Origin: Nitrosopumilus sp.
Lineage (GTDB): Archaea > Thermoproteota > Nitrososphaeria > Nitrososphaerales > Nitrosopumilaceae
Assembly (NCBI GenBank): GCA_965205675.1
Contig: OZ242186.1
Span: 1,664,001 to 1,728,000 of the forward strand
DNA length: 64,000 nucleotides
Reading direction: 5' to 3'
In this document: positions 1 to 64,000 of the stretch, in pieces
How the letters are laid out: each line of letters opens with the position of its first letter
Position numbering within the stretch: position 1 is the stretch's first letter
Notes under the pieces: generated by a model
What the model saw: the letters and a program-made list of their open reading frames with translations, nothing else
Databases searched by the model: none
Told to the model about the DNA's origin: nothing
Program-made: the position numbers and the translations under genes

Positions 1-420
1 TCGCACCAAAGATTTTTGGTTTATGGAATGGTGACAGATGGCAATCAAAGTTTTTTTAGATCGTATGAAAAATTTAATTCAATTGCATTTATGGATTATT
101 TGGAAGCAGCTCGTAGAAAATTTGGAAAAATATTTGTTATCGTCGATAGAGCACCGCAACACAAAGCTAATGATGTAAAAAAATATCTGCGTAAAAACAA
201 AGATGTCAAACTGGCATATCTTCCGAGAGGTTCCCCGCATTTGAGTATGATTGAAGAGGTTTGGAGACAGTGCAAACATGTTAATGTTGAATCAGAATTT
301 TATGAATCTATTCATGAGATGAGGCATACAGTTATGGAATATTTTAGAACGCACAAATTTAATTTGAATATGTATTATTTTGCAAGAACAGTAAATTGAA
401 AAGACTTATGATCTGGGGTA
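1..420 (+). mobile_element. IS630-family transposase, C-terminal DDE part (ORF 16..399; element runs off the window start)
   Basis: IVDRAPQHK and YLPRGSPHLSMIEEVWR motifs; clearly similar to ORF 30492..30941. Confidence 0.8.
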
Positions 421-430
421 TATATGGTAC

Positions 431-646
431 ATGGTAACTATACACTCCGCTCTTTTTTATTTTAGACTAATTTTTGGATTTGTAGGAATTATTATCTTAG
501 GTGTAGGTTCTATATTTTTAGCCTGGCAATTATTTGAAAATCGCTTCTTTGATCTCGATTTGGTTGTGTTGGGGTTATTTATTGCCAACACATCCATACT
601 TTGTGCAATTATTTGGAAATTATTAAAAAAATCCAGAGCAAAATAA
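431..646 (+). CDS. small hypothetical membrane protein (2 TM helices)
   Basis: 71-aa ATG ORF with two hydrophobic stretches and a basic C-terminus. Confidence 0.5.
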   Translation: MVTIHSALFYFRLIFGFVGIIILGVGSIFLAWQLFENRFFDLDLVVLGLFIANTSILCAIIWKLLKKSRAK

Positions 647-868
647 ATATGACATTATGATATTATTTACATCCATCACAAAGTTAAGGATATTTTAAAA
701 AATTAACCTTTGTTTATGCGATCATCATCATTTCTAAAATCTTTATAAAATATTCAGTACTTGGGAAAGTAACTACCTGACATCTTCCAAATAGTATTGG
801 GATTTTATTCCACTAAAGAAATCAATGATGACAATCTCAAAGATGCACTTGAGAATTTCAATTGTAAT

Positions 869-1080
869 TATCCATGTGAATTGTTTTTATACATTTCCTC
901 TCTTTCTATACATCAGGGCATGGCTTTCGCTAGAGAATGGTTTCAATCAAAAGATGGCAGACATGTATCCATACGAGACTATTCTCTCAATGCTATCTTC
1001 ATCCTAGTTAGGATTGTTCGCAGTTATTAGACGAGGCCTTGTCCCTCAATAATTACAACGCGACTTGCAGTCCTAACTAT
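869..1080 (-). ncRNA. putative bridge/seek RNA in the 3' non-coding end of IS110 element 1
   Basis: Nested stems TAGTTAGGA/TCCTAACTA, TCGC/GCGA and GAGG/CCTC around an internal loop; scaffold conserved in two other copies; loop matches the insertion flank. Confidence 0.65.
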
Positions 1081-2187
1081 AATTTTGTACAAATTCTCTC
1101 CTCTCCTTTAACATCCAATAAATCACCCTCAGGATCTTTGATGCACCAGCTACTGCAGCTTTGGATGATCCTCTTTTCTTTTTAATGCGATTGTAAAATT
1201 TTGTAATGTCACTATCCTTGGCATGAATTGCATGAGTGTGTATGCATTCTGTTAGAACCCATCTCAATGTCATGCTTCCCCTTTTTGTTATTCTGCCATG
1301 GTGTATTGTATCTGCAGAGTTTCTAACTGATGGTACAACTCCTGCATATGCACACAGTTTGTGGGAATCATTGAATCTCTCAATATCTGCAATCTCTGAT
1401 GCAATGACAAGCGAAGAATAATGCCCAATTCCCGGAATCGAGTTTATCAAAATTGCATCAGGATTAACTTTTACAGCAGCATACACTTTGGAATTAATCT
1501 CTGCAATCTGTAAATTAAGGTGGCTGATTTGTTGCAAGAATCCGTCTATTCTGTAATCTCCTAGTGCCTTGAGTCTTCTGTTGTATGTTTCAGTGAATGT
1601 AACTCCTGGAATCCTGATTCCTTCCTGTAACAATATTCCATGAACTGAATTCTTGACAGATGTTCTCCATTGGATTAGTTTTTTCCTATATCTTACAAGC
1701 TGTCTTTGTTGTACAATCTTTTTGTCTGGAACATAACATGTGGCAATGTATCCTCCTCGTAAAAGATCTGCCAATATCTTGGCATCAATCTTGTCTGTTT
1801 TCTTTTTTGATGTAGCAATTGCCTTTGTCAAATATGGGTTTGAGAGTGTGACGTTTTTGTATCCCAAAGTATCTGTGAGAAATCGATACGTGTCATACCA
1901 GACTGATGAGGATTCCATTACAATATTTGCAGAAATTGGTATTTTTGCAAAATGCTTTTTTATGGATTCATGCGTGTTATCCACTTTGTCGTTTTGTAAT
2001 ACTTTGCCTGCATCATCCATTTATTACTTGAAGAAACTTCTTGTGCAGGTCAATGCCCACAAACATGCCTTTCTTTGGATTTTTTCTAATCTGTTTGTTT
2101 GTAATCTTTTTTGGAGCCGAGTATTTACGAACCTTGGAACTAGATTCATTTTTTATGCTATCTGATTTCCTTGCTTTCTTATTCACA

Positions 2188-2421
2188 TATCCATGTGAAT
2201 CCCTTTTAACTATTGTCGGTATTTTTGCCATATTAATTACAGCTTACGCTAATACACTCATACTTTCAATCACAGATGAAACCAGACACATATCCATTCG
2301 GGGTTCTCCCCCAGTACCATCTTCATCCATTTATTAGGTGAAACCGCGGTTATAGTTTCGAGGTATTATGCATCCTCAATGTGAAAACGCGGCCAAACTC
2401 CTAACTGTAATGTTTTACAAA
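2188..2421 (-). ncRNA. putative bridge/seek RNA of IS110 element 2
   Basis: Same stem scaffold (CCGCG/CGCGG, GAGG/CCTC) as 869..1080 with different loop sequences that match this element's own junctions. Confidence 0.65.
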
Positions 2422-3518
2422 TTATTGATGACATTGAATAAATTCTCTCCTCTCTTTTAGCATCCAATAAATGACACGCAATAACTTTGATGCAGCAGCA
2501 ACTGCTGCCTTTGAGGTCCCTCTCTTTTTCTTAATGCGATTATAAAATTTTGTAATGTCGCTATCTGGTGCGTATCTAACATGTGCATGAATTGCCTCCA
2601 CTAGCAACCATCTTAGCATGGTGCTTCCTCTCTTTGTAATTCTTCCGTGATGTATTGTATCTGCAGAATTTCTCACCGATGGAACAATCCCTGCATATGC
2701 ACATAACTTGTGAGAATTTGAAAATCTACTAATCTCTGCAATTTCTGAGAATATGCTCAATGCAGTGTATGGTCCAACTCCAGGTATTGATGTCAAAATA
2801 CACACATCAGGATTATCATTTACCATGCGACGTATCATGGAATCTATCTTTGCAACCTCCTTTTTGTGAAATTTTATGCTTTGTAGGTACGAATCTATTC
2901 TATAACTCTCCAATTTTCCAAGTGCACGTATGTGTTCTGAGGAAAATGGTGTTGCTTTGATATGGATTCCCTCCTGTAGTGTAATACCATGTATGGAATT
3001 CTTCATCTTTACAATGATGCGCACAATCTTGTGTCGATGTCTTACAAGCTGTCTGTATTGCACAATTGTGTGATCTGGCACAAATGATTCTGCAATGTAT
3101 CCCTCCTCGTAGCAAATTTGCAAGATGGTACGCATCAATTTTATCAGTCTTTTTGAGTGATGATGCTATTATCTTTGTGTTGTATGGATTAGATAGTATA
3201 ACATCAAGATGTAATTTGTCTGTCATGTGTCTATAAAGGCCATACCAGACAGATGATGACTCTAAAACATATTTTGCGTTCTTTGGAATTTTGGATGTAA
3301 TTTTGCTAATAGCAGAAAAATCACTGGAAATCTTTTTGTTAAATAATAATTTGCCAATCTCATCTACTGCTGCCACCTGTACAGAGTTCTTGTGAACATC
3401 CAATCCTACAAACATCAAATATTTTTTTTCAGGAAGGGTAGTGTGTTTGTTTGCATTTCTTACTTTCTTGATACGAATGCAAGTACCATCTAATTTCCTA
3501 GCTGATTTTGGCACATAT
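2188..3518 (-). mobile_element. IS110/IS1111-family element 2 (transposase 2422..3514, +1 frameshift near 3100)
   Basis: MFVGLDVHK, KTDKIDA, IPGVG and RNSA motifs; right end TATCCATGTGAAT is the same as in element 1, with the same 54-nt spacing to a GCTTWCGCTA block. Confidence 0.85.
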
Positions 3519-4768
3519 GGTTATAGTTATTGGATTTGTGTGATTAATAGAACAAATATTTCCCAACGTACAATTTGCAATAATCCATGTGTTAAACAAA
3601 ATCAAAGGATAGAAAAAATACAAAAACAGGACAGTCGGATTGACACTGCATGTCCTTGGTCTGAATTTACCAACACATGCATAACCTGTCTCTATTCCCA
3701 CCTTCTGCGATACTGGTCCTAGATTTGCCAAATGTTTTTTGATATCTCTGCGCTTTTGATATTTGTTGCAAAAACCAGATACTGGTCTGTGGGATTTGAT
3801 TTTGTAGGTTTTGGATTTGGCAAGATAACTAGATTAAATGATTCAACATGACCAGACCCTGAATGAATCCTGTACTCAGATATTGATTTACGGTTCCCCT
3901 CAACATATTGTATTATTGCCTTTTTGATTTCAGGTGTCTTTCTTGCCGGCATGATGAAATGTGTGTTGGTTTTGCTTTAGTTCATGAATTGTTCCAGTTG
4001 AGAAAAACTCTCTATCCAACAGAACTTGTTTTGTTGCAATGTTGTTTCTGGTGACATCGCCAAATAATTTACGCACGATATCTGCTTTAGAGTTGTTTTT
4101 TCTAATTGGTACACGCCAATTTGTGCCCTACATGATTTCTCTACACATTGAATTGTTCCATACCCTTCAAACGTATCAGTGCCATTTTTGGGTCTTGATT
4201 TTATCAGATATTGTGAATCTGTTTTGTCATACCTTGGGATAATGTGTTTGTCAATTGCAACAGTTACTGGATGATTCAGCATTCCCAATTTCTTTAGGTG
4301 TGTAATTGTTTGGTCAATTCCATCAGATAATGCAACAATCATTTTCTCTTGTGGTATTTTTGCAATCTGCTTTCTAATCCAAGAGCCTGATGAAATGACA
4401 CATTCAGTCCTTATCTTCAGTTTATTTGCAGTTGATTCAGAATAACAGTTACCAAGACAACATTCCATGATGAAATGATGAATGTCCTCTGAATTGTATA
4501 TGGCATTACTTTTTTGTGAGCAAGAAAACAACAATGTTGTGCACATTATTTTAGCAATATTTGCAAATACTTGAATTGTTGAATTTCTAATGTGTGCAAA
4601 ATCAAAATTATGATTCACATTTGATGGAGCAGCATGCCTCCATCAAGCTTTTTCTATCCAAATTTGTGGCGTTGTTGATCAAATGATTGTTAGTTTGTGA
4701 TCTAAATTGGATTATTTTCCCAAGTACTGGTATAGAATATGGGACAAGATAAAGGCTCAGTTGGGGTA

Positions 4769-4842
4769 TGGGCCCGAAGGGCTTCGATCCCTTGGCTCAC
4801 CGGTTATGAGCCGGTTACTCTACCAAGCTGAGTTACGGGCCC
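4769..4842 (-). tRNA. tRNA with CAU anticodon, most likely tRNA-Ile2 (elongator Met not excluded)
   Basis: Cloverleaf GGGCCCG...CGGGCCC-A, anticodon loop CTCATAA; GGGCCC acceptor typical of archaeal tRNA-Ile and lacks the initiator A1-U72 pair. Confidence 0.85.
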
Positions 4843-4883
4843 TAAAGAAAGGAATTCTTTCTCAAGTATAAAATGTTATGAGA

Positions 4884-5516
4884 TCAACAATATTCTTCGT
4901 AGCAACTATCAAGCAACAAATTTTGTGCTGACATTGATTTATCTGCAATTGCAATCAAGTTACTAGAATCAACAGAAGATTGTTCCAAGATATTTCTCCA
5001 AGACGCTGCATGTCTAATGTCAGCTTCTGTGTGAAGTTTAAAGTATTCTGTAGCTTCATTATTTGTCATTCCATAAAATTCTGCCAAACCGTCAAGTTTT
5101 GTTTGGCTAATTTTTGGGATTTCTTTTTCAAATGCATACATGGCACATGCGCCACCATCAAAAGTATTCATTAGTTGAGTTAGATCATATACAGCTTTTT
5201 GAGTTTTAGCCGTTCCAGCATATGAAGTCAATTCTTCTTCAGGTATTCCAAGCTTACAAGCAAAATTAATCCATGGTTTGATATGATCAGATTCTTCTTG
5301 TTGATTTTCAACTAGTTCACTAGTTACTGTTTCAGGAGATTTTGCAATAATTGGAATCATAAAAGAAGGAACTGCTTTTACAAGTTGAAAGTATTCTTTA
5401 GAATAACCTCCAAGAGATTCCTGAGTTAATTTTCCACCAGACCACATTTGGTAAAATGGATGTTTTAGTAAACTTTTTTCTTCAATCATTTCATCAATTT
5501 TCTGTATTATATTCAT
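4884..5516 (-). CDS. TenA/PqqC/CADD-like heme-oxygenase-fold protein
   Basis: LLKHPFYQMW, EESDH and YFKLHTEADIRH motifs. Confidence 0.8.
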   Translation of the reverse strand: MNIIQKIDEMIEEKSLLKHPFYQMWSGGKLTQESLGGYSKEYFQLVKAVPSFMIPIIAKSPETVTSELVENQQEESDHIKPWINFACKLGIPEEELTSYAGTAKTQKAVYDLTQLMNTFDGGACAMYAFEKEIPKISQTKLDGLAEFYGMTNNEATEYFKLHTEADIRHAASWRNILEQSSVDSSNLIAIADKSMSAQNLLLDSCYEEYC

Positions 5517-5595
5517 GATTCATCTCAAGTATGCCAATAAAAAAATCTTTGTGGTTTACAAAAGATTTTATGGTCATAAAAAATAATTTTCGTGG

Positions 5596-5671
5596 GTTCC
5601 AGTGGTGTAGACCGGTCAAGCATTTTGCCCTTTCAAGGCAAAGATCCCGGGTTCAAATCCCGGCTGGAGCA
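5596..5671 (+). tRNA. tRNA-Glu(UUC)
   Basis: Acceptor GTTCCAG/CTGGAGC, anticodon arm TTGCC-CTTTCAA-GGCAA, T-loop GGTTCAAATCC. Confidence 0.95.
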
Positions 5672-5701
5672 CTAAGATTTATTTACTTATGATAAAGTTT
5701 T

Positions 5702-6568
5702 TTGATCAAGCTCATCTTGGACCGTAAAAATATCGAGATTAATCCTTTACTTGAAACATATGGCAAATATATTCAACGAATCGATCAAGCTTTAGAAAAT
5801 GAACTTGGAATCTATTCTGAATCCGAGTTTATTGAACCTCTAAAATACTCCTTAGAAGGAGGAAAACGAATTAGACCAATTATTTTGAATTTAGCAGCTG
5901 AAAGTGTAGGTAAAATTGATGAAAATATACTTTCAGCTTCATGTGCTGTTGAATTTCTTCATATGGAATCAATTATTCATGATGATATTATCGATGACGA
6001 AATCATGAGAAGACAGAAAGAACCATTTCATATCAAATACGGGTACAACACAAGTGTATTAACAGGAGATTTTGTTTTAGGATTAATTCTTGCAATATCA
6101 TCCAGATTAGATAATGCTAGAATCACAAAAGATCTGGCAACTACGGCAATGCTAATGAGTGAGGGTGAAATGATTGAGGGCAGATTAGAAACAAGTGAAG
6201 ATGTAACATTTGATGATTATCTAAAAGTAATTGAATACAAGACTGCTGTAGCATTTCAAGTTGCAGCTAGAATAGGTGCAATAATTGCAAATGGGACTGA
6301 AGAACAAATTGAAGCATTAACTGAATATGGGAAAAATCTTGGAATTGCATATCAAATAAGAGATGACTTGTTAGATTGGAAAAATGAAGATAAATTATTT
6401 AATCTATTGATAAAGAAAAGTTCTGATCCTAGAGATGTCTTTAACAAGATGGAAGAATTACTAAAAGAGTATTCAGAAAAAGCAAGAACAGGTTTGAGAA
6501 AAATTCCAGACAGTGATGCAAAGATAAATCTGGATAATCTAATTAAATTTACTTTGTTTAAGGCATAA
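5702..6568 (+). CDS. polyprenyl (geranylgeranyl) diphosphate synthase
   Basis: GGKRIRP, IIHDDIIDD (FARM), KT and YQIRDD (SARM) motifs; true start may be slightly downstream. Confidence 0.9.
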   Translation: MIKLILDRKNIEINPLLETYGKYIQRIDQALENELGIYSESEFIEPLKYSLEGGKRIRPIILNLAAESVGKIDENILSASCAVEFLHMESIIHDDIIDDEIMRRQKEPFHIKYGYNTSVLTGDFVLGLILAISSRLDNARITKDLATTAMLMSEGEMIEGRLETSEDVTFDDYLKVIEYKTAVAFQVAARIGAIIANGTEEQIEALTEYGKNLGIAYQIRDDLLDWKNEDKLFNLLIKKSSDPRDVFNKMEELLKEYSEKARTGLRKIPDSDAKINLDNLIKFTLFKA

Positions 6569-8042
6569 GACCTAAACTAATTACTGGAGTTGCAAATTCT
6601 ACAAATTTGAGTAATGGTTCTGGATAAACACCAAATCCTACCAAGAAGATTGTGGAGAAAATCATTACAGCGATGATGGATTTTGGTTCTGTAACTCTCT
6701 TTTCGGTTTCTCCTTCAAAGTACATCTTTCTAGTAATCCAACCATAGTAAGCAAGAGATAGTGCACTGTTAAGAACACCTGCAATTGCCAGCCATGGTGC
6801 CCACCATAAAGCAGAGCTAGCATCTAAAGCACTTCCAAATAACATCAATTTACTCCAGAATCCGGAAAGTGGAGGTACGCCAGCTAGTGCAAAGAGAGTA
6901 ATAACTAGACCCAAAGCAGTGATTGGCATTCGTCTACCCAAACCTTTGAGTTTGTCAATGTGAGTAACTGCAAGAGTGGTAACAATGCCTGCAATTGCAA
7001 TAAATGCGGCACCTTTCATTACGGCGTGATTCATTATTTGATAGAGAGAACCTTGTAAACCTAAAGAACTGTGTGGTGCTACTGCAAGTCCAATCAAAAT
7101 GTATCCTGCATGTGCAATACTAGAATACGCCAACATTCTAGAAATGTTCTTTTGCATAATGGCTGCAACATTTCCAATTGTCATTGTCATTACAGCAATA
7201 ATACCAAGTGCCAATGTCCAATCAAGATTTAGTACAACCATACCAAGAACCACAATTCTAATTGTTGCTGCAAATCCTGCTTTCTTTGTTGCAGCAGCTA
7301 ATAATGCCGTAATTGTAGGTGGTGCTCCCTCATATGTATCAGGCAACCACTGGTGAAAAGGAACAAGTCCCATTTTAAATCCAAATCCTGCAATAAACAT
7401 TCCAACTGAAAGTAATGCAAGAGGTAACAGAGAAGGATCAAGTGTAGAGTATCCTTGAATGACTTCACCGATATTTGTAGAGCCTGTTAATCCATAAGAA
7501 AGTGAAATGCCATAAACGATTATTGCAGAAGATAGTGCACCAAACAAGAAATATTTCAGAGCTGCTTCATTAGAACTTGGATTCCTTTTCATGTAACCAA
7601 CTAAGATGTATGTTGGAATGCTCATGAGTTCCCATGCAACAAATAGCATTATCAAATCAGTAGAATATGCAACAAGAACCATACCGATAGTTGCAAGTAA
7701 AATCAGTGAATAGTAAACAGCAGGAGAATTATGCTTTCTCATATAATTGAAAGAGCCAACAGTTGTGAAAACGGCTACAATTAGCATTGCAATAGCAAAA
7801 AAGCCACCAAATGCATCATCTACAATTACATCTTCTGAGAATAGAGCAGATGAAGCAATATTATTAGCATAGAACTGATATCCAACATATCCCATAGATA
7901 CGATTAATGCTGCAAATGCAATTATAGCATAAAATGAATTAGAGCCTTGTTCTTTTCTTGCAATACTGATTATTGGAAGAAGTATTCCAACAGTACCCAA
8001 GATAGCAATTATGATTAATGGAGTAGAGGTAATTTCTAACAT
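6558..8042 (-). CDS. nuoN: complex I subunit N
   Basis: EAALKYF and FKMGLVPFHQWLPDTYEGAP; last gene of the operon. Confidence 0.95.
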   Translation of the reverse strand: MLEITSTPLIIIAILGTVGILLPIISIARKEQGSNSFYAIIAFAALIVSMGYVGYQFYANNIASSALFSEDVIVDDAFGGFFAIAMLIVAVFTTVGSFNYMRKHNSPAVYYSLILLATIGMVLVAYSTDLIMLFVAWELMSIPTYILVGYMKRNPSSNEAALKYFLFGALSSAIIVYGISLSYGLTGSTNIGEVIQGYSTLDPSLLPLALLSVGMFIAGFGFKMGLVPFHQWLPDTYEGAPPTITALLAAATKKAGFAATIRIVVLGMVVLNLDWTLALGIIAVMTMTIGNVAAIMQKNISRMLAYSSIAHAGYILIGLAVAPHSSLGLQGSLYQIMNHAVMKGAAFIAIAGIVTTLAVTHIDKLKGLGRRMPITALGLVITLFALAGVPPLSGFWSKLMLFGSALDASSALWWAPWLAIAGVLNSALSLAYYGWITRKMYFEGETEKRVTEPKSIIAVMIFSTIFLVGFGVYPEPLLKFVEFATPVISLGLMP

Positions 8043-8054
8043 TTCATCATTCTC

Positions 8055-10133
8055 CTATATCAACAATATCAGGACTATGAATAGTAACCCTGCTCCAAAT
8101 ACGAATAGATATGATTGTGAGACACCTGTCTGAGTTCCTTGAACAACTTTGGCACTCCATCCAACTGCTTTTTGAACTCCAGCATTCATTCCGTAATCGA
8201 TAGCTGTTTTTTCAAAGTATCGGAAGATTCCTCTTGCTAACCATAAAGGTGCTACTACGAAACACCAGTAGATTATTGCATTTAGATACCATCTGTTTAA
8301 GATAAGTTTGTGAAGTGAATAAAAGAAAATATTTGAATTGACAAATTTAACTGGATCAACCCATCTTCCAATGTAGAAGATATAACCTAGTCCAATACCT
8401 GTAGCAAATGCTACAAGAGATGAACCAAGTGCAACTGGATTAAGTCCTTGTAAGAATTCTGGCAAGATTGATGCTTCATCTGGAACATGTACAGTGTGTA
8501 TGCCAAAGGAGTGTTCAAGATATTCGGTGAATAAATGATGCAAGCCTTCTTCAGCAGATAATCCGATGAGTCCAATACCGATTGTAAGAACTGCGAGAAT
8601 TCCGTATGGGACCCACATTGATAGTGATGCTTCATGAATGTGGTATCCTTTCTCCTCCATCTTTTCAATGTGTTTGCTCTTCTTTCCAAAGAAGACCATT
8701 CCAATCATTCTTGTTGTATAAAATGCAGTGATTACGGCAGTCAAAACTGCAATTATGTATAATGGCAAAGCCCATTCATTTCCAGATTCATAAACTGCAG
8801 CAAATATTGCATCCTTACTCCAGAAACCTGTGGTGATAAATGGCGCACCCATCAAACCAAGACCCGCAGCCCACATGAATGCATAAGTTTTCTTCATTTG
8901 TTTTCTCAAACCACCCATATCAGTCATAAATCTAGAACCGACTATATGTAACAGAGAGCCTGCGGCCATGAATAATGATGCTTTAAACATTGCATGAGAG
9001 ATTAAATGGAAAAATCCTGCAGTGTAACCATCAACATATTGATGTGATAATCCTGCAACACCTAATGCCATCATCATATAGCCAATTTGAGAGCCAGTAG
9101 AATATGCAAGAACTTTCTTAATTTCTGGATTAACCATACCTTGTGTTGCAAGTAGTAATGCAGTAATTGCACCAACCCAAGCAACAATCTCAAAGAATTG
9201 ATCGGCCATAATTCCTGCAGCTCCTAGTGCAAATACAAGTGGGCCAATTCTTGCAACTAAGAACACACCAGCTTTAACCATTGTTGCTGCGTGAATTAAT
9301 GCAGATACAGCAGTAGGGCCCGTCATTGCTTCTAAGAGCCATTCATTTAGTGGGAACTGTGCAGATTTTCCTATGGCACCTCCAAACAGCAAAACAAATG
9401 CAGGTACTAACAACCCTTGAGCTTGCATAGCAATTGCCCAATCATGAGATCCCATTAATTCTCTAAATCCAAATGTTCCTGCAAACAAGAATATCAAAAG
9501 CATACCTGCAATCATCATTACATCACCAACTTTGGTCATGATGAATGCCTTCATTCCGGCATGTGTTGGTGCATAGTAATCTAGCATTCCAAGAACTGTA
9601 CGTCCTTCTGTACCAACATGATCTTTCTTTTTATCACGATACCAAAAGCTAATCAGAGCATATGACGCAAGTCCTACTCCTTCCCATCCAAAGAATACTT
9701 GTAACAAGTTGTCAGATAACACAATTAATTGCATAGAACCAATAAAGAACATCATCCAGAACCAAAATCTTGTAATGTCTTTGTCACCTTTCATGTAACC
9801 AGTGCTGTAAATCATAATCAAAAATGAAATCCAGCCAACTACATTTGCCATAATTATTGAAAGCGGATCAGCTAATACGCCTGCTTTGAGACCTATTGCC
9901 TCTATCCACATTACTTGATCATGAATTTCATGAGCTTCCAAAGCTATTGGAAGCATTGATGCTGCAGATAATGCACTCATTAATGCAAATCCGACTGCAA
10001 CAAATCCCGTTGCATTCTTTGATAGTTTTCCAATACCAGGCATAATTAACGCAGCAGCAAATGGCAGTATCCAAACTAACCAAGCACTTGCTGCTCCAAC
10101 TTCAAATGGTAATCCGATAGCTTCTGTTGCCAT
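8055..10133 (-). CDS. nuoL: complex I subunit L
   Basis: GKSAQFPLNEWL.EAMTGPTAVSALIHAATMVKAG. Confidence 0.95.
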   Translation of the reverse strand: MATEAIGLPFEVGAASAWLVWILPFAAALIMPGIGKLSKNATGFVAVGFALMSALSAASMLPIALEAHEIHDQVMWIEAIGLKAGVLADPLSIIMANVVGWISFLIMIYSTGYMKGDKDITRFWFWMMFFIGSMQLIVLSDNLLQVFFGWEGVGLASYALISFWYRDKKKDHVGTEGRTVLGMLDYYAPTHAGMKAFIMTKVGDVMMIAGMLLIFLFAGTFGFRELMGSHDWAIAMQAQGLLVPAFVLLFGGAIGKSAQFPLNEWLLEAMTGPTAVSALIHAATMVKAGVFLVARIGPLVFALGAAGIMADQFFEIVAWVGAITALLLATQGMVNPEIKKVLAYSTGSQIGYMMMALGVAGLSHQYVDGYTAGFFHLISHAMFKASLFMAAGSLLHIVGSRFMTDMGGLRKQMKKTYAFMWAAGLGLMGAPFITTGFWSKDAIFAAVYESGNEWALPLYIIAVLTAVITAFYTTRMIGMVFFGKKSKHIEKMEEKGYHIHEASLSMWVPYGILAVLTIGIGLIGLSAEEGLHHLFTEYLEHSFGIHTVHVPDEASILPEFLQGLNPVALGSSLVAFATGIGLGYIFYIGRWVDPVKFVNSNIFFYSLHKLILNRWYLNAIIYWCFVVAPLWLARGIFRYFEKTAIDYGMNAGVQKAVGWSAKVVQGTQTGVSQSYLFVFGAGLLFIVLILLI

Positions 10134-10136
10134 AAT

Positions 10137-11690
10137 CTATACCCCCAGCACTCCATTCATGTATGGAATGATTGTCTTCAAGAAAATATCTGGATAAATA
10201 CCAACTACAATTGAGAATCCTGCTAATACCATCATTGGAGCAGTCATGTACCAACTTCCTTCTTTTACATTTTCAAGATGTTGAGGCGTCTTTCCAAAGA
10301 ATACACGTTTTAGCATCCAAAGCATGTAAGACATTGTTAGTGCAGTTGCAACAAGACCCAAACCAAATGTTACAGCTCTTAGTGTTGAACCTTCTTCAAT
10401 TGCAGTCTCTAATGCACCAAAGAAGAGAGGCCATTCGCCCATAAAACCACCTGTTGGTGGAATTCCCATGATAGTTAATGCGCCAATTACTGCACATACT
10501 GCAGTGATTGGCATCTTTCCTGCCAATCCACCTAATTTTGAAATGCTTCTAGTTCCAACTTTAACAATAATAATTCCTGCCATCATGAAGAGAATGCCTT
10601 TTCCAATTGCATGTGTTACATACATCATCTCTGCACCTGCAAGACCAAGTACCGAGATTGAACCAATGCCAAATAGGATATAACCCATCTGACTAATACT
10701 AGAATAAGCAAGCATACGTTTTAGATCATCTTGCATCAATGCCATGGCACCGCCATAAATCATTGTAACAAGACCCCAGATGTGTAACCATATCGAGAGT
10801 TCTGCAAATGTCAAGGGTAAGAATTCTACAATTAATCTGAAAATACCATAAGCTCCAATTCCGATCATGGCAGGAGATAACAGTGCACTGATTGGCGTGG
10901 GAGCTGAACCGTGGACATATGGTAGCCAAACATGGAACATAAAAACTGCCAGTTTAACTCCAAGTCCTATTACAATTGCAACTGCAGAATACATTACAAT
11001 GTCTGCAGGAATTTCAGATTCTCGGATATCAGCAAAATCAAAACTGCCAAGTGTAAGACCAATCATTAAAAATCCCAATAGTAAAACTACAGCACCTGCA
11101 TGAGTCCAAAACAAGAACATTAAACCAATCTTTCTTCTTGGACCATCACCCCAAAGTGCAACTAAAAAGAAACCAGGAATCAGCATAACCTCAAAGAAGA
11201 TATAAAATTCAATCAAATTTGTTGAAAGAACTGTTCCAAGCATACCCATTGCAAAGACAAGGTATAGTGCAAAGTAAAGTCCAGATTTTGCATTTACATA
11301 ATTTGTAAGAGAAGATGATTCAATGATAGATGTTTGGCCCCCAGAAGATGAAACCATTCTTTTCTCTTCTTCAAATTGCTCATGGAATTTATGAATCATG
11401 TATGGCTTTGAATAAATTGCCAAGATAGTAGACAAAACATAAATCATTATTGCAAACGGTGATGCTAATCCATCTAATAGGAATCCGAATTCTCCAAACT
11501 GGCTAGTCCACGGATAGTGTTCCTCTACGGTTCCAGATAGGGCTGCATTAATTACAAGAATTGTAGTGTATAATAGAATTGCAAATGTAAACCACATTGC
11601 AGGAGTTGGTCCCATTTTTCTTCCGAGAATATAGGCTATGGGAGATAAAAGCAGTGGCAAGAAAACTGCCTGCAATAAGGCATATTCCAT
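10137..11690 (-). CDS. nuoM: complex I subunit M
   Basis: FHVWLPYVHGSAPT and DLKRMLAYSSISQMG. Confidence 0.95.
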   Translation of the reverse strand: MEYALLQAVFLPLLLSPIAYILGRKMGPTPAMWFTFAILLYTTILVINAALSGTVEEHYPWTSQFGEFGFLLDGLASPFAIMIYVLSTILAIYSKPYMIHKFHEQFEEEKRMVSSSGGQTSIIESSSLTNYVNAKSGLYFALYLVFAMGMLGTVLSTNLIEFYIFFEVMLIPGFFLVALWGDGPRRKIGLMFLFWTHAGAVVLLLGFLMIGLTLGSFDFADIRESEIPADIVMYSAVAIVIGLGVKLAVFMFHVWLPYVHGSAPTPISALLSPAMIGIGAYGIFRLIVEFLPLTFAELSIWLHIWGLVTMIYGGAMALMQDDLKRMLAYSSISQMGYILFGIGSISVLGLAGAEMMYVTHAIGKGILFMMAGIIIVKVGTRSISKLGGLAGKMPITAVCAVIGALTIMGIPPTGGFMGEWPLFFGALETAIEEGSTLRAVTFGLGLVATALTMSYMLWMLKRVFFGKTPQHLENVKEGSWYMTAPMMVLAGFSIVVGIYPDIFLKTIIPYMNGVLGV

Positions 11691-11995
11691 TATCCTTTCA
11701 AACTCCTAAAGTCTGCAATATCGACATTTTGATACATACGGTAAGCTACAATAATTAAAGACAGCCCAACTGCAACTTCTGCTGCTGCAATTGCAATAGA
11801 GAATAATGCCATTGTTTGACCTCCACTATGGGGTAAAAATCTACCAAAAGCAACAATATTCAAATTTGCAGCATTGATAATAATTTCAACTGCAAATAAC
11901 ATTCGGATAAAATTACGTTTAACTGCAAGGCCATAGATTCCTATGCCCAACATAGCAACAGATACTAGTGTAAAATCAATTAACTCGCTGGTCAT
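11690..11995 (-). CDS. nuoK: complex I subunit K
   Basis: EIIINAANLN and AAAEVAVGL. Confidence 0.95.
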   Translation of the reverse strand: MTSELIDFTLVSVAMLGIGIYGLAVKRNFIRMLFAVEIIINAANLNIVAFGRFLPHSGGQTMALFSIAIAAAEVAVGLSLIIVAYRMYQNVDIADFRSLKG

Positions 11996-12488
11996 TTTCC
12001 ACGTCCTCTCGTTTGGCTAAAACTAATGCTCCTGTAACAGAACCTGCTAAAATTAATCCCATTAAAATTAATGCAGGCCAATAATATGTTACAAAGTCAA
12101 TACCTATATCTCTAAAGTTAGTTGCAGGTTCATCAGTAGTTATTGTTTTGATACCTGAATCTAAGAATATTGCACCTAGTGCAACCATCACTACAAGCAT
12201 CAAACCAATACCTGCAAATCTCCTTCTCTTGTCTTCAATTTTTTTGAAGATTAATTCTCGTTTTACTAACATGACAGTAAACAAAATTAAAACTGCAATA
12301 GATCCTACATAAACTGCTAATTGAAATAATGCGACAAATGGTGCATCCAACAAGAAAAAGAATCCTGCAACACCACCTAAAGTTCCCATTAAAGCAATTG
12401 AACCATAAATTAATGATCTTAATTCAAGTGCAGCAATTGCTGAACCTATTGTAATTACAGTTAATGCAAGAAATGCTGCATCAGCCAT
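11976..12488 (-). CDS. nuoJ: complex I subunit J (start taken at MADAAF, overlapping the nuoI end; ORF track extends to 12533)
   Basis: FQLAVYVGSIAVLILFTVML motif; operon position. Confidence 0.9.
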   Translation of the reverse strand: MADAAFLALTVITIGSAIAALELRSLIYGSIALMGTLGGVAGFFFLLDAPFVALFQLAVYVGSIAVLILFTVMLVKRELIFKKIEDKRRRFAGIGLMLVVMVALGAIFLDSGIKTITTDEPATNFRDIGIDFVTYYWPALILMGLILAGSVTGALVLAKREDVENDQRVN

Positions 12489-12978
12489 GTGTCGCACCTC
12501 TATCTGATATTTGGATTTCACTATCTTGTGCAACGTATGGTTTAACCTGAAGCTGAGCAGGAGTGTAAATCAAACCTTCTTTAGAAAATGAAGATAATTC
12601 ATAATCATTTGTCATGTAAAGAGCATAGAAAGGACATGCATCAACACAAAGACCACAAAAAACACATTTTCCATAATCGATTTGTGGCATTATTGATTTT
12701 TTATTTTGTTTTTGTTCTTCTGGAACTTTAACCATAGCAATTGCTTCAGCAACTCCCTCACATGCAATTGAACATAATTGGCAACCAGTACAATGATCAT
12801 GAAATAGCATGTGCCGTCCCTTTAATCCAGCAATTCCAACACCTGTAGATGGATCAAATTGATAACCATCCCCAACAAACTTTAGTTTTTCTTCAGGATA
12901 GCGAAGAGTAAATCTCTTTGTGGCAATATGTTTAATTCCAGAATTTAATGCACGAATAATGCCAGTTGCAGTTCCCAT
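12481..12978 (-). CDS. nuoI: complex I subunit I (2x[4Fe-4S])
   Basis: CTGCQLCSIAC and CVFCGLCVDACP. Confidence 0.95.
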   Translation of the reverse strand: MGTATGIIRALNSGIKHIATKRFTLRYPEEKLKFVGDGYQFDPSTGVGIAGLKGRHMLFHDHCTGCQLCSIACEGVAEAIAMVKVPEEQKQNKKSIMPQIDYGKCVFCGLCVDACPFYALYMTNDYELSSFSKEGLIYTPAQLQVKPYVAQDSEIQISDRGATHG

Positions 12979-14276
12979 TATTGTAGTCCTCCTGGTCCTA
13001 GCACGCCAGCGTAAAGCAAGCCTAGTGCAATAAAGATGTTAACGAAAGCTAACCCAATTAGTTTAGTCCATCCAAGATTCAATAACATATCAACTCTGAT
13101 TCTTGGGAAAACCCCTCGAGGTAATAATATGAAGAATATTACAGCAACGGTTTTTAAAACAAACCAGAATGTGCCATTAAGCATTGCTTGATCAAATAAT
13201 GGCAATCCCGGGAATGGTCCTACAGTAACAGGACCCATTTCAATTCCAGTTAAAAGTTCCGCGGGGAATGGAGGTACAACCATTGGACCATTCCAACCAC
13301 CTAAGAATAACACAACAAACAATCCGGCAAATGCATAAAGTTTCAGATATGTTCCTAGTTGAACAAGTCCATACATCATTCCAGATAATTCAGTCAACCA
13401 TCCCGCTACAATTTCACTTTCTGCTTCTGGTAAATCAAATGGAATTCTTTCCAACTCTGCAAGCATTGTAATAAAGAAAACAATTGCGCCCACAGGTAAA
13501 AATACAATCCATGGAAAACTGGATTGACTAGCAGCAATTTCAGATAAATCAAGAGAGCCAGTTAACATTACAACACCCAATAAAGATAAGATTAATGGAA
13601 TTTCAAATGAAACCATTTGGAATAAAGCCCTGATACCACCAATGAATGGGAATTTACTATTTGCAGACCATGCAGAAAGAATAGTGATGATTGGGAAAAA
13701 CCCAATCACAGCAAATACTCCAAGTAATCCAATTTCAACATCAGCAACTACCCAACCGGGTGCAACAGGAATGAATGCAACAAAAGCTGCAGCAGTTGCA
13801 ACAAAGAGTACCGGAGCTGCCCAGAAAATAGGTTTATCTGCTTTTGCAGGAATAATAATTTCTTTTGAAATTAATTTTAGACCATCACCCATTAATTGTA
13901 AAATTCCTTCAAATTTCCCACAATAGAAAGGACCAACTCTTAGTTGTAATTTTGCAAGCATCTTTCTTTCAACAAAAATCGTACCAGCAGCTATTAGTGC
14001 TGCAAATCCAAATCCTGGAAATGCCATAACTCTAAAGATATCAGTAGCCATGAATGCATGAACAATTGGAAGAATACGAGACGGGTCAGCCAGCCATGTA
14101 AACGCAAGGAATGGTGTAAGTAGCTCTCCATCAATTACAGGCATTTCAATGACAAATAGAATCATCATTATTGCTGGAAGACCAACTAAAACTACAATTA
14201 AGATAATCCAGAAAATGTTATCAAGTAAAGACTTGATAAATTCACTTAGTTTGAATTGTGGTGCAATAACTGACAT
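12978..14276 (-). CDS. nuoH: complex I subunit H
   Basis: ERKMLAKLQLRVGP and AELERIPFDLPEAESEIVAGW. Confidence 0.95.
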   Translation of the reverse strand: MSVIAPQFKLSEFIKSLLDNIFWIILIVVLVGLPAIMMILFVIEMPVIDGELLTPFLAFTWLADPSRILPIVHAFMATDIFRVMAFPGFGFAALIAAGTIFVERKMLAKLQLRVGPFYCGKFEGILQLMGDGLKLISKEIIIPAKADKPIFWAAPVLFVATAAAFVAFIPVAPGWVVADVEIGLLGVFAVIGFFPIITILSAWSANSKFPFIGGIRALFQMVSFEIPLILSLLGVVMLTGSLDLSEIAASQSSFPWIVFLPVGAIVFFITMLAELERIPFDLPEAESEIVAGWLTELSGMMYGLVQLGTYLKLYAFAGLFVVLFLGGWNGPMVVPPFPAELLTGIEMGPVTVGPFPGLPLFDQAMLNGTFWFVLKTVAVIFFILLPRGVFPRIRVDMLLNLGWTKLIGLAFVNIFIALGLLYAGVLGPGGLQ

Positions 14277-15413
14277 TTATCTGTCTGCCTCCACTGGCCA
14301 ATAGTTGAGACTCCAATAAACAGATGGCATGTTTCCAAGTTTTTCACCCCTGAGAAGATTTGGTAATGCAATCAAATTTCTAAAAGAAGGAACACTTAGT
14401 TTTACCCTATACGGTTCTGCTTTTGCATCTGAGACAATATAACAACCTAAAGAACCTCTGCCTGATTCTACACGTTTGTAAACAGATTCTAATCCTTTGG
14501 TTTTTGGATTTGGTTTTAGTTTAACTCTAACAGAACCAGACTTTGGCATTTTTTGTAATGCTTGTCTTATAATGTTACAACTTTCAATCATATCAAGCCA
14601 TGGAATTCTAGATCTTGCATAAGAATCCCCTTCCTTCATTACATTAGTATGAACATCTAGTTCATCATAGACATCATATGGTTCTTTTACTCTAAGATCA
14701 TAATCTACACCACTTGCACGAAGTACAGAACCTGTTGTTCCATATCTAATTGCATCTTGTCTTGATAAAACACCAGTATCCCTAGTTCTTGAAATTAGAA
14801 TCGGGTTGTCATAAAAGACTGCAGCATATTCTTTGATACGTTTTTCAAAATAGTTAACCTGACGTAGACAAACATCTTCAAAGTTTGGCGGTAAGTCATT
14901 TCTAACTCCGCCTGGAACAAAGTGAGCATGTGTTACTCTGGCACCTGTCATTTTCTCCATCAAATCAATTAAGAGTTCACGATCACCAGCAGGCCACATA
15001 AACATTGTAGAGTGTCCCAAAAAGATTCCATAGATTGCTAACCAATACATGATGTAGATACATCGGTTTAGTTCAGATGCAATTACTCTAACATATTTTG
15101 CACGTTCTGGAACTTCAATACCGAGAAGTTCTTCTGCTCCCAAAACATATGGATACAATACATTACAAGAATCATGAATTACAGGTCTTTCTAAATGAGG
15201 AATATTTGTAATATAATTTCTATACTCTGCCATTTTTTCCTCTCCCCGATGAACATATCCCGGATCTGGATCACACGCAACAATATAATCGCCATCAATT
15301 TGTACAATAATTCTCATATGGCCTGAGCCGGGATGTTGTGGTCCTACATTTAGAGTCATGATTCTCTCATCAACTTTTTGGAGTGCTAATCCAGGTGGCA
15401 ATCCTGCAGTCAT
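14277..15413 (-). CDS. nuoD: complex I subunit D
   Basis: LNVGPQHPGSGH, GYVHRGEEK and C-terminal EADR. Confidence 0.95.
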   Translation of the reverse strand: MTAGLPPGLALQKVDERIMTLNVGPQHPGSGHMRIIVQIDGDYIVACDPDPGYVHRGEEKMAEYRNYITNIPHLERPVIHDSCNVLYPYVLGAEELLGIEVPERAKYVRVIASELNRCIYIMYWLAIYGIFLGHSTMFMWPAGDRELLIDLMEKMTGARVTHAHFVPGGVRNDLPPNFEDVCLRQVNYFEKRIKEYAAVFYDNPILISRTRDTGVLSRQDAIRYGTTGSVLRASGVDYDLRVKEPYDVYDELDVHTNVMKEGDSYARSRIPWLDMIESCNIIRQALQKMPKSGSVRVKLKPNPKTKGLESVYKRVESGRGSLGCYIVSDAKAEPYRVKLSVPSFRNLIALPNLLRGEKLGNMPSVYWSLNYWPVEADR

Positions 15414-15515
15414 CTCTATCTACCTTTTATTGTAAAGTCCTTTCTAAGTGGTGGCAAGTCTGCAGTCATCTCTATCTACCTTTTATTGCAAAGTCCTTTC
15501 TAAGTGGTGGCAAGT
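15404..15515. repeat. 56-bp tandem duplication of the nuoC-nuoD junction
   Basis: 15404..15459 and 15460..15515 are identical except for one substitution. Confidence 0.9.
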
Positions 15516-16068
15516 CTGCCCAATCTTCTGGCAAAAGTAATCGTCTATTATCAGGGTGACCTTCAAAGAAAACTCCAAACATTTCAAAAACTTCTCTCTC
15601 ATGAAATTCGACACTGTAAAAAACATCTCTAAGAGTTGGAAGCTTTGTTGCATCATTTCCAGGGATTGGATTTGTTTCTCGTTGAGCTCTAGTAGCTAAA
15701 ACCAGAATCTGTCTTGCCAATGAAGATTCAGTATAAGATCCTATATGATAAACAACTTCAATTTCATTATCTTGAGGATAATCCACACCTGAAACAGATT
15801 CTACATGATCATAATTTAGTCCATCACGAATGAATTCGGCAACATCATGAACATTTTCTCGTCCAACATTAATTCTAACGCGGTCTTCTTTTACAAATCC
15901 AACTTTAACTTTATCACCAAATTTTTCAATAATCTTATCAGAAATACTTTTTTCAAAAACAGGTAATTCAACTGGTGTCGGTTCCGGTTTCTTTGCTGCA
16001 GGTTTGGGCGGAGGCGTTTCAACTTTAGGTGAGACATCTGCAGAAGAATTTTCAGTTTTAGTACTCAT
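15472..16068 (-). CDS. nuoC: complex I subunit C
   Basis: EREVFEMFGVFFEGHPDNRRLLLPEDW..PLRKDF. Confidence 0.95.
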   Translation of the reverse strand: MSTKTENSSADVSPKVETPPPKPAAKKPEPTPVELPVFEKSISDKIIEKFGDKVKVGFVKEDRVRINVGRENVHDVAEFIRDGLNYDHVESVSGVDYPQDNEIEVVYHIGSYTESSLARQILVLATRAQRETNPIPGNDATKLPTLRDVFYSVEFHEREVFEMFGVFFEGHPDNRRLLLPEDWADLPPLRKDFAIKGR

Positions 16069-16592
16069 TATACAAACTTCCTAGCCTTCATCCTCTTAAT
16101 TTTTTCTTGCAATAACATACATCCTTGGATGAGAGTTTCAGGTCTAGGTGGACAACCTGGAACATAGACATCAACTGGAATTACTCCATCAATTCCTGGA
16201 AGTACATTGTATGAATCAAAATACAAACCTCCAGTAATTGCACAAGCACCCATAGCAATTACATACTTTGGTTCTGGCATTTGATCATAAACTAATCTGA
16301 GACGTGGTGCCATTTTTCTTGTAATAGTTCCTTGAACAACTACAAGATCACATTGTCTTAATGATCCAAATGCTTCAATGATGCCAAATCTTTCAACATC
16401 ATATCTAGGACTTGATGCTGCCCCAAATTCTACACTGCAACAAGCTGTTTCAATGTGAACAGGCCAGAGTGACCAAATTCTACCCCAGTTAATGGCATAG
16501 CCTAATGGTTTATCAATTGCTTTTTCTAAAATATCTCCTAACTTTCCTACAAAGACATTTGCATTTTCTGGTGTGACTAAATCTTTAAGCAA
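16068..16592 (-). CDS. nuoB: complex I subunit B
   Basis: ACCSVE, GAC and VDVYVPGCPPRPE. Confidence 0.95.
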   Translation of the reverse strand: MLKDLVTPENANVFVGKLGDILEKAIDKPLGYAINWGRIWSLWPVHIETACCSVEFGAASSPRYDVERFGIIEAFGSLRQCDLVVVQGTITRKMAPRLRLVYDQMPEPKYVIAMGACAITGGLYFDSYNVLPGIDGVIPVDVYVPGCPPRPETLIQGCMLLQEKIKRMKARKFV

Positions 16593-16632
16593 TTTTATCC
16601 CCTATCCCCGTAAATGTGATTTATATAAAAAA

Positions 16633-17007
16633 CTACCATATCCTTCTTTTCCCTGATTGATACAATGCAAAAGCCATTGCACCAAACATTATTGCTAAAA
16701 ATCCCATCATTGGCAAAGTTGCCATCTTTGGAATTTCTAAAAGTGCACTACCCCACGCATACAAGAAAATTGCCATTACATCAAAAACAACAAACATGAG
16801 AATGTATGGATAATACTGCATCATGAAATGAGTTCTTCCCTCACCTGTTGGAACTTGACCACATTCCATCGGCAAGAACTTTACAGGATTACTTCTTTTT
16901 CGAGGAGAAACCATTCTTGAAATAAAAAGAGCTGGAGCCATCGCTATTATACCAAACGCAAACATCAATACAACGGTACTGTAATTGCCCGCTAATTCCC
17001 CGACCAA
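16633..17007 (-). CDS. nuoA: complex I subunit A
   Basis: ECG and FVVFDV motifs; first gene of the operon. Confidence 0.93.
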   Translation of the reverse strand: MVGELAGNYSTVVLMFAFGIIAMAPALFISRMVSPRKRSNPVKFLPMECGQVPTGEGRTHFMMQYYPYILMFVVFDVMAIFLYAWGSALLEIPKMATLPMMGFLAIMFGAMAFALYQSGKRRIW

Positions 17008-17088
17008 TTTAGCTTTTCACCCTAATTTTTGTATATAATTCAATCGTTTTAGGCACATTTTTAAGGTATAATGGTAGATATTAAGTAA

Positions 17089-18039
17089 ATGTCTACCTTT
17101 CTTTCAAAAACCAAAAATCGAGTCAGTTTTGAGGAGAGAATACAGACAAAAGCAGTCAATACTCAAAAAACATCCCAGTCAGCAATAAGAAACTTTGAGA
17201 GATTTTGCAAGGAAAACTATGGCAAATCAATGGAGGAGACAATATCAGAATATCAGAGAGTTGAGATGGAACTAGTCTATGAATCTCTTCAAGAGTGGAT
17301 AAACTGGAACCATACAAAGATCCACTCAAACAGCATTCCCACACTGTTTTCATACCTCAAAACATATCTGAGATATCACAAGATAAGAATTACAAAGGAA
17401 GATGTGGCAGAACAGTTGAGTTTTCCTCACAAGGTCAGAGAGGAGAAACATCCATTGACAAAAGAAGAGATAAGAAAGATAATTCTAGTCAGCAACAAAA
17501 ATAACATGATCAAGTTTTTGGCACAGTTGTCAAGCGGTATGAGAAGGGGGGAATTGCTCCAATTGCGTAAAAAAGACCTTGATACTACTCAAAAGAGAAT
17601 CATGGTAAAGATTCCTGCAAGCATCACAAAGACAAAAAAGTCAAGGGTGACTTTTTTTAGCAAGGAGGTAAGGCCTTTGCTTATGCCAATTCTGAGAAAA
17701 CTATCTGATGAGGATGACAGGGTGTTTTTTCGTGGAAAGGCAAATCCTGCAAATATAAGCAATCACTACCAGTTGATTCTCACAAAGTATCTAAAAAAAG
17801 CAGGACTGGATCAAAAATATGAATCAGGACTGCACAAGATAACAACACACAGTTTTAGGGCATATTTTATCACAAAGGTATCGCGACACGATCCAAACTT
17901 GGCAAAATACTTTGCAGGACAAGAACAGGCAAGGGATTTGTTGATGTATGACAGATTGACAACAGATGAAAGGTTGGAAAATTATATCAAATTTGAGCCT
18001 GATTTGCTAATATATGACAACAATAGACGACAGAATTAG
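17089..18039 (+). CDS. tyrosine recombinase/integrase 1
   Basis: SGMRRGE, TKTK, HSFR and C-terminal LMY; the usual GH is replaced by GQ. Confidence 0.9.
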   Translation: MSTFLSKTKNRVSFEERIQTKAVNTQKTSQSAIRNFERFCKENYGKSMEETISEYQRVEMELVYESLQEWINWNHTKIHSNSIPTLFSYLKTYLRYHKIRITKEDVAEQLSFPHKVREEKHPLTKEEIRKIILVSNKNNMIKFLAQLSSGMRRGELLQLRKKDLDTTQKRIMVKIPASITKTKKSRVTFFSKEVRPLLMPILRKLSDEDDRVFFRGKANPANISNHYQLILTKYLKKAGLDQKYESGLHKITTHSFRAYFITKVSRHDPNLAKYFAGQEQARDLLMYDRLTTDERLENYIKFEPDLLIYDNNRRQN

Positions 18040-18162
18040 AAGGGGATGTTTTAGGGTTGCAAAAGCAAATAAAAATCTGTCATCAAGATTTTATCAAAAA
18101 ATTATTATAACAAATATGAAAAATGTATGTTATGAATACAGCACTCCAATATAGAAAAATTA

Positions 18163-19552
18163 GTAACTGTCTAGAGTTTTGAAGTAAAATCTCCAAGATA
18201 TTCTAAAGAATAATCATGAAAGTTTAATCCTCGTAATCTGCATGTCTCCTTTATACTCATCAGTATCTTATGAGAATCAGCACCATGAATGGTTCTATGA
18301 CCGTTTGTAATTTTACGAATTATCACATTTGGTCTGATTGCCCTCTCTGCTGTGTTATTGTGTGAATCAGTTCCAGTAATTAGGAATGTAAAAAGCATTT
18401 TTCTCTCACGTTTCAATCTTTTTACAAACCTGATACAGTTTTTCTCTGTGTATTTTTTTGATATGATGTGATTAATTCTCCTTTCAAGATTCTTTTTTGC
18501 ATGGATTCTTTCTGATTCTGATTTTATTTTTGCCACACCATGAGAGTCATAAATTATTTTCTTGAGATTCTTGGCAAATGGTGCAAATTCTGGTCCGGGA
18601 TTCTTGTGATTAATGGTATCATTAACCTCTCTGAGATAATGGATGTGACATTTCTGGTGAGTGCTTCCAACATGGTTCCATGCAGGGTACGAATCACTTG
18701 TAATGTTGCCATCATATCCCTTGAGAATTCTCTTGGGAACATCCATTGAACGTGATTTGTCAATCTCGTAAATTACAGTCCATTTACTCACAAATGCCCA
18801 CAACCAGTGGTTCTGGCCATCTACCCTCCAACTTGTCTCATCACCATGTATGTTTAGATCTTCTTTTAACTCCACAATCATTGTATCATATCTGCTCCCA
18901 AATGCTTTTGATACTATTGATACTGCATGATTAATTGCAGATTCTGTAATGTGCAGTGAGAAGAGCATCTGCAAAAGATGAGATATTTTACCATACGATA
19001 ATCCGATAGTTTTTAGTGATGTGATTAGCACCATGAGCCTAATTCCAAACCTTTCATTTGACAGTACAGTGTGAATGTTACCCGAGATTTGTTTTTTGCA
19101 GTTTGTGCAGTATCGTCTAACTATCGTATATTTTGTCACAACTGCTTTTGCAGGAATGATGTCTTCTACTATTCTGGTGTATGAATCAGTTGGTTCTGAG
19201 AGTGATTTGCCACATGTGTTGCACTCTTTTTGGTCAACTGTAATGGCATCATCAATGTGTGCCCGTCTGCTTCTGCTTTTTCTAGGATGTCTTGATGTTT
19301 TCTTCTTTTTTGCAGTTTCAGTCTTGTTTGGTTTTGCTTTGATATTTCTTGCAACAAGTGTAGACACTGTTTGTTTTAGTTCTGCAATTTCTCTGTGTAA
19401 CTGACGGTTTTCTTGCTCCAACGAGTGACATCTGTTGCGATAATATTCCAGCTCATCATATACTGACAATTGTATATTGTAATTTGTCACTGATCAGAAA
19501 AGATATAGATAAAAAATATTAAAGAAAGTACTTCAAAACTCTAGACAGTTAC
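18163..19552 (-). mobile_element. IS66-family (single-ORF, ISBst12-like) element with apparently intact transposase 18171..19490
   Basis: Perfect 24-bp TIRs GTAACTGTCTAGAGTTTTGAAGTA (18163..18186 and 19529..19552); coiled coil, CxxC..CxxC zinc finger, HGDETSW, HQKCHIHYLR and HNNTAERAIRP. Confidence 0.92.
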
Positions 19553-19767
19553 AATAGAATTTCTAATCTAATTTGTCTATCATTTATAATTATGATTTGT
19601 AATGTATATTAATAAATAAATTATTTCTTTTCCATCTCGTAAAAACAATTAGAACATAAATATTCATAATCTAGATATTCATCAAATGTGAAAACCCATT
19701 TCTCTTTTCCACAAGAATCACAAATTCCTACAGTTCTATTTGTACCATCATGCATTATTCTAATTAT

Positions 19768-20451
19768 TCAAGACTGTTTTATATCATCTACGTTATAATC
19801 CAGTCTATTTATCATGTTTACAGTAAGATCAAGATTGTTCATCAGTGCTTGGTCTTTGTCTGGATGAAGATTCTTTTTTATCTCATTTATACCTGATTCT
19901 ACCAGTACGCTTGCCATGTCGCGATAGTATCTTTTGTGGGAATCTCTGTATCTTGTATCTGCAATATCATCTGCATTACTGTAGGTTTTATGTCCTCCAA
20001 TATTTTGAGACGTGATACCCTGAGGATGGAATGTAAAGATAGCATCAAGCAAATGTTTTATTGTATCTGGACTAAATATGTCAGAGGCAAGCTCCCTTTG
20101 AAGAGCTTTGAAATATTGCAAAACATACTCTTCTCCCACCAGATTAAAACTCAGAGTAGATTTTATTATTTCAGGACTTAGGTTTGAATAGATTTCCCTG
20201 ATGTATTTTTTGTCCTTGTGGTTGGAGGTTCCGGTAATTTTATCAGGTGTTGTATTGGAGATTTTAATCATATCAGATAACAGGACAAATCCCTGCATAG
20301 AATTTGTTATTCTTGATATAATGTCATTTTTTGCCTTGGAGAGCCTCTTTGTCTCAGTCTTTGAGCGGTTCCCAACTCCAAATTCTTGATTGTAGTGGCC
20401 CTTTAGAAAGTCAAGTATCTTTCTTTCAAACTGGGTAATTTCATCAGGCAT
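19768..20451 (-). CDS. hypothetical protein in defence island
   Basis: 227-aa ATG ORF; no motif recognised. Confidence 0.6.
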   Translation of the reverse strand: MPDEITQFERKILDFLKGHYNQEFGVGNRSKTETKRLSKAKNDIISRITNSMQGFVLLSDMIKISNTTPDKITGTSNHKDKKYIREIYSNLSPEIIKSTLSFNLVGEEYVLQYFKALQRELASDIFSPDTIKHLLDAIFTFHPQGITSQNIGGHKTYSNADDIADTRYRDSHKRYYRDMASVLVESGINEIKKNLHPDKDQALMNNLDLTVNMINRLDYNVDDIKQS

Positions 20452-20508
20452 TGCTTAAAATTGGTAGAAGTTTTATTAAAATCTACTTTAATTCACATCT
20501 TTGCAGAG

Positions 20509-20658
20509 TTATGCTTTTACACATATCTTTCCAGTCAGTAATTTTTGCATCAGACCTTTCTTTAGAATTTCTAGCTTTTTCTTGTATTCCTGGTTTTTCT
20601 GAATGTATGCATCAACTCCAGACAGGATTGACGCAATTTGCTTTTGTTCTTTAATCAT
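20509..20658 (-). pseudogene. 49-aa HsdS C-terminal conserved-region fragment (not in ORF track)
   Basis: Manual translation MIKEQKQIASILSGVDAYIQKNQEYKKKLEILKKGLMQKLLTGKICVKA*, the canonical HsdS tail EQ..IA.IL...D...LKKGLMQKLLTG. Confidence 0.8.
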
Positions 20659-21418
20659 TGATACACAGTTAATATTGAATGATTTAGGTAAAAATAGAAA
20701 TTATGACTCTGGAAGCATGGATATGAAAGAGAACCTTCCAAAAGGATGGGTAAAAACAAAGATAGAATTGATTTGTGATCTCATAGGTGGTGGCACTCCT
20801 TCAAGGAAAAATTTAGAATATTTTAAAGACGGTCAAATAATTTGGTTAACACCAACTGAAATCAATAAAGAGAAAATATTAAAAATTAATTCTTCTAAAG
20901 AAAATATTACAGAATTAGGATTAACAAAAAGTTCCGCTAAATTAATACCTAGAAATGCAGTTTTATTAACATCTAGAGCTAGTATAGGATATGTTGCAAT
21001 AGCAGAAACAACAGTTACAACAAATCAAGGGATTTGCTTCATTCATATGCTCTAAAATTATCCATAATTATTTTTTAGCTTATTGGTTAAAGAGTAATAA
21101 AAATGTCTTAGAAGAAAATGCAACAGGAACAACATTTAAGGAAATTCCCAAATCTGTGATCAAAAAACTATCTATTGAAATTCCACCATTTTCTGAACAA
21201 AGAAGAATCGTCTCAAAAATTGAATCAATCTTCACACAGATTGATGCAGCAAAGGTGCAGCTTGAAAAACTTGCATTACAAACAAAGTCTACATCGGGAA
21301 GTTTATCTGCACTAAAGAGCAGTGTGCTAAAACAAGCCTTTGAAGGTAAGCTTGTTCCACAGGATCCCGATGATGAACCAGCAGAAATCTTGTTGAAGAA
21401 AATTCATGGCGATTCAAA
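20607..21418. repeat. ~810-bp inverted repeat, left arm (partner about 26800..27610), covering the hsdS upstream region, TRD1 and central conserved region
   Basis: Near-identical to the reverse complement of about 26800..27610, with a few SNPs and one extra A near 21028. Confidence 0.92.
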
Positions 21419-22064
21419 AGAATTAGTCTTTGAGAAAGAGAATCTTCCAAAGGGATGGATTCATGTTAGAATTAAAGATGTAGTTAATGATTCAAAACAA
21501 GATATTGTAGATGGTCCTTTTGGTTCTAATCTTAAATCATCTGAATATGTAAATAATGGTATTCCTTTAATCAGATTACAAAATATTGAACGAAATTATT
21601 TCATTAATAAAAATACAAAATATATTACAAAAGAAAAAGCTGAACAGTTGAAAAGACATAATTTTATTCAAAACGATATTGTAATAACAAAATTGGGTTT
21701 TCCTGTAGGAAAAGCATGTATTGTACCTCACATCCTAAAAACAGGAATAATTGTTGCAGATATTATAAGAATTAGAATGGATGAAGAATTTGTGTTAAGA
21801 AAATTTCTCATACATATAATAAATTCTGAAATAATCATAAAACAATTTAATGAACATACTAAAGGAACAACAAGACCAAGAGTAAATTTGACCAAATTTC
21901 GTAATTTTCAAATTCTCCTTCCACCACTCTCCGAACAAAAACGCATCGTCTCTAAAATTGAATCAATCTTTGATAGGATTGATGCAAGTATAGTATCTAT
22001 GAGAGATAAAATAATTTATAAAACATATCATTCATTTTCTCAAATTTATGGACATAATATTTGA
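20717..22064 (+). pseudogene. hsdS: type I R-M specificity subunit, silent copy (+1 frameshift near 21028; truncated after RIDA; alternative TRD2)
   Basis: ORFs 20603..21055 and 21156..22064; TRD1 identical to 26106..27542; different TRD2 (DGPFGSNL type). Confidence 0.88.
21932..21987. repeat. 56-bp perfect inverted repeat, inner pair (partner 26285..26340)
   Basis: CGAACAAAAACGCATCGTCTCTAAAATTGAATCAATCTTTGATAGGATTGATGCAA and its reverse complement. Confidence 0.92.
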
Positions 22065-22179
22065 TTTATATTATATTTTTCATTAAATCATCTAAAATAT
22101 TTTTAGGATGTCACAAATATGTTGTATTAATAATGATTTATTTTATAACCATCATAAATCTAAAAATTAGGAGTATAAA

Positions 22180-24546
22180 TTGAGCAACGAAAAGATTTCA
22201 GAATCAACTACTTGTATGCGTTTTATTGATCCAAAATTGAAAGATACTGGATGGGAATTAGATAAAATCGTTCGTGAATATTATATTAATAAAGGAAAAA
22301 TCATTCCAGAGGGTCGTACAGGAAAACGGAATGATCCAAATAAAGCAGATTATATTTTAAAACTAGGACTTGATTTTAAAATTGCAGTGATCGAAGCAAA
22401 GGCATGGGATAAACCTCATGATGAAGGAATGCAACAAGCTTTGATATATGCAGAAAAACTAAACCTACAATTTGCATATGCAACTAATGGACAAAAAATT
22501 GAAGAATATGATGTTACAACAAAACAACAAAGAACAATTGATAAATTCCCAACACCCGAAGAGTTACAAAAAAGATATAACGGACATAAGAATTTTGATG
22601 AAAAACAAATGAATGTTCTGTTGGAACCATTAGATAGAAGCTCAAAAGATCCTGGTGGGTCACCTATGGAACCAAGATATTATCAAGAAATTGCAATCAA
22701 TGCAGCATTAACATCAATCTTTGCAGGAAAGAAACGAATTTTGTTGAATCTTGCAACAGGAACAGGCAAGACCTTCATTGCTTATCAAATTGCACAAAAA
22801 TTATGGAATAAAGATAAACCACATCCAAAAATCTTATTTTTAGCAGATAGAACTATTTTATTGGATCAAGCAAGAAATAATGCATTTGCAAATTTTGGTG
22901 AAGCAAGACATAAAATCCAAAGAGTTGTACAAACTGCATTTGGAATGTATTTTGCATTATATCAAGCACTTGATGTAGAAAAAGAAAACGGTGAATTATA
23001 CAAACAATATCCAACAGATTTTTTTGATTATGTTATAATAGATGAATGTCATCGTGGAAGCTCAAATGAATCTGGGAATTGGAGGAAGATACTGGATCAT
23101 TTTTCTAATGCAATCCACATAGGTATGACTGCAACACCTAAACGAAATGATGAAAGCAAAGATACCTATGATTATTTTGGCACACCTGTATACACGTACA
23201 GCCTTAAACAAGGAATTGAGGATGGCTTTTTAGCACCATACATGATTCATAGAGTAAATCTTGAAATTGATATACAAGGATACAAACCAAAACCAGGTGA
23301 AAAAGATCTTGATGGAAAAATATTGGAAGATAGATTGTATACATACAAAGATTTTGACAGAATTTTAAGAGTAAATGAAAGACGAAAAGCAGTTGCAATG
23401 CATCTGGTAAACTTTTTAGAAAAAAATAATCAAAAATATAATAAAACAATTCTATTTTGCCAGAATTCTGAACATGCACTTGAAATGACTAAATTGATCA
23501 GAAATTATTCTGGAGAAAAACATGATTATTGTGTTAGAATAGTCTCTGCTGAAGGAGAAATAGGTCGTGAACATTTAGATCATTTTCAAGAACCTAATAG
23601 AGATTTTCCAGTTGTTGCAGTAACATCTAGATTGATGTCTACTGGTGTAGATGTACCTACATGTAAAATAATTGCATTAGACAAAAGCATTAACTCTATG
23701 ACCGAATTTAAACAGATAATAGGACGTGGCACACGTGTGTATGAACCGAAGGACAAGATGTGGTTTTCTATTATAGATTATAGGAAAACAACTCGATTAT
23801 TTGAAGATGTAGAATGGGATGGTCCACCTGCTGCTGAAACAGATGAAGATCGAGGAAGAATTACCAGAGAAAAAGAAGACAGGATGAAGGAAAAAGTAAA
23901 AAAGAGAATAGAAGAAGAAAGAAGGAAGATAGAAGAAGGAATATCATCTACATCCAGAGATCCAACAAATATTGAAACTTATCATATTGAAGGACATGAA
24001 GTTAAGATTATAGGTGAATCTGTATTGATATTTGATCAATCAATAGATGGTAACAGATTAATTACTTATCAGAATTATACAAAAGAGACTGTACGTCGTT
24101 TGATTAATGATGATCAAACAGAACTATACAAACTTTGGACGAATCCTGAAAATCGAAAACATTTTGTCGAAAAATTAAAAACTAGAGGAATAAATTTTGA
24201 ACATCTAAGAGAAATTACACAGATGTTTAAAGCAGATGCATTTGATTTGTTACTTCATTTTGCATTTAATGCAGATGCAAAAACTCGTTTAGAAAGAGTA
24301 AATTCTGTGCGTAAAAAACCTTTTTTGGAGAAATATCCAGATAAGGCACGAGAAGTTCTTGAGATAATTTTAGATCATTATGCTGATCATGGATATCAAG
24401 AATTAGAAGAAAGAGATATTTTGAAATTGCCACAATTCAAACAGTTTGGAGGTCCAGTAGAAATTATTAATGATAGATTCAAAGATGGTGATCAATATGA
24501 TGATGCCATAGTACAATTAACAAAAGAATTGTACTTGAATAATTGA
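22180..24546 (+). CDS. hsdR: type I restriction subunit R (EcoAI/EcoEI-like)
   Basis: ADY..IEAK nuclease motif, ATGTGKT, DECHR, MTATP and QIIGRGTR. Confidence 0.93.
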   Translation: MSNEKISESTTCMRFIDPKLKDTGWELDKIVREYYINKGKIIPEGRTGKRNDPNKADYILKLGLDFKIAVIEAKAWDKPHDEGMQQALIYAEKLNLQFAYATNGQKIEEYDVTTKQQRTIDKFPTPEELQKRYNGHKNFDEKQMNVLLEPLDRSSKDPGGSPMEPRYYQEIAINAALTSIFAGKKRILLNLATGTGKTFIAYQIAQKLWNKDKPHPKILFLADRTILLDQARNNAFANFGEARHKIQRVVQTAFGMYFALYQALDVEKENGELYKQYPTDFFDYVIIDECHRGSSNESGNWRKILDHFSNAIHIGMTATPKRNDESKDTYDYFGTPVYTYSLKQGIEDGFLAPYMIHRVNLEIDIQGYKPKPGEKDLDGKILEDRLYTYKDFDRILRVNERRKAVAMHLVNFLEKNNQKYNKTILFCQNSEHALEMTKLIRNYSGEKHDYCVRIVSAEGEIGREHLDHFQEPNRDFPVVAVTSRLMSTGVDVPTCKIIALDKSINSMTEFKQIIGRGTRVYEPKDKMWFSIIDYRKTTRLFEDVEWDGPPAAETDEDRGRITREKEDRMKEKVKKRIEEERRKIEEGISSTSRDPTNIETYHIEGHEVKIIGESVLIFDQSIDGNRLITYQNYTKETVRRLINDDQTELYKLWTNPENRKHFVEKLKTRGINFEHLREITQMFKADAFDLLLHFAFNADAKTRLERVNSVRKKPFLEKYPDKAREVLEIILDHYADHGYQELEERDILKLPQFKQFGGPVEIINDRFKDGDQYDDAIVQLTKELYLNN

Positions 24547-24580
24547 ATCATATTTAATGAGGATATAGGAAATATCACTA

Positions 24581-26059
24581 ATGGATGCACAATCACTTCG
24601 TTCTATAATAAAATCTGCAAGAGATCTAATGAGAAAAGATGCAGGTCTTAATACGGATGTCGATAGAATCCCTCAAATTGCATGGATTTTATTTTTAAAG
24701 AGTTTTGATGATTTTGAAAAAGAAAGAACAGCATTGAATAAAAAATATGTCGAGGCAATTCCCAAAGGATTACGATGGAGAGATTGGGCTGAAGATAAAA
24801 GTAAATCTTTGACAGGTCCGGATCTAATTTCTTTTGTCAATAATGAATTATTTCCTAAACTTGCAAAATTGGTAGGAGGAGAGGGTTTTGAACAAAGAGA
24901 TGTACTTGCATCAATCTTTAAAGAATTAAACAACAGGATATTAAGTGGATATGTTCTTAGACAAATTCTAAATCTGATAGACAAAGTAAATTTTGTAAAT
25001 ACTGATGATATTCACACAATGGCAAAACTCTATGAAGATATGTTAGTAGAAATGAGAGATGCTGCTGGTTCTAATGGCGAATTTTATACACCAAGACCTG
25101 TGATTAGATTTATTGTCAATCAAATTAACCCAAGTCTCAAAAAATCTGAAAAAATATTGGATCCTGCATGTGGCACAGGAGGATTTTTGATAGAATCTCT
25201 AGAATTTCTAAGAAATGAACAAAAGACAAAACATGACTTGAAAAAATTAACAACCAAGACATTATTTGGAATTGAGAAAAAACCAATGCCATATCTATTG
25301 GGGATGATGAATTCATTATTACATGAACTTGACAAACCAAACATTATCAGAACTAATACACTAGCTAAACCATTAAGAGAAATATCTGTAAACAATCAAT
25401 ATGATATCATCATCACAAATCCTCCATTTGGTGGAGAAGAAGAAGAAGGAATATCATCTAATTTACCTGTTGGTTTTCAAACATCAGACACTGCACTTGC
25501 ATTTTTGTTGTATATCATGTATTCATTAAAAGATGGAGGGCGTTGTGGGATTATTCTTCCAGATGGTCCAATGTTTGCAGGAGGAATGGCTGCCAAGATC
25601 AAGAAAAAATTAATTGAAGAATTTAACTTGCATACAATAATTAGACTTCCTAGAACCGTTTTCGAACCATATACAACAATTGCCACAAATATTTTATTTT
25701 TTGATAAAACCACTCCTACCAAAGAAATATGGTATTATCAGATGCATGTAAATGAGCGATTAAGAGGAGTTACCCGTGCAAAAAATCCAAAATATACTAA
25801 ATCAAATCCAATTGCATATGAGGATTTTTCAGAGATTGAAAAATGGTTTAAAAATAAAAAGACAAATAAAAATGCATGGAAAGTAAATATCAAAGATATT
25901 CAAGATTATAATCTTGATTCCAATAACCCAAAAGATGTGACAGAAACAATTGTACTGCCACCAGATGAATTGATAGATTCATTCATCAGTATAAGAAAAG
26001 ATATGATCAAAGCGTTTGAGGATGTAAAGAATATCATATCTAAAGAAATTCCAAAATAA
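24581..26059 (+). CDS. hsdM: type I N6-adenine methyltransferase subunit M
   Basis: GEFYTPR, DPACGTGGFL and NPPF motifs. Confidence 0.95.
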   Translation: MDAQSLRSIIKSARDLMRKDAGLNTDVDRIPQIAWILFLKSFDDFEKERTALNKKYVEAIPKGLRWRDWAEDKSKSLTGPDLISFVNNELFPKLAKLVGGEGFEQRDVLASIFKELNNRILSGYVLRQILNLIDKVNFVNTDDIHTMAKLYEDMLVEMRDAAGSNGEFYTPRPVIRFIVNQINPSLKKSEKILDPACGTGGFLIESLEFLRNEQKTKHDLKKLTTKTLFGIEKKPMPYLLGMMNSLLHELDKPNIIRTNTLAKPLREISVNNQYDIIITNPPFGGEEEEGISSNLPVGFQTSDTALAFLLYIMYSLKDGGRCGIILPDGPMFAGGMAAKIKKKLIEEFNLHTIIRLPRTVFEPYTTIATNILFFDKTTPTKEIWYYQMHVNERLRGVTRAKNPKYTKSNPIAYEDFSEIEKWFKNKKTNKNAWKVNIKDIQDYNLDSNNPKDVTETIVLPPDELIDSFISIRKDMIKAFEDVKNIISKEIPK

Positions 26060-26105
26060 TTATTTATTCAAAAATTACCATCAATTATTTCAGTAGTAAT
26101 TATAT

Positions 26106-27542
26106 TTATGATCTACATTTTTGAGATTTTATTTTTTCTAATAGAATTGATGCGGGTTCATCATTTGGATCTTGTGGAACTAATTTTCCCTCAAAAGCTT
26201 GCTTCAAAATACTACTTTTTATAGCATTTATACTATCGGGTATATTTTTTAATTTAGATTCTAAAATTGTAATCTCTTGTTGTTTTGCATCAATCCTATC
26301 AAAGATTGATTCAATTTTAGAGACGATGCGTTTTTGTTCGTTTAGCGGTGGGAGAGGAATTAAAAATTCAGATATTTTTTTAAAATTAATACGAGGATGT
26401 TGCACTCCAGTCATATTTGCATTTGCATATGTAACAAAATTATTAGTACGTAAAAATAACGATATGAACATATTTGAAAAATTAGTTATATTTTGGAAGA
26501 CCAAAATATCTGTAGAGCATACACCATCAAAGATAGGAATACATACTTTGTTAAGATAAGGACGCAATCTACCATACAAAATATCACCTGATTTGAATAT
26601 TGTTTTTGTACTAGTGAGTTCTTTCGAATCACCTCTGCCAATAATTTTTCCTGTGTTACTTTCAACATGTTCTAATCCAAGAAATATTCTATTTGTATTG
26701 CTAGTTGGATCAAATCTTTCCTTAGAAGGTTCGATCATATGTCCAATTTTTGTTCTGATCCATCCTTTTGGAAGATTATCTTTCTTAAATTTTAATTCCT
26801 TTGAATCGCCATGAATTTTCTTCAACAAGATTTCTGCTGGTTCATCATCGGGATCCTGTGGAACAAGCTTACCTTCAAAGGCTTGTTTTAGCACACTGCT
26901 CTTTAATGCAGATAAACTTCCCGATGTAGACTTTGTTTGTAATGCAAGTTTTTCAAGCTGCACCTTTGCTGCATCAATCTGTGTGAAGATTGATTCAATT
27001 TTTGAGACGATTCTTCTTTGTTCAGAAAATGGTGGAATTTCAATAGATAGTTTTTTGATCACAGATTTGGGAATTTCCTTAAATGTTGTTCCTGTTGCAT
27101 TTTCTTCTAAGACATTTTTATTACTCTTTAACCAATAAGCTAAAAAATAATTATGGATAATTTTAGAGCATATGAATGAAGCAAATCCCTGATTTGTTGT
27201 AACTGTTGTTTCTGCTATTGCAACATATCCTATACTAGCTCTAGATGTTAATAAAACTGCATTTCTAGGTATTAATTTAGCGGAACTTTTTGTTAATCCT
27301 AATTCTGTAATATTTTCTTTAGAAGAATTAATTTTTAATATTTTCTCTTTATTGATTTCAGTTGGTGTTAACCAAATTATTTGACCGTCTTTAAAATATT
27401 CTAAATTTTTCCTTGAAGGAGTGCCACCACCTATGAGATCACAAATCAATTCTATCTTTGTTTTTACCCATCCTTTTGGAAGGTTCTCTTTCATATCCAT
27501 GCTTCCAGAGTCATAATTTCTATTTTTACCTAAATTATTCAA
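26106..27542 (-). CDS. hsdS: type I specificity subunit S, complete copy (start probably at MDMKEN)
   Basis: Two TRDs, each followed by EQ.RIVSKIE...KSS.LKQAFEGKLVPQDP. Confidence 0.93.
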   Translation of the reverse strand: MNNLGKNRNYDSGSMDMKENLPKGWVKTKIELICDLIGGGTPSRKNLEYFKDGQIIWLTPTEINKEKILKINSSKENITELGLTKSSAKLIPRNAVLLTSRASIGYVAIAETTVTTNQGFASFICSKIIHNYFLAYWLKSNKNVLEENATGTTFKEIPKSVIKKLSIEIPPFSEQRRIVSKIESIFTQIDAAKVQLEKLALQTKSTSGSLSALKSSVLKQAFEGKLVPQDPDDEPAEILLKKIHGDSKELKFKKDNLPKGWIRTKIGHMIEPSKERFDPTSNTNRIFLGLEHVESNTGKIIGRGDSKELTSTKTIFKSGDILYGRLRPYLNKVCIPIFDGVCSTDILVFQNITNFSNMFISLFLRTNNFVTYANANMTGVQHPRINFKKISEFLIPLPPLNEQKRIVSKIESIFDRIDAKQQEITILESKLKNIPDSINAIKSSILKQAFEGKLVPQDPNDEPASILLEKIKSQKCRS

Positions 27543-27797
27543 TATTAACTGTGTATCAATGATTAAAGAACAAAAGCAAATTGAATCAATCCTGTCTGGA
27601 GTTGACGCATCACATTATGCACAATTCATAGTCATTACAAGTTTACGTATGAGAGTAACAATACTTTTAATACTTTTTACAAGAGTTTAGGAAAGTTGTA
27701 CATGAATTGGAAATCTAATTCGTAAGGTAGACACAAATTATTTCTCTTTATTTCATATTGTCAGATTTTTATACCAAATACACACAATAAGAAATAC

Positions 27798-28010
27798 ATG
27801 AAATTTAGAATATTCATAAAACAGGATGATGATGGAATATTTGTCTCAGAAGTTCCAGAACTTCCTGGATGTATATCTCAAGGAGATACGAGAGAAGATG
27901 CAGTAATTAACATCAAAGATGCAATTTCAGGGTACATCACAAGTCTAAAAAAACATGATGAACCAATACCTTTCTCAATTGATGAAGAGACTGTAGAGAT
28001 ACATGTCTAA
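27798..28010 (+). CDS. hicB: HicB-family antitoxin (short, no DNA-binding domain)
   Basis: VPELPGCISQGDTREDA..NIKDAI. Confidence 0.9.
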   Translation: MKFRIFIKQDDDGIFVSEVPELPGCISQGDTREDAVINIKDAISGYITSLKKHDEPIPFSIDEETVEIHV

Positions 28011-28227
28011 ACTACCCATTACTTCTGCAAGAGATTTACTCAAGATATTACATAAAATTGGGTATGATGTTGACCATCAAACAGGAAGTCACATAATATT
28101 GAGAAACAAAGATTATCCTCACAGAAGAATAACTGTTCCAAATCATAAAGAAATAGCAAGAGGTACATTACGTTCCATAATAAAACAGTCAGGATTAACT
28201 CTGGAAGAATTTTTGAAAATGTCCTAA
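28003..28227 (+). CDS. hicA: HicA-family mRNase toxin
   Basis: GSH..L, ITVPNH and GTLRSIIKQ. Confidence 0.9.
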   Translation: MSKLPITSARDLLKILHKIGYDVDHQTGSHIILRNKDYPHRRITVPNHKEIARGTLRSIIKQSGLTLEEFLKMS

Positions 28228-28335
28228 GTTGATTTTTTCTTGATATGTGATTTTTCTTATTTGATTTTCTCCAATAGGATCGATGCTGGCTGAGAGTAAC
28301 AATACTTTTAATACTTTTTACAAGAGTTTTACATC

Positions 28336-28551
28336 ATGAGTTTTACAGTACAAAAAAAGACATACACTGTAATCATAACACCTGATGAAATTGACGGTGG
28401 TTTTGTTGGTAGATGTGATGAATTACATGCTTATTCGCAGGGTGAAACATATGGGGAGATCATGGAGAATATGAAAGAAGCAATAGAAGTATCAATAGAG
28501 GATGGGAACATGCATGAATTTAACATGCTCATTGTTCAAAGCCACAAATGA
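28336..28551 (+). CDS. hicB: HicB-family antitoxin 2
   Basis: SQGETYGEIMENMKEAI. Confidence 0.85.
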   Translation: MSFTVQKKTYTVIITPDEIDGGFVGRCDELHAYSQGETYGEIMENMKEAIEVSIEDGNMHEFNMLIVQSHK

Positions 28552-28766
28552 CAAGGATTCTCAAGATTTCAGGTAATGCAATGATAAGATATTGTACCAA
28601 AAAGAGATTCACCATACTTAGACAGAGAGGGAGTCACGTAAGGCTAAGAAAAGAGAGTATGTTTGTAACTGTTCTAGCTGGAAACAACACACTAAAAACT
28701 GGAACACTTTTGGGATTGTTAGAAGAGATTAACATTAATAGAGATGAGTTCATCCAAATGAAATGA
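28548..28766 (+). CDS. hicA: HicA-family toxin 2
   Basis: RQRGSHVRL and LKTGTLLGLL; ATGA overlap with hicB. Confidence 0.82.
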   Translation: MTRILKISGNAMIRYCTKKRFTILRQRGSHVRLRKESMFVTVLAGNNTLKTGTLLGLLEEININRDEFIQMK

Positions 28767-28897
28767 AAATAGACTTGTAAAATAATACAATCTAAAAATT
28801 ATGATTATTACATTTTAGAATTTCAATATGAAAATAAAATAATCCACATTCATAAACACATGTACAGAAATAGCAACATTGTAAAAAGATCACATAC

Positions 28898-29836
28898 TTG
28901 GTAATGACAATAACAAAACAACGAAGCATGGTATTATTTGAAGAGTCAATAAAATCACAATATACTAAAAAGAATTACACATCACACATGAATCAATTTA
29001 TGAAATTTCTAAATATCAATAATATGAATCAGTTACTGTTAATTCCAAAGCCAAACTTGCAGAATTCATTAGAAGATTACCTGATAGAATTAAAACAAAA
29101 CATGAATCCAAATACAATACCATCAAAATTTCAAGGAATAAAGCATTTTTGTGTCATGAATCAAATCGATTTGAACTGGAACATAATACATAAAATGTTT
29201 CCACAAAAACAAAAACCTCAAAATTTAAGATCCTACACCACGCAAGAAGTTGGAGAAATATTATCCAATACAACAAGTCTTAGAAACAAGGCTTTGATTC
29301 ATTTTTTGGCATCAACTGGAGCCAGAATAGGAGTATTTGATCATAAATTATCAATGAATCATATTAAAAAAATGCCTCATGGCTGTAATGCAGTAAAACT
29401 CTATGCAGGGCATGTAGAGGAATATTGGAGTTTTCTTACCCCTCAGGCCTCAAAGGCATTGAATGCTTATCACCAATATCGCAAACAATGCGGTGAAATA
29501 TTTTCTGAAAATGCTCCAGTCTTTGCTACAATGAAAACAGACTGTGGGCAACTTGGATGGAGTGGGGCAAGATCAACGATATACAGAATACTCTCAAAGA
29601 GCGACGTCAAGAGAAACAAGATTGAATATAGATATGATGTGCAGACAGACCACGGATTTAGAAAGAGATTCAACACCATACTCAAGATTAACAATTCTGT
29701 AAACTATAACATTGCAGAAAAGCTGATGGGTCACAAGAACGGCCTTGATGGAGTATATCTGACACCCACTCTAGATGAACTGTTTGTAGAATTTAAAAAA
29801 ATTATAAAGAAACTGGAGACAAGTCCAGAGAAATAA
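28898..29836 (+). CDS. tyrosine recombinase/integrase 2
   Basis: STGARIG, HGFRK, LMGH and GVY catalytic set. Confidence 0.9.
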   Translation: MVMTITKQRSMVLFEESIKSQYTKKNYTSHMNQFMKFLNINNMNQLLLIPKPNLQNSLEDYLIELKQNMNPNTIPSKFQGIKHFCVMNQIDLNWNIIHKMFPQKQKPQNLRSYTTQEVGEILSNTTSLRNKALIHFLASTGARIGVFDHKLSMNHIKKMPHGCNAVKLYAGHVEEYWSFLTPQASKALNAYHQYRKQCGEIFSENAPVFATMKTDCGQLGWSGARSTIYRILSKSDVKRNKIEYRYDVQTDHGFRKRFNTILKINNSVNYNIAEKLMGHKNGLDGVYLTPTLDELFVEFKKIIKKLETSPEK

Positions 29837-30471
29837 CAGAGATAATGACTAGTTAGATTATGATTATTTTTCAACTAGAAAATTTTAATTTAGTTGATAT
29901 CAGAAAATAATAAAACATCTATCAATGTCACTTGCAATATTCAATGTTAGAATACAATAATTTACAACATGTTGAGAATATACGGAGATGAGTTTAGATG
30001 GAAAATGTTGGAAACCCACTAGCTCTTTTTTCCACGCATGAAAAATATCCAATCCCACGCATGGGAAAAGAGTTCAATCCGTCTAAAACACACATTCAAC
30101 GTTTTCCAATGAGTAGAGCAGGTGTTGGAATGACTTTATCTGATTCTGTCAATCATATACAAGCCAACGTTTTACAACGCATGGAATTAATTCATGATCC
30201 AAGATGTTCCAACAAAAAGCTAATCATAGCCAACTGAAAGAAAATTATACTCGCTAACCAATTGAAACAATTCAGCTATAAAGTACAAACAGTTGCAATG
30301 TGTTCTTGATTAATTATGTCATTTTATTTTTAAATCTGAATCCAAAAACGATCAACAAAAACCTTCATTGTACTTTATAATCAATTTGTACAATATAGCA
30401 CAAGTATGACCTGCAATATTGTTTAAAATCATCATTACGCAATCAATAAATTATACTAGTTATACTATCTA

Positions 30472-31569
30472 TACTTCCTAACATAAGTTCGTCAACCATC
30501 CTCTCGTTGCATATACTTGAGAATGTCTAAATTGAATCGTCTGGTTCTGTAATATTTGGAGATGTTATTTTTCAGATTACTTAGAGATGGTTGATACTGT
30601 GACACCAACAAATTGTATTTTCCTTGCTTCCATACTTCCTCAACTGCATTGAACTGTGGTGAGCCTTTTGGAAACCAATTCAATAGAACATCATCTGCAT
30701 TCTCATCAAGATATTTTTGTACTAGTTTTGATCTGTGTTGTGGTGCTCGGTCTACATAGACTAGAATCTTGCCAAACTTTCTGTGCAATTCCTTTAGATA
30801 ATCCAAAAAACAGTACTGATCAAATTTTTCATATTGTCTGAATAATTGCCTGCCGTCATGAGTCAGTGCACCAAAAATGATTGTTTTTTGATGTGACCCG
30901 TTTACTAGAATAATTGGACGGGTTCCTTTCTTTACCCACATCTTTTTTCTAAATATCGCATCAGCAGTAAAGATGGACTCATCTTGTGCAAGAACTGTAA
31001 AGCCTTTTGCTATTTTTGAGGCTATTTGTTCTTTGGAGTTTTTTTAAACCAGAGTTTTTCCTCAACACTAGCTGAATTTACAAATCTCTTTGCTGCAACC
31101 TTTGGAACAAATCCCCATTTGTGTAATAATCTGTACACATGAACCTCATGATATTTTACACCTGATTTTTGATAAATCAGATTCATCACTTGCTTTGCAC
31201 TCCAGCCGGATTGTTTTTCTGCAATTTGTAGTTGAATGCTGACTAGTTTCTTTTTTGGTATACTAGTTGGTCTGCCAGTTCTAGGCAAGTCTTGCAGTCC
31301 TGCAATTCCATATTCTGCAAATCTATCTAACCATTTGTATGCCCATGAACGTACACGTCCAAGATTCTTTGCAACATGTGATGCAATTTGGTTCTCAAGT
31401 AATACTCGCTTTATCAAAAATAGCCTTTCTTTTACCTTGACGTTCTTTTCATCTTTGTATGCTTGAATTAATTTTTGATTATTCATGGTTTGATGTGTAA
31501 TGTTTTGATCAATATGGCATTTGGTAAAATAAATCAGATCAACAGATCATAAAATTTTGTTAGAGAGTA
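30472..31569 (-). mobile_element. IS630-family element, two ORFs (31022..31486 HTH; 30492..~31020 DDE) probably joined by a programmed frameshift
   Basis: Imperfect TIRs TACTTCCTAACA / TGTTAGAGAGTA flanked by TA on both sides; A7 run at the ORF junction; QDES, VDRAPQH and SPQFNAVEEVW. Confidence 0.88.
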
Positions 31570-31763
31570 TAATGTAACATGCAATCAAAAAATTCTATTA
31601 TAATTTCTAATAATGTCTACCAGTTTTTATCAACAATACAAGTTAATTTTTTTGTAACTAGCAGAAGTTGTTTTGTATAAAAAGGTATGTTTCATTTTGG
31701 ATCAAAATCTGAAAAAAATTATTTTTGTAAAAGACTTAATAGGATAACGTCAAAAAAACGATC

Positions 31764-32228
31764 ATGTCATTGAATGTAGGAGATACAGCTCCAGATTTTG
31801 AACTTCCAGATACTGAATTAAAGTTGAGGACTTTGGATGAATTCAAAGGCGGAAAAATAGTTATATCATTTATCGTGGCAGCAAGTTCTCCAGTTTGTGA
31901 AGTAGAACTTTGTACATTTAGAGACTCTTGGAAAGAAATTTCAGATACAGGTGCTAAAGTCATTGCAATTAGTAATGATGGTCCATTTGCAAACAAAGCA
32001 TTTGCAGAAAAACACAACTTTAATTTTCCATTATTAGGGGACTATACCAGTAAAACAATTAGAGATTATGATATTTTGATGCCAGATTTACTTCACATCA
32101 AAGATTACAATGCTGCAAAACGTTCTGTTTTCATAATTAATGAAGATGGGAAAATTGGCTACAAATGGGTTTCAGAGGATCCATTAAAAGAACCAAATTA
32201 TGATGAAATTAAAAATTTCTTAAAATAA
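31764..32228 (+). CDS. peroxiredoxin (AhpC/TSA, Bcp-like)
   Basis: VGDTAPDFELP and SPVCEVELC. Confidence 0.88.
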   Translation: MSLNVGDTAPDFELPDTELKLRTLDEFKGGKIVISFIVAASSPVCEVELCTFRDSWKEISDTGAKVIAISNDGPFANKAFAEKHNFNFPLLGDYTSKTIRDYDILMPDLLHIKDYNAAKRSVFIINEDGKIGYKWVSEDPLKEPNYDEIKNFLK

Positions 32229-32741
32229 TTATTCTATTTCTGCAACAACGTTGCCTTTAGCAACAGTTTCAGTTTCTTTAACTTTAATTGTTTTTACAAC
32301 TCCATCTTTGTGCGACTTTATTGCAACTTGCATTTTCATAGATTCTAAAGTACAAACAACATCACCTTTCTTAACAGAATCTCCTTTGGTTACAGATATT
32401 GATACAACTTTACCAGGAATTTGACTTTTCAAAGCTAGTTGTGCATTGCCAGCACCGCTTCCACCTGAATTTCTGTAAACGACTTTATCAAAATGAGTGT
32501 GTAAGTTCAGTGTGATTGGAACATTGTCAATTACAATTTTCATTTCATTAGTTGATTGTTCAAGATATTTTGCTTTATGATATTTGTTATCTAAAATAAA
32601 TTCAATTCCAGTAGAACTCATTGTTATAATTTTTAAATTATGTTCGTTATCATTGATTTTAATTACATAATTATTGTTTCCAAGATTTTCTACAATCTTT
32701 CCGTCAAACGATTTTTCAATATCTTGTATTTTATAATTCAT
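32229..32741 (-). CDS. accB: biotin carboxyl carrier protein of acetyl/propionyl-CoA carboxylase
   Basis: ESMKM biotinylation motif. Confidence 0.92.
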   Translation of the reverse strand: MNYKIQDIEKSFDGKIVENLGNNNYVIKINDNEHNLKIITMSSTGIEFILDNKYHKAKYLEQSTNEMKIVIDNVPITLNLHTHFDKVVYRNSGGSGAGNAQLALKSQIPGKVVSISVTKGDSVKKGDVVCTLESMKMQVAIKSHKDGVVKTIKVKETETVAKGNVVAEIE

Positions 32742-32747
32742 TTATCA

Positions 32748-34235
32748 TCAATCCAGTTTGTATTTCCAATTTGGATTATTGGCAGTATTATTTTGTGCTC
32801 TACTCTTAAAGTATTCAGAATGAATAATAGCCGCAGCTAATGCCGCATCGCTTTTATCTTCTTTTTCTTTTTTAAGATCTTTAGTTAATCTATCAATCAT
32901 TCCATAACGTTTGAGAAAATCTGTTGAAAGGTCCCCATTTTTGTATTCTTCAGAGTTAAGAATTGTTTTGTATAATGGAATTGAAGTTTCAACGCCTTGG
33001 ATATAAAAGTCATTTAATGCTGCAAGCATTCTAGTTCTTGATTCTTCAAATGTTTGTCCCCAAGTAACGAGTTTTGCCATAAGAGAATCATAAAATGGAG
33101 AAACAGTACATCCAGGATAAAGATAGGTATCACATCTAACACTAGGTCCTGCAGGAATGACTACATCAGGCACAGGTCCGGTAGATGGAGCAAAGTCTAA
33201 GAAAGTATCTTCTGCATTAATTCTGCATTCGATTGCATAGCCATTCATTTTGAGGTCACTTTGTTTGAACGGGATTGACTCACCATTTGCAATGTCTAGT
33301 TGTAATTTGACCAAGTCTAATCCAGACACAAATTCTGTAATTGGATGTTCTACTTGTAATCGGGCATTGATTTCAATAAAATAAAATTCCCCATTATCAG
33401 CCCTCAAAAATTCAGCAGTTCCCAAGTTGGTATAGCCTACTGCATCAGCAGCTCTGCAAACAGATTCACCAACACGTGCTCTTGTTTTTTCATCTACAAT
33501 TGGTGAAGGGGTTTGTTCGATTAATTTTTGATTACGTCTTTGAATGGAGCATTCTCTTTCAAAGATGTGAACAGTGTTACCGTGAGTGTCTCTAGCAAAT
33601 TGGTATTCAATGTGTCGTGTTTTTTCTAGGAATTTTTCTACTAGTATTGCAGACTTTCCTACGGCTGCAATTGATTCACCGGTAACTGATTCAAAGCCTT
33701 CACGTAATTCTTGGTTACTAGTAACAATTCTAATTCCACGACCTCCGCCACCATAAACTGATTTTAACATTACAGGATAACCAATTTCATTTGCAACTTT
33801 TTCTGCATCTTCTGCATCTTTTACCAAACCTGGACTTCCAGGAACTGTTGGAACATCAGCTTTGAGCATTGCAGCTTTGCATTTCATTTTATCTCCACAA
33901 AGATTCATAGATTTTGCTGTAGGACCAATGAAAGTAATTTTATTTTTTTCACATAGATTTGCAAAGTCATCATTTTCAGAAAGAAAACCATATCCTGGAT
34001 GAACTGCATCACTTCCAGATTTTTGCATCACTTCAAGGATTTTTTCTTGATTAAGATATGATTTAGCAGGAGCAGCCTCACCAATATGATATGCTTCAGT
34101 TGCTTGTTTGACATGCATTGAATTGTAATCTTCATCAGAATAAACAGCGACTGTCTTAATTCCAAGTGCCTTACAAGTTCTAATTACACGTAAGGCAATT
34201 TCTCCCCTGTTTGCGATAAGTACTTTTTCAATCAT
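32748..34235 (-). CDS. accC: biotin carboxylase
   Basis: LIANRGEIA, HPGYGFLSEN, GGGGRG and RLQVEH. Confidence 0.95.
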   Translation of the reverse strand: MIEKVLIANRGEIALRVIRTCKALGIKTVAVYSDEDYNSMHVKQATEAYHIGEAAPAKSYLNQEKILEVMQKSGSDAVHPGYGFLSENDDFANLCEKNKITFIGPTAKSMNLCGDKMKCKAAMLKADVPTVPGSPGLVKDAEDAEKVANEIGYPVMLKSVYGGGGRGIRIVTSNQELREGFESVTGESIAAVGKSAILVEKFLEKTRHIEYQFARDTHGNTVHIFERECSIQRRNQKLIEQTPSPIVDEKTRARVGESVCRAADAVGYTNLGTAEFLRADNGEFYFIEINARLQVEHPITEFVSGLDLVKLQLDIANGESIPFKQSDLKMNGYAIECRINAEDTFLDFAPSTGPVPDVVIPAGPSVRCDTYLYPGCTVSPFYDSLMAKLVTWGQTFEESRTRMLAALNDFYIQGVETSIPLYKTILNSEEYKNGDLSTDFLKRYGMIDRLTKDLKKEKEDKSDAALAAAIIHSEYFKSRAQNNTANNPNWKYKLD

Positions 34236-34241
34236 ATCTAA

Positions 34242-35789
34242 TCACAAATTGATATTTCCATGTTTTCTTGGTAATTGCTTTGCTCTTTTATTCTCAAGCA
34301 TTTCAAGTGCTTTAATTAACATAGGTCGTGTTTCAGCAGGATCAATTACATTATCTACGGTTCCATGAGATGCTGCAACATAGGGATTTTCAAATTTTTC
34401 TGCAAACTCATCGATTAATTGCTTCTTTAATCCTTCAGCATCCTCAGATTCTTTGAGCTCTTTTCTATACATAATTTTAACAGCAGCTTCTCCACCTAGA
34501 ACAGCACATCTTGCTGTGGGCCATGCATAATTTATGTCAGTTCGGAGATTTTTACTTCCCATTGCAATGTATGCTCCACCATATGCCTTGCCAATAACTA
34601 GTGTAATTCTTGGAACAGTTGCTTCACAATATGCATAAAGTAACTTACTACCATGTCTAATGATACCATTGTGTTCTTGATTAGAACCTGGCATGTATCC
34701 AGGGGTATCAACTAGAGTAATTATTGGAATATTAAATGAATCACAGAATCTAATGAAACGTGCTGCTTTGTTTGATGAATCAATGTCAAGTGCACCGGCA
34801 AGTACAATAGGTTGATTTGCAACAATTCCAACAACCTTTCCATTCATTCTTCCAAAACCAATAACAATATTTGCGGCAAACAATTCATGAACTTCAAAGA
34901 ATTCATGATCATCAACAACTGAATTAATGATTTCTTTCATATCATATGGTTGCAAAGGATTTTCAGGAATGATATTGATCAAGTTGTGATCCATTCTGTT
35001 TGGATCATCATCAGTTTTTATTTTTGGTGGTGTTTCAGTGTTATTTTGAGGTAGATAAGAAATTAATTTTTTGATATAATCCATACATTCGTATTCATTT
35101 TGTGCAACAAAATGTGCAACACCACTCTTTGATCCATGTGTTATTGCCCCTCCAAGATCATCAAATGAAATTTCTTCTCCCAATACAGTCTTGACTACAT
35201 CTGGACCTGTTACAAACATGGTTCCTACTTTTTCAACCATAATTACAAAGTCAGTCATTGCAGGTGAATATACAGAACCGCCAGCAGATGGACCAATACT
35301 TGCAGTAATTTGTGGAATTACCCCAGAAGCTAATTGATTATGATAAAAGATATCTGCAAATCCGTCAAGACTCATGATGCCCTCTTGAATTCTAGCACCA
35401 CCAGAATCCATTACACCAATTATCGGACATCCCGTTTGAACTGCATGATCCATTAGTTTAGTAATTTTTTTAGCTCCCATTTGACTAAGTGTTCCACCAA
35501 GCACAGTGAAATCATATGCAAATACAAAGATTTGTCGTCCATTTACATTTCCATAACCTCCAACTACACCATCTGTGAAAAATTTCTTTTTTTGCATATC
35601 GTATTCATGATAGTGATGTGTGGTTAATGGATCAATTTCAGTAAAAGTACCTTCATCAAGTAATAGATTAATTCTTTCACGAGCAGTTAATTTTCCTTTC
35701 TCATGTTGAGCCTTAATTCTATCTTGTCCTCCTCCTCCTAATGATGTTTTATTCTTTTTAGTATATCCTTCAATCTTTTCAGAATGCAC
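34242..35789 (-). CDS. pccB: acetyl/propionyl-CoA carboxylase carboxyltransferase (3HP/4HB carbon fixation cycle)
   Basis: GKLTARERI, SGGARIQEG, KAYGGAY and KHGNINL. Confidence 0.93.
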   Translation of the reverse strand: MHSEKIEGYTKKNKTSLGGGGQDRIKAQHEKGKLTARERINLLLDEGTFTEIDPLTTHHYHEYDMQKKKFFTDGVVGGYGNVNGRQIFVFAYDFTVLGGTLSQMGAKKITKLMDHAVQTGCPIIGVMDSGGARIQEGIMSLDGFADIFYHNQLASGVIPQITASIGPSAGGSVYSPAMTDFVIMVEKVGTMFVTGPDVVKTVLGEEISFDDLGGAITHGSKSGVAHFVAQNEYECMDYIKKLISYLPQNNTETPPKIKTDDDPNRMDHNLINIIPENPLQPYDMKEIINSVVDDHEFFEVHELFAANIVIGFGRMNGKVVGIVANQPIVLAGALDIDSSNKAARFIRFCDSFNIPIITLVDTPGYMPGSNQEHNGIIRHGSKLLYAYCEATVPRITLVIGKAYGGAYIAMGSKNLRTDINYAWPTARCAVLGGEAAVKIMYRKELKESEDAEGLKKQLIDEFAEKFENPYVAASHGTVDNVIDPAETRPMLIKALEMLENKRAKQLPRKHGNINL

Positions 35790-35887
35790 GGTATTCTAAA
35801 GCAGGAAAGTTTTCCTATATTTAGGTTCAGGATATTGGCTTGTAAAAAATTTATAAAAATTCAACGATCATTGATTTTTTTAGAATT

Positions 35888-36199
35888 TCATGAGTTAAAA
35901 ATTGAAAATTTCTTATTTGCAGATTTTTGATAGGAACTAAAAGCATCATTTTCTTCACTACATTTCTTACATATACACAACTGAGAGACATTTGGAATAT
36001 CACAATTTTCCTGAAATTCACACTGAGAACAGCCAGCAGGGTTACCACATACAATACACTGTAATTCATTAATCTGGGTACACTTTTCATGTTTTACACC
36101 CAAACCTTTTGCCCATAAACCAATTTCGTTGATAGGGATTTTTCCATTACAAACAATACATGTGCCTGGAAACTTCATGGGGATTTTTCTCCAACTCAT
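35888..36199 (-). CDS. small Cys-rich zinc-binding hypothetical protein
   Basis: Multiple CxxC pairs; ATGA overlap with the upstream gene. Confidence 0.75.
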   Translation of the reverse strand: MSWRKIPMKFPGTCIVCNGKIPINEIGLWAKGLGVKHEKCTQINELQCIVCGNPAGCSQCEFQENCDIPNVSQLCICKKCSEENDAFSSYQKSANKKFSIFNS

Positions 36200-37365
36200 T
36201 GTATTTGTTCAATCTCCTTTTCAATAATATCCCCAAAAGTTTCTTCCAAGTCCAATTCAAGTGTTTTATTTTTAATACATAATAAAACAAAAGGGAAACA
36301 CAATGTGACAAAAGAACTAGAAGATGAATGTAATTTTTTTGCCATGATCGATGAAAGAGATTTTATCTTTACGCCATCCCAACGAATTCTATTTAGTAAA
36401 GGCCATGATAAATTGTATTGTGCATACCTAATTCGATCATCATTTTGATACAATTTAATCAAAATATCATTTAGATATCGAAGCAGTCTCCAATTCTGAG
36501 TCTTCATAATTTTTCCAAAAAGCATATCGGCTTTAGATATAATTTCTAAATATGTTGCAAATGTTAAACTATCTAAATCACTTGTGATGATACTAGAATA
36601 AAATGCATTGATTTTTTCTCTAGGATTAATTTGCATCGAATATAGAACACTTTTAGCTTCTTCAATCGAATTTGCTTTAAAAAAAGCATTAATTCCATCT
36701 TCAACATTAATACTTTCAAAAGAATTTTCAGTTTGAGGATTAAATCCAGTCACAAAAGATTGTGCAAAGTTAGTCATTGAACGAATATCCCCCCTTGATT
36801 TATCAATTACTTTGATTATTGTACCGGGACTAAGACTTGCACTTTGTTTTTTTAAAATATTTTCAAGGTATACCCGTAATAATCGTGGAGGGATTTTTTT
36901 GAATTGAATTGTTTTTACAACTTTTTTGATACTTTTCATTTTATCAGAATCATCACTATTTGCAGCAAGGACAATTGGTACTGTAGGTTCTTTGAGAATA
37001 TCAACAAGTGCTGATGCCCCACCATAATCCCCACGACCATGAATACCATCAACTTCATCAACAAAAATCATTGGAGTGCCCATTACACTTACGTTTGCTA
37101 AAACAGGCGTTAGAACTTCATTTATTCTGGATTTACTTCTAACATCACTGGCATTAAGACCAATCATATCATATCCAAATTGCTTAGCAATCAAATATGC
37201 AATGGTAGTTTTTCCAATTCCAGGCGGTCCTACCAAAAGTAATGGCTTTGTGCCTTTTCTCCATTTGAGAAACCATTCAGTAATTGTCACTCGTGCTTCT
37301 TCATTTCCTACCATGTCAGAAATTATCTGAGGTCGGTATTTTTCAGACCACATCAATGCAATCAC
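36196..37365 (-). CDS. rfcL: replication factor C large subunit (AAA+)
   Basis: WSEKYRP, GPPGIGKTT, LNASDVR, DEVD and GDIR. Confidence 0.88.
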   Translation of the reverse strand: MIALMWSEKYRPQIISDMVGNEEARVTITEWFLKWRKGTKPLLLVGPPGIGKTTIAYLIAKQFGYDMIGLNASDVRSKSRINEVLTPVLANVSVMGTPMIFVDEVDGIHGRGDYGGASALVDILKEPTVPIVLAANSDDSDKMKSIKKVVKTIQFKKIPPRLLRVYLENILKKQSASLSPGTIIKVIDKSRGDIRSMTNFAQSFVTGFNPQTENSFESINVEDGINAFFKANSIEEAKSVLYSMQINPREKINAFYSSIITSDLDSLTFATYLEIISKADMLFGKIMKTQNWRLLRYLNDILIKLYQNDDRIRYAQYNLSWPLLNRIRWDGVKIKSLSSIMAKKLHSSSSSFVTLCFPFVLLCIKNKTLELDLEETFGDIIEKEIEQIQ

Positions 37366-38477
37366 TTGGGAAGTTTGGACTGGTACTCAGACCACTTGTT
37401 GGCCTTTTGTAATTTATTGTACCAATATTGATTATAATGTTCCACAGTTAAAAATAAAAATTCTAAAAATTCTTTGTGAGAAAAGTTATCAGGTAATAGA
37501 TCTAGTGTAAGTCTTGCATCTTGTAAATACAAATTACTTTTTTCTATAGTAACCTCAAATCCTTGTTTTAGATCATTTGCTAATAACGAATAATACAAAG
37601 GCCAAGAAGGAATTTTTACAAAACCGTTTTTAATTGAATCTTCAATTTCATTTCCACATCCAACACCTTCAGCAGCTCTTGCCATCCCTAAATAAAAAAT
37701 CTCACTCAAAGGTCTTTCTGCCAAAGCCATATTTCGTCCAGCAGTTCCCATTACAGCACGATATTTTTTATAAGATACAGTCATCTCTTCTTCAGTAATT
37801 TCTGTAGGTTTTGATTTTAATTTTTCATCCAAGTATTGTCCAATTCGTGCATCTTTGAATCCAGCTTCAAATTCTTTTAGAACCTTTTCCCCGCCTTTTG
37901 AAATTTTATCTCTAGCTAATTTCAAAATATAGGGGTTCATCAATTTGTAATCATCAAGAAATTCCAAGTCTTCATCTTTATCTACAATTCTATCCATAGG
38001 TTCACTAAGATCAATTGCAAGAATATGTCCTTCAACTATATCTTGTTTTAATTGAGGATCATCTCTTCTAGAATATTCTGCTGCGGCATCAAATAATCCA
38101 TTAAAAACAGGAAAAGTCATCTTTACAAAATTTGAGTTCAAAATTCGATTTACCCTATCTTGCATCACATCAATACTATCTAATTTTGATTTTATAGGCT
38201 CAATTTGAGATGCATTTAGTATAATTTCAGTTGAATCTATTTCATCACCAAATGCCTGTTGAGTTGCATTTGGATTTGGATCGGATTTTATTTCATCAAG
38301 TAGTCCTTTAGCAAATCTCTCTGCGAATTCTGGAAATTGGTTTTCAGTTTCTTCTTTATATTTGTTAAATAATTTATAGCCTTTAGATTTGAACAAAGCT
38401 TGCTTGATAATTTGCTTACCTGGTTTTGTACTCATCAAAGCTTCTTTGCTTGTTACAGATTGATCTTTACCACTCAC
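37362..38477 (-). CDS. hypothetical protein
   Basis: 371-aa ORF coupled to rfcL; no function recognised. Confidence 0.8.
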   Translation of the reverse strand: MSGKDQSVTSKEALMSTKPGKQIIKQALFKSKGYKLFNKYKEETENQFPEFAERFAKGLLDEIKSDPNPNATQQAFGDEIDSTEIILNASQIEPIKSKLDSIDVMQDRVNRILNSNFVKMTFPVFNGLFDAAAEYSRRDDPQLKQDIVEGHILAIDLSEPMDRIVDKDEDLEFLDDYKLMNPYILKLARDKISKGGEKVLKEFEAGFKDARIGQYLDEKLKSKPTEITEEEMTVSYKKYRAVMGTAGRNMALAERPLSEIFYLGMARAAEGVGCGNEIEDSIKNGFVKIPSWPLYYSLLANDLKQGFEVTIEKSNLYLQDARLTLDLLPDNFSHKEFLEFLFLTVEHYNQYWYNKLQKANKWSEYQSKLPK

Positions 38478-38560
38478 AAACGTTAAGCTTTTTTATTGTT
38501 ATTTATGCTTTCAAACTAAATTTTTTCTTCACTTAAATTACGATTGATCAATTTGACAAC

Positions 38561-39361
38561 ATGGACACAATAGAAATTCTTCGTGAAGCTTCAAACAGAA
38601 TTTATGCAAATGTAAAAGATCTTGCAGGAACAGATGATGCTGCAGGAGATTTTGGTGTTGGAGCCGGTGGAGATATTTCAAGAAACATAGACATTGTTGC
38701 TGAGAACACAGTCTTAGATTATCTTAAAGAGATTGACTTTGAATGTGTTGTATTAGGAGAAGAATGTGGACGAGTAGAATTATCAAATAATCCAAAAGGA
38801 TTTATCATAATGGATGCAATAGACGGTTCTGCTAATGCAGTAAGAGGAGTTCCATTTTTCTGTAGTTCCTTAGCATTTGCAACTAAAAATAAATTAAGTT
38901 CAATTACAGATGGTGTAATCACAAATCTTTCAAATGGTGAAATGTATTGGGCATCAAAAAATAAGGGTGCATTTTTTAATAATAAACAAATCAAAGTTCA
39001 CAAAAAAGATCCAATCTATAAAATAGTTGGAATTAACACATCAGGATCATCTCTTGAATTGATGAAAAAATTACATCCGATTTTTGAAAATCATAATCAT
39101 ACAAGACATTTTGGTGCAAATGCACTAGAAATGGCAATATTTGCAAGAGGATTAATGGATATTTTTATTGATCTAAGAGATAAAATTAGAATTCAAGATA
39201 TTGCAGCAGGATATGTAATTGTCAAAGAAGCAGGAGGTTTGCTATTAGATGCAGATCTGAATCCGCTTGATGCAGATCTAAGCTATGAGACAAAAGTTTC
39301 TTTTATCGCAGCGGCAAACCAAGAAATTCTTGATGAAATAATGTCGCAGATCAACAAATGA
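38561..39361 (+). CDS. inositol monophosphatase / FBPase family protein
   Basis: GEE, DAIDGSAN and DIAAG motifs. Confidence 0.9.
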   Translation: MDTIEILREASNRIYANVKDLAGTDDAAGDFGVGAGGDISRNIDIVAENTVLDYLKEIDFECVVLGEECGRVELSNNPKGFIIMDAIDGSANAVRGVPFFCSSLAFATKNKLSSITDGVITNLSNGEMYWASKNKGAFFNNKQIKVHKKDPIYKIVGINTSGSSLELMKKLHPIFENHNHTRHFGANALEMAIFARGLMDIFIDLRDKIRIQDIAAGYVIVKEAGGLLLDADLNPLDADLSYETKVSFIAAANQEILDEIMSQINK

Positions 39362-39494
39362 AATTATTGAATAAAAATTTAAAAAATTATGAATAGATTG
39401 ATAATTTATCTGACATTTTTGAGTTTTCAATAGATTTTGTAAGATAGATGCTAAGAGAAATATATTTAACCAAAGTCAAGAAAAAACTTCTTGT

Positions 39495-40337
39495 ATGGTA
39501 ACTGAGATGAAAGCAAAGGTCGTCTACAGGGAGTTACTTAAAGAAGATCTAGTGATTATTAGATTAGTTCCAGAAAAAGGAGTGCCAGAATACAAAACAG
39601 GTCAGTTTTTGACAATAGGTCTTCCAATTCCAGCAGAAAAAAAAGTTGTTAGAAGAGCATATTCTATCGCATCACATGCTGAGAACAGAGATTATTTTGA
39701 ATTTGTAATTAGATGGGTAAGAAAACCACTTCCAGGACGTGTAACTACTGAATTGTTTTATCTAAGTGTTGGAGATGAAGTTTCTCTTGGTGATCCAACA
39801 GGAGCTGCATTACAAATTAGCGACAAGTTACCTAATGGACAAAAAGACAATAGAAGAGTAATTTGTGTAGGTGGAGGTACAGGATTGGCTCCATTTATTG
39901 CATTTGCAAAACATTTTCATGATATCAATGATAAACGAGAAGTAATTGTTCTTCACGGTGCAAGTTATGTTGATGAATTAAGCTACAAACGACTATTAAC
40001 AGATTTAGAAATGGAAAGTGAAAACAGAGGAAGAGACAAATGGAATTTCAGATACAGAGCCGCAATTAGTAGACCAAAAGAATTTTTCAATAGATCATGG
40101 AATGGTCATGTAGGTAGAGTAGAATCTTTCTTCAAACCTGATAAAAAATCAGGATTATCGCCCGTAGAAGAAATGGTCGGCGAGGAACTAACTCCAGAAA
40201 ATTCAATTATCTATATTTGTGGTTATCAAGGAACAATTGATGGAGTAATTGAACATCTAGGGCCAAAAGGATTCGTTACTGAACATGAGAAAAAACCCGA
40301 TGGAAGTTTTGGAATTAAATTCGAATCATACGGATAG
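39495..40337 (+). CDS. ferredoxin-NADP(+) reductase
   Basis: RRAYSIAS, GGTGLAPF, YICG and C-terminal ESYG. Confidence 0.9.
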   Translation: MVTEMKAKVVYRELLKEDLVIIRLVPEKGVPEYKTGQFLTIGLPIPAEKKVVRRAYSIASHAENRDYFEFVIRWVRKPLPGRVTTELFYLSVGDEVSLGDPTGAALQISDKLPNGQKDNRRVICVGGGTGLAPFIAFAKHFHDINDKREVIVLHGASYVDELSYKRLLTDLEMESENRGRDKWNFRYRAAISRPKEFFNRSWNGHVGRVESFFKPDKKSGLSPVEEMVGEELTPENSIIYICGYQGTIDGVIEHLGPKGFVTEHEKKPDGSFGIKFESYG

Positions 40338-40441
40338 ATTATTTAAAAATAAAAAAAGTTATTTTTTAATATCTTAAAATTAAGATATTTGTACTAATTA
40401 TATACGTGTGGATTTTTATATTCATTATTTTTTATCAAAAC

Positions 40442-40609
40442 ATGGCAAAACTCAAGTGCAGTGATTATGGATTTGAGTGTAATTTTGTAGTCGAAGGCGA
40501 ATTGGAGACAGTTATTAATAATTTTAGAAATCATACAGATGAAGAACATGGAATAGACTACTCTAAAGAAGCAGTCATGCAATTTCTCTTAAGAAAACAA
40601 GGATTGTAG
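40442..40609 (+). CDS. small metal-binding protein, DUF1059-like (start taken at MAKLKC)
   Basis: C.DYG.EC.F...H...H pattern. Confidence 0.75.
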   Translation: MAKLKCSDYGFECNFVVEGELETVINNFRNHTDEEHGIDYSKEAVMQFLLRKQGL

Positions 40610-40717
40610 TGAAATCAAGCAAAATCTAACCTTTTCATTCTAACATGTTACAGTTGCTGAAAATGAGGTGCCAACTGTTAGTGAAATCAAGCAAAATCTA
40701 ACCTTTTCATTCTAACA
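40607..40717. repeat. 39-bp direct repeat (40607..40645 and 40679..40717) flanking a unique 33-bp insert
   Basis: TAGTGAAATCAAGCAAAATCTAACCTTTTCATTCTAACA present twice. Confidence 0.9.
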
Positions 40718-41766
40718 GCTAAAACAGGGAGTTCTTTTTCAATAATTTTCTCTACTGCAGGAACAATACCTACTCTAGCTTTTACGCTTTCTTCATAAAG
40801 TTCTGCAATTTGGTCTCTGAATAATAATTTGATTCCGGGAAGTGCAGTAATTCCTTCATCAACAGTTCTAGGATCAGACAAGTCTAAAATTAATGTACCT
40901 TTTTTCTTTTCTTCCATAACTAATCTAATTCTATCAAAGGTGATTAAGAAATAATCAGATGTGGTTGCAACAAAAATAATATCATATTTGTCAAATCCTA
41001 CCAAAACATCGTTAAAATCTACAGGAGTTCCGCCAAGAAGGGTTGTAAACCCCGTGGCACGTTCAACACTTCTACTAGTAACATCAAATGCTATGTTTTT
41101 TTTGTTCAAGGTCTTTGCAAGCATGGCGGCAGGCTCACCAGTTCCAATAATAAGTACTTTTTTCTTGGAATCAAGTCCGGCTTTCTCATCTACTAGTTTT
41201 ACAGCAACATCACCTAGTGAAATTACATCTTTTGCAATTCCTGTAGTATCTCTCATTCTAGTAGCCAAACGAATTACACTATCAAATAACTTATTGAGAA
41301 TATTTCCAGATACGCCAGCAGTTTTTGCATTAGCTAACGATTGAACGATTTCATCAAAGACTTCTTGTTTCCCAACAACTACAGAATCCAAGCCCGATGC
41401 TAATCGTAACAGATTCAAGTAAACATCATCACCTTTGTAAACTTCAAGGGTTTGGTCAAAGTGATCAATATCAATTTGTTCTAAAGAAGATAAAGATACC
41501 CAGATATCTTTAATTTTATTTAATACGAGTGTTTTACCTTCTTCTCGTCTCGCATCAGGAGAATCATCAGTTTCAACATTACCTACTGTAAAGATTTCAA
41601 CTCTACTTGCAGTTTGAATGATAATACATTCATCCACACCAGGGATTTTTTTAAATTCTGCACATGCAGCAATTACATCTTTGAAAGTAAACTTTGACAA
41701 TGTGTGTAACGGAATATTTTTGAAAGTTACTCGTGCATTCATTACATCAAAAGATATTTGTCCCAT
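40687..41766 (-). CDS. glutamyl-tRNA reductase-like protein (HemA paralogue with degenerate active site)
   Basis: QTASRVE in place of STCNRxE, ASGLDS.VVG, IGTGE Rossmann motif and LDLSDPR. Confidence 0.85.
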   Translation of the reverse strand: MGQISFDVMNARVTFKNIPLHTLSKFTFKDVIAACAEFKKIPGVDECIIIQTASRVEIFTVGNVETDDSPDARREEGKTLVLNKIKDIWVSLSSLEQIDIDHFDQTLEVYKGDDVYLNLLRLASGLDSVVVGKQEVFDEIVQSLANAKTAGVSGNILNKLFDSVIRLATRMRDTTGIAKDVISLGDVAVKLVDEKAGLDSKKKVLIIGTGEPAAMLAKTLNKKNIAFDVTSRSVERATGFTTLLGGTPVDFNDVLVGFDKYDIIFVATTSDYFLITFDRIRLVMEEKKKGTLILDLSDPRTVDEGITALPGIKLLFRDQIAELYEESVKARVGIVPAVEKIIEKELPVLAVRMKRLDFA

Positions 41767-41775
41767 ATCATCTAC

Positions 41776-42564
41776 CTATGCTTTAATCTTATCCCGACCA
41801 CCTTTAGCGGTTCGAAAAACATTCATTCCAATGTAAAAATTTTCGTGTAAAGATTCTAAATAGATAATTTGATTTTCTGTATATTTGATTTCTTTTTCAG
41901 TTGCTTCAGGATTATTTTTTAATTGTTCAAGTTTTTGTTTAGTTTCCTCTAAGAAAGAGCCAACACCACGTTCATAGTTTGAGACACCCTCAAATTCTGG
42001 ACTAAGAACATGTTCAGGAACATAAGCAGGAGTTTGATCCTGTGGAATCTCTGCTTGTCTTGTAAGAGATTCTTGTTCATATACTGAAAGAATTGGTCTT
42101 GGAAATCTATCTTTTTTATCTAAGAAAAATTCCGGTTCACCCATATCGCGTCTAAAGATTTCTTCACCTTGTCTTTTAAACGTGTAATCTGATTTCTTGG
42201 CAGCCTCTGCTTTAACTTCTGCAGCAATTGCTTTGTATTCTTCTTCAGCTGCTTCTTCTGCTTCAGCTTTTGCGGCTTCAGCTTTTGTAAGAGCTTCTTT
42301 AACTGCGTTTTCTGCTTCTTCAACAGCCTTGGCTGCTTGTTCAGCTTTTACAGTTGCTTCTTCAGCTGCTTTTGCTTGTTCAGCTTTTACAGTTGCTTCT
42401 TCAGCTGCTTTTGCTTCTTCAGCTTTTACAGTTGCTTCTTCAGCTTTTACTGCGGCTTCTTCAGCTTTTACAGTTGCTTCTTCAGCTGCTTTTGCTTCTT
42501 CAGCTTTAGAATCTTCAACAGATTTTGTGTCTATTTCAGATTCTTTGTTCTCTTCAGACAACAA
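41776..42564 (-). CDS. hypothetical protein with Ala/Glu/Lys-rich tandem-repeat coiled-coil N-terminus
   Basis: AEEATVK and AEQAKA repeats encoded by 21- and 18-bp units at about 42320..42510. Confidence 0.8.
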   Translation of the reverse strand: MLSEENKESEIDTKSVEDSKAEEAKAAEEATVKAEEAAVKAEEATVKAEEAKAAEEATVKAEQAKAAEEATVKAEQAAKAVEEAENAVKEALTKAEAAKAEAEEAAEEEYKAIAAEVKAEAAKKSDYTFKRQGEEIFRRDMGEPEFFLDKKDRFPRPILSVYEQESLTRQAEIPQDQTPAYVPEHVLSPEFEGVSNYERGVGSFLEETKQKLEQLKNNPEATEKEIKYTENQIIYLESLHENFYIGMNVFRTAKGGRDKIKA

Positions 42565-42695
42565 AATTTACTAAAATTCCCTGAATTTTAATATTTTTGT
42601 GAGATTCATCTTGATTCAATCGTAATCCAATAATATTTTCTGAAAATTTTATTCTGATCGGTTCAAAACCATAATTTTTGATGAAATAGAAATAA

Positions 42696-42773
42696 TGGCG
42701 CCCTCGGCGGGATTTGAACACGCGTCTCAGCCGTGACAGGGCCGAATTCTAGACCGGGCTATACTACAAGGGC
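42696..42773 (-). tRNA. tRNA-Asp(GUC), CCA encoded
   Basis: GCCCTTG/CGAGGGC acceptor, anticodon loop CTGTCAC, T-loop TTCAAAT; one T-stem mismatch. Confidence 0.92.
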
Positions 42774-42989
42774 ACAAATTGTTTGAATCAAAGTACTAGA
42801 TTAAAAGTTTTTGTCACAACAAAATCTTTTGTAAAAGACTAATACGTTTAATCATTATTTTTCACCATATTTATTTAATAGATTTGCATTATGGATTAAT
42901 TGGGAATTCTTAGATACAAAATCAGTATGTTTAGGTCACGCCTAGATTAAACCGAATAATTTAGATCAGAGAAGAATTTTCAAGAAATA

Positions 42990-44040
42990 ATGGACTCTAA
43001 ACCGTGCAAAAACTGTGATGATTTGGCAAGAAAAAATATAGAATTGGAAATCAAAATCAAGCAGCTAGAATCAAAATTATCCTACTATGATAACCCAAAC
43101 TCTCCGCCATCATCTGATTCTCTCCATTGGAGGAAACAAAAGAAGCAGTCTTGATATCATACCGTCAACTCTTAGTAATTGGTTAAACCAAATGAACCGA
43201 AAGGGAATATCTGCATCACGCCGTAAGAAATATTCTGGTTCTAGATGTTTCTTAAATAAAAAAACAACTAGTGTCATTAAGAGAGGATCTAATTTCAGGT
43301 CCAGAAAAGTTTGGATTCAATCAATTCATGTGGAGTACAAGAATGGTAATTACACATGTGAATAAAAAATACAACACGCTATACTCTGCAAGAGGAATGC
43401 GTGAATTACTACGCCGAATTGGATTCTCATCTAAAAAACTAAGACCGACTCAATCACAAATCAGCCTCAAAAGAGGAGCAGAATCGTTTTAAAAAAACGC
43501 AAAAAGGACAGTTAACAAATATTCCAAATTGGGATACACCACACTATGTCTGGATGAGTCAACAAGTAAAGTAGCACCCAACATAAAGCGCGGATGGTAT
43601 CTTGCAGGCAATAACATCACCACACCAATTAATTACACTCGAGAAAAATTTCAATCATTTGGTGCATTGGGCAATAACGGCGTATTTTTTGCAGGTTCTA
43701 TGATAAATCAAACACAGACTCATTTCTGGATTTTTTAGAGTCACTACAAAAACAATTTGGTAAGAAACTGTTACTGTTTGCAGATAATGCATCATACCAC
43801 AAAAGTGTCAGAGTAAAAGAATTTCTCAAAGCATCAAAAAGTAAAGTGAACATTAGATATTTTTCTTGTATACACTCCAGAATTAAACCCCATTGAGATA
43901 CAGTGGAGAGAAGAGAAAAAGGGAAACTGCAAGCCAATTCTTCGTCAATGGCTCTGAAATGAGAAAACATATGCAGAAGAGACTAGATAGTGGAGTGATT
44001 CAAGTTGTTAAAGTGTTCAGATATTTAATGCCTTAACTAG
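42990..44040 (+). pseudogene. decayed IS630 transposase preceded by an IS66-type N-terminal fragment
   Basis: MDSKPCKNC...YDNPNSPPSSD (IS66-like), followed by multi-frameshifted IS630 motifs (CLDES, ADNASYHK, TPELNPIE). Confidence 0.75.
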
Positions 44041-44360
44041 TGGTCCTTTTCTTTTTATTTTAAAAACAACTTCTGGATTATCCGGCAATGTAGTATTTGG
44101 GAATTTTCCTTCTAACACTACATTTCTTGTAGTTTTTAGAAATTCATAACCATCAATCATATTTGCTTCGTATTCATCCTTGTATTTTTCAAGGAAATGT
44201 GTATAAATTGAGTCATTTAGTAAATAGTAGCAATTATTGTTTTTCCACTATTTGGCGGACCTAAGAATGCAACAATATTTTCATCATACAAACCTTCTTT
44301 TACTCTTGTAAGTAAAGGATTCTGATCTTCTACATCATCTATATTTTCTTCTTCGCTCAT
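44041..44360 (-). pseudogene. N-terminal remnant of a P-loop NTPase/GTPase-like gene, frameshifted and cut by the IS630 end
   Basis: Manual translation MSEEENIDD...IVAFLGPPNSGKTIIAT; ATGA overlap with the stop of the 708-aa gene. Confidence 0.65.
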
Positions 44361-46483
44361 TTTCTCACCATTTTAATTGGATGTTCAGGAATAAACCTCT
44401 TTTTTGCTATGTTATTATATTTATCAAATGTACTGATAAAATATTTTGATGAGCGTTTCTTTCCAAGATCTGAATAATGTAATCCAATGCAAATCCTTAC
44501 AGCACCAACTCCATCAAAATGACGCTTTGAAAATTGTTCATTTTCATATTGTTTCAAGACTTCAGTAGAATTTCTGATTATCTCATCAATTTCTCCAATT
44601 CTTTGGAAACCTAATTCTTTTATTTCTTGCACTAATTCTTTGATGTTTTGATCCGATTGTTTTTGTCTAATATAGAAACGCCAATCAAGATATGTCTTAA
44701 AACGATGTGTGGTTATTTTTAACTCTTTTGCTGAATATTCATTATTTTTTATTAGTTGTGCATATGTTGTTCTTCCTACAGAATATTTTTCAATCGTCTC
44801 AGATTTTTCTAATGAGTCAATTCTATTTCGAATCATTGATTCTGTAATGTCTCCACCATTCAACAATTCTACTATCTCTTTTATTGATGTACTACCACCA
44901 CGTAATATTCTCTTGATCATTCTATCTACAACATGTCTTCTTAATTTATCAAGAAATGGAGCTACAATACTTGTTTGTTCTGCAAGATATGATATTTGAT
45001 CAAAAACTGTAGGTGTGAAATCTTTTGTATGATTGATATGTTCTTGTCTTAGTATTTCCTCCAACACTAATTCCCAATCAAAAGATCCATGTTGTAATTC
45101 ATGAGGTGTATTGGGACTACCTGTTACTAATGCAGCCATATCTTGTATGTCTCCTTCTCTATTTGCTATTGCTTTTAACAAAAATACATCTTCATTTCTT
45201 AGCAATCCTATCTTTAGTAGACCATAATCTCTAATGTCTGCTCTCTCCCTCATAGTTGAGGATAACGATAGATCTTGCATAATTGTAGATGTGAATAAAT
45301 CTACCCTACTCTTCTGTTCATGCTCAAAAATATCATCTGGGTTTATTCTCCTATCTTCATCTGAATAATTTGTTTTGAGTCTTCTTTCATATCCCATATT
45401 GGTAAGAATTTCTACTAAATTATCAAAATCATTTTTATTTTCTACTGCTATGTCACAATCTTTTGTACTATCTTTCAATGATTTTATCCTCATATTTTCA
45501 CCGCCAAATAGGTATATCGTTTTTGATTCTTGTAGTTCATTATTAATTTCTCGAAATAATAAATTACCAGGTTTTGGCAATGTGTATTTTTCAATTGATA
45601 TATCATATAATTTTGCTTTAGATAGAAATTCATCCCATGGTAAAAATAGATCTGTATTTTTCAATTGCTTTCTACGTATGTAGGCTTCAATATCTAACCA
45701 AATTTTAGATATTCCTAACTCTGATGCTTTTTTCCTTAATTGAAGAATATCCATCTTATCTTTATGTTTTACATAAAAAATGATAGCTATCAATAATTCC
45801 ATTTTATTTTTTGAATAATTTGCAGCAAAAACTGCATGTAACAATACATCTTGTATTTCTAAATCTTCTTTTTGTTCACAAAAATAATCATGTGTAGTTT
45901 GATATTCTACATCATATTCTGAAAATAATGTAAACCCTGTTGTTGCACCTTTAGCAATTTTTCCATTTGGAGTTTTTCGTAATATTACTGAATTGTTATT
46001 ATGAATGATTTCAGTATTACCATCTTCATATTTTTGTTCTCTCTCAGTTTTTAATAATTTTGTAAATAAAACTAGTTGTTCTTTTGATTCGTCAATCTTT
46101 ATCATTTCTTCTTCTTTTATGATGGCTCCTATGGATTGTAAATCTGATATTGATCTGTAGATTGTTGCTTTAGATAATCCTGATTTTTTTATCAATTCAT
46201 CTACTGTGATGTTTTCATCTATGTTGAAAAGTATTATTTCATTAGATTCACGAAGTAATTTTTCAACATCTACAGTTTGCGTAATATCTCTGAATAGTGT
46301 TGCTTTTGATGTTTCTTTTAGTTTGATTCTTGTGTCTTCTTTCTCTATGTAATCCTCTTCTGTGAGATTTTTTATTATGTATGCTAACCGTCTGTCCTTT
46401 ATCCCTAACAAATCAAGTAATTCACTTGTTTCTTTTTGTCCATCGACCAGTGATTTTAGTAACTTTATTGAGGTAACATCCAT
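44357..46483 (-). CDS. multi-wHTH / nucleotidyltransferase (DUF6036/AbiEii-like) fusion protein
   Basis: HTH segments (VDELIKKSGLSKATIYRSISDL); NTase motif YLFGGENM...KDSTKDCDI and LLKA..REGD..D. Confidence 0.7.
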   Translation of the reverse strand: MDVTSIKLLKSLVDGQKETSELLDLLGIKDRRLAYIIKNLTEEDYIEKEDTRIKLKETSKATLFRDITQTVDVEKLLRESNEIILFNIDENITVDELIKKSGLSKATIYRSISDLQSIGAIIKEEEMIKIDESKEQLVLFTKLLKTEREQKYEDGNTEIIHNNNSVILRKTPNGKIAKGATTGFTLFSEYDVEYQTTHDYFCEQKEDLEIQDVLLHAVFAANYSKNKMELLIAIIFYVKHKDKMDILQLRKKASELGISKIWLDIEAYIRRKQLKNTDLFLPWDEFLSKAKLYDISIEKYTLPKPGNLLFREINNELQESKTIYLFGGENMRIKSLKDSTKDCDIAVENKNDFDNLVEILTNMGYERRLKTNYSDEDRRINPDDIFEHEQKSRVDLFTSTIMQDLSLSSTMRERADIRDYGLLKIGLLRNEDVFLLKAIANREGDIQDMAALVTGSPNTPHELQHGSFDWELVLEEILRQEHINHTKDFTPTVFDQISYLAEQTSIVAPFLDKLRRHVVDRMIKRILRGGSTSIKEIVELLNGGDITESMIRNRIDSLEKSETIEKYSVGRTTYAQLIKNNEYSAKELKITTHRFKTYLDWRFYIRQKQSDQNIKELVQEIKELGFQRIGEIDEIIRNSTEVLKQYENEQFSKRHFDGVGAVRICIGLHYSDLGKKRSSKYFISTFDKYNNIAKKRFIPEHPIKMVRK

Positions 46484-46611
46484 TTAGTATTATAACATTG
46501 CTTTAATTTATATAATTTTGCATTAATTTGAGACTAAATATTTACACTGATTTACAAACTTTTTACAGAAATTTTCAAAAAATTAGTCATGCATGCACAG
46601 CAACCGAATTT

Positions 46612-47698
46612 TACAATAGACGTTTTGCGTAATTACAAACAAAATCTTACCTTTCACTGAATTTAGTTTCAAATAATTTCTAATCTTATGGAATCACAAC
46701 AAACTCTTGCTTCCATCTTGTCTTGAAATTCACAATTCCACATACGATGTCACTTATTGCATCATATCTGCACAATCTATTCCTAAATGTCTCAGAATTA
46801 ATCCTAAACTTTTTGATTTGAGAGATAATATGTTCTACTTTTATTCGGATTCTTGACTGTATCTTGTTCCATTCCTTTTGATGTATGGTCAGTTTTTTTC
46901 TTTTCTTTTTCTTGTATGGTAGAATGCTTGTCTGTTCTGGGAAATCTTTTTCCACTCCCAAATACCCAAGGTCATAAAATATCATCACATCTTCGGGCAG
47001 TTCTGGATGTCTGATTTTCAGTATCGCATAATCATGTTACCTGGAGAATGTGGGGGTTTGTGGATTATCTCACCTTTCTGGTTTATGGTGATTTGGTTTT
47101 TTACCGTATGTTTTTTCTTTTTGCCTGAATAGTGGGTCTTTCTTTTCTTTTTGTTCTGGGGTCTTGGGATTGGTTGTTCAGTACCATCAGTCATTGCAAT
47201 TAATTCAGGAAAGAACAGTTGGAGTTGCTGTACATCATTTATTTTTTTAGAATCAGAGTATAGTTTTGAAGGAATAGGAATTGATTTTCTTACTGCAGGC
47301 TCTAAATTTGATGTTTCTGTAGACGTTGCTCTGGTCTAATCCAAACAGATATCCTGTCAACTCGCATGTCAGGTACATCCGATAGTAAACAAACAACATT
47401 ACAAGCTGATCTTCAAGATTCAAATCAAACTTTCGCCCAGCTCCGATACTTCTTTTTCTCTTTGCTTTGGATAGTCTCTTCTTTTCTTCTATACGGTGAT
47501 TCTTTCTGACATCCTTTAGAATCACATCAAACTGTTGCCTAGTCACTCCAGTAAAAGAGAGAAGTGATTTTGGCTTTTTTGAGAGTTGCTTGTATGTTAA
47601 CATGAAATGTGTTAGGTTGTTCTTAGCTTTGGATCTTGCTGTGAATGAATTTGTGTAATATGGTAAAATATGTCTAATTGCGCAAGAGGTCTATTGTA
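46612..47698 (-). mobile_element. IS5-family (ISL2-like) element with frameshifted transposase
   Basis: Imperfect 24-bp TIRs TACAATAGACGTTTTGCGTAATTA / TAATTGCGCAAGAGGTCTATTGTA; GAGRK HTH, DGTEQPI, DLGYLG and RIKVEH motifs. Confidence 0.85.
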
Positions 47699-47869
47699 TA
47701 TATGAAATGTCAAGACAAGAGATTTCAAGTTCAAAGTAAGACAAGATAAAACTGTACAGTTAAGCTTTTTCTATCTGAATAATTTGAAGAAATGATCATT
47801 ATTTTTTGATCCGAATTGCGTATTTTTCTATCTACTGAAATTTTGATGATTTCTAGGAAAAGCCGTAAG

Positions 47870-50800
47870 TCACTTCTTTTTGGAGACTTGCATGTACAAG
47901 TCAACAGTGCCACTGCCAATTGGAATATTACTTCCAACAATAACATTTTCAGTAATACCTCTAAGTTGTTCAATTTCACCACCAAGTGCAGCATGTGCAA
48001 TGGTTGGAACTGTAATTTCAAATGCGGCTCTTGCCAGAACACTGTCTTTGGTACCTGCGATTCCATGTCTACCAATTTGTTGCATGTATCCTCTAGAACA
48101 CATCAAATCAGATACCAGCATGATGTACCTATTATCAACTTCTAATCCTTGATCACCTAAAGTATGATTAAGTTCATCAATCAAAGAGTTTCGTGCAGCC
48201 TCAATTCCAAGAGTTCCTGCAATTTCAAAGACGTTGTTTGTTCTAACATTCTTTTTATCAATACCTTTCACTTCAAGGACTTTGGCTATATTAGAACCAG
48301 TTGTCTGGATAACCCACTCATCGTCTTTTTGAACTAATGTAACTCGTTCAATATCTGGAACACCTTTAACAGTAGTGTTAAGAATTTTATTTCTAATTGC
48401 AATTGCAGTTGCAGTATCTGCTTCTTCAACTAAATTCAATGTGATTAATTCTCCAACAGTTTCTATTTTGAATTTTTTATTTGATGAAAGTGCGGCCTCT
48501 ATTTCAGTGATAGAACAACCTCTCTCTTGAAGTCTATTTGGACTAATAATTAATTTGATGTTTGTAGAATAATCAGTTTCAGTATCAGTAATCAACGCAC
48601 TTACTTTAGTCTGTAACACATTACGTGCAACTTCAATTGCTTTTTCTCTAGATTTCTTTGAATCCTCATCAAGGTAAATATCCATAGTTGGAGTAACAGG
48701 TTTCTTTCTGGCATCAACTAATTCAATCAATCTTGGAAGACCCAAAGTAACATTTCTTTCTTTAATTCCTGCAAAGTGGAAAGTTCTCAAGGTCATCTGG
48801 GTACCAGGTTCACCAATTGATTGTGCAGTGACAATTCCTACAGCCTGACCAGGTTCAACTTTGGCTTTATTGTAAAGCGAAAGTCCTTTTTTACATACTG
48901 CTTCTACACCGTCTTTACTTAGATTGGATTTCTGTAAAGCTTCAGTTATAAGATTGGTTAATCTTGGATTGAAGGTCTTAGTATATTTTTTAGCGAGAGT
49001 GTCAATTTCATCTTTTGTTGCTTTCTTTCCAGAATCAGTGATGGTTTGAGATTCAGCTAACCTACTGGCGTTAAATGCTTCACCATGATCACTTTTTTGC
49101 ACATCAATTCCATCTTCACCATACAAGAATTGAACAATGTGACCATGAGGATCTCTAACTGTACCATCATATTCTAATCTAATGTGTTCTAGAGCATTAA
49201 TCAATCTACGTTGCATGTAACCACTTTGTTGTGTTCTAACTGCAGTATCTACAAGTCCTTCACGGCCACCCATTGCATGGAAGAAAAATTCTAAAGCTGT
49301 AAGACCTGTTCTATAATTGGATTTTACAAATCCATGAGCGTCTGGATTACTATCATGTTCTTGATAGTGTGTTAACGCACGATTACTATATCCATCATTC
49401 ATTCTATTGCCTCTTCGAGATTGTTGACCCAGTGCACCAGCCATTTGTCCCACATTAAGTGCTGAACCTCTTGCACCAGTAGTAGCCATAATTTTTCCGG
49501 CATTACTATCATCTAGAGAATCATTAGCAGTATCTCCTGCTTTCACTCTGGCTTTACCTAATTCATTAACAATGTAAGCCTCTAGAGCTTCTTCAGCTTT
49601 CATACCTCGGGTAAGTTTGAGAGTTCCTTTCTTGTATTGATCAGTTAAATCAGCAACAACATCATAAGTTTCTTGAATATCATCTAAAATCTTTGATACG
49701 TTCTTTTCTGGAACTTCAAGATCACCGTATCCATAACTAAATCCATAGTGAGTAATGAATTGTTTTACCATGATTAAGACAGAGTTTAAGAAATTCTTGC
49801 CAATTGTATTTCCATAATCTTTTGTAATTCTGTGTAAGATACTCTCTGGTTCTTCAGCACCAATTGAAGTTTTGTCAATTACACCGCTGATGAGTTCGCC
49901 ATTTTTAATTACAACATCTTTTTCTTTGCCTTTTGTTCCTTTAGACCATTTTGATGTAAGTACATAGTTGAAATCATTTGGAAGAAATAATGAGAATAAC
50001 TGTTTTCCAGTATATGCTGGACCATCTTTTCTTTTGGTTCCAGGTTTTGGAAGGGCTCCAGCATAACCTCCAAGCATTGCATAGTTTGAAAATTCTTGGA
50101 CAGATAAAACAGTATCATCTTTTGTTAGAAGATATGCACCAGTTACGAAATCTCTTAGTGCTCCAATAATTGGACCGCCATATCTTGGAGAAATTAATTG
50201 ATCTTGGACTCTCATCAAAAGGATTGCTTCGGCTCGGGCTTCTTCACTTTGAGGAACATGAAGGTTCATTTCATCACCATCAAAGTCTGCATTGTATGGC
50301 GGACAAACAGAAGGATGTAATCGGAAAGTTTTACCTGGAAGAACTCTCACATAGTGAGCCATAATAGACATCTGGTGAAGTGAGGGTTGTCTGTTAAACA
50401 TGACAATGTCACCATCTGCAAGATGTCTTTCAATCAAATAACCAATTTCAAGAGTTTCAGCTATTGTAGAGCGGTCTTCTACAAAATCTAATCTGATTTT
50501 TACACCATCTGGTCTTACAATATAGTTTACACCGGGGAATTTTTCAGGTCCGTTAATTACAAGTTCTCGCATTCTTTCAATATTCCATTCAGTAACAATT
50601 TCAGGAATAGTTAATTTCATTGCAACTTGTTCAGGAACTCCAACTTCAGATAAATCCAAATTAGGATCAGGCGAAATTACAGTTCTACTTGAAAAGTCAA
50701 CTCTCTTTCCAGATAATGAGCCTCGGAATCTTCCTTCTTTTCCTTTGAGTCTTTGGGTTAATGTCTTGAGAGGACGTCCAGAACGATGATGAGCTTGTGG

Positions 50801-51661
50801 AATTCCAGAAACTTCATTATCAAAATATGTTGTAGAGTGATACTGTAACAAGTCAACTAAATCTTGAACAATTAATGGCGGAGTTCCTGCTTCTTTACTT
50901 TCTTTTAGTCTTTGATTAACTCGGATTATATCTACCATTTTGTGTGTCAAATCATCTTCAGATCTAATTCCAGTTTCAAGAATAATTGAGGGTCTAACAG
51001 TTACAGGTGGAACAGGTAATGCTTGCAGAATAAACCATTCGGGTCTTGCAGTTATCGGATCATATGATAATAATTCTAAATCTTCATCAAGAATTTGTGA
51101 AAATCTTTCTCTAATAGTAATTGGTAGTAATCTATGTTCACCAATTTCAGTTTTTTCTACAAAGATAGTAGGCTTTGTAAAGACCAATTCATATTGTGTT
51201 TTTCCACAATGAGGACATTCTTTTGCTTTTTTAGCTTTTTCTATAATTTGCTCTGGAATACGTTTTTGTGAAACTACAGTGTAAGCAGCATGCTTGTCTT
51301 TAATTTTTTTGAATGCACTTAGATCTTCTTGAGGTACTTTGAGTCTTGCACAAGAACGACATGTTGATTGCAGTAATTTGTAGATATTGTCAATAAATGC
51401 AATGTGTAAAATTGGTTCTGCAAGTTCAATGTGTCCAAAGTGTCCAGGACATCTTGCTGCAGTATTTCCACAAGTAAGACATTTTTGTCCAGGTTCAAGA
51501 GTTCCCAATCTGCCATCCATAAGACCTCCTTGAACAGGCATTCCATCTTCATCATATGTTTCAGGAGCAGTGATTTCAGCTACAGAATATTTTCTAATTT
51601 CAGTTGGAGACCATACAGAAAAACGAATTCCATCAATGGCTTTAATTGCTTGAATAGACAT
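47870..51661 (-). CDS. rpoA: RNA polymerase largest subunit, unsplit A'+A''
   Basis: NADFDGD, CPGHFGH and IGEPGTQMTL in a single 1263-aa ORF. Confidence 0.97.
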   Translation of the reverse strand: MSIQAIKAIDGIRFSVWSPTEIRKYSVAEITAPETYDEDGMPVQGGLMDGRLGTLEPGQKCLTCGNTAARCPGHFGHIELAEPILHIAFIDNIYKLLQSTCRSCARLKVPQEDLSAFKKIKDKHAAYTVVSQKRIPEQIIEKAKKAKECPHCGKTQYELVFTKPTIFVEKTEIGEHRLLPITIRERFSQILDEDLELLSYDPITARPEWFILQALPVPPVTVRPSIILETGIRSEDDLTHKMVDIIRVNQRLKESKEAGTPPLIVQDLVDLLQYHSTTYFDNEVSGIPQAHHRSGRPLKTLTQRLKGKEGRFRGSLSGKRVDFSSRTVISPDPNLDLSEVGVPEQVAMKLTIPEIVTEWNIERMRELVINGPEKFPGVNYIVRPDGVKIRLDFVEDRSTIAETLEIGYLIERHLADGDIVMFNRQPSLHQMSIMAHYVRVLPGKTFRLHPSVCPPYNADFDGDEMNLHVPQSEEARAEAILLMRVQDQLISPRYGGPIIGALRDFVTGAYLLTKDDTVLSVQEFSNYAMLGGYAGALPKPGTKRKDGPAYTGKQLFSLFLPNDFNYVLTSKWSKGTKGKEKDVVIKNGELISGVIDKTSIGAEEPESILHRITKDYGNTIGKNFLNSVLIMVKQFITHYGFSYGYGDLEVPEKNVSKILDDIQETYDVVADLTDQYKKGTLKLTRGMKAEEALEAYIVNELGKARVKAGDTANDSLDDSNAGKIMATTGARGSALNVGQMAGALGQQSRRGNRMNDGYSNRALTHYQEHDSNPDAHGFVKSNYRTGLTALEFFFHAMGGREGLVDTAVRTQQSGYMQRRLINALEHIRLEYDGTVRDPHGHIVQFLYGEDGIDVQKSDHGEAFNASRLAESQTITDSGKKATKDEIDTLAKKYTKTFNPRLTNLITEALQKSNLSKDGVEAVCKKGLSLYNKAKVEPGQAVGIVTAQSIGEPGTQMTLRTFHFAGIKERNVTLGLPRLIELVDARKKPVTPTMDIYLDEDSKKSREKAIEVARNVLQTKVSALITDTETDYSTNIKLIISPNRLQERGCSITEIEAALSSNKKFKIETVGELITLNLVEEADTATAIAIRNKILNTTVKGVPDIERVTLVQKDDEWVIQTTGSNIAKVLEVKGIDKKNVRTNNVFEIAGTLGIEAARNSLIDELNHTLGDQGLEVDNRYIMLVSDLMCSRGYMQQIGRHGIAGTKDSVLARAAFEITVPTIAHAALGGEIEQLRGITENVIVGSNIPIGSGTVDLYMQVSKKK

Positions 51662-51663
51662 CT

Positions 51664-54600
51664 CTAGATTTTCTCCTTGATTAACAATCTTGGGGCAACG
51701 TTAAGACTTTGCATTTCTTGGAGCAATAGCTTGAATGCATATGCTACAGAGACAGAAGATACTTTAGCTTTGTCACCACAAACTCTACAAACATATTTTC
51801 TTTGTTTAACATCATGATATGCAACTAGACCACATCTTTCACATACAAAAATATCAGATTTGTCAGATTCATCTAACAATCTATCTTTGAGAATCATTGA
51901 AGCACCATAAGCAATTAAACAATCTCTTTCCATCTCACCAAATCTTAGTCCACCACCTCTTGCTCTTCCTTCAGTTGGTTGTTTAGTTAACATCTGAACT
52001 TGTCCACGAGCTCTTGCATGAATTTTATCTGCAACCATATGGTGTAATTTTTGATAGTACACAACTCCAATGAAAACATCTACTGGAAATGATTTTCCAG
52101 TTCTTCCATCATACATTGTTTCCTTACCAGAATATTCAAAACCATGTGCGTCCATTACTTCTTTAACTTCATCCATTTTTTCTCCAACAAATGCTGAACC
52201 ATCAAATCGTTTTCCACGTAATGCAGCTGCCTTACCACAGATAGATTCCATCATCATTCCAACAGTCATTCTTGAAGGAAATGCATGAGGATTAATCAAA
52301 ACGTCAGGAGACATACCGTTTGTAGTGTATGGTAAATCTTCTGCTTTAGCTAAAATTCCAAGCACTCCTTTTTGTCCATGTCTTGATGCAAATTTATCAC
52401 CAATTTCAGGAATTCTCATATCTCTTGCTCTAATTTTATACATTTTTCCTCCTTCATTGGATTGAGTCATAACTATAGTATCAATAACTCCGATTTCAGA
52501 TGGTCTTACCCCAATTGAAGTATCTCGTCTGTACGGACCAGAAGATTCGAATTCTCTATACTCTTCCATAAATCTTGGAGGACTAGTTTTTCCAATCAGA
52601 ATATCTCCACCTTTAACGGGAGCTTCAGATGCAACTACGCCATCATCTTCAAGTAATCTGTATGCACGTTCTCCTTTATAGCCTCTAATGTTAGCTTCAG
52701 CGTTAGGAATTTCAAAGTTATCACGCATTCCACCAGGATATTGCTTTGCTTCAGCATCATAAATTCTAAAGAAGAATGTTCTACCAAGACCCCTATCAAC
52801 AGATGCTTTACTTAACACAATAGCATCTTCAATATTGTAACCATCAAAAGGCAATACTGCAACAACACAGTTTTGTCCTGCAGGCCTATCTTCTAATCCT
52901 AAAAGCTTCATTGCTTTTGTATTAACAATTGGGACTTGGGGATATAGCATAAAGTGTTGTCTAACATAAGTACTGGTATTCATCATAGGTGTAGAAAATC
53001 CTAAACTTTGTTTTGCCATAGCAGATTCGTATGTGTTTCTTGGGGATTGATTATGTTCAGGATATGGAATGATGGAAGCTCCCGCACCTAAAATTGCCGG
53101 TGGGAAAACTTCCAAGTGAGTATGTTTTTTTGAGTCTTTTTCATCTAAAGTGACATAACAGTTTTCTTCTTCGTTTGCATCAATCATTTCTAATACACCC
53201 ATTCTCAAAAGATCAGTCCAAGAAAGTAATTTCTTTGAAATTTTATCCAATAATTCTGAAGTTAATAGTGGTTTGTTATCCTTGATAATAATTAATGGAC
53301 GTAATACTCTACCAGCATTACAATTTACATACAGTCTTCGTGTTGAACCCTCGATTTCAGATTTATGAAACGATACACCAACATGAGGGTGAATCTTTGA
53401 ATTTCTTCTTAATTCTCGAAGAGATTGCGCCAACTCCCCACCATCTTTGTAATATCCAATTAGTCTACCATCTACAAATATTCTAGCCCCATCTTTTTTC
53501 AAGTCTTCTTTTGCGTCAAAGAAATGAACAGTTCCAAGATCATATAGTTTTTCTACAATTTCTTCAGATGTAACATTTACTGAAATGATTCCAGACAGTG
53601 CCAAGTTTTTAACCAAACCACAGTTTGAACCTTCAGGAGTTTCACTTGGACAAATTCTTCCGAAATGAGTTGCATGCAAGTCTCTTGCTTCAAAGTTTGG
53701 TTGAGTCCTACTAAGTGGAGATTGAATTCTTCTAAGGTGACTTATAGTTGAAAGATAGTTAGTTCTATCAAGTAATTGAGTAACACCTACACGTCCTCGT
53801 CCCCAGTTACCAGTTGCAATAGCATTGTTTAATTTGTCAGTGATAATTCCTGGACGAATTGCTGCAGCAACTGCATTAATTCCACGTTTTTGGCCAGAAC
53901 GTTCTAATTGATATTTCATATCTCTAACCAAATTTCTAAATGCAGTTCTGAAAAGATCTGCCAACATTTGTCCTGCAAATTTGATTACTTTATTTCCATA
54001 ATGATCTTTATCGTCAGGAGCAATCCAATTGAGTTTTAATTCTAATAATTTACAAGCTGCTTCACCCAAGAATTGTGCTTTTTCTTTTCGGTTTTCAGGA
54101 TGTTTACCTAAATGAGGTAAAAGTCCCCAATCAAGTAGTGTTTCAGCACGTTTAATCTGGAATTCTTCTAGCATTCCAGGTGCGATTCTTTTACTGATGT
54201 AGACAATTGCATCTTTTGACGTTGGTACATCACCTGCTTTTTCAAAAGAACCTTCCAATTCATCTTGTATTTCATCAACTAATGAAACTACAGATGCAAT
54301 TTCTCTATCAGATTCTAATCCAAGAGCTCGCATTAAAGTTACAACAGGAATATCAACAGGAGAGCCAGGAATTCTAGCAACAATTAATCCATCATTTTTC
54401 ATGACAAGTTCAAGTTTTGCACGATATCCTACAATTGAAGAATATACTTTGGCTTTGAAAACAATATTTCCACCAACAGTTTCTCTATCAACAATAATCT
54501 TGTTGTAAGAAAGATCTTCCAATCCAACGATAACTCGTTCTGAACCGTTGATGATAAAGTAGCCACCAGGATCATTTGGATCTTCTCCATGTTCAATTAA

Positions 54601-55011
54601 TTTTTGAGAAGAGAAGTTATGTAAAATACACGCATTGGATTTTGCCATTACAGGTACATCTCCAATATGAACAAATCTAGATTCTAAAATTTTTCCATCC
54701 TCTACAACACTAGCTTCCATCATAACAGGTGCAGAGTAAGAAACATTTCTTAATCTTGCTTCAGCGGGAGTAATATGTGTGATTGAACCATCAAGTTCCA
54801 TCATTCTTGGTTGTTGGAGTTTTACTTTGCTTAATTGAATTTTATAAGGATATTCAGCGTTTTCAATATCAATTTGTCCAACTTCATTAATGATACTTTG
54901 TAATCCTCTTTCTAGAAATTCATCAAAAGAGTTAAGATGTTGACGTGCAATACCCTCACGTTTCAAAATATCTTGGATGACAGGCCATCTTTTAGTTGAA
55001 GGATCCACCAT
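51664..55011 (-). CDS. rpoB: RNA polymerase subunit B
   Basis: GDKFASRHGQKG and GLRFGEMERD. Confidence 0.97.
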   Translation of the reverse strand: MVDPSTKRWPVIQDILKREGIARQHLNSFDEFLERGLQSIINEVGQIDIENAEYPYKIQLSKVKLQQPRMMELDGSITHITPAEARLRNVSYSAPVMMEASVVEDGKILESRFVHIGDVPVMAKSNACILHNFSSQKLIEHGEDPNDPGGYFIINGSERVIVGLEDLSYNKIIVDRETVGGNIVFKAKVYSSIVGYRAKLELVMKNDGLIVARIPGSPVDIPVVTLMRALGLESDREIASVVSLVDEIQDELEGSFEKAGDVPTSKDAIVYISKRIAPGMLEEFQIKRAETLLDWGLLPHLGKHPENRKEKAQFLGEAACKLLELKLNWIAPDDKDHYGNKVIKFAGQMLADLFRTAFRNLVRDMKYQLERSGQKRGINAVAAAIRPGIITDKLNNAIATGNWGRGRVGVTQLLDRTNYLSTISHLRRIQSPLSRTQPNFEARDLHATHFGRICPSETPEGSNCGLVKNLALSGIISVNVTSEEIVEKLYDLGTVHFFDAKEDLKKDGARIFVDGRLIGYYKDGGELAQSLRELRRNSKIHPHVGVSFHKSEIEGSTRRLYVNCNAGRVLRPLIIIKDNKPLLTSELLDKISKKLLSWTDLLRMGVLEMIDANEEENCYVTLDEKDSKKHTHLEVFPPAILGAGASIIPYPEHNQSPRNTYESAMAKQSLGFSTPMMNTSTYVRQHFMLYPQVPIVNTKAMKLLGLEDRPAGQNCVVAVLPFDGYNIEDAIVLSKASVDRGLGRTFFFRIYDAEAKQYPGGMRDNFEIPNAEANIRGYKGERAYRLLEDDGVVASEAPVKGGDILIGKTSPPRFMEEYREFESSGPYRRDTSIGVRPSEIGVIDTIVMTQSNEGGKMYKIRARDMRIPEIGDKFASRHGQKGVLGILAKAEDLPYTTNGMSPDVLINPHAFPSRMTVGMMMESICGKAAALRGKRFDGSAFVGEKMDEVKEVMDAHGFEYSGKETMYDGRTGKSFPVDVFIGVVYYQKLHHMVADKIHARARGQVQMLTKQPTEGRARGGGLRFGEMERDCLIAYGASMILKDRLLDESDKSDIFVCERCGLVAYHDVKQRKYVCRVCGDKAKVSSVSVAYAFKLLLQEMQSLNVAPRLLIKEKI

Positions 55012-55263
55012 TTAGATTTCCACCACATATCGGTAATAGAGACTTTCACCAGCAGTTGGACTTTTTCGGGTTATCTTGATCATGTCACCAGGTTTTACAC
55101 CAAGTCCCAAAATTGCAGGATCGTTTACAAAGATTAATGGTAATTCAGTAGGTTTACAATTGTATTTTTTTAGAACTCCTTCAGCTTCTTGTTTTGTGAT
55201 GATTTCATGTTTTGGAACATAAACATGATCAGGTACTAAAACTTGGTTTTTCTTAGTTGCCAT
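55012..55263 (-). CDS. rpoH: RNA polymerase subunit H
   Basis: HVYVPKHE, LP.I..DP and RKSPTAG..YYR.V. Confidence 0.95.
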   Translation of the reverse strand: MATKKNQVLVPDHVYVPKHEIITKQEAEGVLKKYNCKPTELPLIFVNDPAILGLGVKPGDMIKITRKSPTAGESLYYRYVVEI

Positions 55264-55442
55264 TTAGAATACCCCCACATCGAACATTAAATGTAGCACT
55301 AATGAAAATAAACAAACTGTCAAAAATTCACACTCGGGTTAATATATATGTAATTTGAAGTTTGATGAGAGCCTGTCTTTTTTCTATTTTGTCAACAAAT
55401 TTTTTCACAACCTTAAATAGTATAAATTTAGGCGTAAAAATA

Positions 55443-56294
55443 ATGAAAGCTCATCTAACGGTGTTTGCCTTATCTGCAATTATGATTGCAAGTATTGGTA
55501 TGGCACCAGTGTTTGGACAAGCAATACAAAGCTCGATTACTGTTGCTACAGACAAATCTTCGTATTCAGAAGGTGAAACAATTCTAGTAACAGGTGAAGT
55601 GAAAGATCTGTATTCTGGAACCCCAGTAAGTGTAATTGTCAAAGCTCCTAATGGAAACTTGGTATCAATTGCACAAATTACAATAGGTGCCGATAAAAAA
55701 TTCAGTACCGAGGTAGTAGCTGGAGGATCATTAATGAGAACAGAAGGATCATACATAGTTACCGTTCAATATGGTACAGAAAATCGTTCAGCAACTACAA
55801 CATTTGACTTTGGAGGATCTACAATGATAGATAAACCAATAGATGTAGATGGTTCAACGATAACTGACAAAACAGTTCTGATTACAGGTGCTGATGATGT
55901 GATAGGATATGAAATTACAGGAGGGAAACTACTCAGCATTACACCTGATGTGGATGAAAAATCACTTGTAATCAGCATTGATGCCATAGAAGACGGAACA
56001 TTGACACTCACAATACCAAGAACAGTATTTGATTCAGTAGATGAAAATGGGGATGATGTTGAAGCGTTCGTCTTAATTGATGCAGAAGAAGCATACGATT
56101 ATGATGAAGTAACAACATCAGAGGATAGAACACTCACCATAGAATTCCCAGCAGGTGCTGAAGAGATTGAAGTGATTGGTACATTTGTGATTCCAGAATT
56201 TGGTACAATCGCAGCTATGATTTTAGCAGTAGCAATTATCTCAATAATTGCAATTTCTGCAAAGTCAAGACTTAGTATTATACCAAGATACTAA
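55443..56294 (+). CDS. PEFG-CTERM surface protein 1 (start taken at MKAHL)
   Basis: Signal peptide; C-terminal IPEFG + TM helix + basic tail. Confidence 0.9.
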   Translation: MKAHLTVFALSAIMIASIGMAPVFGQAIQSSITVATDKSSYSEGETILVTGEVKDLYSGTPVSVIVKAPNGNLVSIAQITIGADKKFSTEVVAGGSLMRTEGSYIVTVQYGTENRSATTTFDFGGSTMIDKPIDVDGSTITDKTVLITGADDVIGYEITGGKLLSITPDVDEKSLVISIDAIEDGTLTLTIPRTVFDSVDENGDDVEAFVLIDAEEAYDYDEVTTSEDRTLTIEFPAGAEEIEVIGTFVIPEFGTIAAMILAVAIISIIAISAKSRLSIIPRY

Positions 56295-56439
56295 ATTTCA
56301 TCTTTTTTCTATTTTTTGTTCTTTCCAAAAAATACTTTAGAGTATCTTCAACCATACACTCAAATATATTCCAGAATTTTTCTAGCTTGCCATTTGTTTG
56401 AAAGTGTCGTATTCTGATCTAGGAATGCTTTACATGATT

Positions 56440-57132
56440 TATCCATGTGAATTGTTTTTATACATTTTCTCTATTTCTAAACATTAGGGCATAGCTTTCG
56501 CTAAAGAAGAATTACAATCAAAAGATGCGGACATGTATCCATACGAGACTATTCTCTCAATGCTATCTTCATCCTAGTTAGGATTATTCGCAGTTATCAG
56601 ACGAGGCTTGTCCCTCATAAATTCTAACGCGACTTGCAGTCCTAACTATAATGTTCCACAAATTCTCCCCTCTCCTTTAACATCCAATAAATCCCCCTCA
56701 GAATTTTTGATGCGCCAGCTACTGCAGCTTTGGATGAACCTCTTTTCTTTTTAATGCTATTGTAAAATTTTGTAATGCCGCTATGGCAGTATAACAAAAC
56801 GAGGAAGCATGACACTGCGATGGGTTCTAACAGAATGTGTTCACACCCATGCAATACATGCCAAGAATGGTGTATTATATCTGCAGAATTTCTAACGGAT
56901 GGAACAACACCTGCATATGCACATAATTTGTGGGAATCGTTGAATCTTTCAATATCTGCAATTTCTGATGCAATAACAAGCGAAGAATAATGCCCAATTC
57001 CTAGAATCGAGTTTATTAAAATTGCATCTGGGTTGCACTTTACAGTAGCATACACTTTGGAATTAATCTCTGCAATTTGCAGATTAAGATGGTTAATCTG
57101 TTGTAGAAATCCGTCTATTCTGTAATCTCCTA
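56440..57132 (-). mobile_element. truncated IS110 element 3 (close relative of element 1) retaining its 3' non-coding/bridge-RNA end (56440..56650)
   Basis: High nucleotide similarity to 869..1562; internal 82-bp inversion. Confidence 0.85.
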
Positions 57133-57460
57133 ATTACAATAGATATCGGTAAATCGTTTTGTTCTACTGCAACATGAATTTTTGTGCCTGTAATCTTTTT
57201 GAAACCATCTCTTCTTATATCGTTATTGTGATTTTTCTAGGTGTTTTGTATTGCAAGTAGATTTGCTGTACTCTTCTAGGCGTTATCTTAAGAATATCCG
57301 AAATGCCTGAATTCTTGATTTTCTCATTCTTTTAATTTTATAATCGCGCTGATCCTATCTTTATCTAACTTTGCCATCGACATTCCATGATATACCTACA
57401 CAGACGATAATATGGCCATAATGCTCTCCTAGTTAAGGGAGGAAATAATTTCTGGGAAAG
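57133..57460 (-). pseudogene. IS debris: IS5-type DDE fragment (~57134..57210) and IS481-like N-terminal HTH/left end (~57211..57460)
   Basis: DGFKKITGTKIHVAVEQNDLPISI; MAKLDKD...ILKITPRRVQQIY. Confidence 0.55.
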
Positions 57461-57517
57461 ATACTTTTTTCTATTTTTAAATATACATAAATAGCGATAC
57501 AACTGGGTGAAATTAGG

Positions 57518-58381
57518 ATGAATTTTAAACGTTCTACAACATCAATAACAATAGCCCTCATGGCACTGTCATTAATTTCAATGACTTCAATTCAACAAGA
57601 CGCTTTTGCTCAAACTCTTGGAATGTCCATTACTGCAACAGCTGATAAAGGATCAGATACAATTACTATCATAGGTAAAACAATTTCTGACATTACAGAT
57701 GTTACATTTACCGTAACATCCCCAAGCGGAAATAATGTAGTAGATCTTGGTCAAATATCACCAGACGAAAATGGAGATTTTGTAAAAGAATTCAAAGTAG
57801 GACCAACATGGAATGAAAATGGATTTTATGAGATTAAAGCAATGCAAGGTACGGGTGCAAATTCACTATATACACTAGAAGTTCTTGTTGAAGTAGCAAA
57901 CGGTATGACTGAAAGAACTTCTGCAACTGAATCTAATTTAGATACAGGAATTTTCACACCAAATGAAAACAATGTTGCAACAGATGCAGGACTTATGCTT
58001 GACGCAATAAGTTTCGAGAAAGGTTCCTCAATGTTTGAAATAACTGGAATGACAGACAGAGTAAGTCAAGATATCACATTAACTTTAACTGCACCAAATG
58101 GAAATGTAGTAAACGTTGATCAAATATCACCAATGCTTGATGGGGAATTTGCTGCCGAGATTATAGTCGGAGGACCATTGTGTAAACAAGATGGTTTTTA
58201 CACTGTAACTGTACAACAATTTAACGATCCAAAATATACTGCTACAGATAAAGTAGATATTTTAGATTGTAAAGTAGTACCAGAATTTGGTACAATCGCA
58301 GCTATGATTTTAGCAGTAGCAATTATCTCAATAATTGCAATTTCTGCAAAGTCAAGACTAAGTATTATACCAAGATACTAA
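57518..58381 (+). CDS. PEFG-CTERM surface protein 2 (two repeated Ig-like domains)
   Basis: Signal peptide, duplicated T.T.P.GN.V...QISP..DG.F motif, PEFG tail. Confidence 0.9.
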   Translation: MNFKRSTTSITIALMALSLISMTSIQQDAFAQTLGMSITATADKGSDTITIIGKTISDITDVTFTVTSPSGNNVVDLGQISPDENGDFVKEFKVGPTWNENGFYEIKAMQGTGANSLYTLEVLVEVANGMTERTSATESNLDTGIFTPNENNVATDAGLMLDAISFEKGSSMFEITGMTDRVSQDITLTLTAPNGNVVNVDQISPMLDGEFAAEIIVGGPLCKQDGFYTVTVQQFNDPKYTATDKVDILDCKVVPEFGTIAAMILAVAIISIIAISAKSRLSIIPRY

Positions 58382-58443
58382 GTTCACAATTTTTTTCTCT
58401 TTTTAAGTATACATAAATAGAGACAGGTACAAATCGCAACAAG

Positions 58444-59373
58444 ATGAACAACCATACGACGTTCGCGTTACTAGCCTTATTGACTGCAGTCGGCACTTTA
58501 ACCATATCATCAGCATATGCTGAACACCACGAAGGTGGTGAACATATGGAAGATCATTCAGATATTCCACAAGCATGTGTAGGATGTTCCGTGGAGGATG
58601 CAAGGACAACAGCAAATCAAATGTTGCTTGATGATACTCCAATATCTGTTTGGACAGAAAAAACAGATTATGGTCATAATGACAGGATTATGGTAGAGGG
58701 ACAAGTAGCAAATATGGCTTCCGGATTTCCAGTTACAGTAACTGTTGTTAGTCCACTAAACTCCATTATTGCAGTTGATCAAATCAACGTAGCAGAAGAT
58801 GGTAGTTTTAAGACGACAATAAACACAGCAGGTGCAATGTGGAAATACGACGGTACCTACACCATTAAAGTAAACTATGGCAGTGTTGAGAAAAGCAACT
58901 CTATACAAGTTGAACTAACAGGTGGAGTTGAACCAAGTCCAATATACTCAACACCAGAAAACAACAAACAATGTGGTGCTGGAGAACTATCTACAAGTGA
59001 TCAATGTATACCATTTAGCATTACTGGTGGAATGGTAACAGGTACAACTCTCAATCCAGGCGATAACGGTTCAATTATCATCAGTATTTATGCTGAAGAT
59101 GATGGGACATTAACAGTAACTCCATCAGAAACGACTATGGAAAAACCTTTCATGGTATTGATTGACAGAGAAGAATGTAATGAACCAGAATGTGAATTTG
59201 CTGGAAACAAAGTAACAGTAATGTTCCAAGCAGGCACTGAACAGATTGAAATAATTGGTGTCCATGTGATTCCAGAATTTGGTACAATCGCAGCTATGAT
59301 TTTAGCAGTAGCAATTATCTCAATAATTGCAATTTCTGCAAAGTCAAGACTTAGTATTATACCAAGATACTAA
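58444..59373 (+). CDS. PEFG-CTERM surface protein 3 (His-rich N-terminus, CxxC)
   Basis: Signal peptide, EHHEGGEHMEDH, ACVGC and PEFG tail. Confidence 0.9.
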   Translation: MNNHTTFALLALLTAVGTLTISSAYAEHHEGGEHMEDHSDIPQACVGCSVEDARTTANQMLLDDTPISVWTEKTDYGHNDRIMVEGQVANMASGFPVTVTVVSPLNSIIAVDQINVAEDGSFKTTINTAGAMWKYDGTYTIKVNYGSVEKSNSIQVELTGGVEPSPIYSTPENNKQCGAGELSTSDQCIPFSITGGMVTGTTLNPGDNGSIIISIYAEDDGTLTVTPSETTMEKPFMVLIDREECNEPECEFAGNKVTVMFQAGTEQIEIIGVHVIPEFGTIAAMILAVAIISIIAISAKSRLSIIPRY

Positions 59374-59445
59374 AATCACACAACTTTTTTCATTTTTTCA
59401 CTTTTTGATAGTAAAGGAGATATACAAACGCGTGTTTAAGATGAT

Positions 59446-60255
59446 GTGAATTCAGGAATATTTTTTGGTTTGATGATATTATTTGTGATTTTTACAGGAT
59501 CAGCTTTTGCGCAACAATCACTAATTAAAGTTCAAACAGATGATGATCATTATGACGAAGGAGATACTATAGTAATTTCAGGCACAGTAGACACCATAAT
59601 AGGTGAAACACCTGCAACATTACAATTACTGTTTAAAGAAGAATACCTAGTAGATATTGCCCAAATTGTAATAGCACAAGATGGGAGTTATTCTCACACA
59701 ATAATTGCAGAAGGTCCACTGTGGCAAAAATATGGGAAATATTTAGTTCGAGCATCATACGGGGAAGGAAACATTGCAGAAGCCACATTCAATTATACAC
59801 CTAAATCAGAAATAGCCATAACTACGAAAAATTTTGAAGTGGATGCAGAAAATCAGGGAACATTTGATGTAGAATACACAATTCAAGGAGGAATAGTCAA
59901 AGATATGGCAGTGGATTCAGAAATCTTTGCGTTAGTAATTCAAATCGAATCAACAGATAAAGAAGGGGAAATAACAGTTGATCTTCCAAGAGAGTTCATA
60001 GGAGCAGAAAAACAAGACGGTAAAGATGAGATATTTATCGTTTTAGTAGACGGAATAGGAAGAGATTATGAAGAAGCAGTAGTGTTGGCAGATAGTAGAG
60101 TTATAACAATTAACTTTGAACAAGGAGATTCAAATATTAAAATTATCGGAACTTATATCATTCCAGAATTTGGGACTATTGTTATGATGATTTTAATTAT
60201 AGGAATAATGACAATGATTGTGATTACAAGAAATAAATTTCAAATAACAATTTAG
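59446..60255 (+). CDS. PEFG-CTERM surface protein 4 (divergent tail)
   Basis: Signal peptide; IPEFGTIVMMIL TM tail. Confidence 0.88.
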   Translation: MNSGIFFGLMILFVIFTGSAFAQQSLIKVQTDDDHYDEGDTIVISGTVDTIIGETPATLQLLFKEEYLVDIAQIVIAQDGSYSHTIIAEGPLWQKYGKYLVRASYGEGNIAEATFNYTPKSEIAITTKNFEVDAENQGTFDVEYTIQGGIVKDMAVDSEIFALVIQIESTDKEGEITVDLPREFIGAEKQDGKDEIFIVLVDGIGRDYEEAVVLADSRVITINFEQGDSNIKIIGTYIIPEFGTIVMMILIIGIMTMIVITRNKFQITI

Positions 60256-60264
60256 ATACAAAAT

Positions 60265-61422
60265 TTAAAAAGAGTATTTTTCTTTAAACGGTGAAAACGA
60301 TCTTAATTCAGCAACAATCTTTTTTAATGAATCAACAGTTCGTTTAATTTCTTTTTCATCATTAAAGACTCCCAAAGTTAATCTCAAAGAACCTGTGATT
60401 TGTTCATGTGAGAATCCCATAGCCTGTAATACATGAGATGCTCTTTGAGTATTAACAGAGCATGCAGAGCCTGTGGAAGCAGCAATTCCATATTCATCAA
60501 GTTTAATGATAAGATCTTCTCCATTAACACCTAAAAATGTGAAATGTGCATTATTTGGCAATCTAGATGTAGGATCTCCATTTAATGTAACTTTAGGAAT
60601 TTCGTTTAATACTTGTTCAATTAGAATGTCTCGTAATTTTTTTACATATGTCATATTTTCAATAAGATTGTTTTTTGCCATTTCACATGCCTTTCCAAAT
60701 CCAACAATATTTGCAACATTTTCAGTTCCAGAACGTAATCCTTGTTCTTGACCACCACCCAAAATTACAGGATCAATTTTGATACCATTTTTGATGTATA
60801 ATGCACCAATCCCCTTAGGACCATGAAGTTTATGAGATGAAATAGACAATAGATCTATGCCTAATTCTTTGACATCTATAGGAATTTTACCAACAGCCTG
60901 GACAGCATCAGTGTGAAATGGAATACAACATTCATGGCAAATCTTGCTTATTTCTGAAATCTGCTGAATAGTACCTACTTCATTATTTCCAAACATAATA
61001 GATACAAGACAAGTATTATCAGAGATATGATTTTTTAGTTGAGTTGAATCAATCATGCCAACAGAATTAACAGGTAAATAATCAACAGATGAACCATTCC
61101 GACTTAATTTTTTACATGGTTCTAGAATTGCATCATGTTCAATTGAAGAAGTGACAATATGATTACAAGAATTTTTCATAACAATGCCTTTGAGAGCAGT
61201 ATTGTTTGATTCAGTTCCTCCAGAAGTAATCAAAATTTCAGAAGGATCAGCATTGATTAGAGAAGCAATTTGTTTTCTTGATTTTTCAATTGCTTTACGT
61301 GCCAATCTACCATATCTATGAATTGATGATGCATTGCCATATTGCTCTTTTAGATAAGGCAACATTGAATCTAAAACATCATTATGGATTTGGGTAGATG
61401 CAGCATTGTCCAGATAAATCAA
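60265..61422 (-). CDS. iscS: cysteine desulfurase (IscS/NifS)
   Basis: YLDNAAST, SSHKLHGPKG, RSGTEN and STGSACS. Confidence 0.93.
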   Translation of the reverse strand: MIYLDNAASTQIHNDVLDSMLPYLKEQYGNASSIHRYGRLARKAIEKSRKQIASLINADPSEILITSGGTESNNTALKGIVMKNSCNHIVTSSIEHDAILEPCKKLSRNGSSVDYLPVNSVGMIDSTQLKNHISDNTCLVSIMFGNNEVGTIQQISEISKICHECCIPFHTDAVQAVGKIPIDVKELGIDLLSISSHKLHGPKGIGALYIKNGIKIDPVILGGGQEQGLRSGTENVANIVGFGKACEMAKNNLIENMTYVKKLRDILIEQVLNEIPKVTLNGDPTSRLPNNAHFTFLGVNGEDLIIKLDEYGIAASTGSACSVNTQRASHVLQAMGFSHEQITGSLRLTLGVFNDEKEIKRTVDSLKKIVAELRSFSPFKEKYSF

Positions 61423-62237
61423 TCTGCAATCACGTTAATTTTTCCTGGCCTATAACCTTCCTGATCAAGTTCTACAGTAATAAAACCAATCATTTTGAAT
61501 TTTTCTAGAAGTTGATTCAGAATAGTATCATCAAATCTAGAAATCATTTGTTTATCAACTTCAATTTTTGCAGAACCATCAATATCACGAACACGTACTT
61601 GTTTTACATTTGTAAGTTGTTTAACTAATGTTTCACCAAGTTCAATTCGAGTTAATTTTTCAGCAGTGACTTGTTGCCCCCAAGGAATTCTAGATGCTAA
61701 ACAAGAATTGGAAGGTTTGTCAAATACAGACAATCCAATAAATTTGACAATTTTACGAATATCAGATTTTAAGAAATTAGTTTCAACCAGAGGGCTACGT
61801 ATATCATGCTGTTTTAGAGCCTCAATACCAGGCCTATAGTCATCCAAATCATCTAGATTAGTCCCATCAACTATCATGTCTACATTATGTTCTTTTGCCA
61901 ATTTGACTAGATGTTCTCCAAGTTCCATTCTACAATGAAAACATCGATTAGAATCATTTTTTATGAAATCCTCATTTTCAAGCTCATTATAGTCTAAAAA
62001 TAATTGTTTAATTCCAATCTCAGAACAAATCTGTTTAGCAGTAGACAATTCTTCTTCTGAAAGAGTTTTGTAATCAGCAGTTACCGCAATAGCAGAATCA
62101 CCAAGATTCTGAAATGCAGCATAAGCAACAAGTGCACTATCAACACCGCCAGAAAGAGCAATCATCACTTTACGCTTATCATCAAACCAATTTACAAGAC
62201 TATCAAGAGTTGGCATTTTTATTCTCCAATATTTCAA
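61419..62237 (-). CDS. larE: ATP-dependent sulfur transferase LarE
   Basis: SGGVDS PP-loop, RCFHCR, DYRPG and SCLASRIP. Confidence 0.9.
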   Translation of the reverse strand: MKYWRIKMPTLDSLVNWFDDKRKVMIALSGGVDSALVAYAAFQNLGDSAIAVTADYKTLSEEELSTAKQICSEIGIKQLFLDYNELENEDFIKNDSNRCFHCRMELGEHLVKLAKEHNVDMIVDGTNLDDLDDYRPGIEALKQHDIRSPLVETNFLKSDIRKIVKFIGLSVFDKPSNSCLASRIPWGQQVTAEKLTRIELGETLVKQLTNVKQVRVRDIDGSAKIEVDKQMISRFDDTILNQLLEKFKMIGFITVELDQEGYRPGKINVIAD

Positions 62238-63438
62238 TTTCTTTTCGCAATAAAGATTCTGTCTCTTTAATGGATTTGTTAATAGAGTTGGAAATTTTCT
62301 TCAAATCCTCAAATTCAATTTTAAAATCAATATTACCTTTAAATGAAGATTTTTTGTAACTAATTTGATAAGAATTCCCGTTTAGAGATAATGAAACATT
62401 ATGAATAGAACGCGGTACGATAAATCGATTAGAATTAAAAATTCTGATTCCTAAAGTACCAGTTTCTAATACCAGTGTATCAACAACATTATCTACAGTT
62501 ACATCATCACATATTACAGATACAAGATTAGTAGGTCTGCCTTTCTTTGTAATTCCGTGATAAATTGAAACGTCACGTGCTCCCTTTCCCATAATTTTTT
62601 CAATCAAATTTCCCAATATTTCACCTGAAATATCATCTACGTTTGTTTCTAAAATTTTCACAGAATCAACATCTAAATGATTTTCAGCACCATGGATTAT
62701 TTTTAGAACATTAGCAAAAGTGTCAAAATCTTTTTGACCTGCACCATAACCTATAGAATTAACCTTCATTGGTGGATAATATTCCAGAGAATCATGAGTC
62801 AAATTTACCAAAATGCAGGCCCCAGTCGGAGTAGTAAGTTCTTCATTTGAATCATTTCCTTTAATGATCAAATTTGAATTTTTGAAAATTTCCAATATTG
62901 CACTAGCTGGATTAGACATAGTACCATGAGAAAATCTAACAGATCCCCCACCAACAGAAATAGGTAAACAAAAGATCTTTTCATCAAACAGATCTAGATC
63001 ATTTAAAGCAATTGTAGTTCCAACAATATCTATCAAGGTGTCAATACTAGAGGTCTCATGAAAATGAACAGAATCTTCAGAGATTCCATGAATTTTTGAT
63101 TCTGAAGAAATCAAAGTATCAATGCAAGATTTAGCAAAGAAACTAGCTTTTTCTGATAGTCCTAATTCATCTATAGAACTAACAATTGCATTTTTTATTT
63201 CAATTCCTTTTCGTTCATGAAGATGCTCATCAAGTTCTAAAACTAAACAACAAGATTCAATTCCATGTTTTTGAACTTTATCAAAACCAATTTTCTGAAT
63301 AATAGAATCTGGAAGAAATTTTGCAGACTGTTTAACTCCAGAAATTATTTTGTCTTTATTTGCACCTAGATCTACCAAAGAACACAGAAGCATATCTCCA
63401 GAAATACCTGCAATTTGTGGATCTATCACGATAACCAT
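62203..63438 (-). CDS. larC: nickel insertase LarC
   Basis: GISGDM, HFHE, TPTGA, ETNVDD, KKGRP and ETGTLGIR. Confidence 0.92.
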   Translation of the reverse strand: MVIVIDPQIAGISGDMLLCSLVDLGANKDKIISGVKQSAKFLPDSIIQKIGFDKVQKHGIESCCLVLELDEHLHERKGIEIKNAIVSSIDELGLSEKASFFAKSCIDTLISSESKIHGISEDSVHFHETSSIDTLIDIVGTTIALNDLDLFDEKIFCLPISVGGGSVRFSHGTMSNPASAILEIFKNSNLIIKGNDSNEELTTPTGACILVNLTHDSLEYYPPMKVNSIGYGAGQKDFDTFANVLKIIHGAENHLDVDSVKILETNVDDISGEILGNLIEKIMGKGARDVSIYHGITKKGRPTNLVSVICDDVTVDNVVDTLVLETGTLGIRIFNSNRFIVPRSIHNVSLSLNGNSYQISYKKSSFKGNIDFKIEFEDLKKISNSINKSIKETESLLRKEIEILENKNANS

Positions 63439-63527
63439 GATTAAAAATCATCAAAAATGCTTATAAATTCGACTAATGTTTCAAAAATTTCACTAGATTT
63501 AATTATTGAAAATTAATGCTGATTTTT

Positions 63528-64000
63528 ATGATCACAATTATCGGATCTGGGAAAGTAGGTGGAGATGCAGCGTTATTTTCAGCACTAAAGCGATTAGATG
63601 ATCAAATTTTATTATTAGATGTAGCTGAGGGTCTTCCACAAGGAGAAGCAATGGACATTAATCATATGCTATCAGAGCAAGGAATTGATGTTGAAGTAAA
63701 AGGTTCTAATGATTTTGCAGACATGAGGGGTTCAGATGTTGTAGTGGTAGTAGCAGGTTCTGGAAGAAAACCAGGAATGACAAGAATGGATCTTTTAAAA
63801 ATTAATGCATCAATAGTAAAGAGTGTAGTAGAAAATGTAAAAAAATATGCAGATAATTCCATGATTATTCCGGTTACTAATCCACTAGATCCAATGACAT
63901 ACATCACTTACAAAGTCTCAGGATTTGACAGAAGCAGGGTTTTCGGTATGGGAGGAATGCTAGATTTATCAAGATTTAGACAATTTATTCATGAAGCAAC
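63528..64000 (+). CDS. mdh: malate dehydrogenase (LDH-like), 5' part, runs off the window
   Basis: Manual translation [11 protein letters not shown]...[13 protein letters not shown]...VTNPLD...LDLSRF. Confidence 0.92.

Follow-up and report, generated by a model that had tools for sequence, protein, structure and literature searches.

IS4321 and IS5075 reportedly target the ends of other transposons (a finding attributed to Partridge and Hall, 2003), and IS1383 of Pseudomonas putida H is said to target the inverted repeats of IS1384 (attributed to Muller et al., 2001). The hosts of IS4321 and IS5075 are unrelated bacterial transposons of the Tn3 family, and IS1383 was described before any guide RNA was known. 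A target logo for IS4321 is mentioned in the available part of PMC11187229. That paper and PMC11208160, in the portions available, also cover the seekRNA or bridge RNA systems of ISEc11, ISPa11, ISKpn4 and IS621, which have been tested experimentally and have REP, attC or similar sequences as targets. According to the same portions, the seekRNA of IS1111-type elements is encoded downstream of the transposase gene, with its top-strand match first. A further arrangement, excerpted from PMC12288879, is that of ISPpu9 and ssr9, IS110-family modules that move alone or together, the small module using the transposase of the element.

Here we describe a nest of insertion sequences in Nitrosopumilus sp. 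(assembly GCA_965205675.1, contig OZ242186.1, positions 1,664,001-1,728,000, forward strand), in which one IS110-family element, E2, lies inside the left end of another, E1, an IS110-family element of the IS1111 type. All coordinates are positions within this 64,000-nt window. E2 resembles IS4321 and IS5075 in being an IS1111-type element with subterminal inverted repeats and site- and orientation-specific insertion into the end of another transposon, and it has in common with IS1383 that it belongs to the IS110 family and targets another insertion sequence at its ends. Unlike IS4321 and IS5075, E2 has as its host a same-family sibling in an archaeon and is directed at the left end conserved within that family, and hybrids arise by recombination of nest and host. 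The RNAs of E1 and E2 are predicted, in contrast to the experimentally tested systems, and where ISPpu9 has as its rider a small RNA gene located next to that of the transposase, E2 is a complete sibling element aimed at the end of its host. The openly accessible main texts covered contained no report of an IS110-family element targeting the end of a sibling (relevant cases might be listed in the supplementary target tables of PMC11187229 and PMC11208160) and none of these archaeal elements. Targeting of other transposons' ends by the IS110 family is already known; the archaeal variant described here, in which the family's own left end is the target, looks new. The explanation we prefer, with a probability of roughly 0.8, is that E2 is an IS1111-type element whose putative bridge or seek RNA carries a target loop directed at the siblings' conserved subterminal left end, AAC[T/C]ATA^TGTGAATAA. 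The anatomy of the nest, the site specificity of E2 and the guide-to-flank rule with its conservation are shown here.

Anatomy of the nest

The first-pass annotation of this DNA had proposed a three-layer nest, and that proposal stands: an ISH3-like element contains E1 (layer 2), which contains its sibling E2 (layer 3; Table 1; hyphens in sequences mark junctions). The predicted terminal inverted repeats of the outer element are present and 94% complementary. The nest interrupts its transposase gene, which carries a frameshift as well and persists as ORF pieces at 3977-4618, 3719-3952 and 3498-3731. Excising 2659 nt brings ...NHTNPI and ITIEILKCIFE...EDVR (then stop) together in frame, as anticipated; because ATAA is repeated, removal of 869..3527 is equivalent to removal of 868..3526 or 872..3530. 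Public sequencing runs were consulted as assembled contigs from four runs, here and below among the matches listed only. Contigs from runs X2 and X4, which represent related copies of the outer element, join 867 to 3527, skipping the 2659 nt, with 4 letters in common. Uninterrupted relatives of the ISH3-like element, which the annotation had suggested looking for, also exist: intact ones, 66% identical, have ...NHKPIISIEILK... at the site, and the 398-aa protein of one matches the NCBIfam ISH3 model NF033541 over nearly the full profile (E-value 6.6e-40; 137 bits against a cut-off of 225) as well as Pfam DDE_Tnp_1 (2.7e-08). The outer element's own transposase pieces in the window gave no profile matches. 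Members of the ISH3 family carry terminal inverted repeats and generate a short target duplication; the window copy has no duplication (ATATT vs GTATA), and a 5-bp duplication surrounds two of five inspected relatives.

Table 1. Features of the nest, in window coordinates
Feature	Position	Strand	Basis or details
Outer ISH3-like insertion sequence (layer 1)	755..4729	-	18-nt inverted repeats and ORF pieces
Left terminal inverted repeat, outer element	755..772	.	paired with 4712-4729
ATAA core copy, E1 right junction (target/donor overlap)	868..871	-	both E1 junctions share ATAA
E1, from left-end interior (TGTGAATAAG...) to right end (...TTCACATGG)	872..2187	-	ends from free copies
Predicted E1 guide RNA region	944..1078	-	target loop 5' side 1048-1058, 3' side 1022-1032; donor loop ~958-1004
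E1 transposase gene	1073..2231	-	ORFs of 72 + 315 aa; 2-nt deletion near 2013-2031
ATA copy, E2 right junction	2188..2190	-	ATA common to both E2 junctions and the free E1 left end
E2, ACCATATGTGCC...GGGATTCACATGG	2191..3521	-	8 full-length genome copies plus fragments
Predicted E2 guide RNA region	2269..2405	-	target loop and donor loop ~2282-2328
Predicted E2 target loop	5' side 2378-2387; hairpin 2360-2377; 3' side 2348-2359	-	5' side UUUUCACAUU; 3' side GAAACUAUAACC
E2 transposase gene	2422..3514	-	two overlapping ORFs, 204 + 238 aa; one extra G ~3101
E1 outer left tip CT+ATA, severed from E1 by E2	3522..3526	-	free ATAA-CTATA-TGTGAA vs here ATAA-CTATA-ACCATATGTGCC
ATAA core copy, E1 left junction	3527..3530	-	junction comparison and run-contig joint
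Right terminal inverted repeat, outer element	4712..4729	.	paired with 755-772

Two IS110-family transposase genes lie on the minus strand, where PF01548 and PF02371 match at 1073-2020, 2422-3138 and 2900-3514. The combination of PF01548 (DEDD, RuvC-like) with C-terminal PF02371 is present in E1, in the E2 pieces and in E3, whose protein is 58% identical to that of E1. The NCBIfam model NF033542, 'IS110 family RNA-guided transposase', scores 228.8 (E1) and 250.5 bits against a cut-off of 140. Judged by sequence, E1 and E2 are classed in the IS110 family as IS1111 type, given a predicted guide RNA downstream of the gene and inverted repeats in subterminal position. The noncoding region downstream of the gene measures ~200 nt in E1 (872-1072) and ~230 nt in E2 (2191-2421), a long region of this kind being a criterion of the IS1111 group in the available part of PMC11187229. 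The inverted repeats are ATGTGAA / TTCACAT (7 bp) in E1, with CTAT outside them on the left and GG on the right, and ATGTG / CACAT in E2; the transposase start codon, GTG, is 6 nt from the first base of the element. A true target duplication is absent, and short cores, ATAA for E1 and ATA for E2, overlap both junctions.

The break in the E1 gene is common to eight of the ten copies, the other two having a 371-aa ORF. The E2 transposase is frameshifted in all eight uninterrupted copies of the source genome, and an interrupted ninth copy, which lacks the extra G, has a 363-aa ORF once its insert is removed in silico. For E2 to be active in the source genome a helper would be required, unless the extra G is an assembly error. 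An explanation that makes the nest or the frameshift an artefact of assembling a repeat-rich genome draws on this G, which sits within a G run at 3101 in all eight uninterrupted copies and is missing from all eight copies in G201, another genome, and from contigs of runs X1, X2 and X4 among the matches listed. The nest, however, occurs at five places in the single-contig source genome and in two other assemblies; an assembly error is conceivable for the single G alone. We give this explanation next to no credence.

The source genome holds ten full-length copies of E1 with 99-100% identity, five of them joined to E2 and five free. Free copies occupy the target C[C/T]AATAA-TTA[C/T]A and start with CTATATGTGAATAAG. 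Since E1-type target halves flank every E2+E1 pair, E1 inserted before E2; the opposite order, in which E1 inserts beside a pre-existing E2, was rejected because the free E1 sites and the loop of E1 itself define another target.

Insertion sites of E2

The left end of E1 as restored in the first-pass annotation, ATAACTATAACCATATGTGAATAAG, is wrong by 6 nt: six free E1 left ends have ATAACT before them, and the sequence in all six is ATAACT-ATATGTGAATAAG. E2 sits at CTATA^TGTGAA, 5 nt inside the left end of the host, with ATA repeated; ACC is E2's own, one ATA is the repeated crossover triplet, and the true target of E2 is ATAACT-ATA-TGTGAATAAG. The annotation had named intact E1 copies with a start other than ATAACTATAACC as counting against its reading. 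Taken literally, this is what is found, since intact copies do not start with ATAACTATAACC; the result corrects the boundary and leaves the phenomenon standing. The 5 nt to the left of E2 change with the host, being CTATA with E1 and CCATA with E3, and thus belong to the host; that CTATA might be E2's own sequence was rejected on the same grounds.

The expectation that other copies of E2 would also lie in the left ends of siblings holds in all three genomes. All nine E2 right ends in the source genome adjoin the interior of a sibling left end (eight E1, one E3) and continue as ATA+TGTGAATAA, the E3-type case lying at 953070-954404. The same is true of the position of all three copies in G201 (98-99% identity) and the one copy in G202 (88-89%), both Nitrosopumilus. 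In total, all 13 carriers of an E2-type loop sit directly against internal left-end sequence of an E1-like or E3-like element. The genome contains 48 ATGTGAATAA sites, and none of the 27 with a different left context is occupied. These copies are not independent events: one left flank is common to three composites, two of which have the right flank in common as well. The number that can safely be counted is three host types, in three genomes. A contig of run X6 has an E2-like right end followed by ATAT and by sequence unlike any recognisable E1 or E3 left end, with 30 letters visible. In 200 other genomes of the family, a DNA search with E2 returned relatives at 65-70% identity only and no close E2; the pattern of the 3' side of the E2 loop, searched in 400 other genomes of the family, gave one match, at the same place as that of G202, and two metagenome scans for the loop gave none.

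This distribution might also be the residue of one old accidental nest, copied passively by composite moves, duplication, homologous recombination or gene conversion, in which case the loop match would be a leftover without active seeking. Consistent with such copying, the E2-joined E1 copies share six variants in their first 237 nt, the left flank is common to three composites, and chimeric flanks indicate frequent recombination between copies. However, E2 is found at the homologous position in three hosts (E1, E3 and the G202 host), and the left sequence shared across the junction is just 5-9 nt, which we judge too short for homologous recombination. The E2 copy within E3 differs from that of the window at 3 of 1336 alignment columns, the E2-adjacent E1 fragments at 39249 and 62322 come from a different E1 variant, and G202 keeps the target loop with a change that improves the match. 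We consider passive copying improbable.

Predicted guide RNAs

Both E1 and E2 encode a predicted two-loop RNA downstream of their transposase genes. Across an alignment of 13 sequences, 12 of 23 consensus pairs show compensatory changes, and the stems are kept while the loops vary. Single-sequence folds are no more stable than shuffled sequences (z = -0.05 for E2 and -0.78 for E1), so the case for the structure is made by covariation and not by thermodynamic folding, which gave no signal. A scan of positions 1-6000 of the window with Rfam 15 found tRNAs and chance-level matches only, and no bridge-RNA family.

The first, or target, loop of the predicted RNA best matches the element's own flanks in 11 of 11 related elements. 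On a scale of 16, guide-to-flank scores average 14.36 for self and 9.30 for non-self comparisons (sd 1.5, n = 108); the single tie involves two copies from the same family. For E1, the reverse complement of the 5' side, AATAATTACAA, equals the right flank and the 3' side, CUAAUAACU, matches the left junction; the corresponding empty site, CCAATAATTACAA, is present in run contigs among the matches listed. For E2, the two guide-like strands singled out in the first-pass annotation, AACUAUAACC (2348-2359, minus strand) and UUUUCACAUU (2378-2387, minus strand), do lie in its RNA, and the loop matches the sibling left end (AACTATA / ATGTGAA). These are short matches, of 7 nt + 7 nt when the target is uninterrupted. 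In G202 the 5' side reads UAUUCACAUU and its match is lengthened to 9 nt. The register of the E2 5' side is 1-2 nt off that of E1, but E3 and two copies in G044, another genome, have this register too. The top-strand match lies 5' of the bottom-strand match, the order reported for IS1111-type seekRNAs. The annotation's idea of guided insertion gains support here, as the E2 loop that matches a sibling end is the same loop that matches ordinary flanks in the 11 relatives.

Targeting might, however, run through the donor side, with the E2 circle joining the E2-like left end of a sibling by way of the donor-binding loop in a 'half-match' recombination. Sibling left ends are nearly identical to that of E2 (CCATATGTG / CTATATGTG), and recognition by the donor arm alone reportedly drives recombination and off-target insertion of IS621, according to the available part of a preprint (10.64898/2026.08.31.748434). 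Exchange at the shared core, though, predicts ...CACATGG-ATAA-CTATATGTGAA with the left end of the host intact, whereas the observed exchange is 5 nt further in, exactly at the meeting point of the two target-loop segments; and elements in G201 that have the same left end but a different target loop are not in sibling ends. We regard a donor-side route as very improbable.

As to how the donor end is read, the outer CTAT/CCAT tip appears to be the main determinant. The other candidate was a same-sense box ~25-32 nt into the left end (AGATGGTAC; AGATAGCAT in E1) that resembles the 5' side of the donor loop. This was rejected as the main determinant; its score separates self from non-self weakly (8.33 vs 7.46), and the hybrids of G201, described below, have mismatched boxes.

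The preferred reading, guidance by the target loop, can be cast as a mechanism. The transposase and the RNA encoded just downstream would excise E2 as a circle. Of the two guide segments, one would pair to the left of the crossover, with the bottom strand, and the second to its right, with the top strand; strands would be exchanged within ATA, 5 nt inside the left end of the host. The host would retain its outer tip (core + CTAT), apparently read by its own donor loop. As this tip is kept and the subterminal repeat of E2 falls 6 nt further in, the nest may still be movable as a unit, carrying E2 along. Expression of the RNA, formation of the circle, the exact crossover and movement of composites as units are what we infer from the arrangement of the sequences.

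Hybrids, apparent mobility of the composite end and significance

Five elements in G201 combine the left end and transposase of E2 with E1-type RNA modules and have ordinary right flanks. They lie at five distinct left flanks, and all retain ATAA-CTATA-ACCATATGTGCC, two of them with an extra ACCATA unit. Their E1-type donor loop, AGAUAGCAU, matches the CTAT tip, and the 5' guide mismatches the element's own right flank in two of the five. Because hybrids at ordinary sites keep the 5-nt tip of E1, the nested left end appears to stay mobile. In the source genome, the six variants of the E2-joined E1 copies are absent from the five free copies. The host and its guest are arranged head to tail with ~70-75% identity, for which reason they would be able to recombine, yielding hybrids of single length with new combinations of left end, transposase and guide. 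The first-pass annotation had supposed that E2 would either disable its host or hitch-hike on it; the retained host tip and the composite left ends at five distinct G201 sites favour hitch-hiking.

A broader reading joins targeting of the family's own left end, a mobile host that carries its guest, shuffling of modules and a junction promoter with a TATA-like box. Under it, a lineage of RNA-guided insertion sequences may have redirected its programmable target loop to its own family's conserved left end, inserting just inside the bases read by the donor loop, and nesting would be a natural engine for re-programming bridge or seek RNAs. Located a set distance from the right end, the TATA-like box would promote transcription of a leaderless transposase mRNA solely across the circle or nest junction, which would make it an archaeal version of a junction promoter. 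We offer this combination tentatively, and as a whole it is rather doubtful.

Bridge or seek RNA recombinases are under development as genome-writing tools, and natural cases reveal what guides evolve to hit. The elements described here form an archaeal IS1111-type set with readable guide-to-target rules and more than ten different natural programmes, among them a lineage aimed at its relatives and natural guide swaps with the behaviour expected from the rule, and they point to a possible route for the exchange of modules between elements. A Nitrosopumilus genome is the most IS-rich of the archaea surveyed, at 14.95%, in the available part of PMC13343696, and targeting of sibling ends helps to explain such IS-rich, nest-full genomes. 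If hitch-hiking is the true outcome, the targeting of sibling ends would be a safe-harbour strategy rather than sabotage.

The nest and its boundaries

The source genome is a single contig of 2.01 Mb, and the window holds three mobile elements nested in one another, each with its genes on the minus strand. The outermost has 18-nt terminal inverted repeats and gene fragments with intact relatives in the same genome (66% identity, 398-aa protein); such a relative aligns with the ISH3 transposase model along almost its full length at 137 bits, below the curated cut-off of 225. The two inner elements, E1 and E2, both encode IS110-family DEDD transposases and are ~75% identical, counting the best-conserved stretch only. 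Removal of the insert had been claimed to rejoin the outer transposase, and excising 2659 nt does fuse ...NHTNPI with ITIEILKCIFE...EDVR* in a single frame; intact relatives read ...NHKPIISIEILK... at the same place. Public data lend independent support: in contigs of runs X2 and X4, related copies of the outer element show the exact joint, with 867 meeting 3527 (2659 nt absent, 4 letters common), and a contig of run X1 passes from 871 directly to the opposite side. On the minus strand the sequence of the empty site is CCAATAATTACAA.

E1 has ten full-length copies in the genome, five of them not joined to E2. Like additional free E1 fragments, these five start with ATAA/CTATATGTGAATAAG (a slash marks the junction), so the left end that the first-pass annotation rebuilt for E1 by removing E2 was incorrect. 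E2 lies between CTATA and TGTGAATAAG, with ATA at each junction, and E1 has ATAA at both flanks. A third sibling, E3, encodes a protein 58% identical to that of E1 and has the left end gTAA/CCATATGTGAATAAAC.

Coordinates of features in the window and, where prefixed G000 (the window's own genome), elsewhere
Feature	Position	Strand	Remarks
DDE_3 (IS630-like) transposase gene, 3' portion	1-399		cut by window start; Pfam PF13358, E 2.7e-18
Outer element with nest	755-4729	-	
Octamer, E1 right end	~880-900		
2-nt deletion, E1 gene	2013-2031		
Left-end box, E1	~2150-2160		
E2	2191-3521	-	ACCATATGTGCC...GGGATTCACATGG; from window versus free E1 copies
Octamer, E2 right end	~2200-2215		
Extra G in G run, E2	3101		
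Left-end box, E2	~3485-3495		
tRNA gene	4769-4842	-	40 nt from end of outer element
tRNA gene	5596-5671	+	
Separate repeat family, one place	43356 (G000:1707356)		
E1-like 3' fragment	56440-57132 (G000:1720440-1721132)		693 nt, 84% identical, own right end kept
Ninth E2 copy	G000:C1:441794-444227		
Hybrid	G000:754380-755689		

The predicted guide RNA and its target

E1 and E2 carry 200-230 nt of non-coding DNA 3' of the transposase gene, plus short subterminal inverted repeats. Both traits characterise the IS1111 group (PMC11187229). Their RNA regions contain two predicted stem-loops, each with an internal loop enclosing a small hairpin. Folded singly, these regions reach a stability no greater than that of shuffled controls (z = -0.05 and -0.78). 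An alignment of 13 sequences, including relatives at 65-70% identity drawn from ten further genomes of this family, gives a consensus of 23 pairs, 12 of which show compensatory changes, and the loop sequences vary between elements.

In 11 elements with both junctions readable, the sides of the first loop were compared with the flanks over 16 positions. The 5' side, once reverse-complemented, agrees with the right flank and the 3' side agrees with the left junction; the mean is 14.36/16 for an element's own flanks versus 9.30 (sd 1.5, 108 pairs) for those of other elements. Own flanks scored highest in all 11, with one tie involving two copies of the same family. Judged by these matches, the first loop is the predicted target-binding loop. 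The order of its two matches is that given for IS1111-type seekRNAs in PMC11187229 and is opposite to that of IS621, as described in PMC11208160. The second loop, which we read as a putative donor loop, tracks the right end with its 3' side (AUGGAUA with ...CATGGATA; AUAGAUA with ...CATAGATA) and complements the start of the left end with its 5' side (AUGG with CCAT; AUAG with CTAT of E1). At 25-32 nt into the left ends, within the first codons of the transposase gene, lies a box that repeats the 5' side of the element's own donor loop in the same sense (AGATGGTAC; AGATAGCAT in E1; GATGGTTG in G019; GATGGTAG in G059); the pair is mismatched in hybrids from genome G201.

The target loop of E1 encodes that element's ordinary target (right AATAATTACAA, left C[U]AAUAA). 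At the same positions E2 has AACUAUAACC and, in reverse complement, AAUGUGAAAA. The proposal that both guide segments match a sibling's end was borne out: along an E1 left end free of E2, AACTATATGTGAA, they cover AACTATA and ATGTGAA and join at the insertion point. The 3' side of the loop ends in ACC, the first bases of E2 itself, paralleled by CU in E1. The E3 left end has one mismatch to this programme.

Where E2 sits

Other E2 copies do lie in IS110-family left ends, as first supposed. In this genome the E2 right end is followed by ATA and TGTGAATAA in 9/9 cases, with E1 as host in eight and E3 in one (953070-954404). All 17 E2 left ends come after a sibling tip, AACTATA in 12, AACCATA in two and an extra ACCATA unit in three. 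There are 48 occurrences of the word ATGTGAATAA in the genome: 16 are in E1-type ends (eight occupied by E2) and five in E3-type ends (one occupied), while the 18 in an unrelated repeat whose left context differs and the nine scattered ones hold no E2. That separate 18-place family (e.g. 94909 and 742905), which starts ...GGTAATTACAC/ATGTGAATAAAAAATACAAC, has this word in common with the E1 and E3 left ends. The five bases just left of E2 read CTATA with E1 as host and CCATA in the E3 host; they therefore belong to the host, and their assignment to E2 was rejected. Extra ACCATA units adjoin E2 on the left at G000 63651, 566155 and 1407702 and at G201 loci L191 and L199; such a unit would be the residue if E2 had entered another E2's left end (ACC-ATA-TGTGCC), followed by tandem collapse through recombination.

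A protein-level scan covering one genome for each species yielded 80 loci and 60 RNA modules (59 distinct), with the E2-type target loop confined to two genomes. Pattern search found nine copies in G000, three in G201, one in G202 and none in G203 or G204; a search of 400 other genomes of the family returned only the G202 place, and two metagenome scans returned none. In G201 the three elements share 98-99% identity with E2 across 1257 nt, carry a terminal stretch resembling E3 and adjoin the interiors of E1-type left ends. At these loci (L175, L179, L183) the E2 target loop is kept, and the donor loop is E3-like on its 3' side, as is the right end (CACATAG), a pattern that points to module exchange between siblings; an X4 contig has the same right end beside an E1 left end. 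The G202 element is 88-89% identical to E2, is internally deleted and adjoins the left end of a host resembling E3; this host has a different target loop, which fits the host's flank. One changed base on the 5' side of the G202 element's loop lengthens the target match. All 13 elements with the E2-type loop lie in sibling left ends, in identical orientation and position. One X6 contig may be a counter-example to this site rule, from 30 letters past the junction.

An assembly artefact would not account for recurrence of the nest in three assemblies. Passive copying of one old nest would leave unexplained the three host types in three genomes and the near-identity of the E2 copies that lie in E1 and in E3. 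If E2 recombined through its donor loop ('half-match') with a sibling end of similar sequence, exchange would fall at the host core and the left end would stay whole; the observed exchange lies 5 nt further in.

Hybrids, gene state and known systems

Five G201 elements join the transposase gene and left end of E2 (95-99% identity across 1097 nt) to E1-type RNA modules bearing three different target loops among them. Their left junction is ATAA/CTATA/ACCATATGTGCC, with an extra ACCATA in two; they have five different left flanks and ordinary sequence at their right flanks, and the flanks fit their own guides in at least two. Their donor loop is that of E1, fitting the retained CTAT tip. Recombination between guest and host of a nest would give such elements, and a comparable hybrid exists in the window's genome. 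As a natural control, they indicate that location is set by the target loop, not by the left end or transposase, and that the composite left end, host 5-nt tip plus E2 end, appears usable. Six variants are common to the five E1 copies joined to E2 in the window's genome and absent from the five free ones, which fits composites spreading as units, with gene conversion as the alternative. RNA, circle, strand exchange and hitch-hiking are all steps that we infer from sequence.

The E1 deletion breaks eight of ten copies, the other two encoding 371 aa. The extra G of E2 is present in 8/8 uninterrupted copies of this assembly and absent from the ninth, which has a 363-aa frame after in silico insert removal; the G201 copies are intact (8/8), and contigs of X1, X2 and X4 also lack the G. 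Either E2 would be helper-dependent in this strain or the G would be a homopolymer assembly error. The ninth copy is a four-layer case in which an E2 within an E1 left end is interrupted, with TA duplications, by a 1098-bp element; this element has TACT[T/C][C/T]CTAAC inverted repeats, 2-bp (TA or CA) duplications and at least eight near-identical genome copies.

Most of 14 elements (E1, E2 and 12 relatives) have an A/T-only octamer (TATAAAAA, TTTAAAAA, TTTATAAA or similar) that begins 19-21 nt short of the right end. With the ends joined in a circle, the octamer would be 29-31 nt upstream of the transposase GTG, which is 6 nt into the left end, a spacing consistent with an archaeal TATA box and leaderless mRNA (putative promoter). 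In the E2-E1 nest its distance to the E1 GTG is about 5-6 nt shorter by manual count.

Among IS110-family elements, IS4321/IS5075 reportedly home to Tn21-family repeats and IS1383 is said to home to repeats of IS1384. Those targets are the ends of other transposons, whereas that of E2 is its own family's conserved left end. Literature searches found nothing like this targeting of a sibling left end. Four features look new: a target inside a left end conserved within the element's own family, an archaeal setting, a host tip that is preserved, and recombinant offspring.

Follow-up and report, generated by a model that had tools for sequence, protein, structure and literature searches.

Near the start of the window, the whole 64,000-nucleotide stretch of a Nitrosopumilus genome that was analysed, three insertion sequences (IS) lie one inside another, and the locus shows how such nests can be products of design and not of accident. 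All three layers are confirmed: the ISH3-like IS (755-4729) contains an IS110-family element, here called A, which in turn contains a sister element, B. Very probably, B is an IS1111-type element whose target loop matches the left ends of sister IS110 elements, and the composite A::B subsequently moved, giving three layers.

The outer ISH3-like element (755..4729, minus strand) is bounded by perfect 14-bp terminal inverted repeats (755-768 and 4716-4729; CAGTACTTGGGAAA), and the exact positions 755 and 4729 are the end points of many alignments with its paralogs. Its minus-strand transposase gene is broken into pieces (3977-4618; 3719-3952; and 3498-3731, resuming at 868 downwards). The proposal, made from the sequence alone, that the frame is restored within the terminal repeats by removal of 869..3527 is borne out: excision of these 2659 bp (equivalently 872..3530) brings back the transposase frame ...NHTNPIITIEILKCIFE...EDVR* and produces CAATTGTAATTATTGGATTTG, which occurs uninterrupted in two paralogous ISH3-like copies in the same genome, and in contigs from runs X3 and X5 position 867 is followed directly by 3527, the 2659 bp being absent. 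Matches of the outer element to the ISH3 model NF033541 are weak and partial (two fragments, 27.4 and 25.7 bits; cutoff 225), and the 153-aa ORF of a paralog scores 64.1 bits, also under the cutoff. A Pfam search of the outer element gave no match, and no target duplication was seen around it.

Within the 2659 bp, two IS110-family transposase genes, those of A and B, lie head to tail on the minus strand. Read in the sense (minus) direction, the layout is CCA-AT-AACT-AT-(B, 3522..2191)-AT-ATGTGAATAAG...(A, to 872)-AT-AATTACAA, in which all joints are fixed by comparison with empty ISH3-like sites and with five solo copies of A. The core dinucleotide (sense AT) can be read directly from the sequence at the right joint of B (2189..2190), with further copies at the left joint of B (3523-3524) and at the right (870-871) and left (3529-3530) joints of A; by the same comparison, each empty site has one core copy.

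Element A (body 872..2188, minus strand; the "element 1" of the sequence-only reading) is present in ten full copies in the genome, five of them solo and five in A::B composites. Comparison with the solo copies, which read AACT-AT-ATGTGAATAAG, indicates that the outermost 4 nt of A (sense AACT, 3525..3528) were severed from the rest of the element when B inserted. The subterminal repeat ATGTGAAT (2188-2181) contains the GTG start codon (2186-2184) and forms with ATTCACAT a perfect 8-bp inverted repeat; the right end, ...AATTCACATGG, ends at 872. The uninterrupted copies for which the sequence-only reading called were thus found, both of A (the five solo copies) and of the ISH3-like site (the two intact paralogs), and they move the border between A and B. 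That reading had restored a left end, ATAACTATAACCATATGTGAATAAG, which does not exist, the five solo copies reading (AT)AACTATATGTGAATAAG; its border was 6 nt off, as AACCAT is part of B; and it had staked its case on intact copies beginning with ATAACTATAACC. They begin with AACTATATGTGAATAAG, and the case therefore formally fails by its own test, but the corrected border strengthens, rather than weakens, the main idea.

In this assembly the ORF of A is in two frames (2013-2186 and 1073-2020), whereas two solo copies have an intact 371-aa ORF, and the intact transposase scores 228.8 bits against NF033542 ("IS110 family RNA-guided transposase"; cutoff 140). Element B (2191..3522, minus strand; 1332 bp; the former "element 2") has eight full copies as well as fragments, and matches IS110 models of Pfam and NCBIfam. 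Its sense left end is AACCATATGTGCC... and its right end ...GGGATTCACATGG; from a GTG start (3514-3512), its ORF runs in two pieces (2900-3514 and 2422-3138) split by one extra G in the run 3101-3103, and these pieces score 60.6 and 172.9 bits against NF033542, for which the transposase of a further sister, element C, scores 250.5 bits. Both PF01548 (N-terminal, DEDD/RuvC-like) and PF02371 (C-terminal) are detected in the ORF pieces of A and B, and by tblastn the two proteins are ~60% identical over residues 130-371 and ~49% over residues 1-147.

Each element has a long non-coding region downstream of its gene and a very short upstream part, which is the layout of the IS1111 group: ~200 nt separate the stop codon of A (1073-1075) from its right end (872) and ~230 nt follow the gene of B (2191-2421), with just 8 nt ahead of the GTG in either case. 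Subterminal inverted repeats of the IS1111 group are described as usually 11-13 bp, with extensions of ~7 bp on the left and ~3 bp on the right (PMC11187229); the terminal extensions of A are TAACTAT (7) and GGA (3), counting one core copy as part of the IS, so that the spacing fits and the repeat is short. The left repeat of B is imperfect (ATGTGCC), and its right end carries ATTCACAT, the complement of ATGTGAAT. B is best read as an IS110-family element of the IS1111 type, with a DEDD transposase.

We considered whether A or B is non-autonomous on account of the frameshifts shared by their copies, and rejected this on the basis of X1 contigs and MAG copies without these defects. X1 represents the same or a near-identical strain (600-780 matched, 0 differences). 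The extra G at 3101-3103 is present in all eight full copies of B in the assembly and missing from all X1 contig depth; likewise, A is 2 bp shorter in eight of its ten copies in the assembly, and the X1 contigs have two extra bases at 2020/2024 in all depth. Copies of B in MAGs have an intact 365-aa frame, including one copy, 98-99% identical, in another MAG without the frameshift. Because the frameshift is missing from the read-derived contigs and from this close MAG copy, B is probably autonomous.

The positions of B in this genome are uniform. Each of its nine right ends is followed by AT-ATGTGAATAA, the host being A-type in eight cases and C-type in one; all 18 of its left ends are preceded by a 6-nt host stub (12 AACTAT, 5 AACCAT and 1 degenerate GACTAT), and at every copy B has the orientation of its host. 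The earlier claim that B targets the left ends of sister IS110 elements therefore holds for all copies examined, and extends to a second kind of host. Inside A, the right half of the target (2181..2190, minus strand) comprises the core AT and ATGTGAAT, that is, the subterminal inverted repeat of A with its GTG start. The 10-mer ATGTGAATAA occurs at 48 sites in the genome, 21 of which are IS110 left ends, 9 of these with B; B is at none of the remaining 27, and 18 of those 27 belong to another repeat family with a different left half.

The stub tracks the host: A hosts have AACT, whereas at 954k, where the host is C-type, the stub is AACC and follows GT, an arrangement shared with solo copies of C. 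AACTAT was also considered as the left end of B itself, and rejected given the AACC stub in the C host and the presence of the stub in solo A and C ends. At three loci the stub is doubled or tripled (AACTAT-AACCAT...), which calls for further events; B might, for instance, have inserted into an end of B-type or AACC-type, with homologous recombination then collapsing the result.

The 3' non-coding region of B is predicted to fold into two stem/internal-loop/hairpin domains. The first, a putative target-binding domain (2333..2405, minus strand) recognized by its fold, by alignment with alifold and by its target matches, has a 5' loop strand TTTTCACAT (2379-2387; reverse complement ATGTGAAAA) and a 3' loop strand AAACTATAAC (2349-2358); the second, donor-binding-like domain (2272..2328, minus strand) has in its 3' strand AATGG-AT, corresponding to the right end of B (...CATGG) plus the core. 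As had been proposed, both target-loop strands, ATGTGAAAA as the reverse complement and AAACTATAAC, match the left end of A, AACT-AT-ATGTGAATAA, i.e. AACT-AT-ATGTGAA. A raw k-mer scan gave 7 and 7 matched nucleotides for the two strands, and 9 contiguous matched nucleotides (AACTATAAC) at the left joint of B were read by eye from the scan output. The corresponding target-binding domain of A (1007..1077, minus strand), with 5' loop strand TTGTAATTAT (1049-1058; reverse complement AT-AATTACAA) and 3' loop strand TCTAATAAC (1023-1031), is indicated by its fold and by a 12-nt complement of the 5' strand at the ISH3-like site of A, and is accompanied by a donor-binding-like domain (950..1004, minus strand) with 3' strand TATGG-AT-A. 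In the loop, the complement of the top strand precedes that of the bottom strand in the 5' to 3' direction, with an overlap at the core; this is the order described for IS1111 seekRNAs (PMC11187229).

Sister elements on the same scaffold, with other loops and other targets, provide built-in controls. At the equivalent loop positions, A, C, E, K and the C-type element of locus L027 each match their own flanks, which differ from element to element; the longest cognate matches are 8 nt for A, 7 for B, 8 for C, 7 for E and 7 for K. When guides were permuted against flanks, the mean was 5.8 on the diagonal and 3.8 off it, and the observed sum was reached in 1 of 20000 shuffles. Cognate matches are poor (3-4 nt) in four of the nine elements of the test (A2, G, I and L). 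Compensatory changes occur in the hairpins (UGAGG/CCUCG, GGGG/CCCC and UGAGGU/ACCUCA), and the donor loop covaries with the right end, CATGG going with ATGG-AT and CATAG with ATAG-AT; elements ending in CACATAG (C, and the copies of B in L020, L021 and L032) carry AATAG-AT in the donor-like loop. A search for a second donor guide, the complement of AT-AAC(T/C)ATATG, yielded nothing beyond ambiguous matches within the first domain's basal stem, and an Rfam search of 1-7000 with an E-value threshold returned two tRNAs and two chance matches, with no family for the IS110 non-coding regions.

The 5' guide strand of B is 2 nt out of register compared with that of A: it pairs right after the core instead of over it, and position 8 is a mismatch (A versus T). 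This shift weakens a strict IS621-like reading. The register of B recurs in the C-type element of L027, and approximately in K and in L_G018, and therefore varies in this IS family. Neither TA nor AT suits every member of the family as the core: C and L_G018 are consistent with TA, K is consistent with AT, and T alone is common to all joints. By the logic of these sequences, the insertion of B would be guided by RNA, and we infer that this RNA is made and guides the reaction.

We thus favour a scheme in which the target loop of the putative bridge/seek RNA of B would be directed at the opening ~17 nt of sister IS110 elements. This stretch comprises the left extension AAC(T/C), then the core AT, then the subterminal repeat ATGTGAATAA, in which the start codon of the host lies. 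The 3' loop strand AAACT-AT-AAC reproduces the top strand of the left target and the core, followed by the first three bases of B. Recombination at the shared AT would place B in host orientation, 4 nt plus the core inside the left end and 2 nt upstream of the host start codon, with the product AACT-AT-(B)-AT-ATGTG.... Once B had entered a copy of A, the composite would have transposed as one unit by means of the RNA from the right end of A (target xxxA-AT-AATTACA), and one such composite would have landed in an ISH3-like IS to give the three layers. B would gain a safe, multi-copy landing site and a free ride, and the host IS would be cut off from a junction promoter; B may disable its host, as a hyperparasite.

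The suggestion that B hitch-hikes is supported by the composites themselves, whose five A parts have seven SNP columns in common that are missing from the five solo copies. Gene conversion from B was rejected as the source of these SNPs, their states differing from those of B. The composites sit at A-type target sites, with flanks that fit the A guide: the nine A or A::B sites have flanks xxxA-AT-AATTA(C/T)A, and comparison of empty and filled sites indicates that insertion of A is site- and orientation-specific, with no duplication besides the shared core. On the strength of the SNP partition and the A-type flanks, the composite appears to have moved as one unit via the A guide. This suggests that mobility survives the presence of a foreign IS 6 nt into the left end of an element, which would limit the portion of that end required for donor recognition.

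The right half of the target, ATGTGAAT, is the subterminal inverted repeat of the family, with its complement in the right end of B, and IS621 reportedly undergoes half-match recombination on donor arms (bioRxiv 10.64898/2026.08.31.748434); it is on these grounds that insertion might be a by-product of protein- or donor-loop-directed "half-match" capture, in which a sister's subterminal repeat is taken for a donor end. We regard this as unlikely. B inserts 6 nt inside the host end and not at the host's own junction core; its first loop departs from those of A and C exactly where it matches the new target, its donor-type loop remaining matched to its own right end; and B is absent from all 27 ATGTGAATAA sites that lack the AAC(T/C)AT left half. 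A- and C-type elements have the same repeats, yet no examined solo copy (5 of A, 4 of C) lies in the left end of a sister.

Less probable still, to the point of being very doubtful, is that no targeting occurred, A and B having met once and the pair having been copied by composite transposition, segmental duplication and homologous recombination, with shared ancestry behind the seeming specificity. The A parts of the composites do form one SNP lineage, and the composites at 927k and 440k have both flanks in common, with one of which 999k also agrees, but such copying does not account for B in the C-type left end at 954k with its C-type stub, nor for B in three diverged, truncated A-like ends (62k, 39k and 570k; 94.2, 94.4 and 97.3% identical to A) where the SNPs of B differ, nor for the different stubs and flanks of the MAG hosts, and descent leaves the guide match unexplained. 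That the nests are mis-joined repeats in a repeat-rich single-contig assembly is hardly credible, despite recurrent indels in these repeats that are not seen in read-derived contigs, for the same junction is found 9 times in differing outer contexts, and again in two MAGs assembled independently, with stubs and cores exactly as recombination chemistry predicts.

The targeting of sister left ends by B recurs in other genomes. Among 41 genomes, including this one (G000) and 25 of the same genus, B was found in none beyond G000 (one of the 25), with only distant IS110 matches in G015 and G018. The 18-nt pattern of right end, AT and left end was found at 16 loci, five of them in two Nitrosopumilus MAGs, where B-type elements with the same target loop lie in A-type or C-type left ends (five nesting junctions); ten of the other 11 loci have no IS110 match, and one (L028) has a weak match, 24%. 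A relative of B at L027 has a guide, TATTCACAT, that is a perfect 9/9 complement of ATGTGAATA. The copies of B examined in this and related genomes, a comparison that the sequence-only reading had advised, are all in IS110 left ends. Metagenome scans with the right-end+AT+left-end 21-mer and with the target-loop signature of B gave 0 matches each, which says little because repeats rarely assemble in metagenome contigs; the wider distribution of B rests on the two MAGs.

Targeting of the ends of other mobile elements is a known habit of the IS110 family. IS4321 reportedly targets the inverted repeats of Tn21, and IS1383, of the IS110 family, is said to integrate into the inverted repeats of IS1384 in Pseudomonas putida H (work attributed to Müller, Lauf & Herrmann 2001). 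Like IS4321, B is of the IS1111 type and occupies a fixed position and orientation within the terminal repeat of another mobile element, and both have subterminal inverted repeats, no target duplication and a non-coding region downstream of the transposase gene; unlike IS4321, whose target logo is mentioned in PMC11187229, B is archaeal, has a repeat of only 8 bp, and targets not a Tn3-family transposon but the left end of a sister IS110/IS1111 element, host start codon and subterminal repeat included. B resembles IS1383 as an IS110-family element with the end of another IS as its specific target, and differs in that host and guest are relatives with a common end architecture, which allows co-mobilization and recombination of RNA modules. 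IS1384 belongs to an unrelated family, ISL3. With the seekRNAs of ISEc11, ISKpn4 and ISPa11 and the bridge RNA of IS621, as these are described in PMC11187229 and PMC11208160, B shares the IS1111 strand order, a predicted second loop that matches its own end and a passing score against NF033542; a point of difference is that the 5' guide shifts in register against the core by 0-2 nt from one archaeal element to another. In the modular transposition described for ISPpu9 and ssr9 in Pseudomonas putida (PMC12288879), ssr9, like B, is a second selfish module riding with an IS110-family element, circling alone or together with ISPpu9; ssr9 is a small-RNA gene without a transposase, whereas B is a full IS that itself encodes a transposase and a putative guide RNA. 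A literature search, with most subscription journals outside its scope, found no IS110/IS1111 element described as targeting the ends of its own family, and the own-family target of B is a new variant of the habit.

B thus provides a natural, multi-copy case, in an archaeon, of a predicted bridge/seek RNA programmed against an RNA-guided IS of its own family, with guide and target both legible in the genome sequence. For annotation, it accounts for recurrent "tandem IS110" arrangements and for 6-nt AAC(T/C)AT footprints in Nitrosopumilus genomes. More tentatively, and with some doubt on our part, left-end targeting may be an evolved lifestyle, comprising a renewable safe harbour, promoter takeover and riding along. 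An A/T-rich octamer occurs 23-30 nt upstream of the GTG solely in a right-end/left-end joint, and because of this restriction B might take over the circularization promoter of its host. Two related units of transposase and guide RNA in tandem could therefore also form a recombination nursery that shuffles target-loop and donor-loop modules, making nesting a source of chimeric guide RNAs and a route to new specificities. Possible chimeras include E_754k, with the body of B and an A-like target loop and right end, and copies of B in the MAGs with a C-type donor guide and right end.

The window corresponds to G000:C1:1664001-1728000. The transposase genes of all three nested elements lie on the minus strand, and 'sense' refers to that strand throughout. 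The outer element (755-4729, minus strand) has perfect terminal inverted repeats of 14 bp (CAGTACTTGGGAAA), and many alignments with its paralogs in the genome end precisely at 755 and 4729. As the sequence-only reading had proposed, excision of 869..3527 (2659 bp) rejoins the transposase frame (...NHTNPIITIEILKCIFE...EDVR*), and the restored sequence CAATTGTAATTATTGGATTTG is intact in two other copies in the same genome. The empty joint (867>3527, skipping 2659) is also present in contigs derived from sequencing runs X3 and X5, which are paralogs or other strains because they carry 9-18 other letters. The label 'ISH3-like' is reasonable, with family membership not proven: the ORF pieces match the NCBIfam ISH3 model weakly and partially (27.4 and 25.7 bits; cutoff 225) and have no Pfam match. 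Nearby, window 1-399 holds part of a DDE_3 (IS630-like) transposase gene, a fragment from its 3' end, and two tRNA genes lie at 4769-4842 (minus) and 5596-5671 (plus), the first 40 nt from the end of the outer element.

The two inner elements, A and its guest B, both encode IS110-family transposases (Pfam PF01548 and PF02371; NF033542, 'IS110 family RNA-guided transposase'). A is present in the genome as ten full copies, five of them solo and five with B. All five solo copies read, in sense, xxxA-AT-AACTATATGTGAATAAG ... AATTCACATGG-AT-AATTA(C/T)A, and the window reads CCA-AT-AACT-AT-[AACCATATGTGCC ... GGGATTCACATGG]-AT-ATGTGAATAAG ... AATTCACATGG-AT-AATTACAA, where the bracketed part is B. 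This layout places B at 2191-3522 and A at 872-2188 plus a 4-nt stub at 3525-3528 (both minus strand), with every joint of the nest flanked by one AT. The left end of A as restored earlier, ATAACTATAACCATATGTGAATAAG, was off by 6 nt, AACCAT being the left end of B itself. A third IS110 lineage, C, encodes a protein 58% identical to that of A and has the left end AACCATATGTGAATAAAC and the right end CACATAG; one C-type element lies in an ISH3-like copy at G000:C1:1157021-1159343, in opposite orientation, at a different position and beside a deletion, and the A-type target site of that copy, CAATTGTAATTATTGG, is empty.

B lands only in the left ends of sister elements. All nine of its right ends in the genome are followed by AT-ATGTGAATAA, which continues as A in eight cases and as C-type in one, and all 18 B-type left ends (fragments counted) are preceded by a 6-nt stub: AACTAT in 12, AACCAT in 5 and a degenerate GACTAT in 1. 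The earlier proposal that B targets the terminus of a sister IS110 is thus borne out at 9/9 right ends and 18/18 left ends. The stub is excluded as a part of B by the copy at 954k, whose host is a C left end and whose stub is C-type (GT-AACC-AT). Among the 48 genomic sites of the 10-mer ATGTGAATAA, 21 are IS110 left ends, nine of these with B, and 0/27 of the remaining sites are occupied; a match to the target's right half is therefore not enough by itself. Eighteen of the 27 belong to another repeat family with the left half ...TTACAC (...GGTAATTACAC-ATGTGAATAA-AAAATACAAC; window 43356 and 17 other genome places), a natural specificity control in which B is found in 0/18 copies. Double or triple 6-nt stubs (AACTAT-AACCAT-, AACCAT-AACCAT-) precede B-type left ends at G000:C1:62332-63662, 566144-567242 and 1407691-1407833, and were probably left behind when nests inside other nests collapsed by homologous recombination. 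At 440k (G000:C1:441799-444227), a stretch of other DNA, about 1.1 kb long, breaks B after position 903; this composite is therefore a nest of at least four layers.

RNA guidance has been on record since 2024. In A, B, C and their relatives, the non-coding sequence after the stop codon measures 200-230 nt and that before the GTG start only 8 nt, the layout of the IS1111 group (PMC11187229; PMC11208160). The region is predicted to fold into two stem/internal-loop/hairpin domains, both conserved when ten family members are aligned; their hairpins show compensatory changes. The first domain reads GCG-TTGTAATTAT-[hairpin]-TCTAATAAC-TGCG in A, GCG-TTTTCACAT-[hairpin]-AAACTATAAC-CGCGG in B and TCG-TTAAACATAT-[hairpin]-TTTTGTAAC-TGCGG in C. 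The reverse complement of the A 5' strand, AT-AATTACAA, is exactly the A core plus right target, a 12-nt match to the ISH3-like site, and the 3' strand, TCTA-AT-AAC, equals left target, core and the first three bases of A itself; the solo A copy at 1773k reads TTCTA-AT-AAC. The reverse complement in C, AT-ATGTTTAA, agrees with the C flanks ATATGTTGGG, ATATGTGTTTAA and ATATATGTTTT. Both guide-like strands of B had been said to match the sister left end, and they do: the 3' strand, AAACT-AT-AAC, agrees with the left joint (T)AACT-AT-AAC(C), and the 5' strand, read as its reverse complement ATGTGAAAA, agrees with the right target ATGTGAATA. The guide of a B relative in OZ250170.1 (L027), TATTCACAT, matches the right target perfectly (9/9).

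The order of the loop strands in A, B and C is that of the IS1111 seekRNAs as reported by Siddiquee et al., with the top-strand complement first, the bottom-strand complement second and overlap at the crossover (PMC11187229), and their strand logic is that of the LTG and RTG of IS621 (PMC11208160). In a matrix of guides against flanks for nine elements, cognate matches are 8, 7, 8, 7, 4, 3, 4, 7 and 4 nt (mean 5.8 nt, vs 3.8 nt for non-cognate pairs), and the observed sum was reached in 1/20000 permutations. Several weak points qualify the predicted guide reading. In four older elements the match to the flanks is poor; a strict two-base core, whether AT or TA, does not hold at every joint; and the register differs by 2 nt, the B 5' strand pairing right after the core and the A and C strands covering the core too. 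The C-type element at L027 shares the B register (loop TCAGACAACT, flank AT|AGTTGTCTG) and the relatives K and L_G018 are intermediate, and the register seems flexible in this family. The 3' strand of the second domain reads ATGG-AT in A and B, which have the right end CATGG, and ATAG-AT in C and the B copies from a metagenome-assembled genome (MAG), which have CATAG; because the loop covaries with the right end, it is read as a putative donor-binding loop for that end. A left-end donor guide was looked for and not found.

The suggestion that B hitch-hikes is supported by the composites. The five B-carrying A parts share seven variable columns (106, 109, 112, 229, 234 and 235 in 5/5; 232 in 4/5), in states present in 0/5 solo copies. 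B is rejected as the source of these states, which differ from its own, and independent B insertions would give a perfect 5/5 split with a chance of 1 in 252. Composites occupy at least three distinct sites, all A-type targets (CCA-AT-AATTACAA, GGGA-AT-AATTACAG, ACTA-AT-AATTATAG). The simplest reading is a single insertion of B followed by transposition of A::B under the A guide, in which case the A machinery would have accepted the left end AACTATA|ACC... in place of AACTATA|TGTG..., with only the first 7 nt in common. B has also moved by itself; between its copy in C at 954k and the copy in the window, 3 of 1331 columns differ. The element at G000:C1:754380-755689 combines the left end and gene of B with a target loop and right end of A-like type, and its site, GGTCTA-AT-AATTTCAG, fits the A-like loop. 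The B copies in MAG CBDBGZ01 carry a C-type donor guide and right end, and both kinds look like guest/host recombinants formed in a nest.

A search of 24 further genomes of the genus did not find B. When 185,579 species genomes were scanned for the joint TTCACATRGATATGTGAA (18 nt), 16 loci emerged, five in two Nitrosopumilus MAGs and 11 outside the genus; of these 11, ten lack IS110 coding sequence and the other, L028, shows a weak match of 24%. A few tens of matches are estimated by chance, which puts these 11 at chance level. Three loci in CBDBGZ01 hold elements that share 98-99% identity with B across positions 1-1249, have an undisrupted 365-aa ORF and lie in A-type left ends with the stubs AACC-AT (L020, L021) and AACT-AT (L032); at L027, an 88% relative of B lies inside a C-type left end. 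Loose ends occur in contigs of other organisms: at window 2199 (X5), a C-like right end adjoins an A-type left end, in the same position, and at 2187 (X6), a B-like right end adjoins AT-AT-ACTGAATATTATG, which may be the left end of a further relative.

The GTG start codons of A and C lie inside the left-end repeat (AACTATAT-GTG AAT AAG), which would leave no room for an internal promoter. All three right ends contain an A/T-rich octamer, 12-13 nt from the end (A, TATAAAAA at 884-891; B, TTAAAA at 2204-2209; C, TTTTTAAA, copies in L015), which by sequence count would stand 23-30 nt upstream of GTG only when right and left ends are joined. An archaeal TATA box in front of a leaderless mRNA has this spacing. 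The joint is a candidate junction promoter of archaeal type, from which the transposase mRNA would be leaderless; the IS110 family is known to have junction promoters (PMC12288879). In a composite circle, the box would face the start codon of B, not that of A, and at the B/A joint the octamer-GTG distance falls 6 nt short; expression and a ride would thus go to B, at a cost to A.

In the assembly, all eight full B copies have GGG where the frame needs GG (window 3101-3103), and eight of ten A copies are 2 bp short (window 2020-2024). Contigs from run X1, which match the unique flank 600-780 without difference, have one base fewer at 3101 at all depth (1919.6 of 1919.6) and two bases more at 2020/2024 at all depth (275.8 + 212.9 of 488.7), one version restoring QVIIMDD; the MAG B copies, with GGAGGATAC, are intact. 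Systematic consensus errors, rather than real frameshifts, are the probable explanation. Because X1 contigs and MAG copies lack them, the idea that A or B is non-autonomous is not upheld, and other frameshifts in assembly repeats, including those of the ISH3-like gene, are to be treated with care.

Within the IS1111 group, IS4321/IS5075 reportedly target Tn21-family inverted repeats, and IS1383 is said to target those of IS1384. B differs in targeting the left end of same-family sister elements, in an archaeon, and this target is new, as are a guest that can ride with its host and the guest/host RNA-module chimeras seen here; no description of such same-family end targeting was found in a literature search mostly outside subscription journals. 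B also contains a 9-10-nt direct repeat (window 3481-3490, about +32 from the left end, and 2309-2318, in the donor-loop 5' strand). It is present in 6/7 elements, including A, B, C, K and those of L027, with one unit 31-35 nt from the left end, in the 5' coding region, and the other in the second-domain 5' strand 125-133 nt from the right end, and shuffles of single elements reach it in 2-30 of 200 trials; it covaries between lineages (AGATAGCAT in A-type, AGATGGTACT or ATGGTACTG in B/C-type elements). A partial IS110 copy at window 56440-57132 shares 84% identity with A across 704 nt; its target loop, TTAGAATTTA / TCTGATAAC, is its own, and its right-end flank is AT-AAATCATG.

Follow-up and report, generated by a model that had tools for sequence, protein, structure and literature searches.

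Two elements, here called E1 and E2, which lie on the minus strand at 871..3529 of a 64,000-nt stretch of DNA from Nitrosopumilus sp. (hereafter the window; GCA_965205675.1, contig OZ242186.1, positions 1,664,001 to 1,728,000), are very probably IS1111-type members of the IS110 family, that is, RNA-guided DEDD recombinase elements whose guide has one lobe for the target and another that appears to read the element's own ends. Nitrosopumilus is an ammonia-oxidising archaeon of the Nitrosopumilaceae. Insertion by guide RNA is already known from bacteria; the mechanism is not new, and the E1/E2 guides add to the known seekRNA/bridge-RNA kind a new archaeal member that has diversified in nature. 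Family membership, element ends, an empty target, covariation within the stems and covariation of loops with flanks were all observed, the copies gathered being 28 from the Nitrosopumilus sp. genome and 80 loci of relatives. The first-pass annotation of this DNA, which had proposed a naturally reprogrammed thaumarchaeal bridge-RNA family, was largely right, being supported by family hits, IS1111 hallmarks and both kinds of covariation.

Each element carries a broken transposase gene:

1073..2186, minus strand: E1 transposase gene, with a GTG start inside the left subterminal repeat and a 2-nt deletion near 2020..2024 that breaks the frame (columns 168-169 of the copy alignment).

2422..3514, minus strand: E2 transposase gene, in which an extra base at about position 3101 (GGAGGG-A-TAC) breaks the frame.

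The E1 reading frame was matched by the Pfam domains DEDD_Tnp_IS110 and Transposase_20 (PF01548, 3.8e-19; PF02371, 3.5e-21), and both halves of the broken E2 transposase also matched Pfam domains. The NCBIfam model NF033542, “IS110 family RNA-guided transposase”, scored 228.8 bits on E1 and 249.9 bits on the sibling element E10, against a cut-off of 140. The closest solved structures were ISCro4 (9t56, 4.8e-12) and IS621 (8wt6, 2.9e-9), the alignment with ISCro4 pairing GIDLHK with GIDVSK, MESSS with MEATS, KTDKIDA with KTDAVDA, and PSVRNSAD with PRRYESGS.

The ends of both elements, and the way in which E2 interrupts E1, were established as follows:

871..2189, minus strand: E1 main body, which starts with what remains of the left end (TATGTGAAT...) and finishes with the right end ...ATTCACATGGA.

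3524..3529, minus strand: the first 6 nt of E1 (TAACTA), cut off from its remainder by the insertion of E2.

2190..3523, minus strand: E2, 1334 nt, with left end TAACCATATGTGCC and right end ...GATTCACATGGA.

862..870, minus strand: right half of the E1 target (TAATTACAA), as in the empty sites TCCAATAATTACAA.

3530..3534, minus strand: left half of the E1 target (TCCAA), from empty sites and copy flanks.

E2 thus interrupts the left end of E1 after its sixth base; E1 totals 1325 nt and is present in 10 genome copies at no less than 98.9% identity. Solo copies of E1 show ...TCCAA followed at the boundary by TAACTATATGTGAAT, and TAATTA[C/T]A directly follows all 10 copies, with eight distinct right flanks. 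Three empty sites read TCCAATAATTACAA, as against TCCAATAA, CTAT...CATGG and ATAATTACAA in succession when filled, which gives the target TCCA-ATAA-TTACAA; two public runs each have one contig in which 867 is joined to 3527, leaving four letters ambiguous. The left end consists of a 7-nt extension (TAACTAT or TAACCAT) and then an 8-bp subterminal repeat (ATGTGAAT), and the right end of ATTCACAT plus GGA; the inverted repeats are ATGTGAAT and ATTCACAT, 8 bp, in E1, and ATGTG(CC) and ATTCACAT in E2. Extensions of 7 nt on the left and 3 nt on the right, TAACTAT...GGA, fit the empty site (TCCAA directly followed by TAATTACAA) against the filled one, and other cut positions fit it too, given the 4-nt ambiguity (ATAA). 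The empty sites and the 867 to 3527 joint overturned the boundaries of the first-pass annotation along with its placement of an AT core, as the elements start at TAACTAT or TAACCAT, seven bases ahead of ATGTG, and finish at ...CACATGGA.

In the available part of Siddiquee et al. 2024 (PMC11187229), the hallmarks of IS1111 are subterminal inverted repeats, extensions of 7 nt left and 3 nt right, and a long non-coding region 3' of tnp, with seekRNAs in which the top-strand match is placed 5' of the bottom-strand match and the two overlap in the target. Here, the subterminal repeats lie within the 7-17 bp of that subgroup, the extensions of 7 nt left and 3 nt right agree with its 7 (or 6) and 3 nt without target duplication, and a long non-coding region lies downstream of tnp in E1 (871..1072, 202 nt) and E2 (2190..2421, 232 nt), 200-230 nt across the family; only 9 nt of the left end precede the GTG. 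These features, together with the order of the matches, suggest the IS1111 subgroup.

Read in the transposase sense, the non-coding 3' region (about 200 nt) of E1 and E2 folds into two lobes:

956..1078, minus strand: predicted two-lobed guide RNA core of E1 (covariance model R1, 127.2 bits, E 4.4e-24).

2281..2406, minus strand: predicted two-lobed guide RNA core of E2 (R1, 94.9 bits, E 3.7e-17).

Three 3' ends of this kind (869..1080, 2188..2421 and 56440..56650) had been described as keeping their stems and varying in an internal loop, and the alignment agrees. Among 30 distinct sequences, 95.8% of cells were paired, compared with 32-44% when the partners were slid, and compensatory changes were found at 14 of 31 pairs, compared with 4.5±1.3 in shuffles (0/500); the basal stem of lobe 2 had no compensatory change in this alignment under either of two alternatives. 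With the covariance model run on more copies, the stems covaried and both strands of the target loop covaried with the flanks. R1 was not found in 20 of 33 loci of further relatives, including Thermoplasmatales and bacterial ones. At the gathering score, Rfam had no match in the window except three tRNAs, and none in 800..3600 at E<0.1.

Two pairs are near-fixed as G-U, namely U-G in 30/30 sequences at columns 116-135 and G-U in 27/30 at columns 29-76, and these would be A-C mismatches on the opposite strand, which argues for RNA in the transposase sense. Complementarity alone cannot tell RNA from DNA, and the conserved region might work as DNA, for example as a folded single strand or through direct pairing of element and target DNA; this we consider highly improbable, as the near-fixed G-U pairs occur on the transposase-sense strand only and the protein's family has shown co-purifying RNA and RNA-dependent transposition (available part of PMC11187229; NCBIfam name). 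The region is therefore taken here as a probable RNA, on the strength of homology and the G-U pairs.

The two strands of the first lobe's loop in E1 spell out its own insertion site:

1049..1058, minus strand: 5' strand of the E1 target loop, UUGUAAUUAU, which complements ATAATTACAA (the shared ATAA together with the right target).

1022..1031, minus strand: E1 target loop, 3' strand UCUAAUAACU, with the sense of the left target (TCYAA) and then of E1's own first 5 nt (TAACT).

The 10/10 match that had been claimed on the right was verified, the reverse complement of 1049..1058 being TTGTAATTAT, the exact complement of ATAATTACAA at 862..871 (minus strand). On the left, the reported 6/7 agreement of TCTAATA (1025..1031) with TCCAATA (3528..3534) holds and proved to be part of a longer one, TCTAATAACT (1022..1031) against TCCAATAACT at 9/10. 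Averaged over nine distinct guide-flank pairs, guides of the E1 class have 9.0 matches to the right flank.

Could such matches be expected in AT-rich DNA, with the protein alone picking the target and the 3' region serving as a regulatory untranslated region or a terminator? A+T makes up 66% of the genome, and ATAATTACAA occurs in it 49 times where base composition predicts about 33, so that short AT-rich matches are common. In 26 classes of right guide (66 distinct guide-flank pairs), the 5' strand of the lobe 1 loop was nonetheless complementary to the right flank beyond chance, the permutation of guides among classes never reaching the observed score: the mean best match was 7.73 as against 5.84±0.21 permuted, and the longest exact run 6.47 as against 3.86±0.22 (0/5000 each). 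Sixteen classes had at least 8 matches of 10-11, and own flanks beat those of other classes in 23; in the remaining three, TTAGAATTTAT (the class of the decayed copy E3, a class with 6.0 matches on its own flanks and 6.7 on those of other classes), TTAAAGTTGTT and TTTTAGATGTT, there was no excess. The 3' strand, the left guide, agrees with the final 5 nt of the left flank at 3.26/5 compared with 1.71±0.27 permuted (0/10000; 14 classes, 33 pairs), with one class of the 14, GTCAA, doing worse (0/5) and the left guide of E10 being poor (1.8/5). The same pattern recurred out of sample, in distant members that were detected only via the covariance model and left out of it: the left guide scored 5, 5, 5, 5, 5, 4 and 2 of 5 at the seven loci with a left end found, and the right guide 4-7 of 9-11 at ten loci. 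Moreover, the loops change while compensatory changes keep the stems. Selection of the target by protein alone is accordingly hardly credible, and a loop that reads the target is preferred. Relative to CACATGG, the right-guide match changes register by 1-3 nt between subfamilies, and it is not obvious how a rigid loop geometry would fit such a shift.

The second lobe appears to read the element's own ends, and a conserved octamer lies near the right end:

990..999, minus strand: E1 second (donor) lobe, 5' strand AAGAUAGCAU, in which AUAG complements positions 4-7 of the left end (CTAT).

965..973, minus strand: E1 second lobe, 3' strand UAUGGAUAC, in which AUGGAUA equals the right end's last 5 nt plus the left end's first 2 nt, the predicted circle junction.

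2287..2297, minus strand: E2 second lobe, 3' strand AUGGAUAUGUG, in which AUGGAUA matches the junction and UGUG lies partly in the predicted basal stem.

884..891, minus strand: outward-facing octamer rich in A/T (TATAAAAA), at 21 nt from the right end, its position conserved in the family alignment.

The first-pass annotation had taken the whole 11-mer ATGGATATGTG for the donor junction of E2. The string is indeed at 2287..2297 and in full corresponds to the right end of E2 together with the flank on that side; the joined ends are predicted to read CACATGGA followed by TAACCATATGTG, so only ATGGATA matches. Across subfamilies, ATAG occurs together with CTAT and ATGG with CCAT left ends, and AT[G/A]GATA varies in step with CACAT[G/A]GA in the right end, with two states per strand and all four combinations seen (exceptions L089, L061, E5, E8 and E9).

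Put together, these observations point to the following mechanism, in which the action of the region as a transposase-bound RNA, the circle intermediate and the position of the cut are inferred from work on IS1111 and IS621. The 10-nt 5' strand of lobe 1 would pair with the top strand of the right target half, including part of the shared ATA(A), and the 3' strand would pair with the bottom strand, as it has the sense of about the last 5 nt of the left half and then of the first 5 nt of the element itself; in the target, the two matches overlap. Lobe 2 would read the element's ends, its 5' strand by complementarity to left-end positions 4-7 and its 3' strand as the joined-ends junction of the excised circle (the right end's last 5 nt plus the left end's first 2), and the recombinase would exchange strands within the shared ATA(A). 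In the circle, the octamer TATAAAAA would point outward some 30 nt upstream of the GTG, making it a candidate archaeal TATA box of a junction promoter that may drive a leaderless transposase and guide transcript.

The target loop of E2 is directed against the left end of other members of the family:

2379..2387, minus strand: 5' strand of the E2 target loop, UUUUCACAU, which complements ATGTGAA(T)A, the subterminal repeat in the left end of siblings of the E1/E10 type.

2348..2358, minus strand: 3' strand of the E2 target loop, AAACUAUAACC, identical to the 6 nt that open the host element (T/AAACTA) followed by the 5 nt that open E2 itself (TAACC).

That TTCACAT (2379..2385) complements 2182..2188 was confirmed, and the right-guide class of E2 scored 8/10 at three distinct flanks. 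The 10/10 identity of AACTATAACC (2348..2357) with 3519..3528 stood likewise, with its description as left flank in need of amendment: under the corrected boundaries, half of it is E2, as AACTATAACC comprises 5 nt of the E1 left end (AACTA of TAACTA) and E2's TAACC. The left-guide class AACTA scored 4.5/5. Each of the eight full genome copies of E2 is followed by TATGTGAATAA, a sibling's left end, and preceded by the stub TAACTA (five copies) or TAACCA (three). The genome's ten uninterrupted AAC[TC]ATATGTGAA sites are all left ends of E1-like (six) or E10-like (four) elements. In relatives, all three E2-like guide RNAs (L041, L044, L077) lie inside a sibling's left end, and two of the three are chimeras of an E2 target loop and an E10 right end.

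The position of E2 within E1 would then follow from a loop programmed against the sibling left end (AAC[T/C]-ATA-TGTGAATAA). Tentatively, and with slightly less than even confidence, we read E2 as a guide-RNA-programmed parasite of its own relatives, inserting between the first 6 nt and the subterminal repeat of E1/E10-type elements in a form of RNA-guided competition or hitch-hiking. If so, E2 splits the host's end and its outward promoter-like box lands just upstream of the host's transposase start, and the chimeras of E2 target lobe with E10 donor lobe and right end in a relative would show a natural modular exchange of lobes. A composite of E2 and E1 might also have formed once and then multiplied through duplication, through homologous recombination or by moving as one piece: two E2 copies (996444 and 930001) share a left flank, several E1 copies have right flanks in common, and in two copies (63663, 571887) E2 has a TAACCA stub on its left and an E1-type remainder on its right, mixed contexts that show recombination between copies. 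Such an origin is unlikely in view of at least six different left flanks of E2, one E10-type host (953069), the recurrence of E2-like elements within a sibling left end in other genomes, and an insertion point and flanks exactly as the two loop strands of E2 specify.

The guides of this genome might be only a record of past insertions, with nothing moving now. The frame is broken in 8/10 copies of E1 and 8/8 of E2, and E3 and E5-E9 are decayed, with guides that fit their flanks poorly:

56443..56660, minus strand: E3, a decayed third copy, its right end and guide RNA kept (R1 match 56526..56647) and the upstream transposase remnant rearranged.

Against such a fossil state, which we judge somewhat unlikely, copies are 98.9-100% identical, frames are intact in 2/10 copies of E1 (371 aa) and 3/4 of E10, the extra base of E2 is absent from contigs of three public runs (matches of 333-520 nt with 0-1 other letters), and 8 E1 and 10 E2 targets remain unoccupied in the genome. 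An intact 363-aa version of the E2 transposase was found in one relative.

RNA-guided IS110/IS1111 recombinases are under development as programmable genome-writing tools, and to our knowledge those characterised are all bacterial. The E1/E2 family amounts to a natural experiment, in which at least 26 right-guide and 14 left-guide variants, each with its own sites, share a single closely related scaffold in the Nitrosopumilaceae, and from which may be read the loop positions that tolerate reprogramming, the bases read on each side, and the tolerance of mismatches and register shifts. It offers archaeal orthologues with intact genes (loci L010, L006 and L041), a covariance model of a family that Rfam lacks and, in E2, the case of an element aimed at the end of its siblings; it also accounts for many site-specific repeats and rearrangement hot spots in genomes of ammonia-oxidising archaea.

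Among known systems, the nearest likeness is to the IS1111 elements with a 3' seekRNA (ISEc11, ISKpn4, ISPa11 and ISPst6) as presented in the available part of Siddiquee et al. 2024 (PMC11187229), which share the DEDD transposase, subterminal repeats, 7-nt/3-nt extensions, non-coding region downstream of tnp and overlapping guides in the same order, and whose relatives likewise choose different sites. Compared with that same part of the account, E1 and E2 differ in their archaeal host (Nitrosopumilaceae) and in being known here from sequence alone, in a subterminal repeat of 8 bp in E1 rather than the usual 11-13, in a transposase frame that opens inside the left repeat, and in a candidate junction promoter formed by a complete TATA-like box in the right end rather than a split -35/-10. 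E2 resembles a known element of IS1111 type that specifically targets the end of another mobile element, and differs from it in that the target is the left end of its own siblings. By description only, the family may be likened to the bacterial ISPpu9 of Pseudomonas putida, an IS110-family element which, in the available part of PMC12288879, has several copies in repeats and the small RNA gene Ssr9 downstream of its transposase. With the bridge RNA of IS621 and the IS110 group (Durrant et al. 2024, PMC11208160; 8wt6), it shares the protein family, two internal loops, one for the target and one that would read the joined ends, one loop strand per DNA strand, and a short shared core; unlike in IS621 (PMC11208160), where the RNA occupies the left end, it is placed here in the right end, 3' of the gene, the guides come in the opposite order, ATA(A) takes the place of CT as the shared sequence, and the donor-lobe strands are short, with 4-7 nt matched.

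Window 3534..862, read on the minus strand, was resolved into two IS1111-type elements of the IS110 family (E1 and E2), one nested within the other in the following order:

TCCAA, left target half of E1, first in the order
TAACTA, six bases between TCCAA and E2, minus strand
3523..2190, minus strand, E2, 1334 nt
2189..871, minus strand, remainder of E1, 1319 nt
TAATTACAA, right target half of E1, last in the order

An insertion of E1 next to E2 was ruled out because the first 6 nt of E1 sit on the far side of E2. Both elements encode DEDD_Tnp_IS110 and Transposase_20 proteins; an intact copy of E1 from another place in the genome scored 228.8 bits against NCBIfam NF033542 (“IS110 family RNA-guided transposase”, cut-off 140), and the closest solved structures to its transposase are those of the ISCro4 and IS621 transposases. 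The host genome (2.01 Mb, one contig) holds 10 full copies of E1, at least 98.9% identical, and eight full copies of E2, with one more left-truncated E2 copy retaining its guide RNA. A third subfamily, E10, has four copies (~68% identical), and several decayed relatives are present, E3 (window 56443..56660) among them. Around the locus, a DDE_3 (IS630/Tc1-like) transposase gene is cut by the window start, its 3' portion occupying window 1..399 on the plus strand (PF13358, 2.7e-18), and two ORFs of 77 and 213 aa adjoining the insertion site (3719..4618, minus strand) had no Pfam match.

The sequence holding the E1 target has paralogues at three other places in the genome. Three uninterrupted paralogous sites read ...TCCAATAATTACAA..., and filled sites read TCCAATAA[CTATATGTGAAT...ATTCACATGG]ATAATTACAA. 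In a comparison with public runs, made on assembled contigs, a joint 867->3527 was found in one contig from each of two runs, with four letters fitting either side; as the record has 9+18 other letters, it may represent a paralogous empty locus rather than a strain without the elements. From the empty and filled sites and this joint, it follows that ATAA is common to E1 and its target. If, as is conventional for IS1111 elements, 7 nt on the left and 3 nt on the right are taken to extend outside the subterminal repeats (PMC11187229), E1 is TAACTAT-ATGTGAAT...ATTCACAT-GGA and its target TCCAA|TAATTACAA, and E2 (TAACCAT-ATGTGCC...ATTCACAT-GGA) sits in the left end of E1, TAACTA|TATGTGAAT, sharing ATA. 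The ends drawn in the first-pass annotation (ATGTG...CATGGAT, with an “AT” core beside ATGTG) are thereby rejected, and the “left flank” it assigned to E2 consequently includes part of the elements' own ends. Its donor junction, ATGG-AT-ATGTG, likewise gives way to CACATGGA|TAAC(T/C)ATATGTG, as predicted once the empty sites set the element ends; the circle junctions would read ...ATTCACATGGA|TAACTATATGTGAAT for E1 and ...CACATGGA|TAACCATATGTGCC for E2. Immediately left of one E1 copy, a 50-nt sequence (genome 1109382..1109452; ...GATATTGATAGTTTTTT) is found again about 28 times, with 94-100% identity, so that this target borders another abundant repeat.

The sequences 3' of the transposases can be aligned across subfamilies, with conserved stems and one hypervariable internal loop. 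Over 30 distinct sequences, a six-helix structure has 95.8% of its cells paired, compared with 32-44% when the partners are slid, and both partners have changed in 14 of 31 pairs, compared with 4.5±1.3 in shuffles (0/500). The second lobe's basal stem showed no compensatory changes in either of the two alternative versions compared. Near-fixed G-U pairs are confined to the transposase-sense strand and are the sole sequence-level argument that the molecule would be an RNA of transposase sense. Among public sequencing runs, no RNA dataset containing the sequence was listed. A covariance model of the two-lobed RNA (R1), a check suggested with the first-pass annotation, finds 29 instances in this genome. 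Applied to 33 loci of relatives for which nhmmer had given no match or a partial one, R1 recovered 12 more full-length instances; no homologue was found in 20 of these 33, including loci from Thermoplasmatales (L072, L076) and bacteria (L084, L091), some contigs ending near the gene. Rfam returned no matching family at the gathering score or at a relaxed E-value.

The hypervariable loop was compared with insertion sites in 28 contexts of this genome and the best 80 of 370 relatives' loci, the latter drawn chiefly from assemblies of Nitrosopumilus, Nitrosopumilaceae, and Cenarchaeum. A regular-expression search recovered 78 target loops in 75 of the 108 contexts; rows lacking a recognisable right end (one) or left end were excluded from the respective flank test. 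The reverse complement of the 10-nt 5' strand of the loop matches the sequence immediately after ...CACAT(G/A)GA, as in these examples.

Right guides of individual elements and loci collected for comparison
E1: ATAATTACAA, 10/10 in the window, mean 9.0 across the nine distinct flanks of its guide class
L022: ACAATCATAA, 10/10
L040: ACATACAAAA, 10/10
L077b: AGTTGTCTG
L025-36: TGATTCATA, 15 distinct sites

Across 26 guide classes, comprising 66 distinct guide-flank pairs, the best match of the right guide averaged 7.73, against 5.84±0.21 when guides were permuted among classes (0/5000), and the longest exact run was 6.47 against 3.86±0.22 (0/5000). At least eight matches were reached in 16 of the 26 classes, and three classes did no better on their own flanks than on foreign ones. 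On the other side, the five 3'-strand bases just before the constant TAAC(T/C) reproduce the final five bases of the left flank, scoring 3.26 against 1.71±0.27 permuted (0/10000; 14 classes, 33 pairs). The first-pass annotation had proposed that the loops read out each element's own insertion site, to be checked as covariation over more copies; in that check, permuted guides never reached the observed score on either side. In ten distant loci outside model building, the right guide gave 4-7 matches of 9-11, and the left guide, in the seven with a recognisable left end, gave 5, 5, 5, 5, 5, 4, and 2 of 5. The two guide matches overlap in the target, the top-strand match lying 5' of the bottom-strand match, the same arrangement as that described for IS1111 seekRNAs (PMC11187229). 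The register of the right guide relative to CACATGG shifts by one to three bases between subfamilies.

The E3 class averaged 6.0 matches on its own flank versus 6.7 on those of other classes, and E3 was treated as a decayed copy because of this weak match. Upstream of its guide RNA the transposase remnant is scrambled (window 56660..57140), and a stretch at ~56783..56860 that runs opposite to the remainder seems to be either a second fragment or an inversion within the remnant. Two genes flanking the remnant (56180..56295 and 58280..58380) share a C-terminal tail, ...PEFGTIAAMILAVAIISIIAISAKSRLSIIPRY, which we take to resemble the archaeal PEFG-CTERM sorting signal. For E10, the right guide of the copies here (reverse complement ATATGTTTAA; L006-L009) fits its flanks, TATGTGTTTA, worse than does the guide of a relative's copy (L045/L046), ATGTGTTTAA, with nine matches; judged from these sequences, the mismatch looks like drift of the guide after insertion.

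The second lobe appears to follow the element's own ends. Its 3' strand, AU(G/A)GAUA, varies with the right end CACAT(G/A)GA, and its 5' strand is AUAG or AUGG with left ends CTAT or CCAT, respectively. All four combinations were seen, each beside matching ends, the exceptions being L089, L061, the chimera E5, and the decayed E8 and E9. The strand AUGGAUA is identical to the predicted joined-ends junction ...ATGGA|TA.... The 11-mer previously read as the donor junction, ATGGATATGTG, equals instead the right end of E2 plus its right flank, and its final bases lie in the predicted basal stem.

The target of E2 is itself an element end. Upstream of E2 stands TAACTA in five of its eight copies and TAACCA in three, with TATGTGAATAA after all eight, so that every copy interrupts the left end of a sibling of E1 or E10 type. 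In other genomes, the three guide RNAs whose target loop is of E2 type (L041, L044, and L077) are likewise in a sibling left end, and this site is exactly the one spelled out by the E2 loop strands. Uninterrupted AAC[TC]ATATGTGAA occurs at 10 sites in the genome, every one a sibling left end. Two of the three guide RNAs (L041:1273-1451, and L044 at the same coordinates) are chimeric, combining a target lobe identical to that of E2 with a second lobe and a right end (CACATAGA) that resemble those of E10, which suggests that lobes may be exchanged between elements as modules. The E2 copies at genome 63663 and 571887 have a TAACCA left stub and an E1-type right remainder, the former with tandem stubs TAACTA-TAACCA ahead of E2; both fit an insertion into another E2 or an E10 left end, with later recombination between copies. 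At window 2187, a contig of run X6 (record 27) continues from an E2-like right end into a different flank, TATACTGAATATT... (element strand), which is not a sibling left end and may be an off-target or alternative target.

A 2-nt deletion is common to eight of the 10 E1 copies, the other two being intact (371 aa), and three of the four E10 copies are intact. In all eight E2 copies the frame is lost at a single site (window ~3095..3105, alignment columns 427-433), an indel hot spot with an extra base in six copies, GGG missing in one, and ATA missing in one; they otherwise differ mainly by substitutions. A programmed frameshift was ruled out, as a relative carries an uninterrupted 363-aa E2-like frame and the extra base is missing from E2-matching contigs in three runs, which show 0-1 other letters across 333-520 nt. 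The extra base may be a real mutation or an assembly error, and E2 may or may not be truly defective here. The transposase frame starts 9 nt from the end, at a GTG within the left repeat, leaving no room for a promoter of the element's own. In all subfamilies, an A/T-rich octamer is conserved 21 nt from the right end (TATAAAAA in E1, 884..891); in the circle it would fall ~30 nt upstream of the GTG, the typical spacing of an archaeal TATA box from a leaderless mRNA start, and is a candidate TATA box. This octamer would be a putative analogue of the junction promoter described for ISEc11 (PMC11187229).

Right-end bridge RNAs were predicted by Durrant et al. in 93.0% of ISfinder IS1111 elements (PMC11208160), and 662 archaeal IS110 recombinases in several clades have been reported (preprint 10.1101/2024.06.21.599552). 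A 2026 survey of archaeal insertion sequences mentions IS110 once and lists a Nitrosopumilus genome in which insertion sequences make up 14.95% (PMC13343696). No account of guide RNAs in thaumarchaeal elements was found in the literature searched, and Supplementary Table 5 of Durrant et al. (ISfinder elements with predicted bridge RNAs) may include archaeal members. With its ends and donor junction corrected, the finding of the first-pass annotation is right in substance. It is well supported that the elements are a new archaeal member of an already known kind, in which the guides form a rich series reprogrammed in nature and one element, E2, targets its own relatives.

What the first reader, a model, noticed from the sequence alone, without database searches (positions are those of the whole stretch)
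20607..27610. Candidate archaeal type I R-M shufflon: convergent hsdS copies with nested inverted repeats around hsdRM, between two tyrosine recombinases
Seen: hsdR-hsdM is flanked by two convergent hsdS genes. They share an ~810-bp inverted repeat (upstream region, TRD1, central region; 20607..21418 vs ~26800..27610), carry unrelated TRD2s, and then share a perfect 56-bp inner inverted repeat (21932..21987 vs 26285..26340). Only the right copy has the C-terminal tail; the left stops being HsdS exactly where the inner repeat ends. Inference: inversion at the inner pair moves the single tail (with hsdRM) to the other TRD2. Combined inner and outer inversions would swap TRD2 in the intact gene and change half of the recognition site. 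Established: recombinase-driven hsdS inversion underlies phase-variable methylomes in bacteria such as Streptococcus pneumoniae and Mycoplasma pulmonis. I know of no characterised archaeal case, and enclosing hsdRM within the invertible segment is unusual.
Basis: partly seen in the sequence, partly recalled or inferred. Interest (0 to 1): 0.88.

Follow-up and report, generated by a model that had tools for sequence, protein, structure and literature searches.

The report
Probable invertible hsdS switch in Nitrosopumilus
A marine ammonia-oxidising archaeon carries a restriction-modification system whose DNA-recognition gene looks built to be re-wired by DNA inversion, as in some bacteria, next to a recombinase of a kind often found beside such genes in related archaea, but no reads yet show it flipping.

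Summary
Two convergent hsdS copies flank hsdR-hsdM. They share an 860-bp inverted repeat (20602-21460 / 26758-27616, 98.4%) and a perfect 56-bp inner repeat (21932-21987 / 26285-26340). Their TRD2s are 24.7% identical, and only the right copy has the C-terminal tail. In-silico inversions therefore give two ON states (TRD1+TRD2-R, TRD1+TRD2-L) and two OFF states.

The locus lies in a 14.6-kb island (17036-31670) in a Nitrosopumilus genome, bounded by a 9-bp direct repeat.

The two recombinases differ:
- The left one (17089-18039) looks like the island integrase.
- The right one (28898-29836) belongs to a clade found next to hsdS in 23 of 38 Nitrosopumilaceae loci, against 1 of 21 for paralogues. 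In 8 loci it sits between opposed hsdS genes.

The repeats centre on a conserved quasi-palindromic 11-8-11 motif, a plausible recombinase core.

Related species carry the recombinase module in both orientations relative to hsdM. No read-level proof of inversion was obtainable, because only contigs were available.

Verdict: a probable hsdS inverton and a new member of a known kind. It may be the first such family noted in Thaumarchaeota, since my literature searches found none. Confidence 0.55, interest 0.62.

The parts
17027..17035 (.). Left copy of the 9-bp direct repeat TTTTGTATA bounding the island (putative att core or target duplication)
   Evidence: Empty sites in G177, G312 and G305 hold one copy. 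The left flank aligns up to 17035 and the right flank from 31671.
17089..18039 (+). rec1: tyrosine recombinase, probable island integrase
   Evidence: Pfam Phage_integrase 2.8e-16. Weak matches to XerA. It lies 82 bp from nuoA. Close homologues also abut nuoA in G283 and G327. A 48-aa fragment lies 82 bp from nuoA in G189, and a split copy lies about 1.9 kb from nuoA in G373.
18163..19552 (-). IS66-family insertion sequence (transposase 18171-19490) with 43-bp terminal inverted repeats
   Evidence: Pfam DDE_Tnp_IS66 2.8e-32. Terminal repeats. About 25 or more copies in the genome.
19768..20451 (-). 227-aa ORF of unknown family that travels with the rec2 module in relatives
   Evidence: No Pfam or NCBIfam hit. 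Homologues lie next to rec2 in L117, L124, L141 and L033.
20509..20658 (-). Orphan HsdS C-terminal fragment (motif X plus tail) with no TRD upstream
   Evidence: Translation. Its first ~44 bp form the outer end of the outer repeat.
20602..21460 (+). Outer inverted repeat, left arm (upstream region, TRD1, central conserved region)
   Evidence: 98.4% identity over 860 columns to 26758-27616.
20603..22064 (+). Left hsdS copy. It is frameshifted by an extra A at 21027, carries TRD2-L (about 21440-21931), and lacks the C-terminal tail.
   Evidence: TRD2-L has full-length HsdS homologues, up to 73% identity over 90% of the query.
21219..21247 (+). CR1 core motif ATTGAATCAATC-N8-GATTGATGC (partner at 26971-26999, minus strand)
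   Evidence: The 8-nt spacers are identical in the two copies.
21932..21987 (+). Inner inverted repeat, left arm (holds the CR2 core motif at 21957-21985)
   Evidence: perfect 56 bp.
22180..24546 (+). hsdR
   Evidence: Pfam ResIII 1.5e-37, EcoEI_R_C 1.9e-29.
24581..26059 (+). hsdM
   Evidence: Pfam N6_Mtase 2e-64, HsdM_N.
26106..27542 (-). Right, intact hsdS (TRD1, CR1, TRD2-R, CR2, C-terminal tail)
   Evidence: Pfam Methylase_S 4.2e-39 with two stretches. NCBIfam type I S subunit.
26285..26340 (-). Inner inverted repeat, right arm (CR2 core at 26287-26315)
26758..27616 (-). Outer inverted repeat, right arm
27798..28766 (+). Two tandem HicB/HicA-like toxin-antitoxin pairs (27798-28010, 28003-28227, 28336-28551, 28548-28766). 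Each is preceded by the same 39-bp direct repeat (27650-27688, 28291-28329).
   Evidence: Pfam HicB_lk_antitox 2.5e-11; HicA_toxin 5.5e-20 and 1.4e-06. The third ORF has no Pfam hit and is named by position only. Repeat.
28898..29836 (+). rec2: Xer/Cre-like tyrosine recombinase of an hsdS-associated clade, the candidate invertase
   Evidence: Pfam Phage_integrase 5.9e-7. R143, R255, H279 and Y287 are invariant and H252 nearly invariant in 30 sequences. AlphaFold model pLDDT 81.6, with best folds XerA and Cre. Clade context.
30492..31486 (-). Split IS630-family transposase
   Evidence: NCBIfam transpos_IS630 4.2e-23 and 5e-21. Pfam DDE_3.
31671..31679 (.). Right copy of the 9-bp direct repeat bounding the island

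Best explanation
[quoted passage not shown] It is carried on a 14.6-kb integrated island of a Nitrosopumilus chromosome.

Anatomy:
- Both hsdS copies carry the same upstream region, TRD1 and central region.
- They differ in TRD2. One C-terminal tail is shared between them.

Proposed switching (inferred):
- Recombination between the inner repeats (CR2) flips hsdR-hsdM together with the tail.
- Recombination between the outer repeats (CR1) exchanges the TRD2s.
- Together these convert TRD1+TRD2-R into TRD1+TRD2-L and change one half of the bipartite target.
- Because the left copy is frameshifted, the two single-inversion isomers lack any intact hsdS and are OFF states.
- In every isomer the tail-less copy lies upstream of hsdR-hsdM on the same strand, so the duplicated upstream region could keep driving them.

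Proposed catalyst (inferred): the neighbouring Xer/Cre-like recombinase rec2 (28898-29836). It would act on a quasi-palindromic 11-8-11 core (TTGAATCAATC-N8-GATTGATGCAA) embedded in the codons of each conserved region. The differing spacers keep CR1 from recombining with CR2.

Shown: the anatomy, the in-frame recombinants, the clade association, and the conservation of the motif.
Inferred: that inversion happens now, that rec2 does it, and that the motif is its site.
For: Repeat geometry and near-identity.

Simulated isomers:
- Current: 478 aa, TRD1+TRD2-R+tail.
- Inner plus outer inversion: 496 aa, TRD1+TRD2-L+tail, in frame.
- The two single inversions give no intact gene.

TRD2-L is open over 302 aa. 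It has many full-length HsdS homologues, the best at 73% identity over 90% of the query.

rec2 looks like an active recombinase:
- R143, R255, H279 and Y287 are invariant and H252 nearly invariant in 30 aligned sequences.
- The predicted fold best matches XerA and Cre.

Clade context:
- Of 38 rec2-clade loci (at least 54% identity, window included), 23 have hsdS within the fetched flanks.
- In 8 loci rec2 lies between two opposite-strand hsdS genes.
- Among 21 loci of 37-49% paralogues, 1 has hsdS nearby.

Partner hsdS copies in relatives share inverted repeats with long perfect runs: 186, 287, 102, 73, 54 and 50 bp.

Core motif:
- It is present at both CR1 and CR2 of both copies here and in relatives.
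- Codons 10-12 and 16 of the motif (GAA TCA ATC ... ATT) are invariant in 26 of 26 distinct sequences from 10 loci, while the same residues elsewhere in the motif use several codons.
- The 8-nt spacers are identical between partners in 9 of 10 pairs I read off, and they differ between CR1 and CR2.

Comparative inversion: the hic-rec2 module aligns on the opposite strand relative to hsdM in G327 and G373 compared with G269, G391 and G400, at 72-88% nt identity.
Against: - No read or contig shows an alternative junction for this locus. The one assembly has one orientation.
- The left copy is frameshifted and tail-less, as a decaying pseudogene would be.
- The outer repeat keeps 12 mismatches and 2 single-base gaps, so homogenisation is not continuous.
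- rec2 with its HicBA genes also occurs without any hsdS nearby in 15 of 38 loci. It also sits at the island edge next to the peroxiredoxin gene in the window, G189 and G299 (with one ORF between in G387), as an integrase would.
- The motif's conservation could come from shared ancestry and protein constraint. The 26 sequences are related, and no hsdS outside the rec2 context had the same peptide to serve as a control.
- An 860-bp repeat can recombine by general homologous recombination without any dedicated enzyme.
Confidence: 0.55

Rival explanations
1. Static relic. The left copy is a dead remnant of an old duplication or rearrangement in an IS-rich island. The locus no longer switches, and the system has one fixed specificity (TRD1+TRD2-R).
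For: - Frameshift at 21027 and a missing tail in the left copy.
- Only one orientation in the assembly.
- No alternative junction seen.
- The genome has many IS66 copies, and the island also holds IS630 remnants and an orphan hsdS tail, so it has a history of rearrangement.
Against: - 98.4% identity over 860 bp and a perfect 56 bp lie next to TRD2s that are only 24.7% identical.
- TRD2-L remains an open frame with close functional-looking homologues.
- The recombinant gene is in frame.
- rec2 is intact with conserved catalytic residues.
Confidence: 0.25
2. The locus does invert or gene-convert, but by general homologous recombination across the long repeats. Both tyrosine recombinases are integrases of mobile islands and play no part.
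For: - The outer repeat is 860 bp, ample for homologous recombination.
- rec1 and rec2 sit at the two edges of an island bounded by a 9-bp direct repeat.
- rec2 plus HicBA occurs without hsdS in 15 of 38 loci.
- Passages of PMC6563490 list XerC/D-type integrases and type I R-M genes among common cargo of thaumarchaeal integrated elements.
Against: - rec2-clade genes sit between opposed hsdS genes, within or beside type I gene clusters, in 8 loci. In G309 (L027) rec2 lies between hsdS' and hsdS with hsdM and hsdR on either side.
- Paralogues show hsdS linkage in only 1 of 21 loci.
- The inner repeat is only 56 bp.
- Homology ends exactly at the end of the motif's right arm, in both the inner and the outer repeat.
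Confidence: 0.17
3. Assembly artefact. The long inverted repeat or one hsdS copy was created by mis-assembly.
For: Long inverted repeats can be produced by chimeric long reads. I could not inspect the reads behind the assembly.
Against: - The genome is a single 2.01-Mb contig rated 99.88% complete.
- Contigs of independent runs X1 and X3 cover TRD2-L (21389-21961) with no differences. TRD2-R is covered with no differences over 26311-26823 in X1 and 26311-26629 in X3.
- Relatives show the same kind of paired hsdS.
Confidence: 0.03

Closest known systems
Streptococcus pneumoniae SpnD39III / cod locus (hsdS inversions by the tyrosine recombinase PsrA/CreX)
   Same: - A type I R-M system with one expressed and one or more partial hsdS copies in inverted orientation.
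- Inverted repeats inside the hsdS conserved regions.
- A locus-linked tyrosine recombinase.
- TRD shuffling changes the methylation target.
Source: abstracts and passages of PMC4948785, PMC7672463 and PMC4190663.
   Different: - Here hsdR-hsdM lie inside the invertible segment and the recombinase lies outside it.
- Only TRD2 differs between the copies.
- The left copy is frameshifted, so OFF states are predicted.
- The host is a free-living archaeon.
- rec2 has no significant sequence match in the PDB and only weak NCBIfam XerA/XerC/XerD matches below cut-off. I did not compare it directly with PsrA.
Mycoplasma pulmonis hsd1/hsd2 loci (HvsR recombinase, vip and hrs sites)
   Same: - Inversions generate both new specificities and loss-of-function variants (passage of PMC4948785; table in PMC5149525).
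- As I recall from Sitaraman and Dybvig 1997 and Dybvig et al. 1998, hsdS genes in inverted orientation flank hsdR and hsdM, so the hsd genes invert with the element.
   Different: - The layout is recalled only, because the original papers were not held.
- It is a bacterial host.
- The recombinase is encoded elsewhere and also serves the vsa locus.
- The recombination sites are different.
Predicted 'epigenetic invertons' in Euryarchaeota (Huang et al. 2020, PMC7672463)
   Same: They are archaeal type I loci with several hsdS genes and an invertase homologue: 4 loci in the REBASE screen and 11 in the NCBI screen (Tables 1 and 2).
   Different: - They were found by homology to bacterial invertase clades (clades 2 and 5) and were not tested experimentally.
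- No Thaumarchaeota are listed in the tables.
- The species lists are in supplements that I could not open.
Enterococcus faecalis T8-type locus (hsdM, hsdSA, efiA, hsdSB, hsdR)
   Same: It shows that the gene order around the invertible hsdS pair varies, with hsd genes on both sides (passage of PMC7672463). The same is seen in G269/G391-type Nitrosopumilus loci.
   Different: The recombinase lies between the hsdS copies there. In the window it lies outside them and hsdRM lie between.

Membership tests
Phase-variable type I R-M (hsdS inverton / shufflon) | Complete type I system (hsdR, hsdM, hsdS) | tested here: met
   Pfam and NCBIfam hits for all three. It is the only hsdM and the only full-length hsdR match in the genome; one weak partial HsdR-like hit (25.5% over 235 columns) lies elsewhere.
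Phase-variable type I R-M (hsdS inverton / shufflon) | Two or more hsdS copies in inverted orientation, at least one incomplete | tested here: met
   Left copy on the plus strand, frameshifted and tail-less. Right copy on the minus strand, intact.
Phase-variable type I R-M (hsdS inverton / shufflon) | Inverted repeats located in the hsdS conserved regions, so that crossover keeps the frame | tested here: met
   The repeats cover CR1 and the start of CR2. The simulated recombinant is an open 496-aa hsdS.
Phase-variable type I R-M (hsdS inverton / shufflon) | Different TRDs in the copies | tested here: met
   TRD2-L vs TRD2-R: 41/166 identical. TRD1 is shared.
Phase-variable type I R-M (hsdS inverton / shufflon) | Site-specific recombinase gene in or beside the locus | tested here: met
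   rec2 starts 1.36 kb from the right hsdS. Its clade is linked to hsdS in 23 of 38 loci, against 1 of 21 for paralogues.
Phase-variable type I R-M (hsdS inverton / shufflon) | Several orientations coexisting in one clonal population | not testable with these tools
   All runs offered are kept as Logan contigs, which break at the repeats. The read laying cap was 1.
Phase-variable type I R-M (hsdS inverton / shufflon) | Switching methylation motifs | not testable with these tools
   No kinetic or signal-level sequencing data were available.
Tyrosine recombinase (Xer/Cre-like, two domains) - rec2 | Catalytic R...HxxR...H/W...Y and the fold | tested here: met
   R143, R255, H279 and Y287 are invariant and H252 is at least 90% conserved in 30 sequences. 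Model pLDDT 81.6. Foldseek best hits are XerA 5hxy (E 1.3e-07) and Cre. Assigning these residues to catalytic roles is my reading of the motif order; it was not checked by superposition.
Archaeal XerA (chromosome dimer resolvase) | Score above the NCBIfam equivalog cut-off | tested here: not met
   rec1 scores 68.8 bits and rec2 56.2 bits against a cut-off of 220. Neither should be filed as XerA.
Integrated mobile element with tyrosine integrase | Insertion absent from relatives, bounded by a direct repeat, with an integrase gene at an end | tested here: met
   In most of the 40 genus relatives that matched, window 14300-17038 abuts 31671-34200. A 9-bp repeat is present once in three empty sites. 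rec1 lies 53 bp inside the left end.

The most novel reading that the evidence does not exclude
Nitrosopumilaceae, which are free-living marine and freshwater ammonia oxidisers, carry a family-wide class of programmed hsdS invertons.

Proposed features:
- They are served by their own Xer/Cre-like recombinase clade, usually packaged with HicAB toxin-antitoxin pairs.
- The recombinase recognises an 11-8-11 core written into the codons of the HsdS conserved helices.
- Spacer identity sorts CR1 from CR2 crossovers.

This would be the first phase-variable methylome system in Thaumarchaeota. It would also show that such switches are not chiefly a trait of host-associated bacteria.
Probability: 0.4. 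Interest if true: 0.78.

Novelty: new member of a known kind. Interest (0 to 1): 0.62.

Why it matters
Inverting hsdS loci are known as bacterial, mostly host-associated, bet-hedging devices that change restriction specificity and the methylome. In one survey 216 of 235 species were host-associated (PMC7672463).

- **Ecology.** A working example in Nitrosopumilus would extend the mechanism to abundant free-living archaea, for which virus defence is its likely use.
- **A testable enzyme-site pair.** rec2 and the 29-bp core give a concrete archaeal site-specific inversion system to test.
- **Metagenomics.** A switching locus would warn that methylation motifs and hsdS alleles in ammonia-oxidiser metagenomes may vary within clones.
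- **Annotation.** The finding flags a recurrent module (hsdS pair, rec2, HicAB) that annotation pipelines would read as an integrase plus pseudogenes.

Tried and rejected
**Read evidence.**
- The look-up of sequencing runs listed 5 holders from 3 studies. All are kept as Logan contigs.
- Read laying on X1, X3, X4 and X5 gave contigs that stop about 30 nt inside the repeats, so they cannot tell the isomers apart.
- The one joint reported (20759 to 26359, opposite strands, shorter side 35 nt, at min_likeness 90) comes from a much deeper sister strain. It falls in conserved TRD-start and TRD-end motifs. I could not interpret it and draw nothing from it.
- In X3 contig depths halve beyond 26213. 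Depths are one figure per contig, so I draw nothing from this either.
- Bins without cover (20822-21095) are no finding.

**Searches for the same locus elsewhere.**
- 300 family genomes searched with hsdRM DNA gave no match above 73% identity.
- Metagenome contigs searched with HsdM gave a best match of 79%, all with the ordinary hsdR>hsdM>hsdS order.
- Viral contigs gave nothing.
- A protein search with the left ORF found no relative at 90% identity or more that would represent the TRD1+TRD2-L+tail allele.

**Other negative or unavailable results.**
- phmmer of rec2 against the PDB gave nothing.
- Rfam found only three tRNAs in the window.
- The sigma-70 promoter scan was not used because the host is archaeal.
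- Dybvig et al. 1998 (PMC24968) and the M. pulmonis genome paper (PMC55444) are not held, so the M. pulmonis layout stays a recollection.
- Supplements are closed. Table S5 of PMC7672463, Data Set S3 of PMC7394358 and Data S2 of PMC10028968 may list archaeal loci that I could not see.

**Literature claim.** No paper in the held library was found that links Thaumarchaeota or Nitrosopumilus with hsdS inversion. This rests on searches. In one search, only one of the 12 papers listed holds 'hsdS' alongside the thaumarchaeal terms, and its title and abstract concern biotin genes.

**Considered and rejected.**
- That either recombinase is XerA: both score far below the cut-off.
- That the convergent hsdS orientation is just one switch state: all four simulated isomers keep hsdS convergent with hsdM.

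Full report
**Observation**

The window lies at 1,664,001-1,728,000 of a single-contig 2.01-Mb genome rated 99.88% complete. The host is an archaeon:
- It has a fused RpoA'/A'' gene and an archaeal RpoB.
- Overall G+C is about 33%.
- The closest species representatives are all titled Nitrosopumilus.

- The outer repeat is 20602-21460 vs 26758-27616, 860 columns at 98.4% identity.
- The inner repeat is a perfect 56 bp, 21932-21987 vs 26285-26340.

Pfam names the genes:
- HsdR at 22180-24546.
- HsdM at 24581-26059.
- An intact two-TRD HsdS at 26106-27542 on the minus strand.
- Methylase_S pieces in the left copy.
- Phage_integrase domains at 17089-18039 (rec1) and 28898-29836 (rec2).

The TRD2s are 24.7% identical (41/166). 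After the inner repeat the right copy continues into a 59-aa tail, while the left copy runs into unrelated sequence and a stop.

- An extra A at 21027 frameshifts the left copy.
- The outermost ~44 bp of the outer repeat is the beginning of yet another HsdS conserved-region motif on the opposite strand. On the left it continues into a typical HsdS C-terminus (20509-20658, minus strand). On the right it does not.

Homology therefore breaks directly after the same motif position ('..DA') at both the inner repeat and the outer edge of the outer repeat.

**Context**

I compared window 14300-34200 with 40 genomes of the genus. In most of those that matched, 14300-17038 abuts 31671-34200 directly. 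Three empty sites hold one copy of TTTTGTATA, which is present at both ends here (17027-17035 and 31671-31679). The hsd locus therefore sits in a 14.6-kb island between nuoA and a peroxiredoxin gene.

The island also holds:
- rec1 at its left edge.
- An IS66 element. The genome has about 25 or more copies.
- A 227-aa ORF of unknown family.
- Two HicB/HicA pairs.
- rec2.
- A split IS630 transposase.

Island G+C is 0.30-0.32, against 0.34-0.38 in the left flank and about 0.33-0.34 in the right.

**What inversion would do**

I simulated the inversions in a script and printed only ORF summaries.

| Isomer | hsdS products |
|---|---|
| Assembled state | 478 aa TRD1+TRD2-R+tail |
| Inner inversion only | Frameshifted left copy carries the tail; 444-aa right copy has none |
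| Outer inversion at CR1 only | Likewise no intact gene |
| Both inversions | In-frame 496 aa TRD1+TRD2-L+tail |

- An outer crossover upstream of the frameshift simply moves the intact gene to the left site.
- In all isomers the tail-less copy lies upstream of hsdR-hsdM on the same strand, and the intact hsdS is convergent with hsdM.
- The upstream region is duplicated inside the outer repeat. It could therefore drive hsdRM in every state. This is inference.
- TRD2-L is not decayed. It is open over 302 aa and resembles many full-length HsdS proteins, the best at 73% identity over 90% of the query.

**The two recombinases are not equivalent**

rec1:
- Close rec1 homologues (76-77%) again abut nuoA in G283 and G327.
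- In G189 a 48-aa fragment lies 82 bp from nuoA, and in G373 a split copy lies about 1.9 kb from nuoA.
- More distant homologues show no hsdS within 1.5 kb.
- rec1 thus behaves as the integrase of this insertion site.

rec2:
- It has homologues in 126 of 401 Nitrosopumilaceae genomes at E<=1e-40.
- I fetched up to 7 kb on each side of the clade at 54% identity or more. I scanned these loci with a panel of 120 HsdS proteins plus the window's proteins.
- After dropping one duplicate (L081 = L120), 23 of 38 loci (window included) have hsdS.
- In 8 loci (G269, G391, G388, G016, G100, G037, G309, G327) rec2 lies between two hsdS genes on opposite strands. The typical layout is hsdS> [hicAB rec2 hicAB] <hsdS.
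- Of the 15 loci without hsdS, five are on short contigs.
- As a control, 21 loci of paralogues at 37-49% identity (20 relatives plus the genome's own) gave hsdS in 1.
- The type I systems beside rec2 in relatives are often of another family (HsdM 25-34% identical to the window's). The linkage therefore appears to be to hsdS and not to one particular system.

rec2 as an enzyme:
- The clade keeps R143, R255, H279 and Y287 invariant and H252 nearly invariant.
- An AlphaFold model (pLDDT 81.6) best matches archaeal XerA and Cre. These are simple two-domain recombinases that act on roughly 30-bp sites.
- Neither rec1 nor rec2 reaches the XerA equivalog cut-off.

**A candidate core site**

Each conserved region of these hsdS genes contains ATTGAATCAATC-N8-(G/A)ATTGA(T/C)GC. 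Its arms, TTGAATCAATC and TTGCATCAATC, are inverted copies matching at 10 of 11 positions.

Codon evidence:
- Across 26 distinct sequences from 10 rec2-linked loci, the codons GAA-TCA-ATC and the later ATT are invariant.
- Glu, Ser and Ile elsewhere in the same 18-residue motif use two or three codons.

Spacer evidence (read):
- The 8-nt spacer differs between CR1 (TTCNCNCA) and CR2 ((T/C)TTGNNNN).
- It is identical between partner copies in 9 of 10 pairs.

A second HsdS subfamily, also linked to rec2 (G016, G100, G388, G037), has a related motif (ATTGCATCAATCC...GAGTTGA(T/C)GC). The window's orphan motif X is of that type.

This pattern is what a Cre/Xer-like core would look like. The sequences are related, however, and no hsdS outside the rec2 context carried the same peptide. 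It therefore remains a hypothesis.

**Comparative signs of inversion**

- Partner hsdS genes in relatives share inverted repeats with long perfect runs: 186 bp in G269, 287 in G391, 102 in G037, 73 in G016, 54 in G309 and 50 in G387.
- Five species share a homologous system at 72-88% nt identity. In G327 and G373 the hic-rec2 module aligns on the opposite strand relative to hsdM when compared with G269, G391 and G400.
- In G387 and G001 hsdM lies between the two hsdS copies. hsd genes inside the invertible segment are therefore not peculiar to the window.
- These are differences between species. They show that such segments have flipped in evolution. They do not show that this strain switches now.

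**Direct test failed**

The public runs that hold the stretch are kept only as contigs.
- They confirm that both TRD2s exist with no differences in two runs of one study.
- They show that a far deeper sister strain has about 99% identical hsdRM.
- They break at the repeats and cannot distinguish isomers.
- No near-identical locus was found in 300 family genomes, in metagenome contigs or in viral contigs.

**Literature**

- Inverting hsdS loci are well described in bacteria (PMC4948785, PMC4190663, PMC7394358, PMC7672463; abstracts and passages).
- Tables 1-2 of PMC7672463 already list Euryarchaeota loci (4 and 11) among predicted invertons. A passage of the same paper reports that 216 of 235 species were host-associated.
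- PMC9881135 states that it scanned bacteria only.
- PMC10028968 had only 42 archaeal long-read sets, none thaumarchaeal by its text.
- PMC6563490 lists type I S, M and R subunits among common genes of thaumarchaeal integrated elements. The passages I saw do not mention inversion.
- Four searches found no paper linking Thaumarchaeota with hsdS inversion.
- Supplements were closed and may hold relevant lists.
- The M. pulmonis layout (hsdS genes flanking hsdR and hsdM) is recalled. The originals were not held.

**Verdict**

The best reading is an hsdS inverton on an integrated island, with rec2 as the probable invertase and rec1 as the island integrase (confidence 0.55).

Rivals:
- A static relic (0.25).
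- Switching by homologous recombination only (0.17).
- An assembly artefact (0.03).

It is a new member of a known kind. Its interest lies in the host, a free-living ammonia-oxidising archaeon, in the evidence that the module recurs across Nitrosopumilaceae, and in a testable enzyme-site pair.

Noticed in passing
window 20509-20658 (minus strand) and 27559-27690 (plus strand): There is an orphan HsdS C-terminal fragment of a second subfamily (motif X, IASILSGVDA type) at the left edge of the outer repeat. The right edge keeps only the motif start. In runs X1 and X3, loose ends at 20639 in the deeper sister strain continue into what reads like a TRD end. That strain may therefore still have the full gene there.
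   Followed up: partly
window 27650-27688 and 28291-28329: A perfect 39-bp direct repeat precedes each of the two hicB/hicA pairs. A similar sequence recurs near hic genes in G327 (L030 8994-9019 and 12137-12162). It may be a shared operator or promoter.
   Followed up: no
window 18163-19552 and genome-wide: An IS66-family element is present in about 25 or more nearly identical copies in this 2.01-Mb genome, which points to recent IS expansion. One copy also lies next to the rec1 paralogue at G000 589933-593238.
   Followed up: partly
G000:C1:1629810-1639470 (24-34 kb left of the window): This stretch holds short remnants of a rec2-like gene (25 aa, 68%), a match (89% over 35 nt) to the motif-X end of the outer repeat, and an hsdS conserved-region fragment. 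They suggest a second, decayed rec2-hsdS module in the same genome.
   Followed up: no
L117 (G387:C1:270300-285300): At the same chromosomal site (next to the peroxiredoxin gene), the order is hsdR+, hsdS+, hsdM-, hsdS-, rec2+. hsdM is on the opposite strand to hsdR and lies between two hsdS copies that share 50-bp perfect repeats. This looks like an assembled 'flipped' state.
   Followed up: partly
runs X1 and X3 laid on window 20000-28200: The runs are dominated by a sister strain at contig depth about 1100 (X1) and 344 (X3), with about 99% identical hsdRM but no cover of the window's TRD2s. The window's own sequence appears at depth about 15. In X3 the sister strain's contig ends at 26213 and the continuing contig has about half the depth. 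I could not interpret this from contigs.
   Followed up: no
window 19768-20451 (minus strand): A 227-aa ORF without any family hit has homologues beside rec2 or rec1 homologues in several relatives (L117, L124, L141, L033, L169, L170). It may be a further part of the mobile module.
   Followed up: no
window 47870-51661: RNA polymerase subunits A' and A'' are encoded as one 1263-aa ORF.
   Followed up: no
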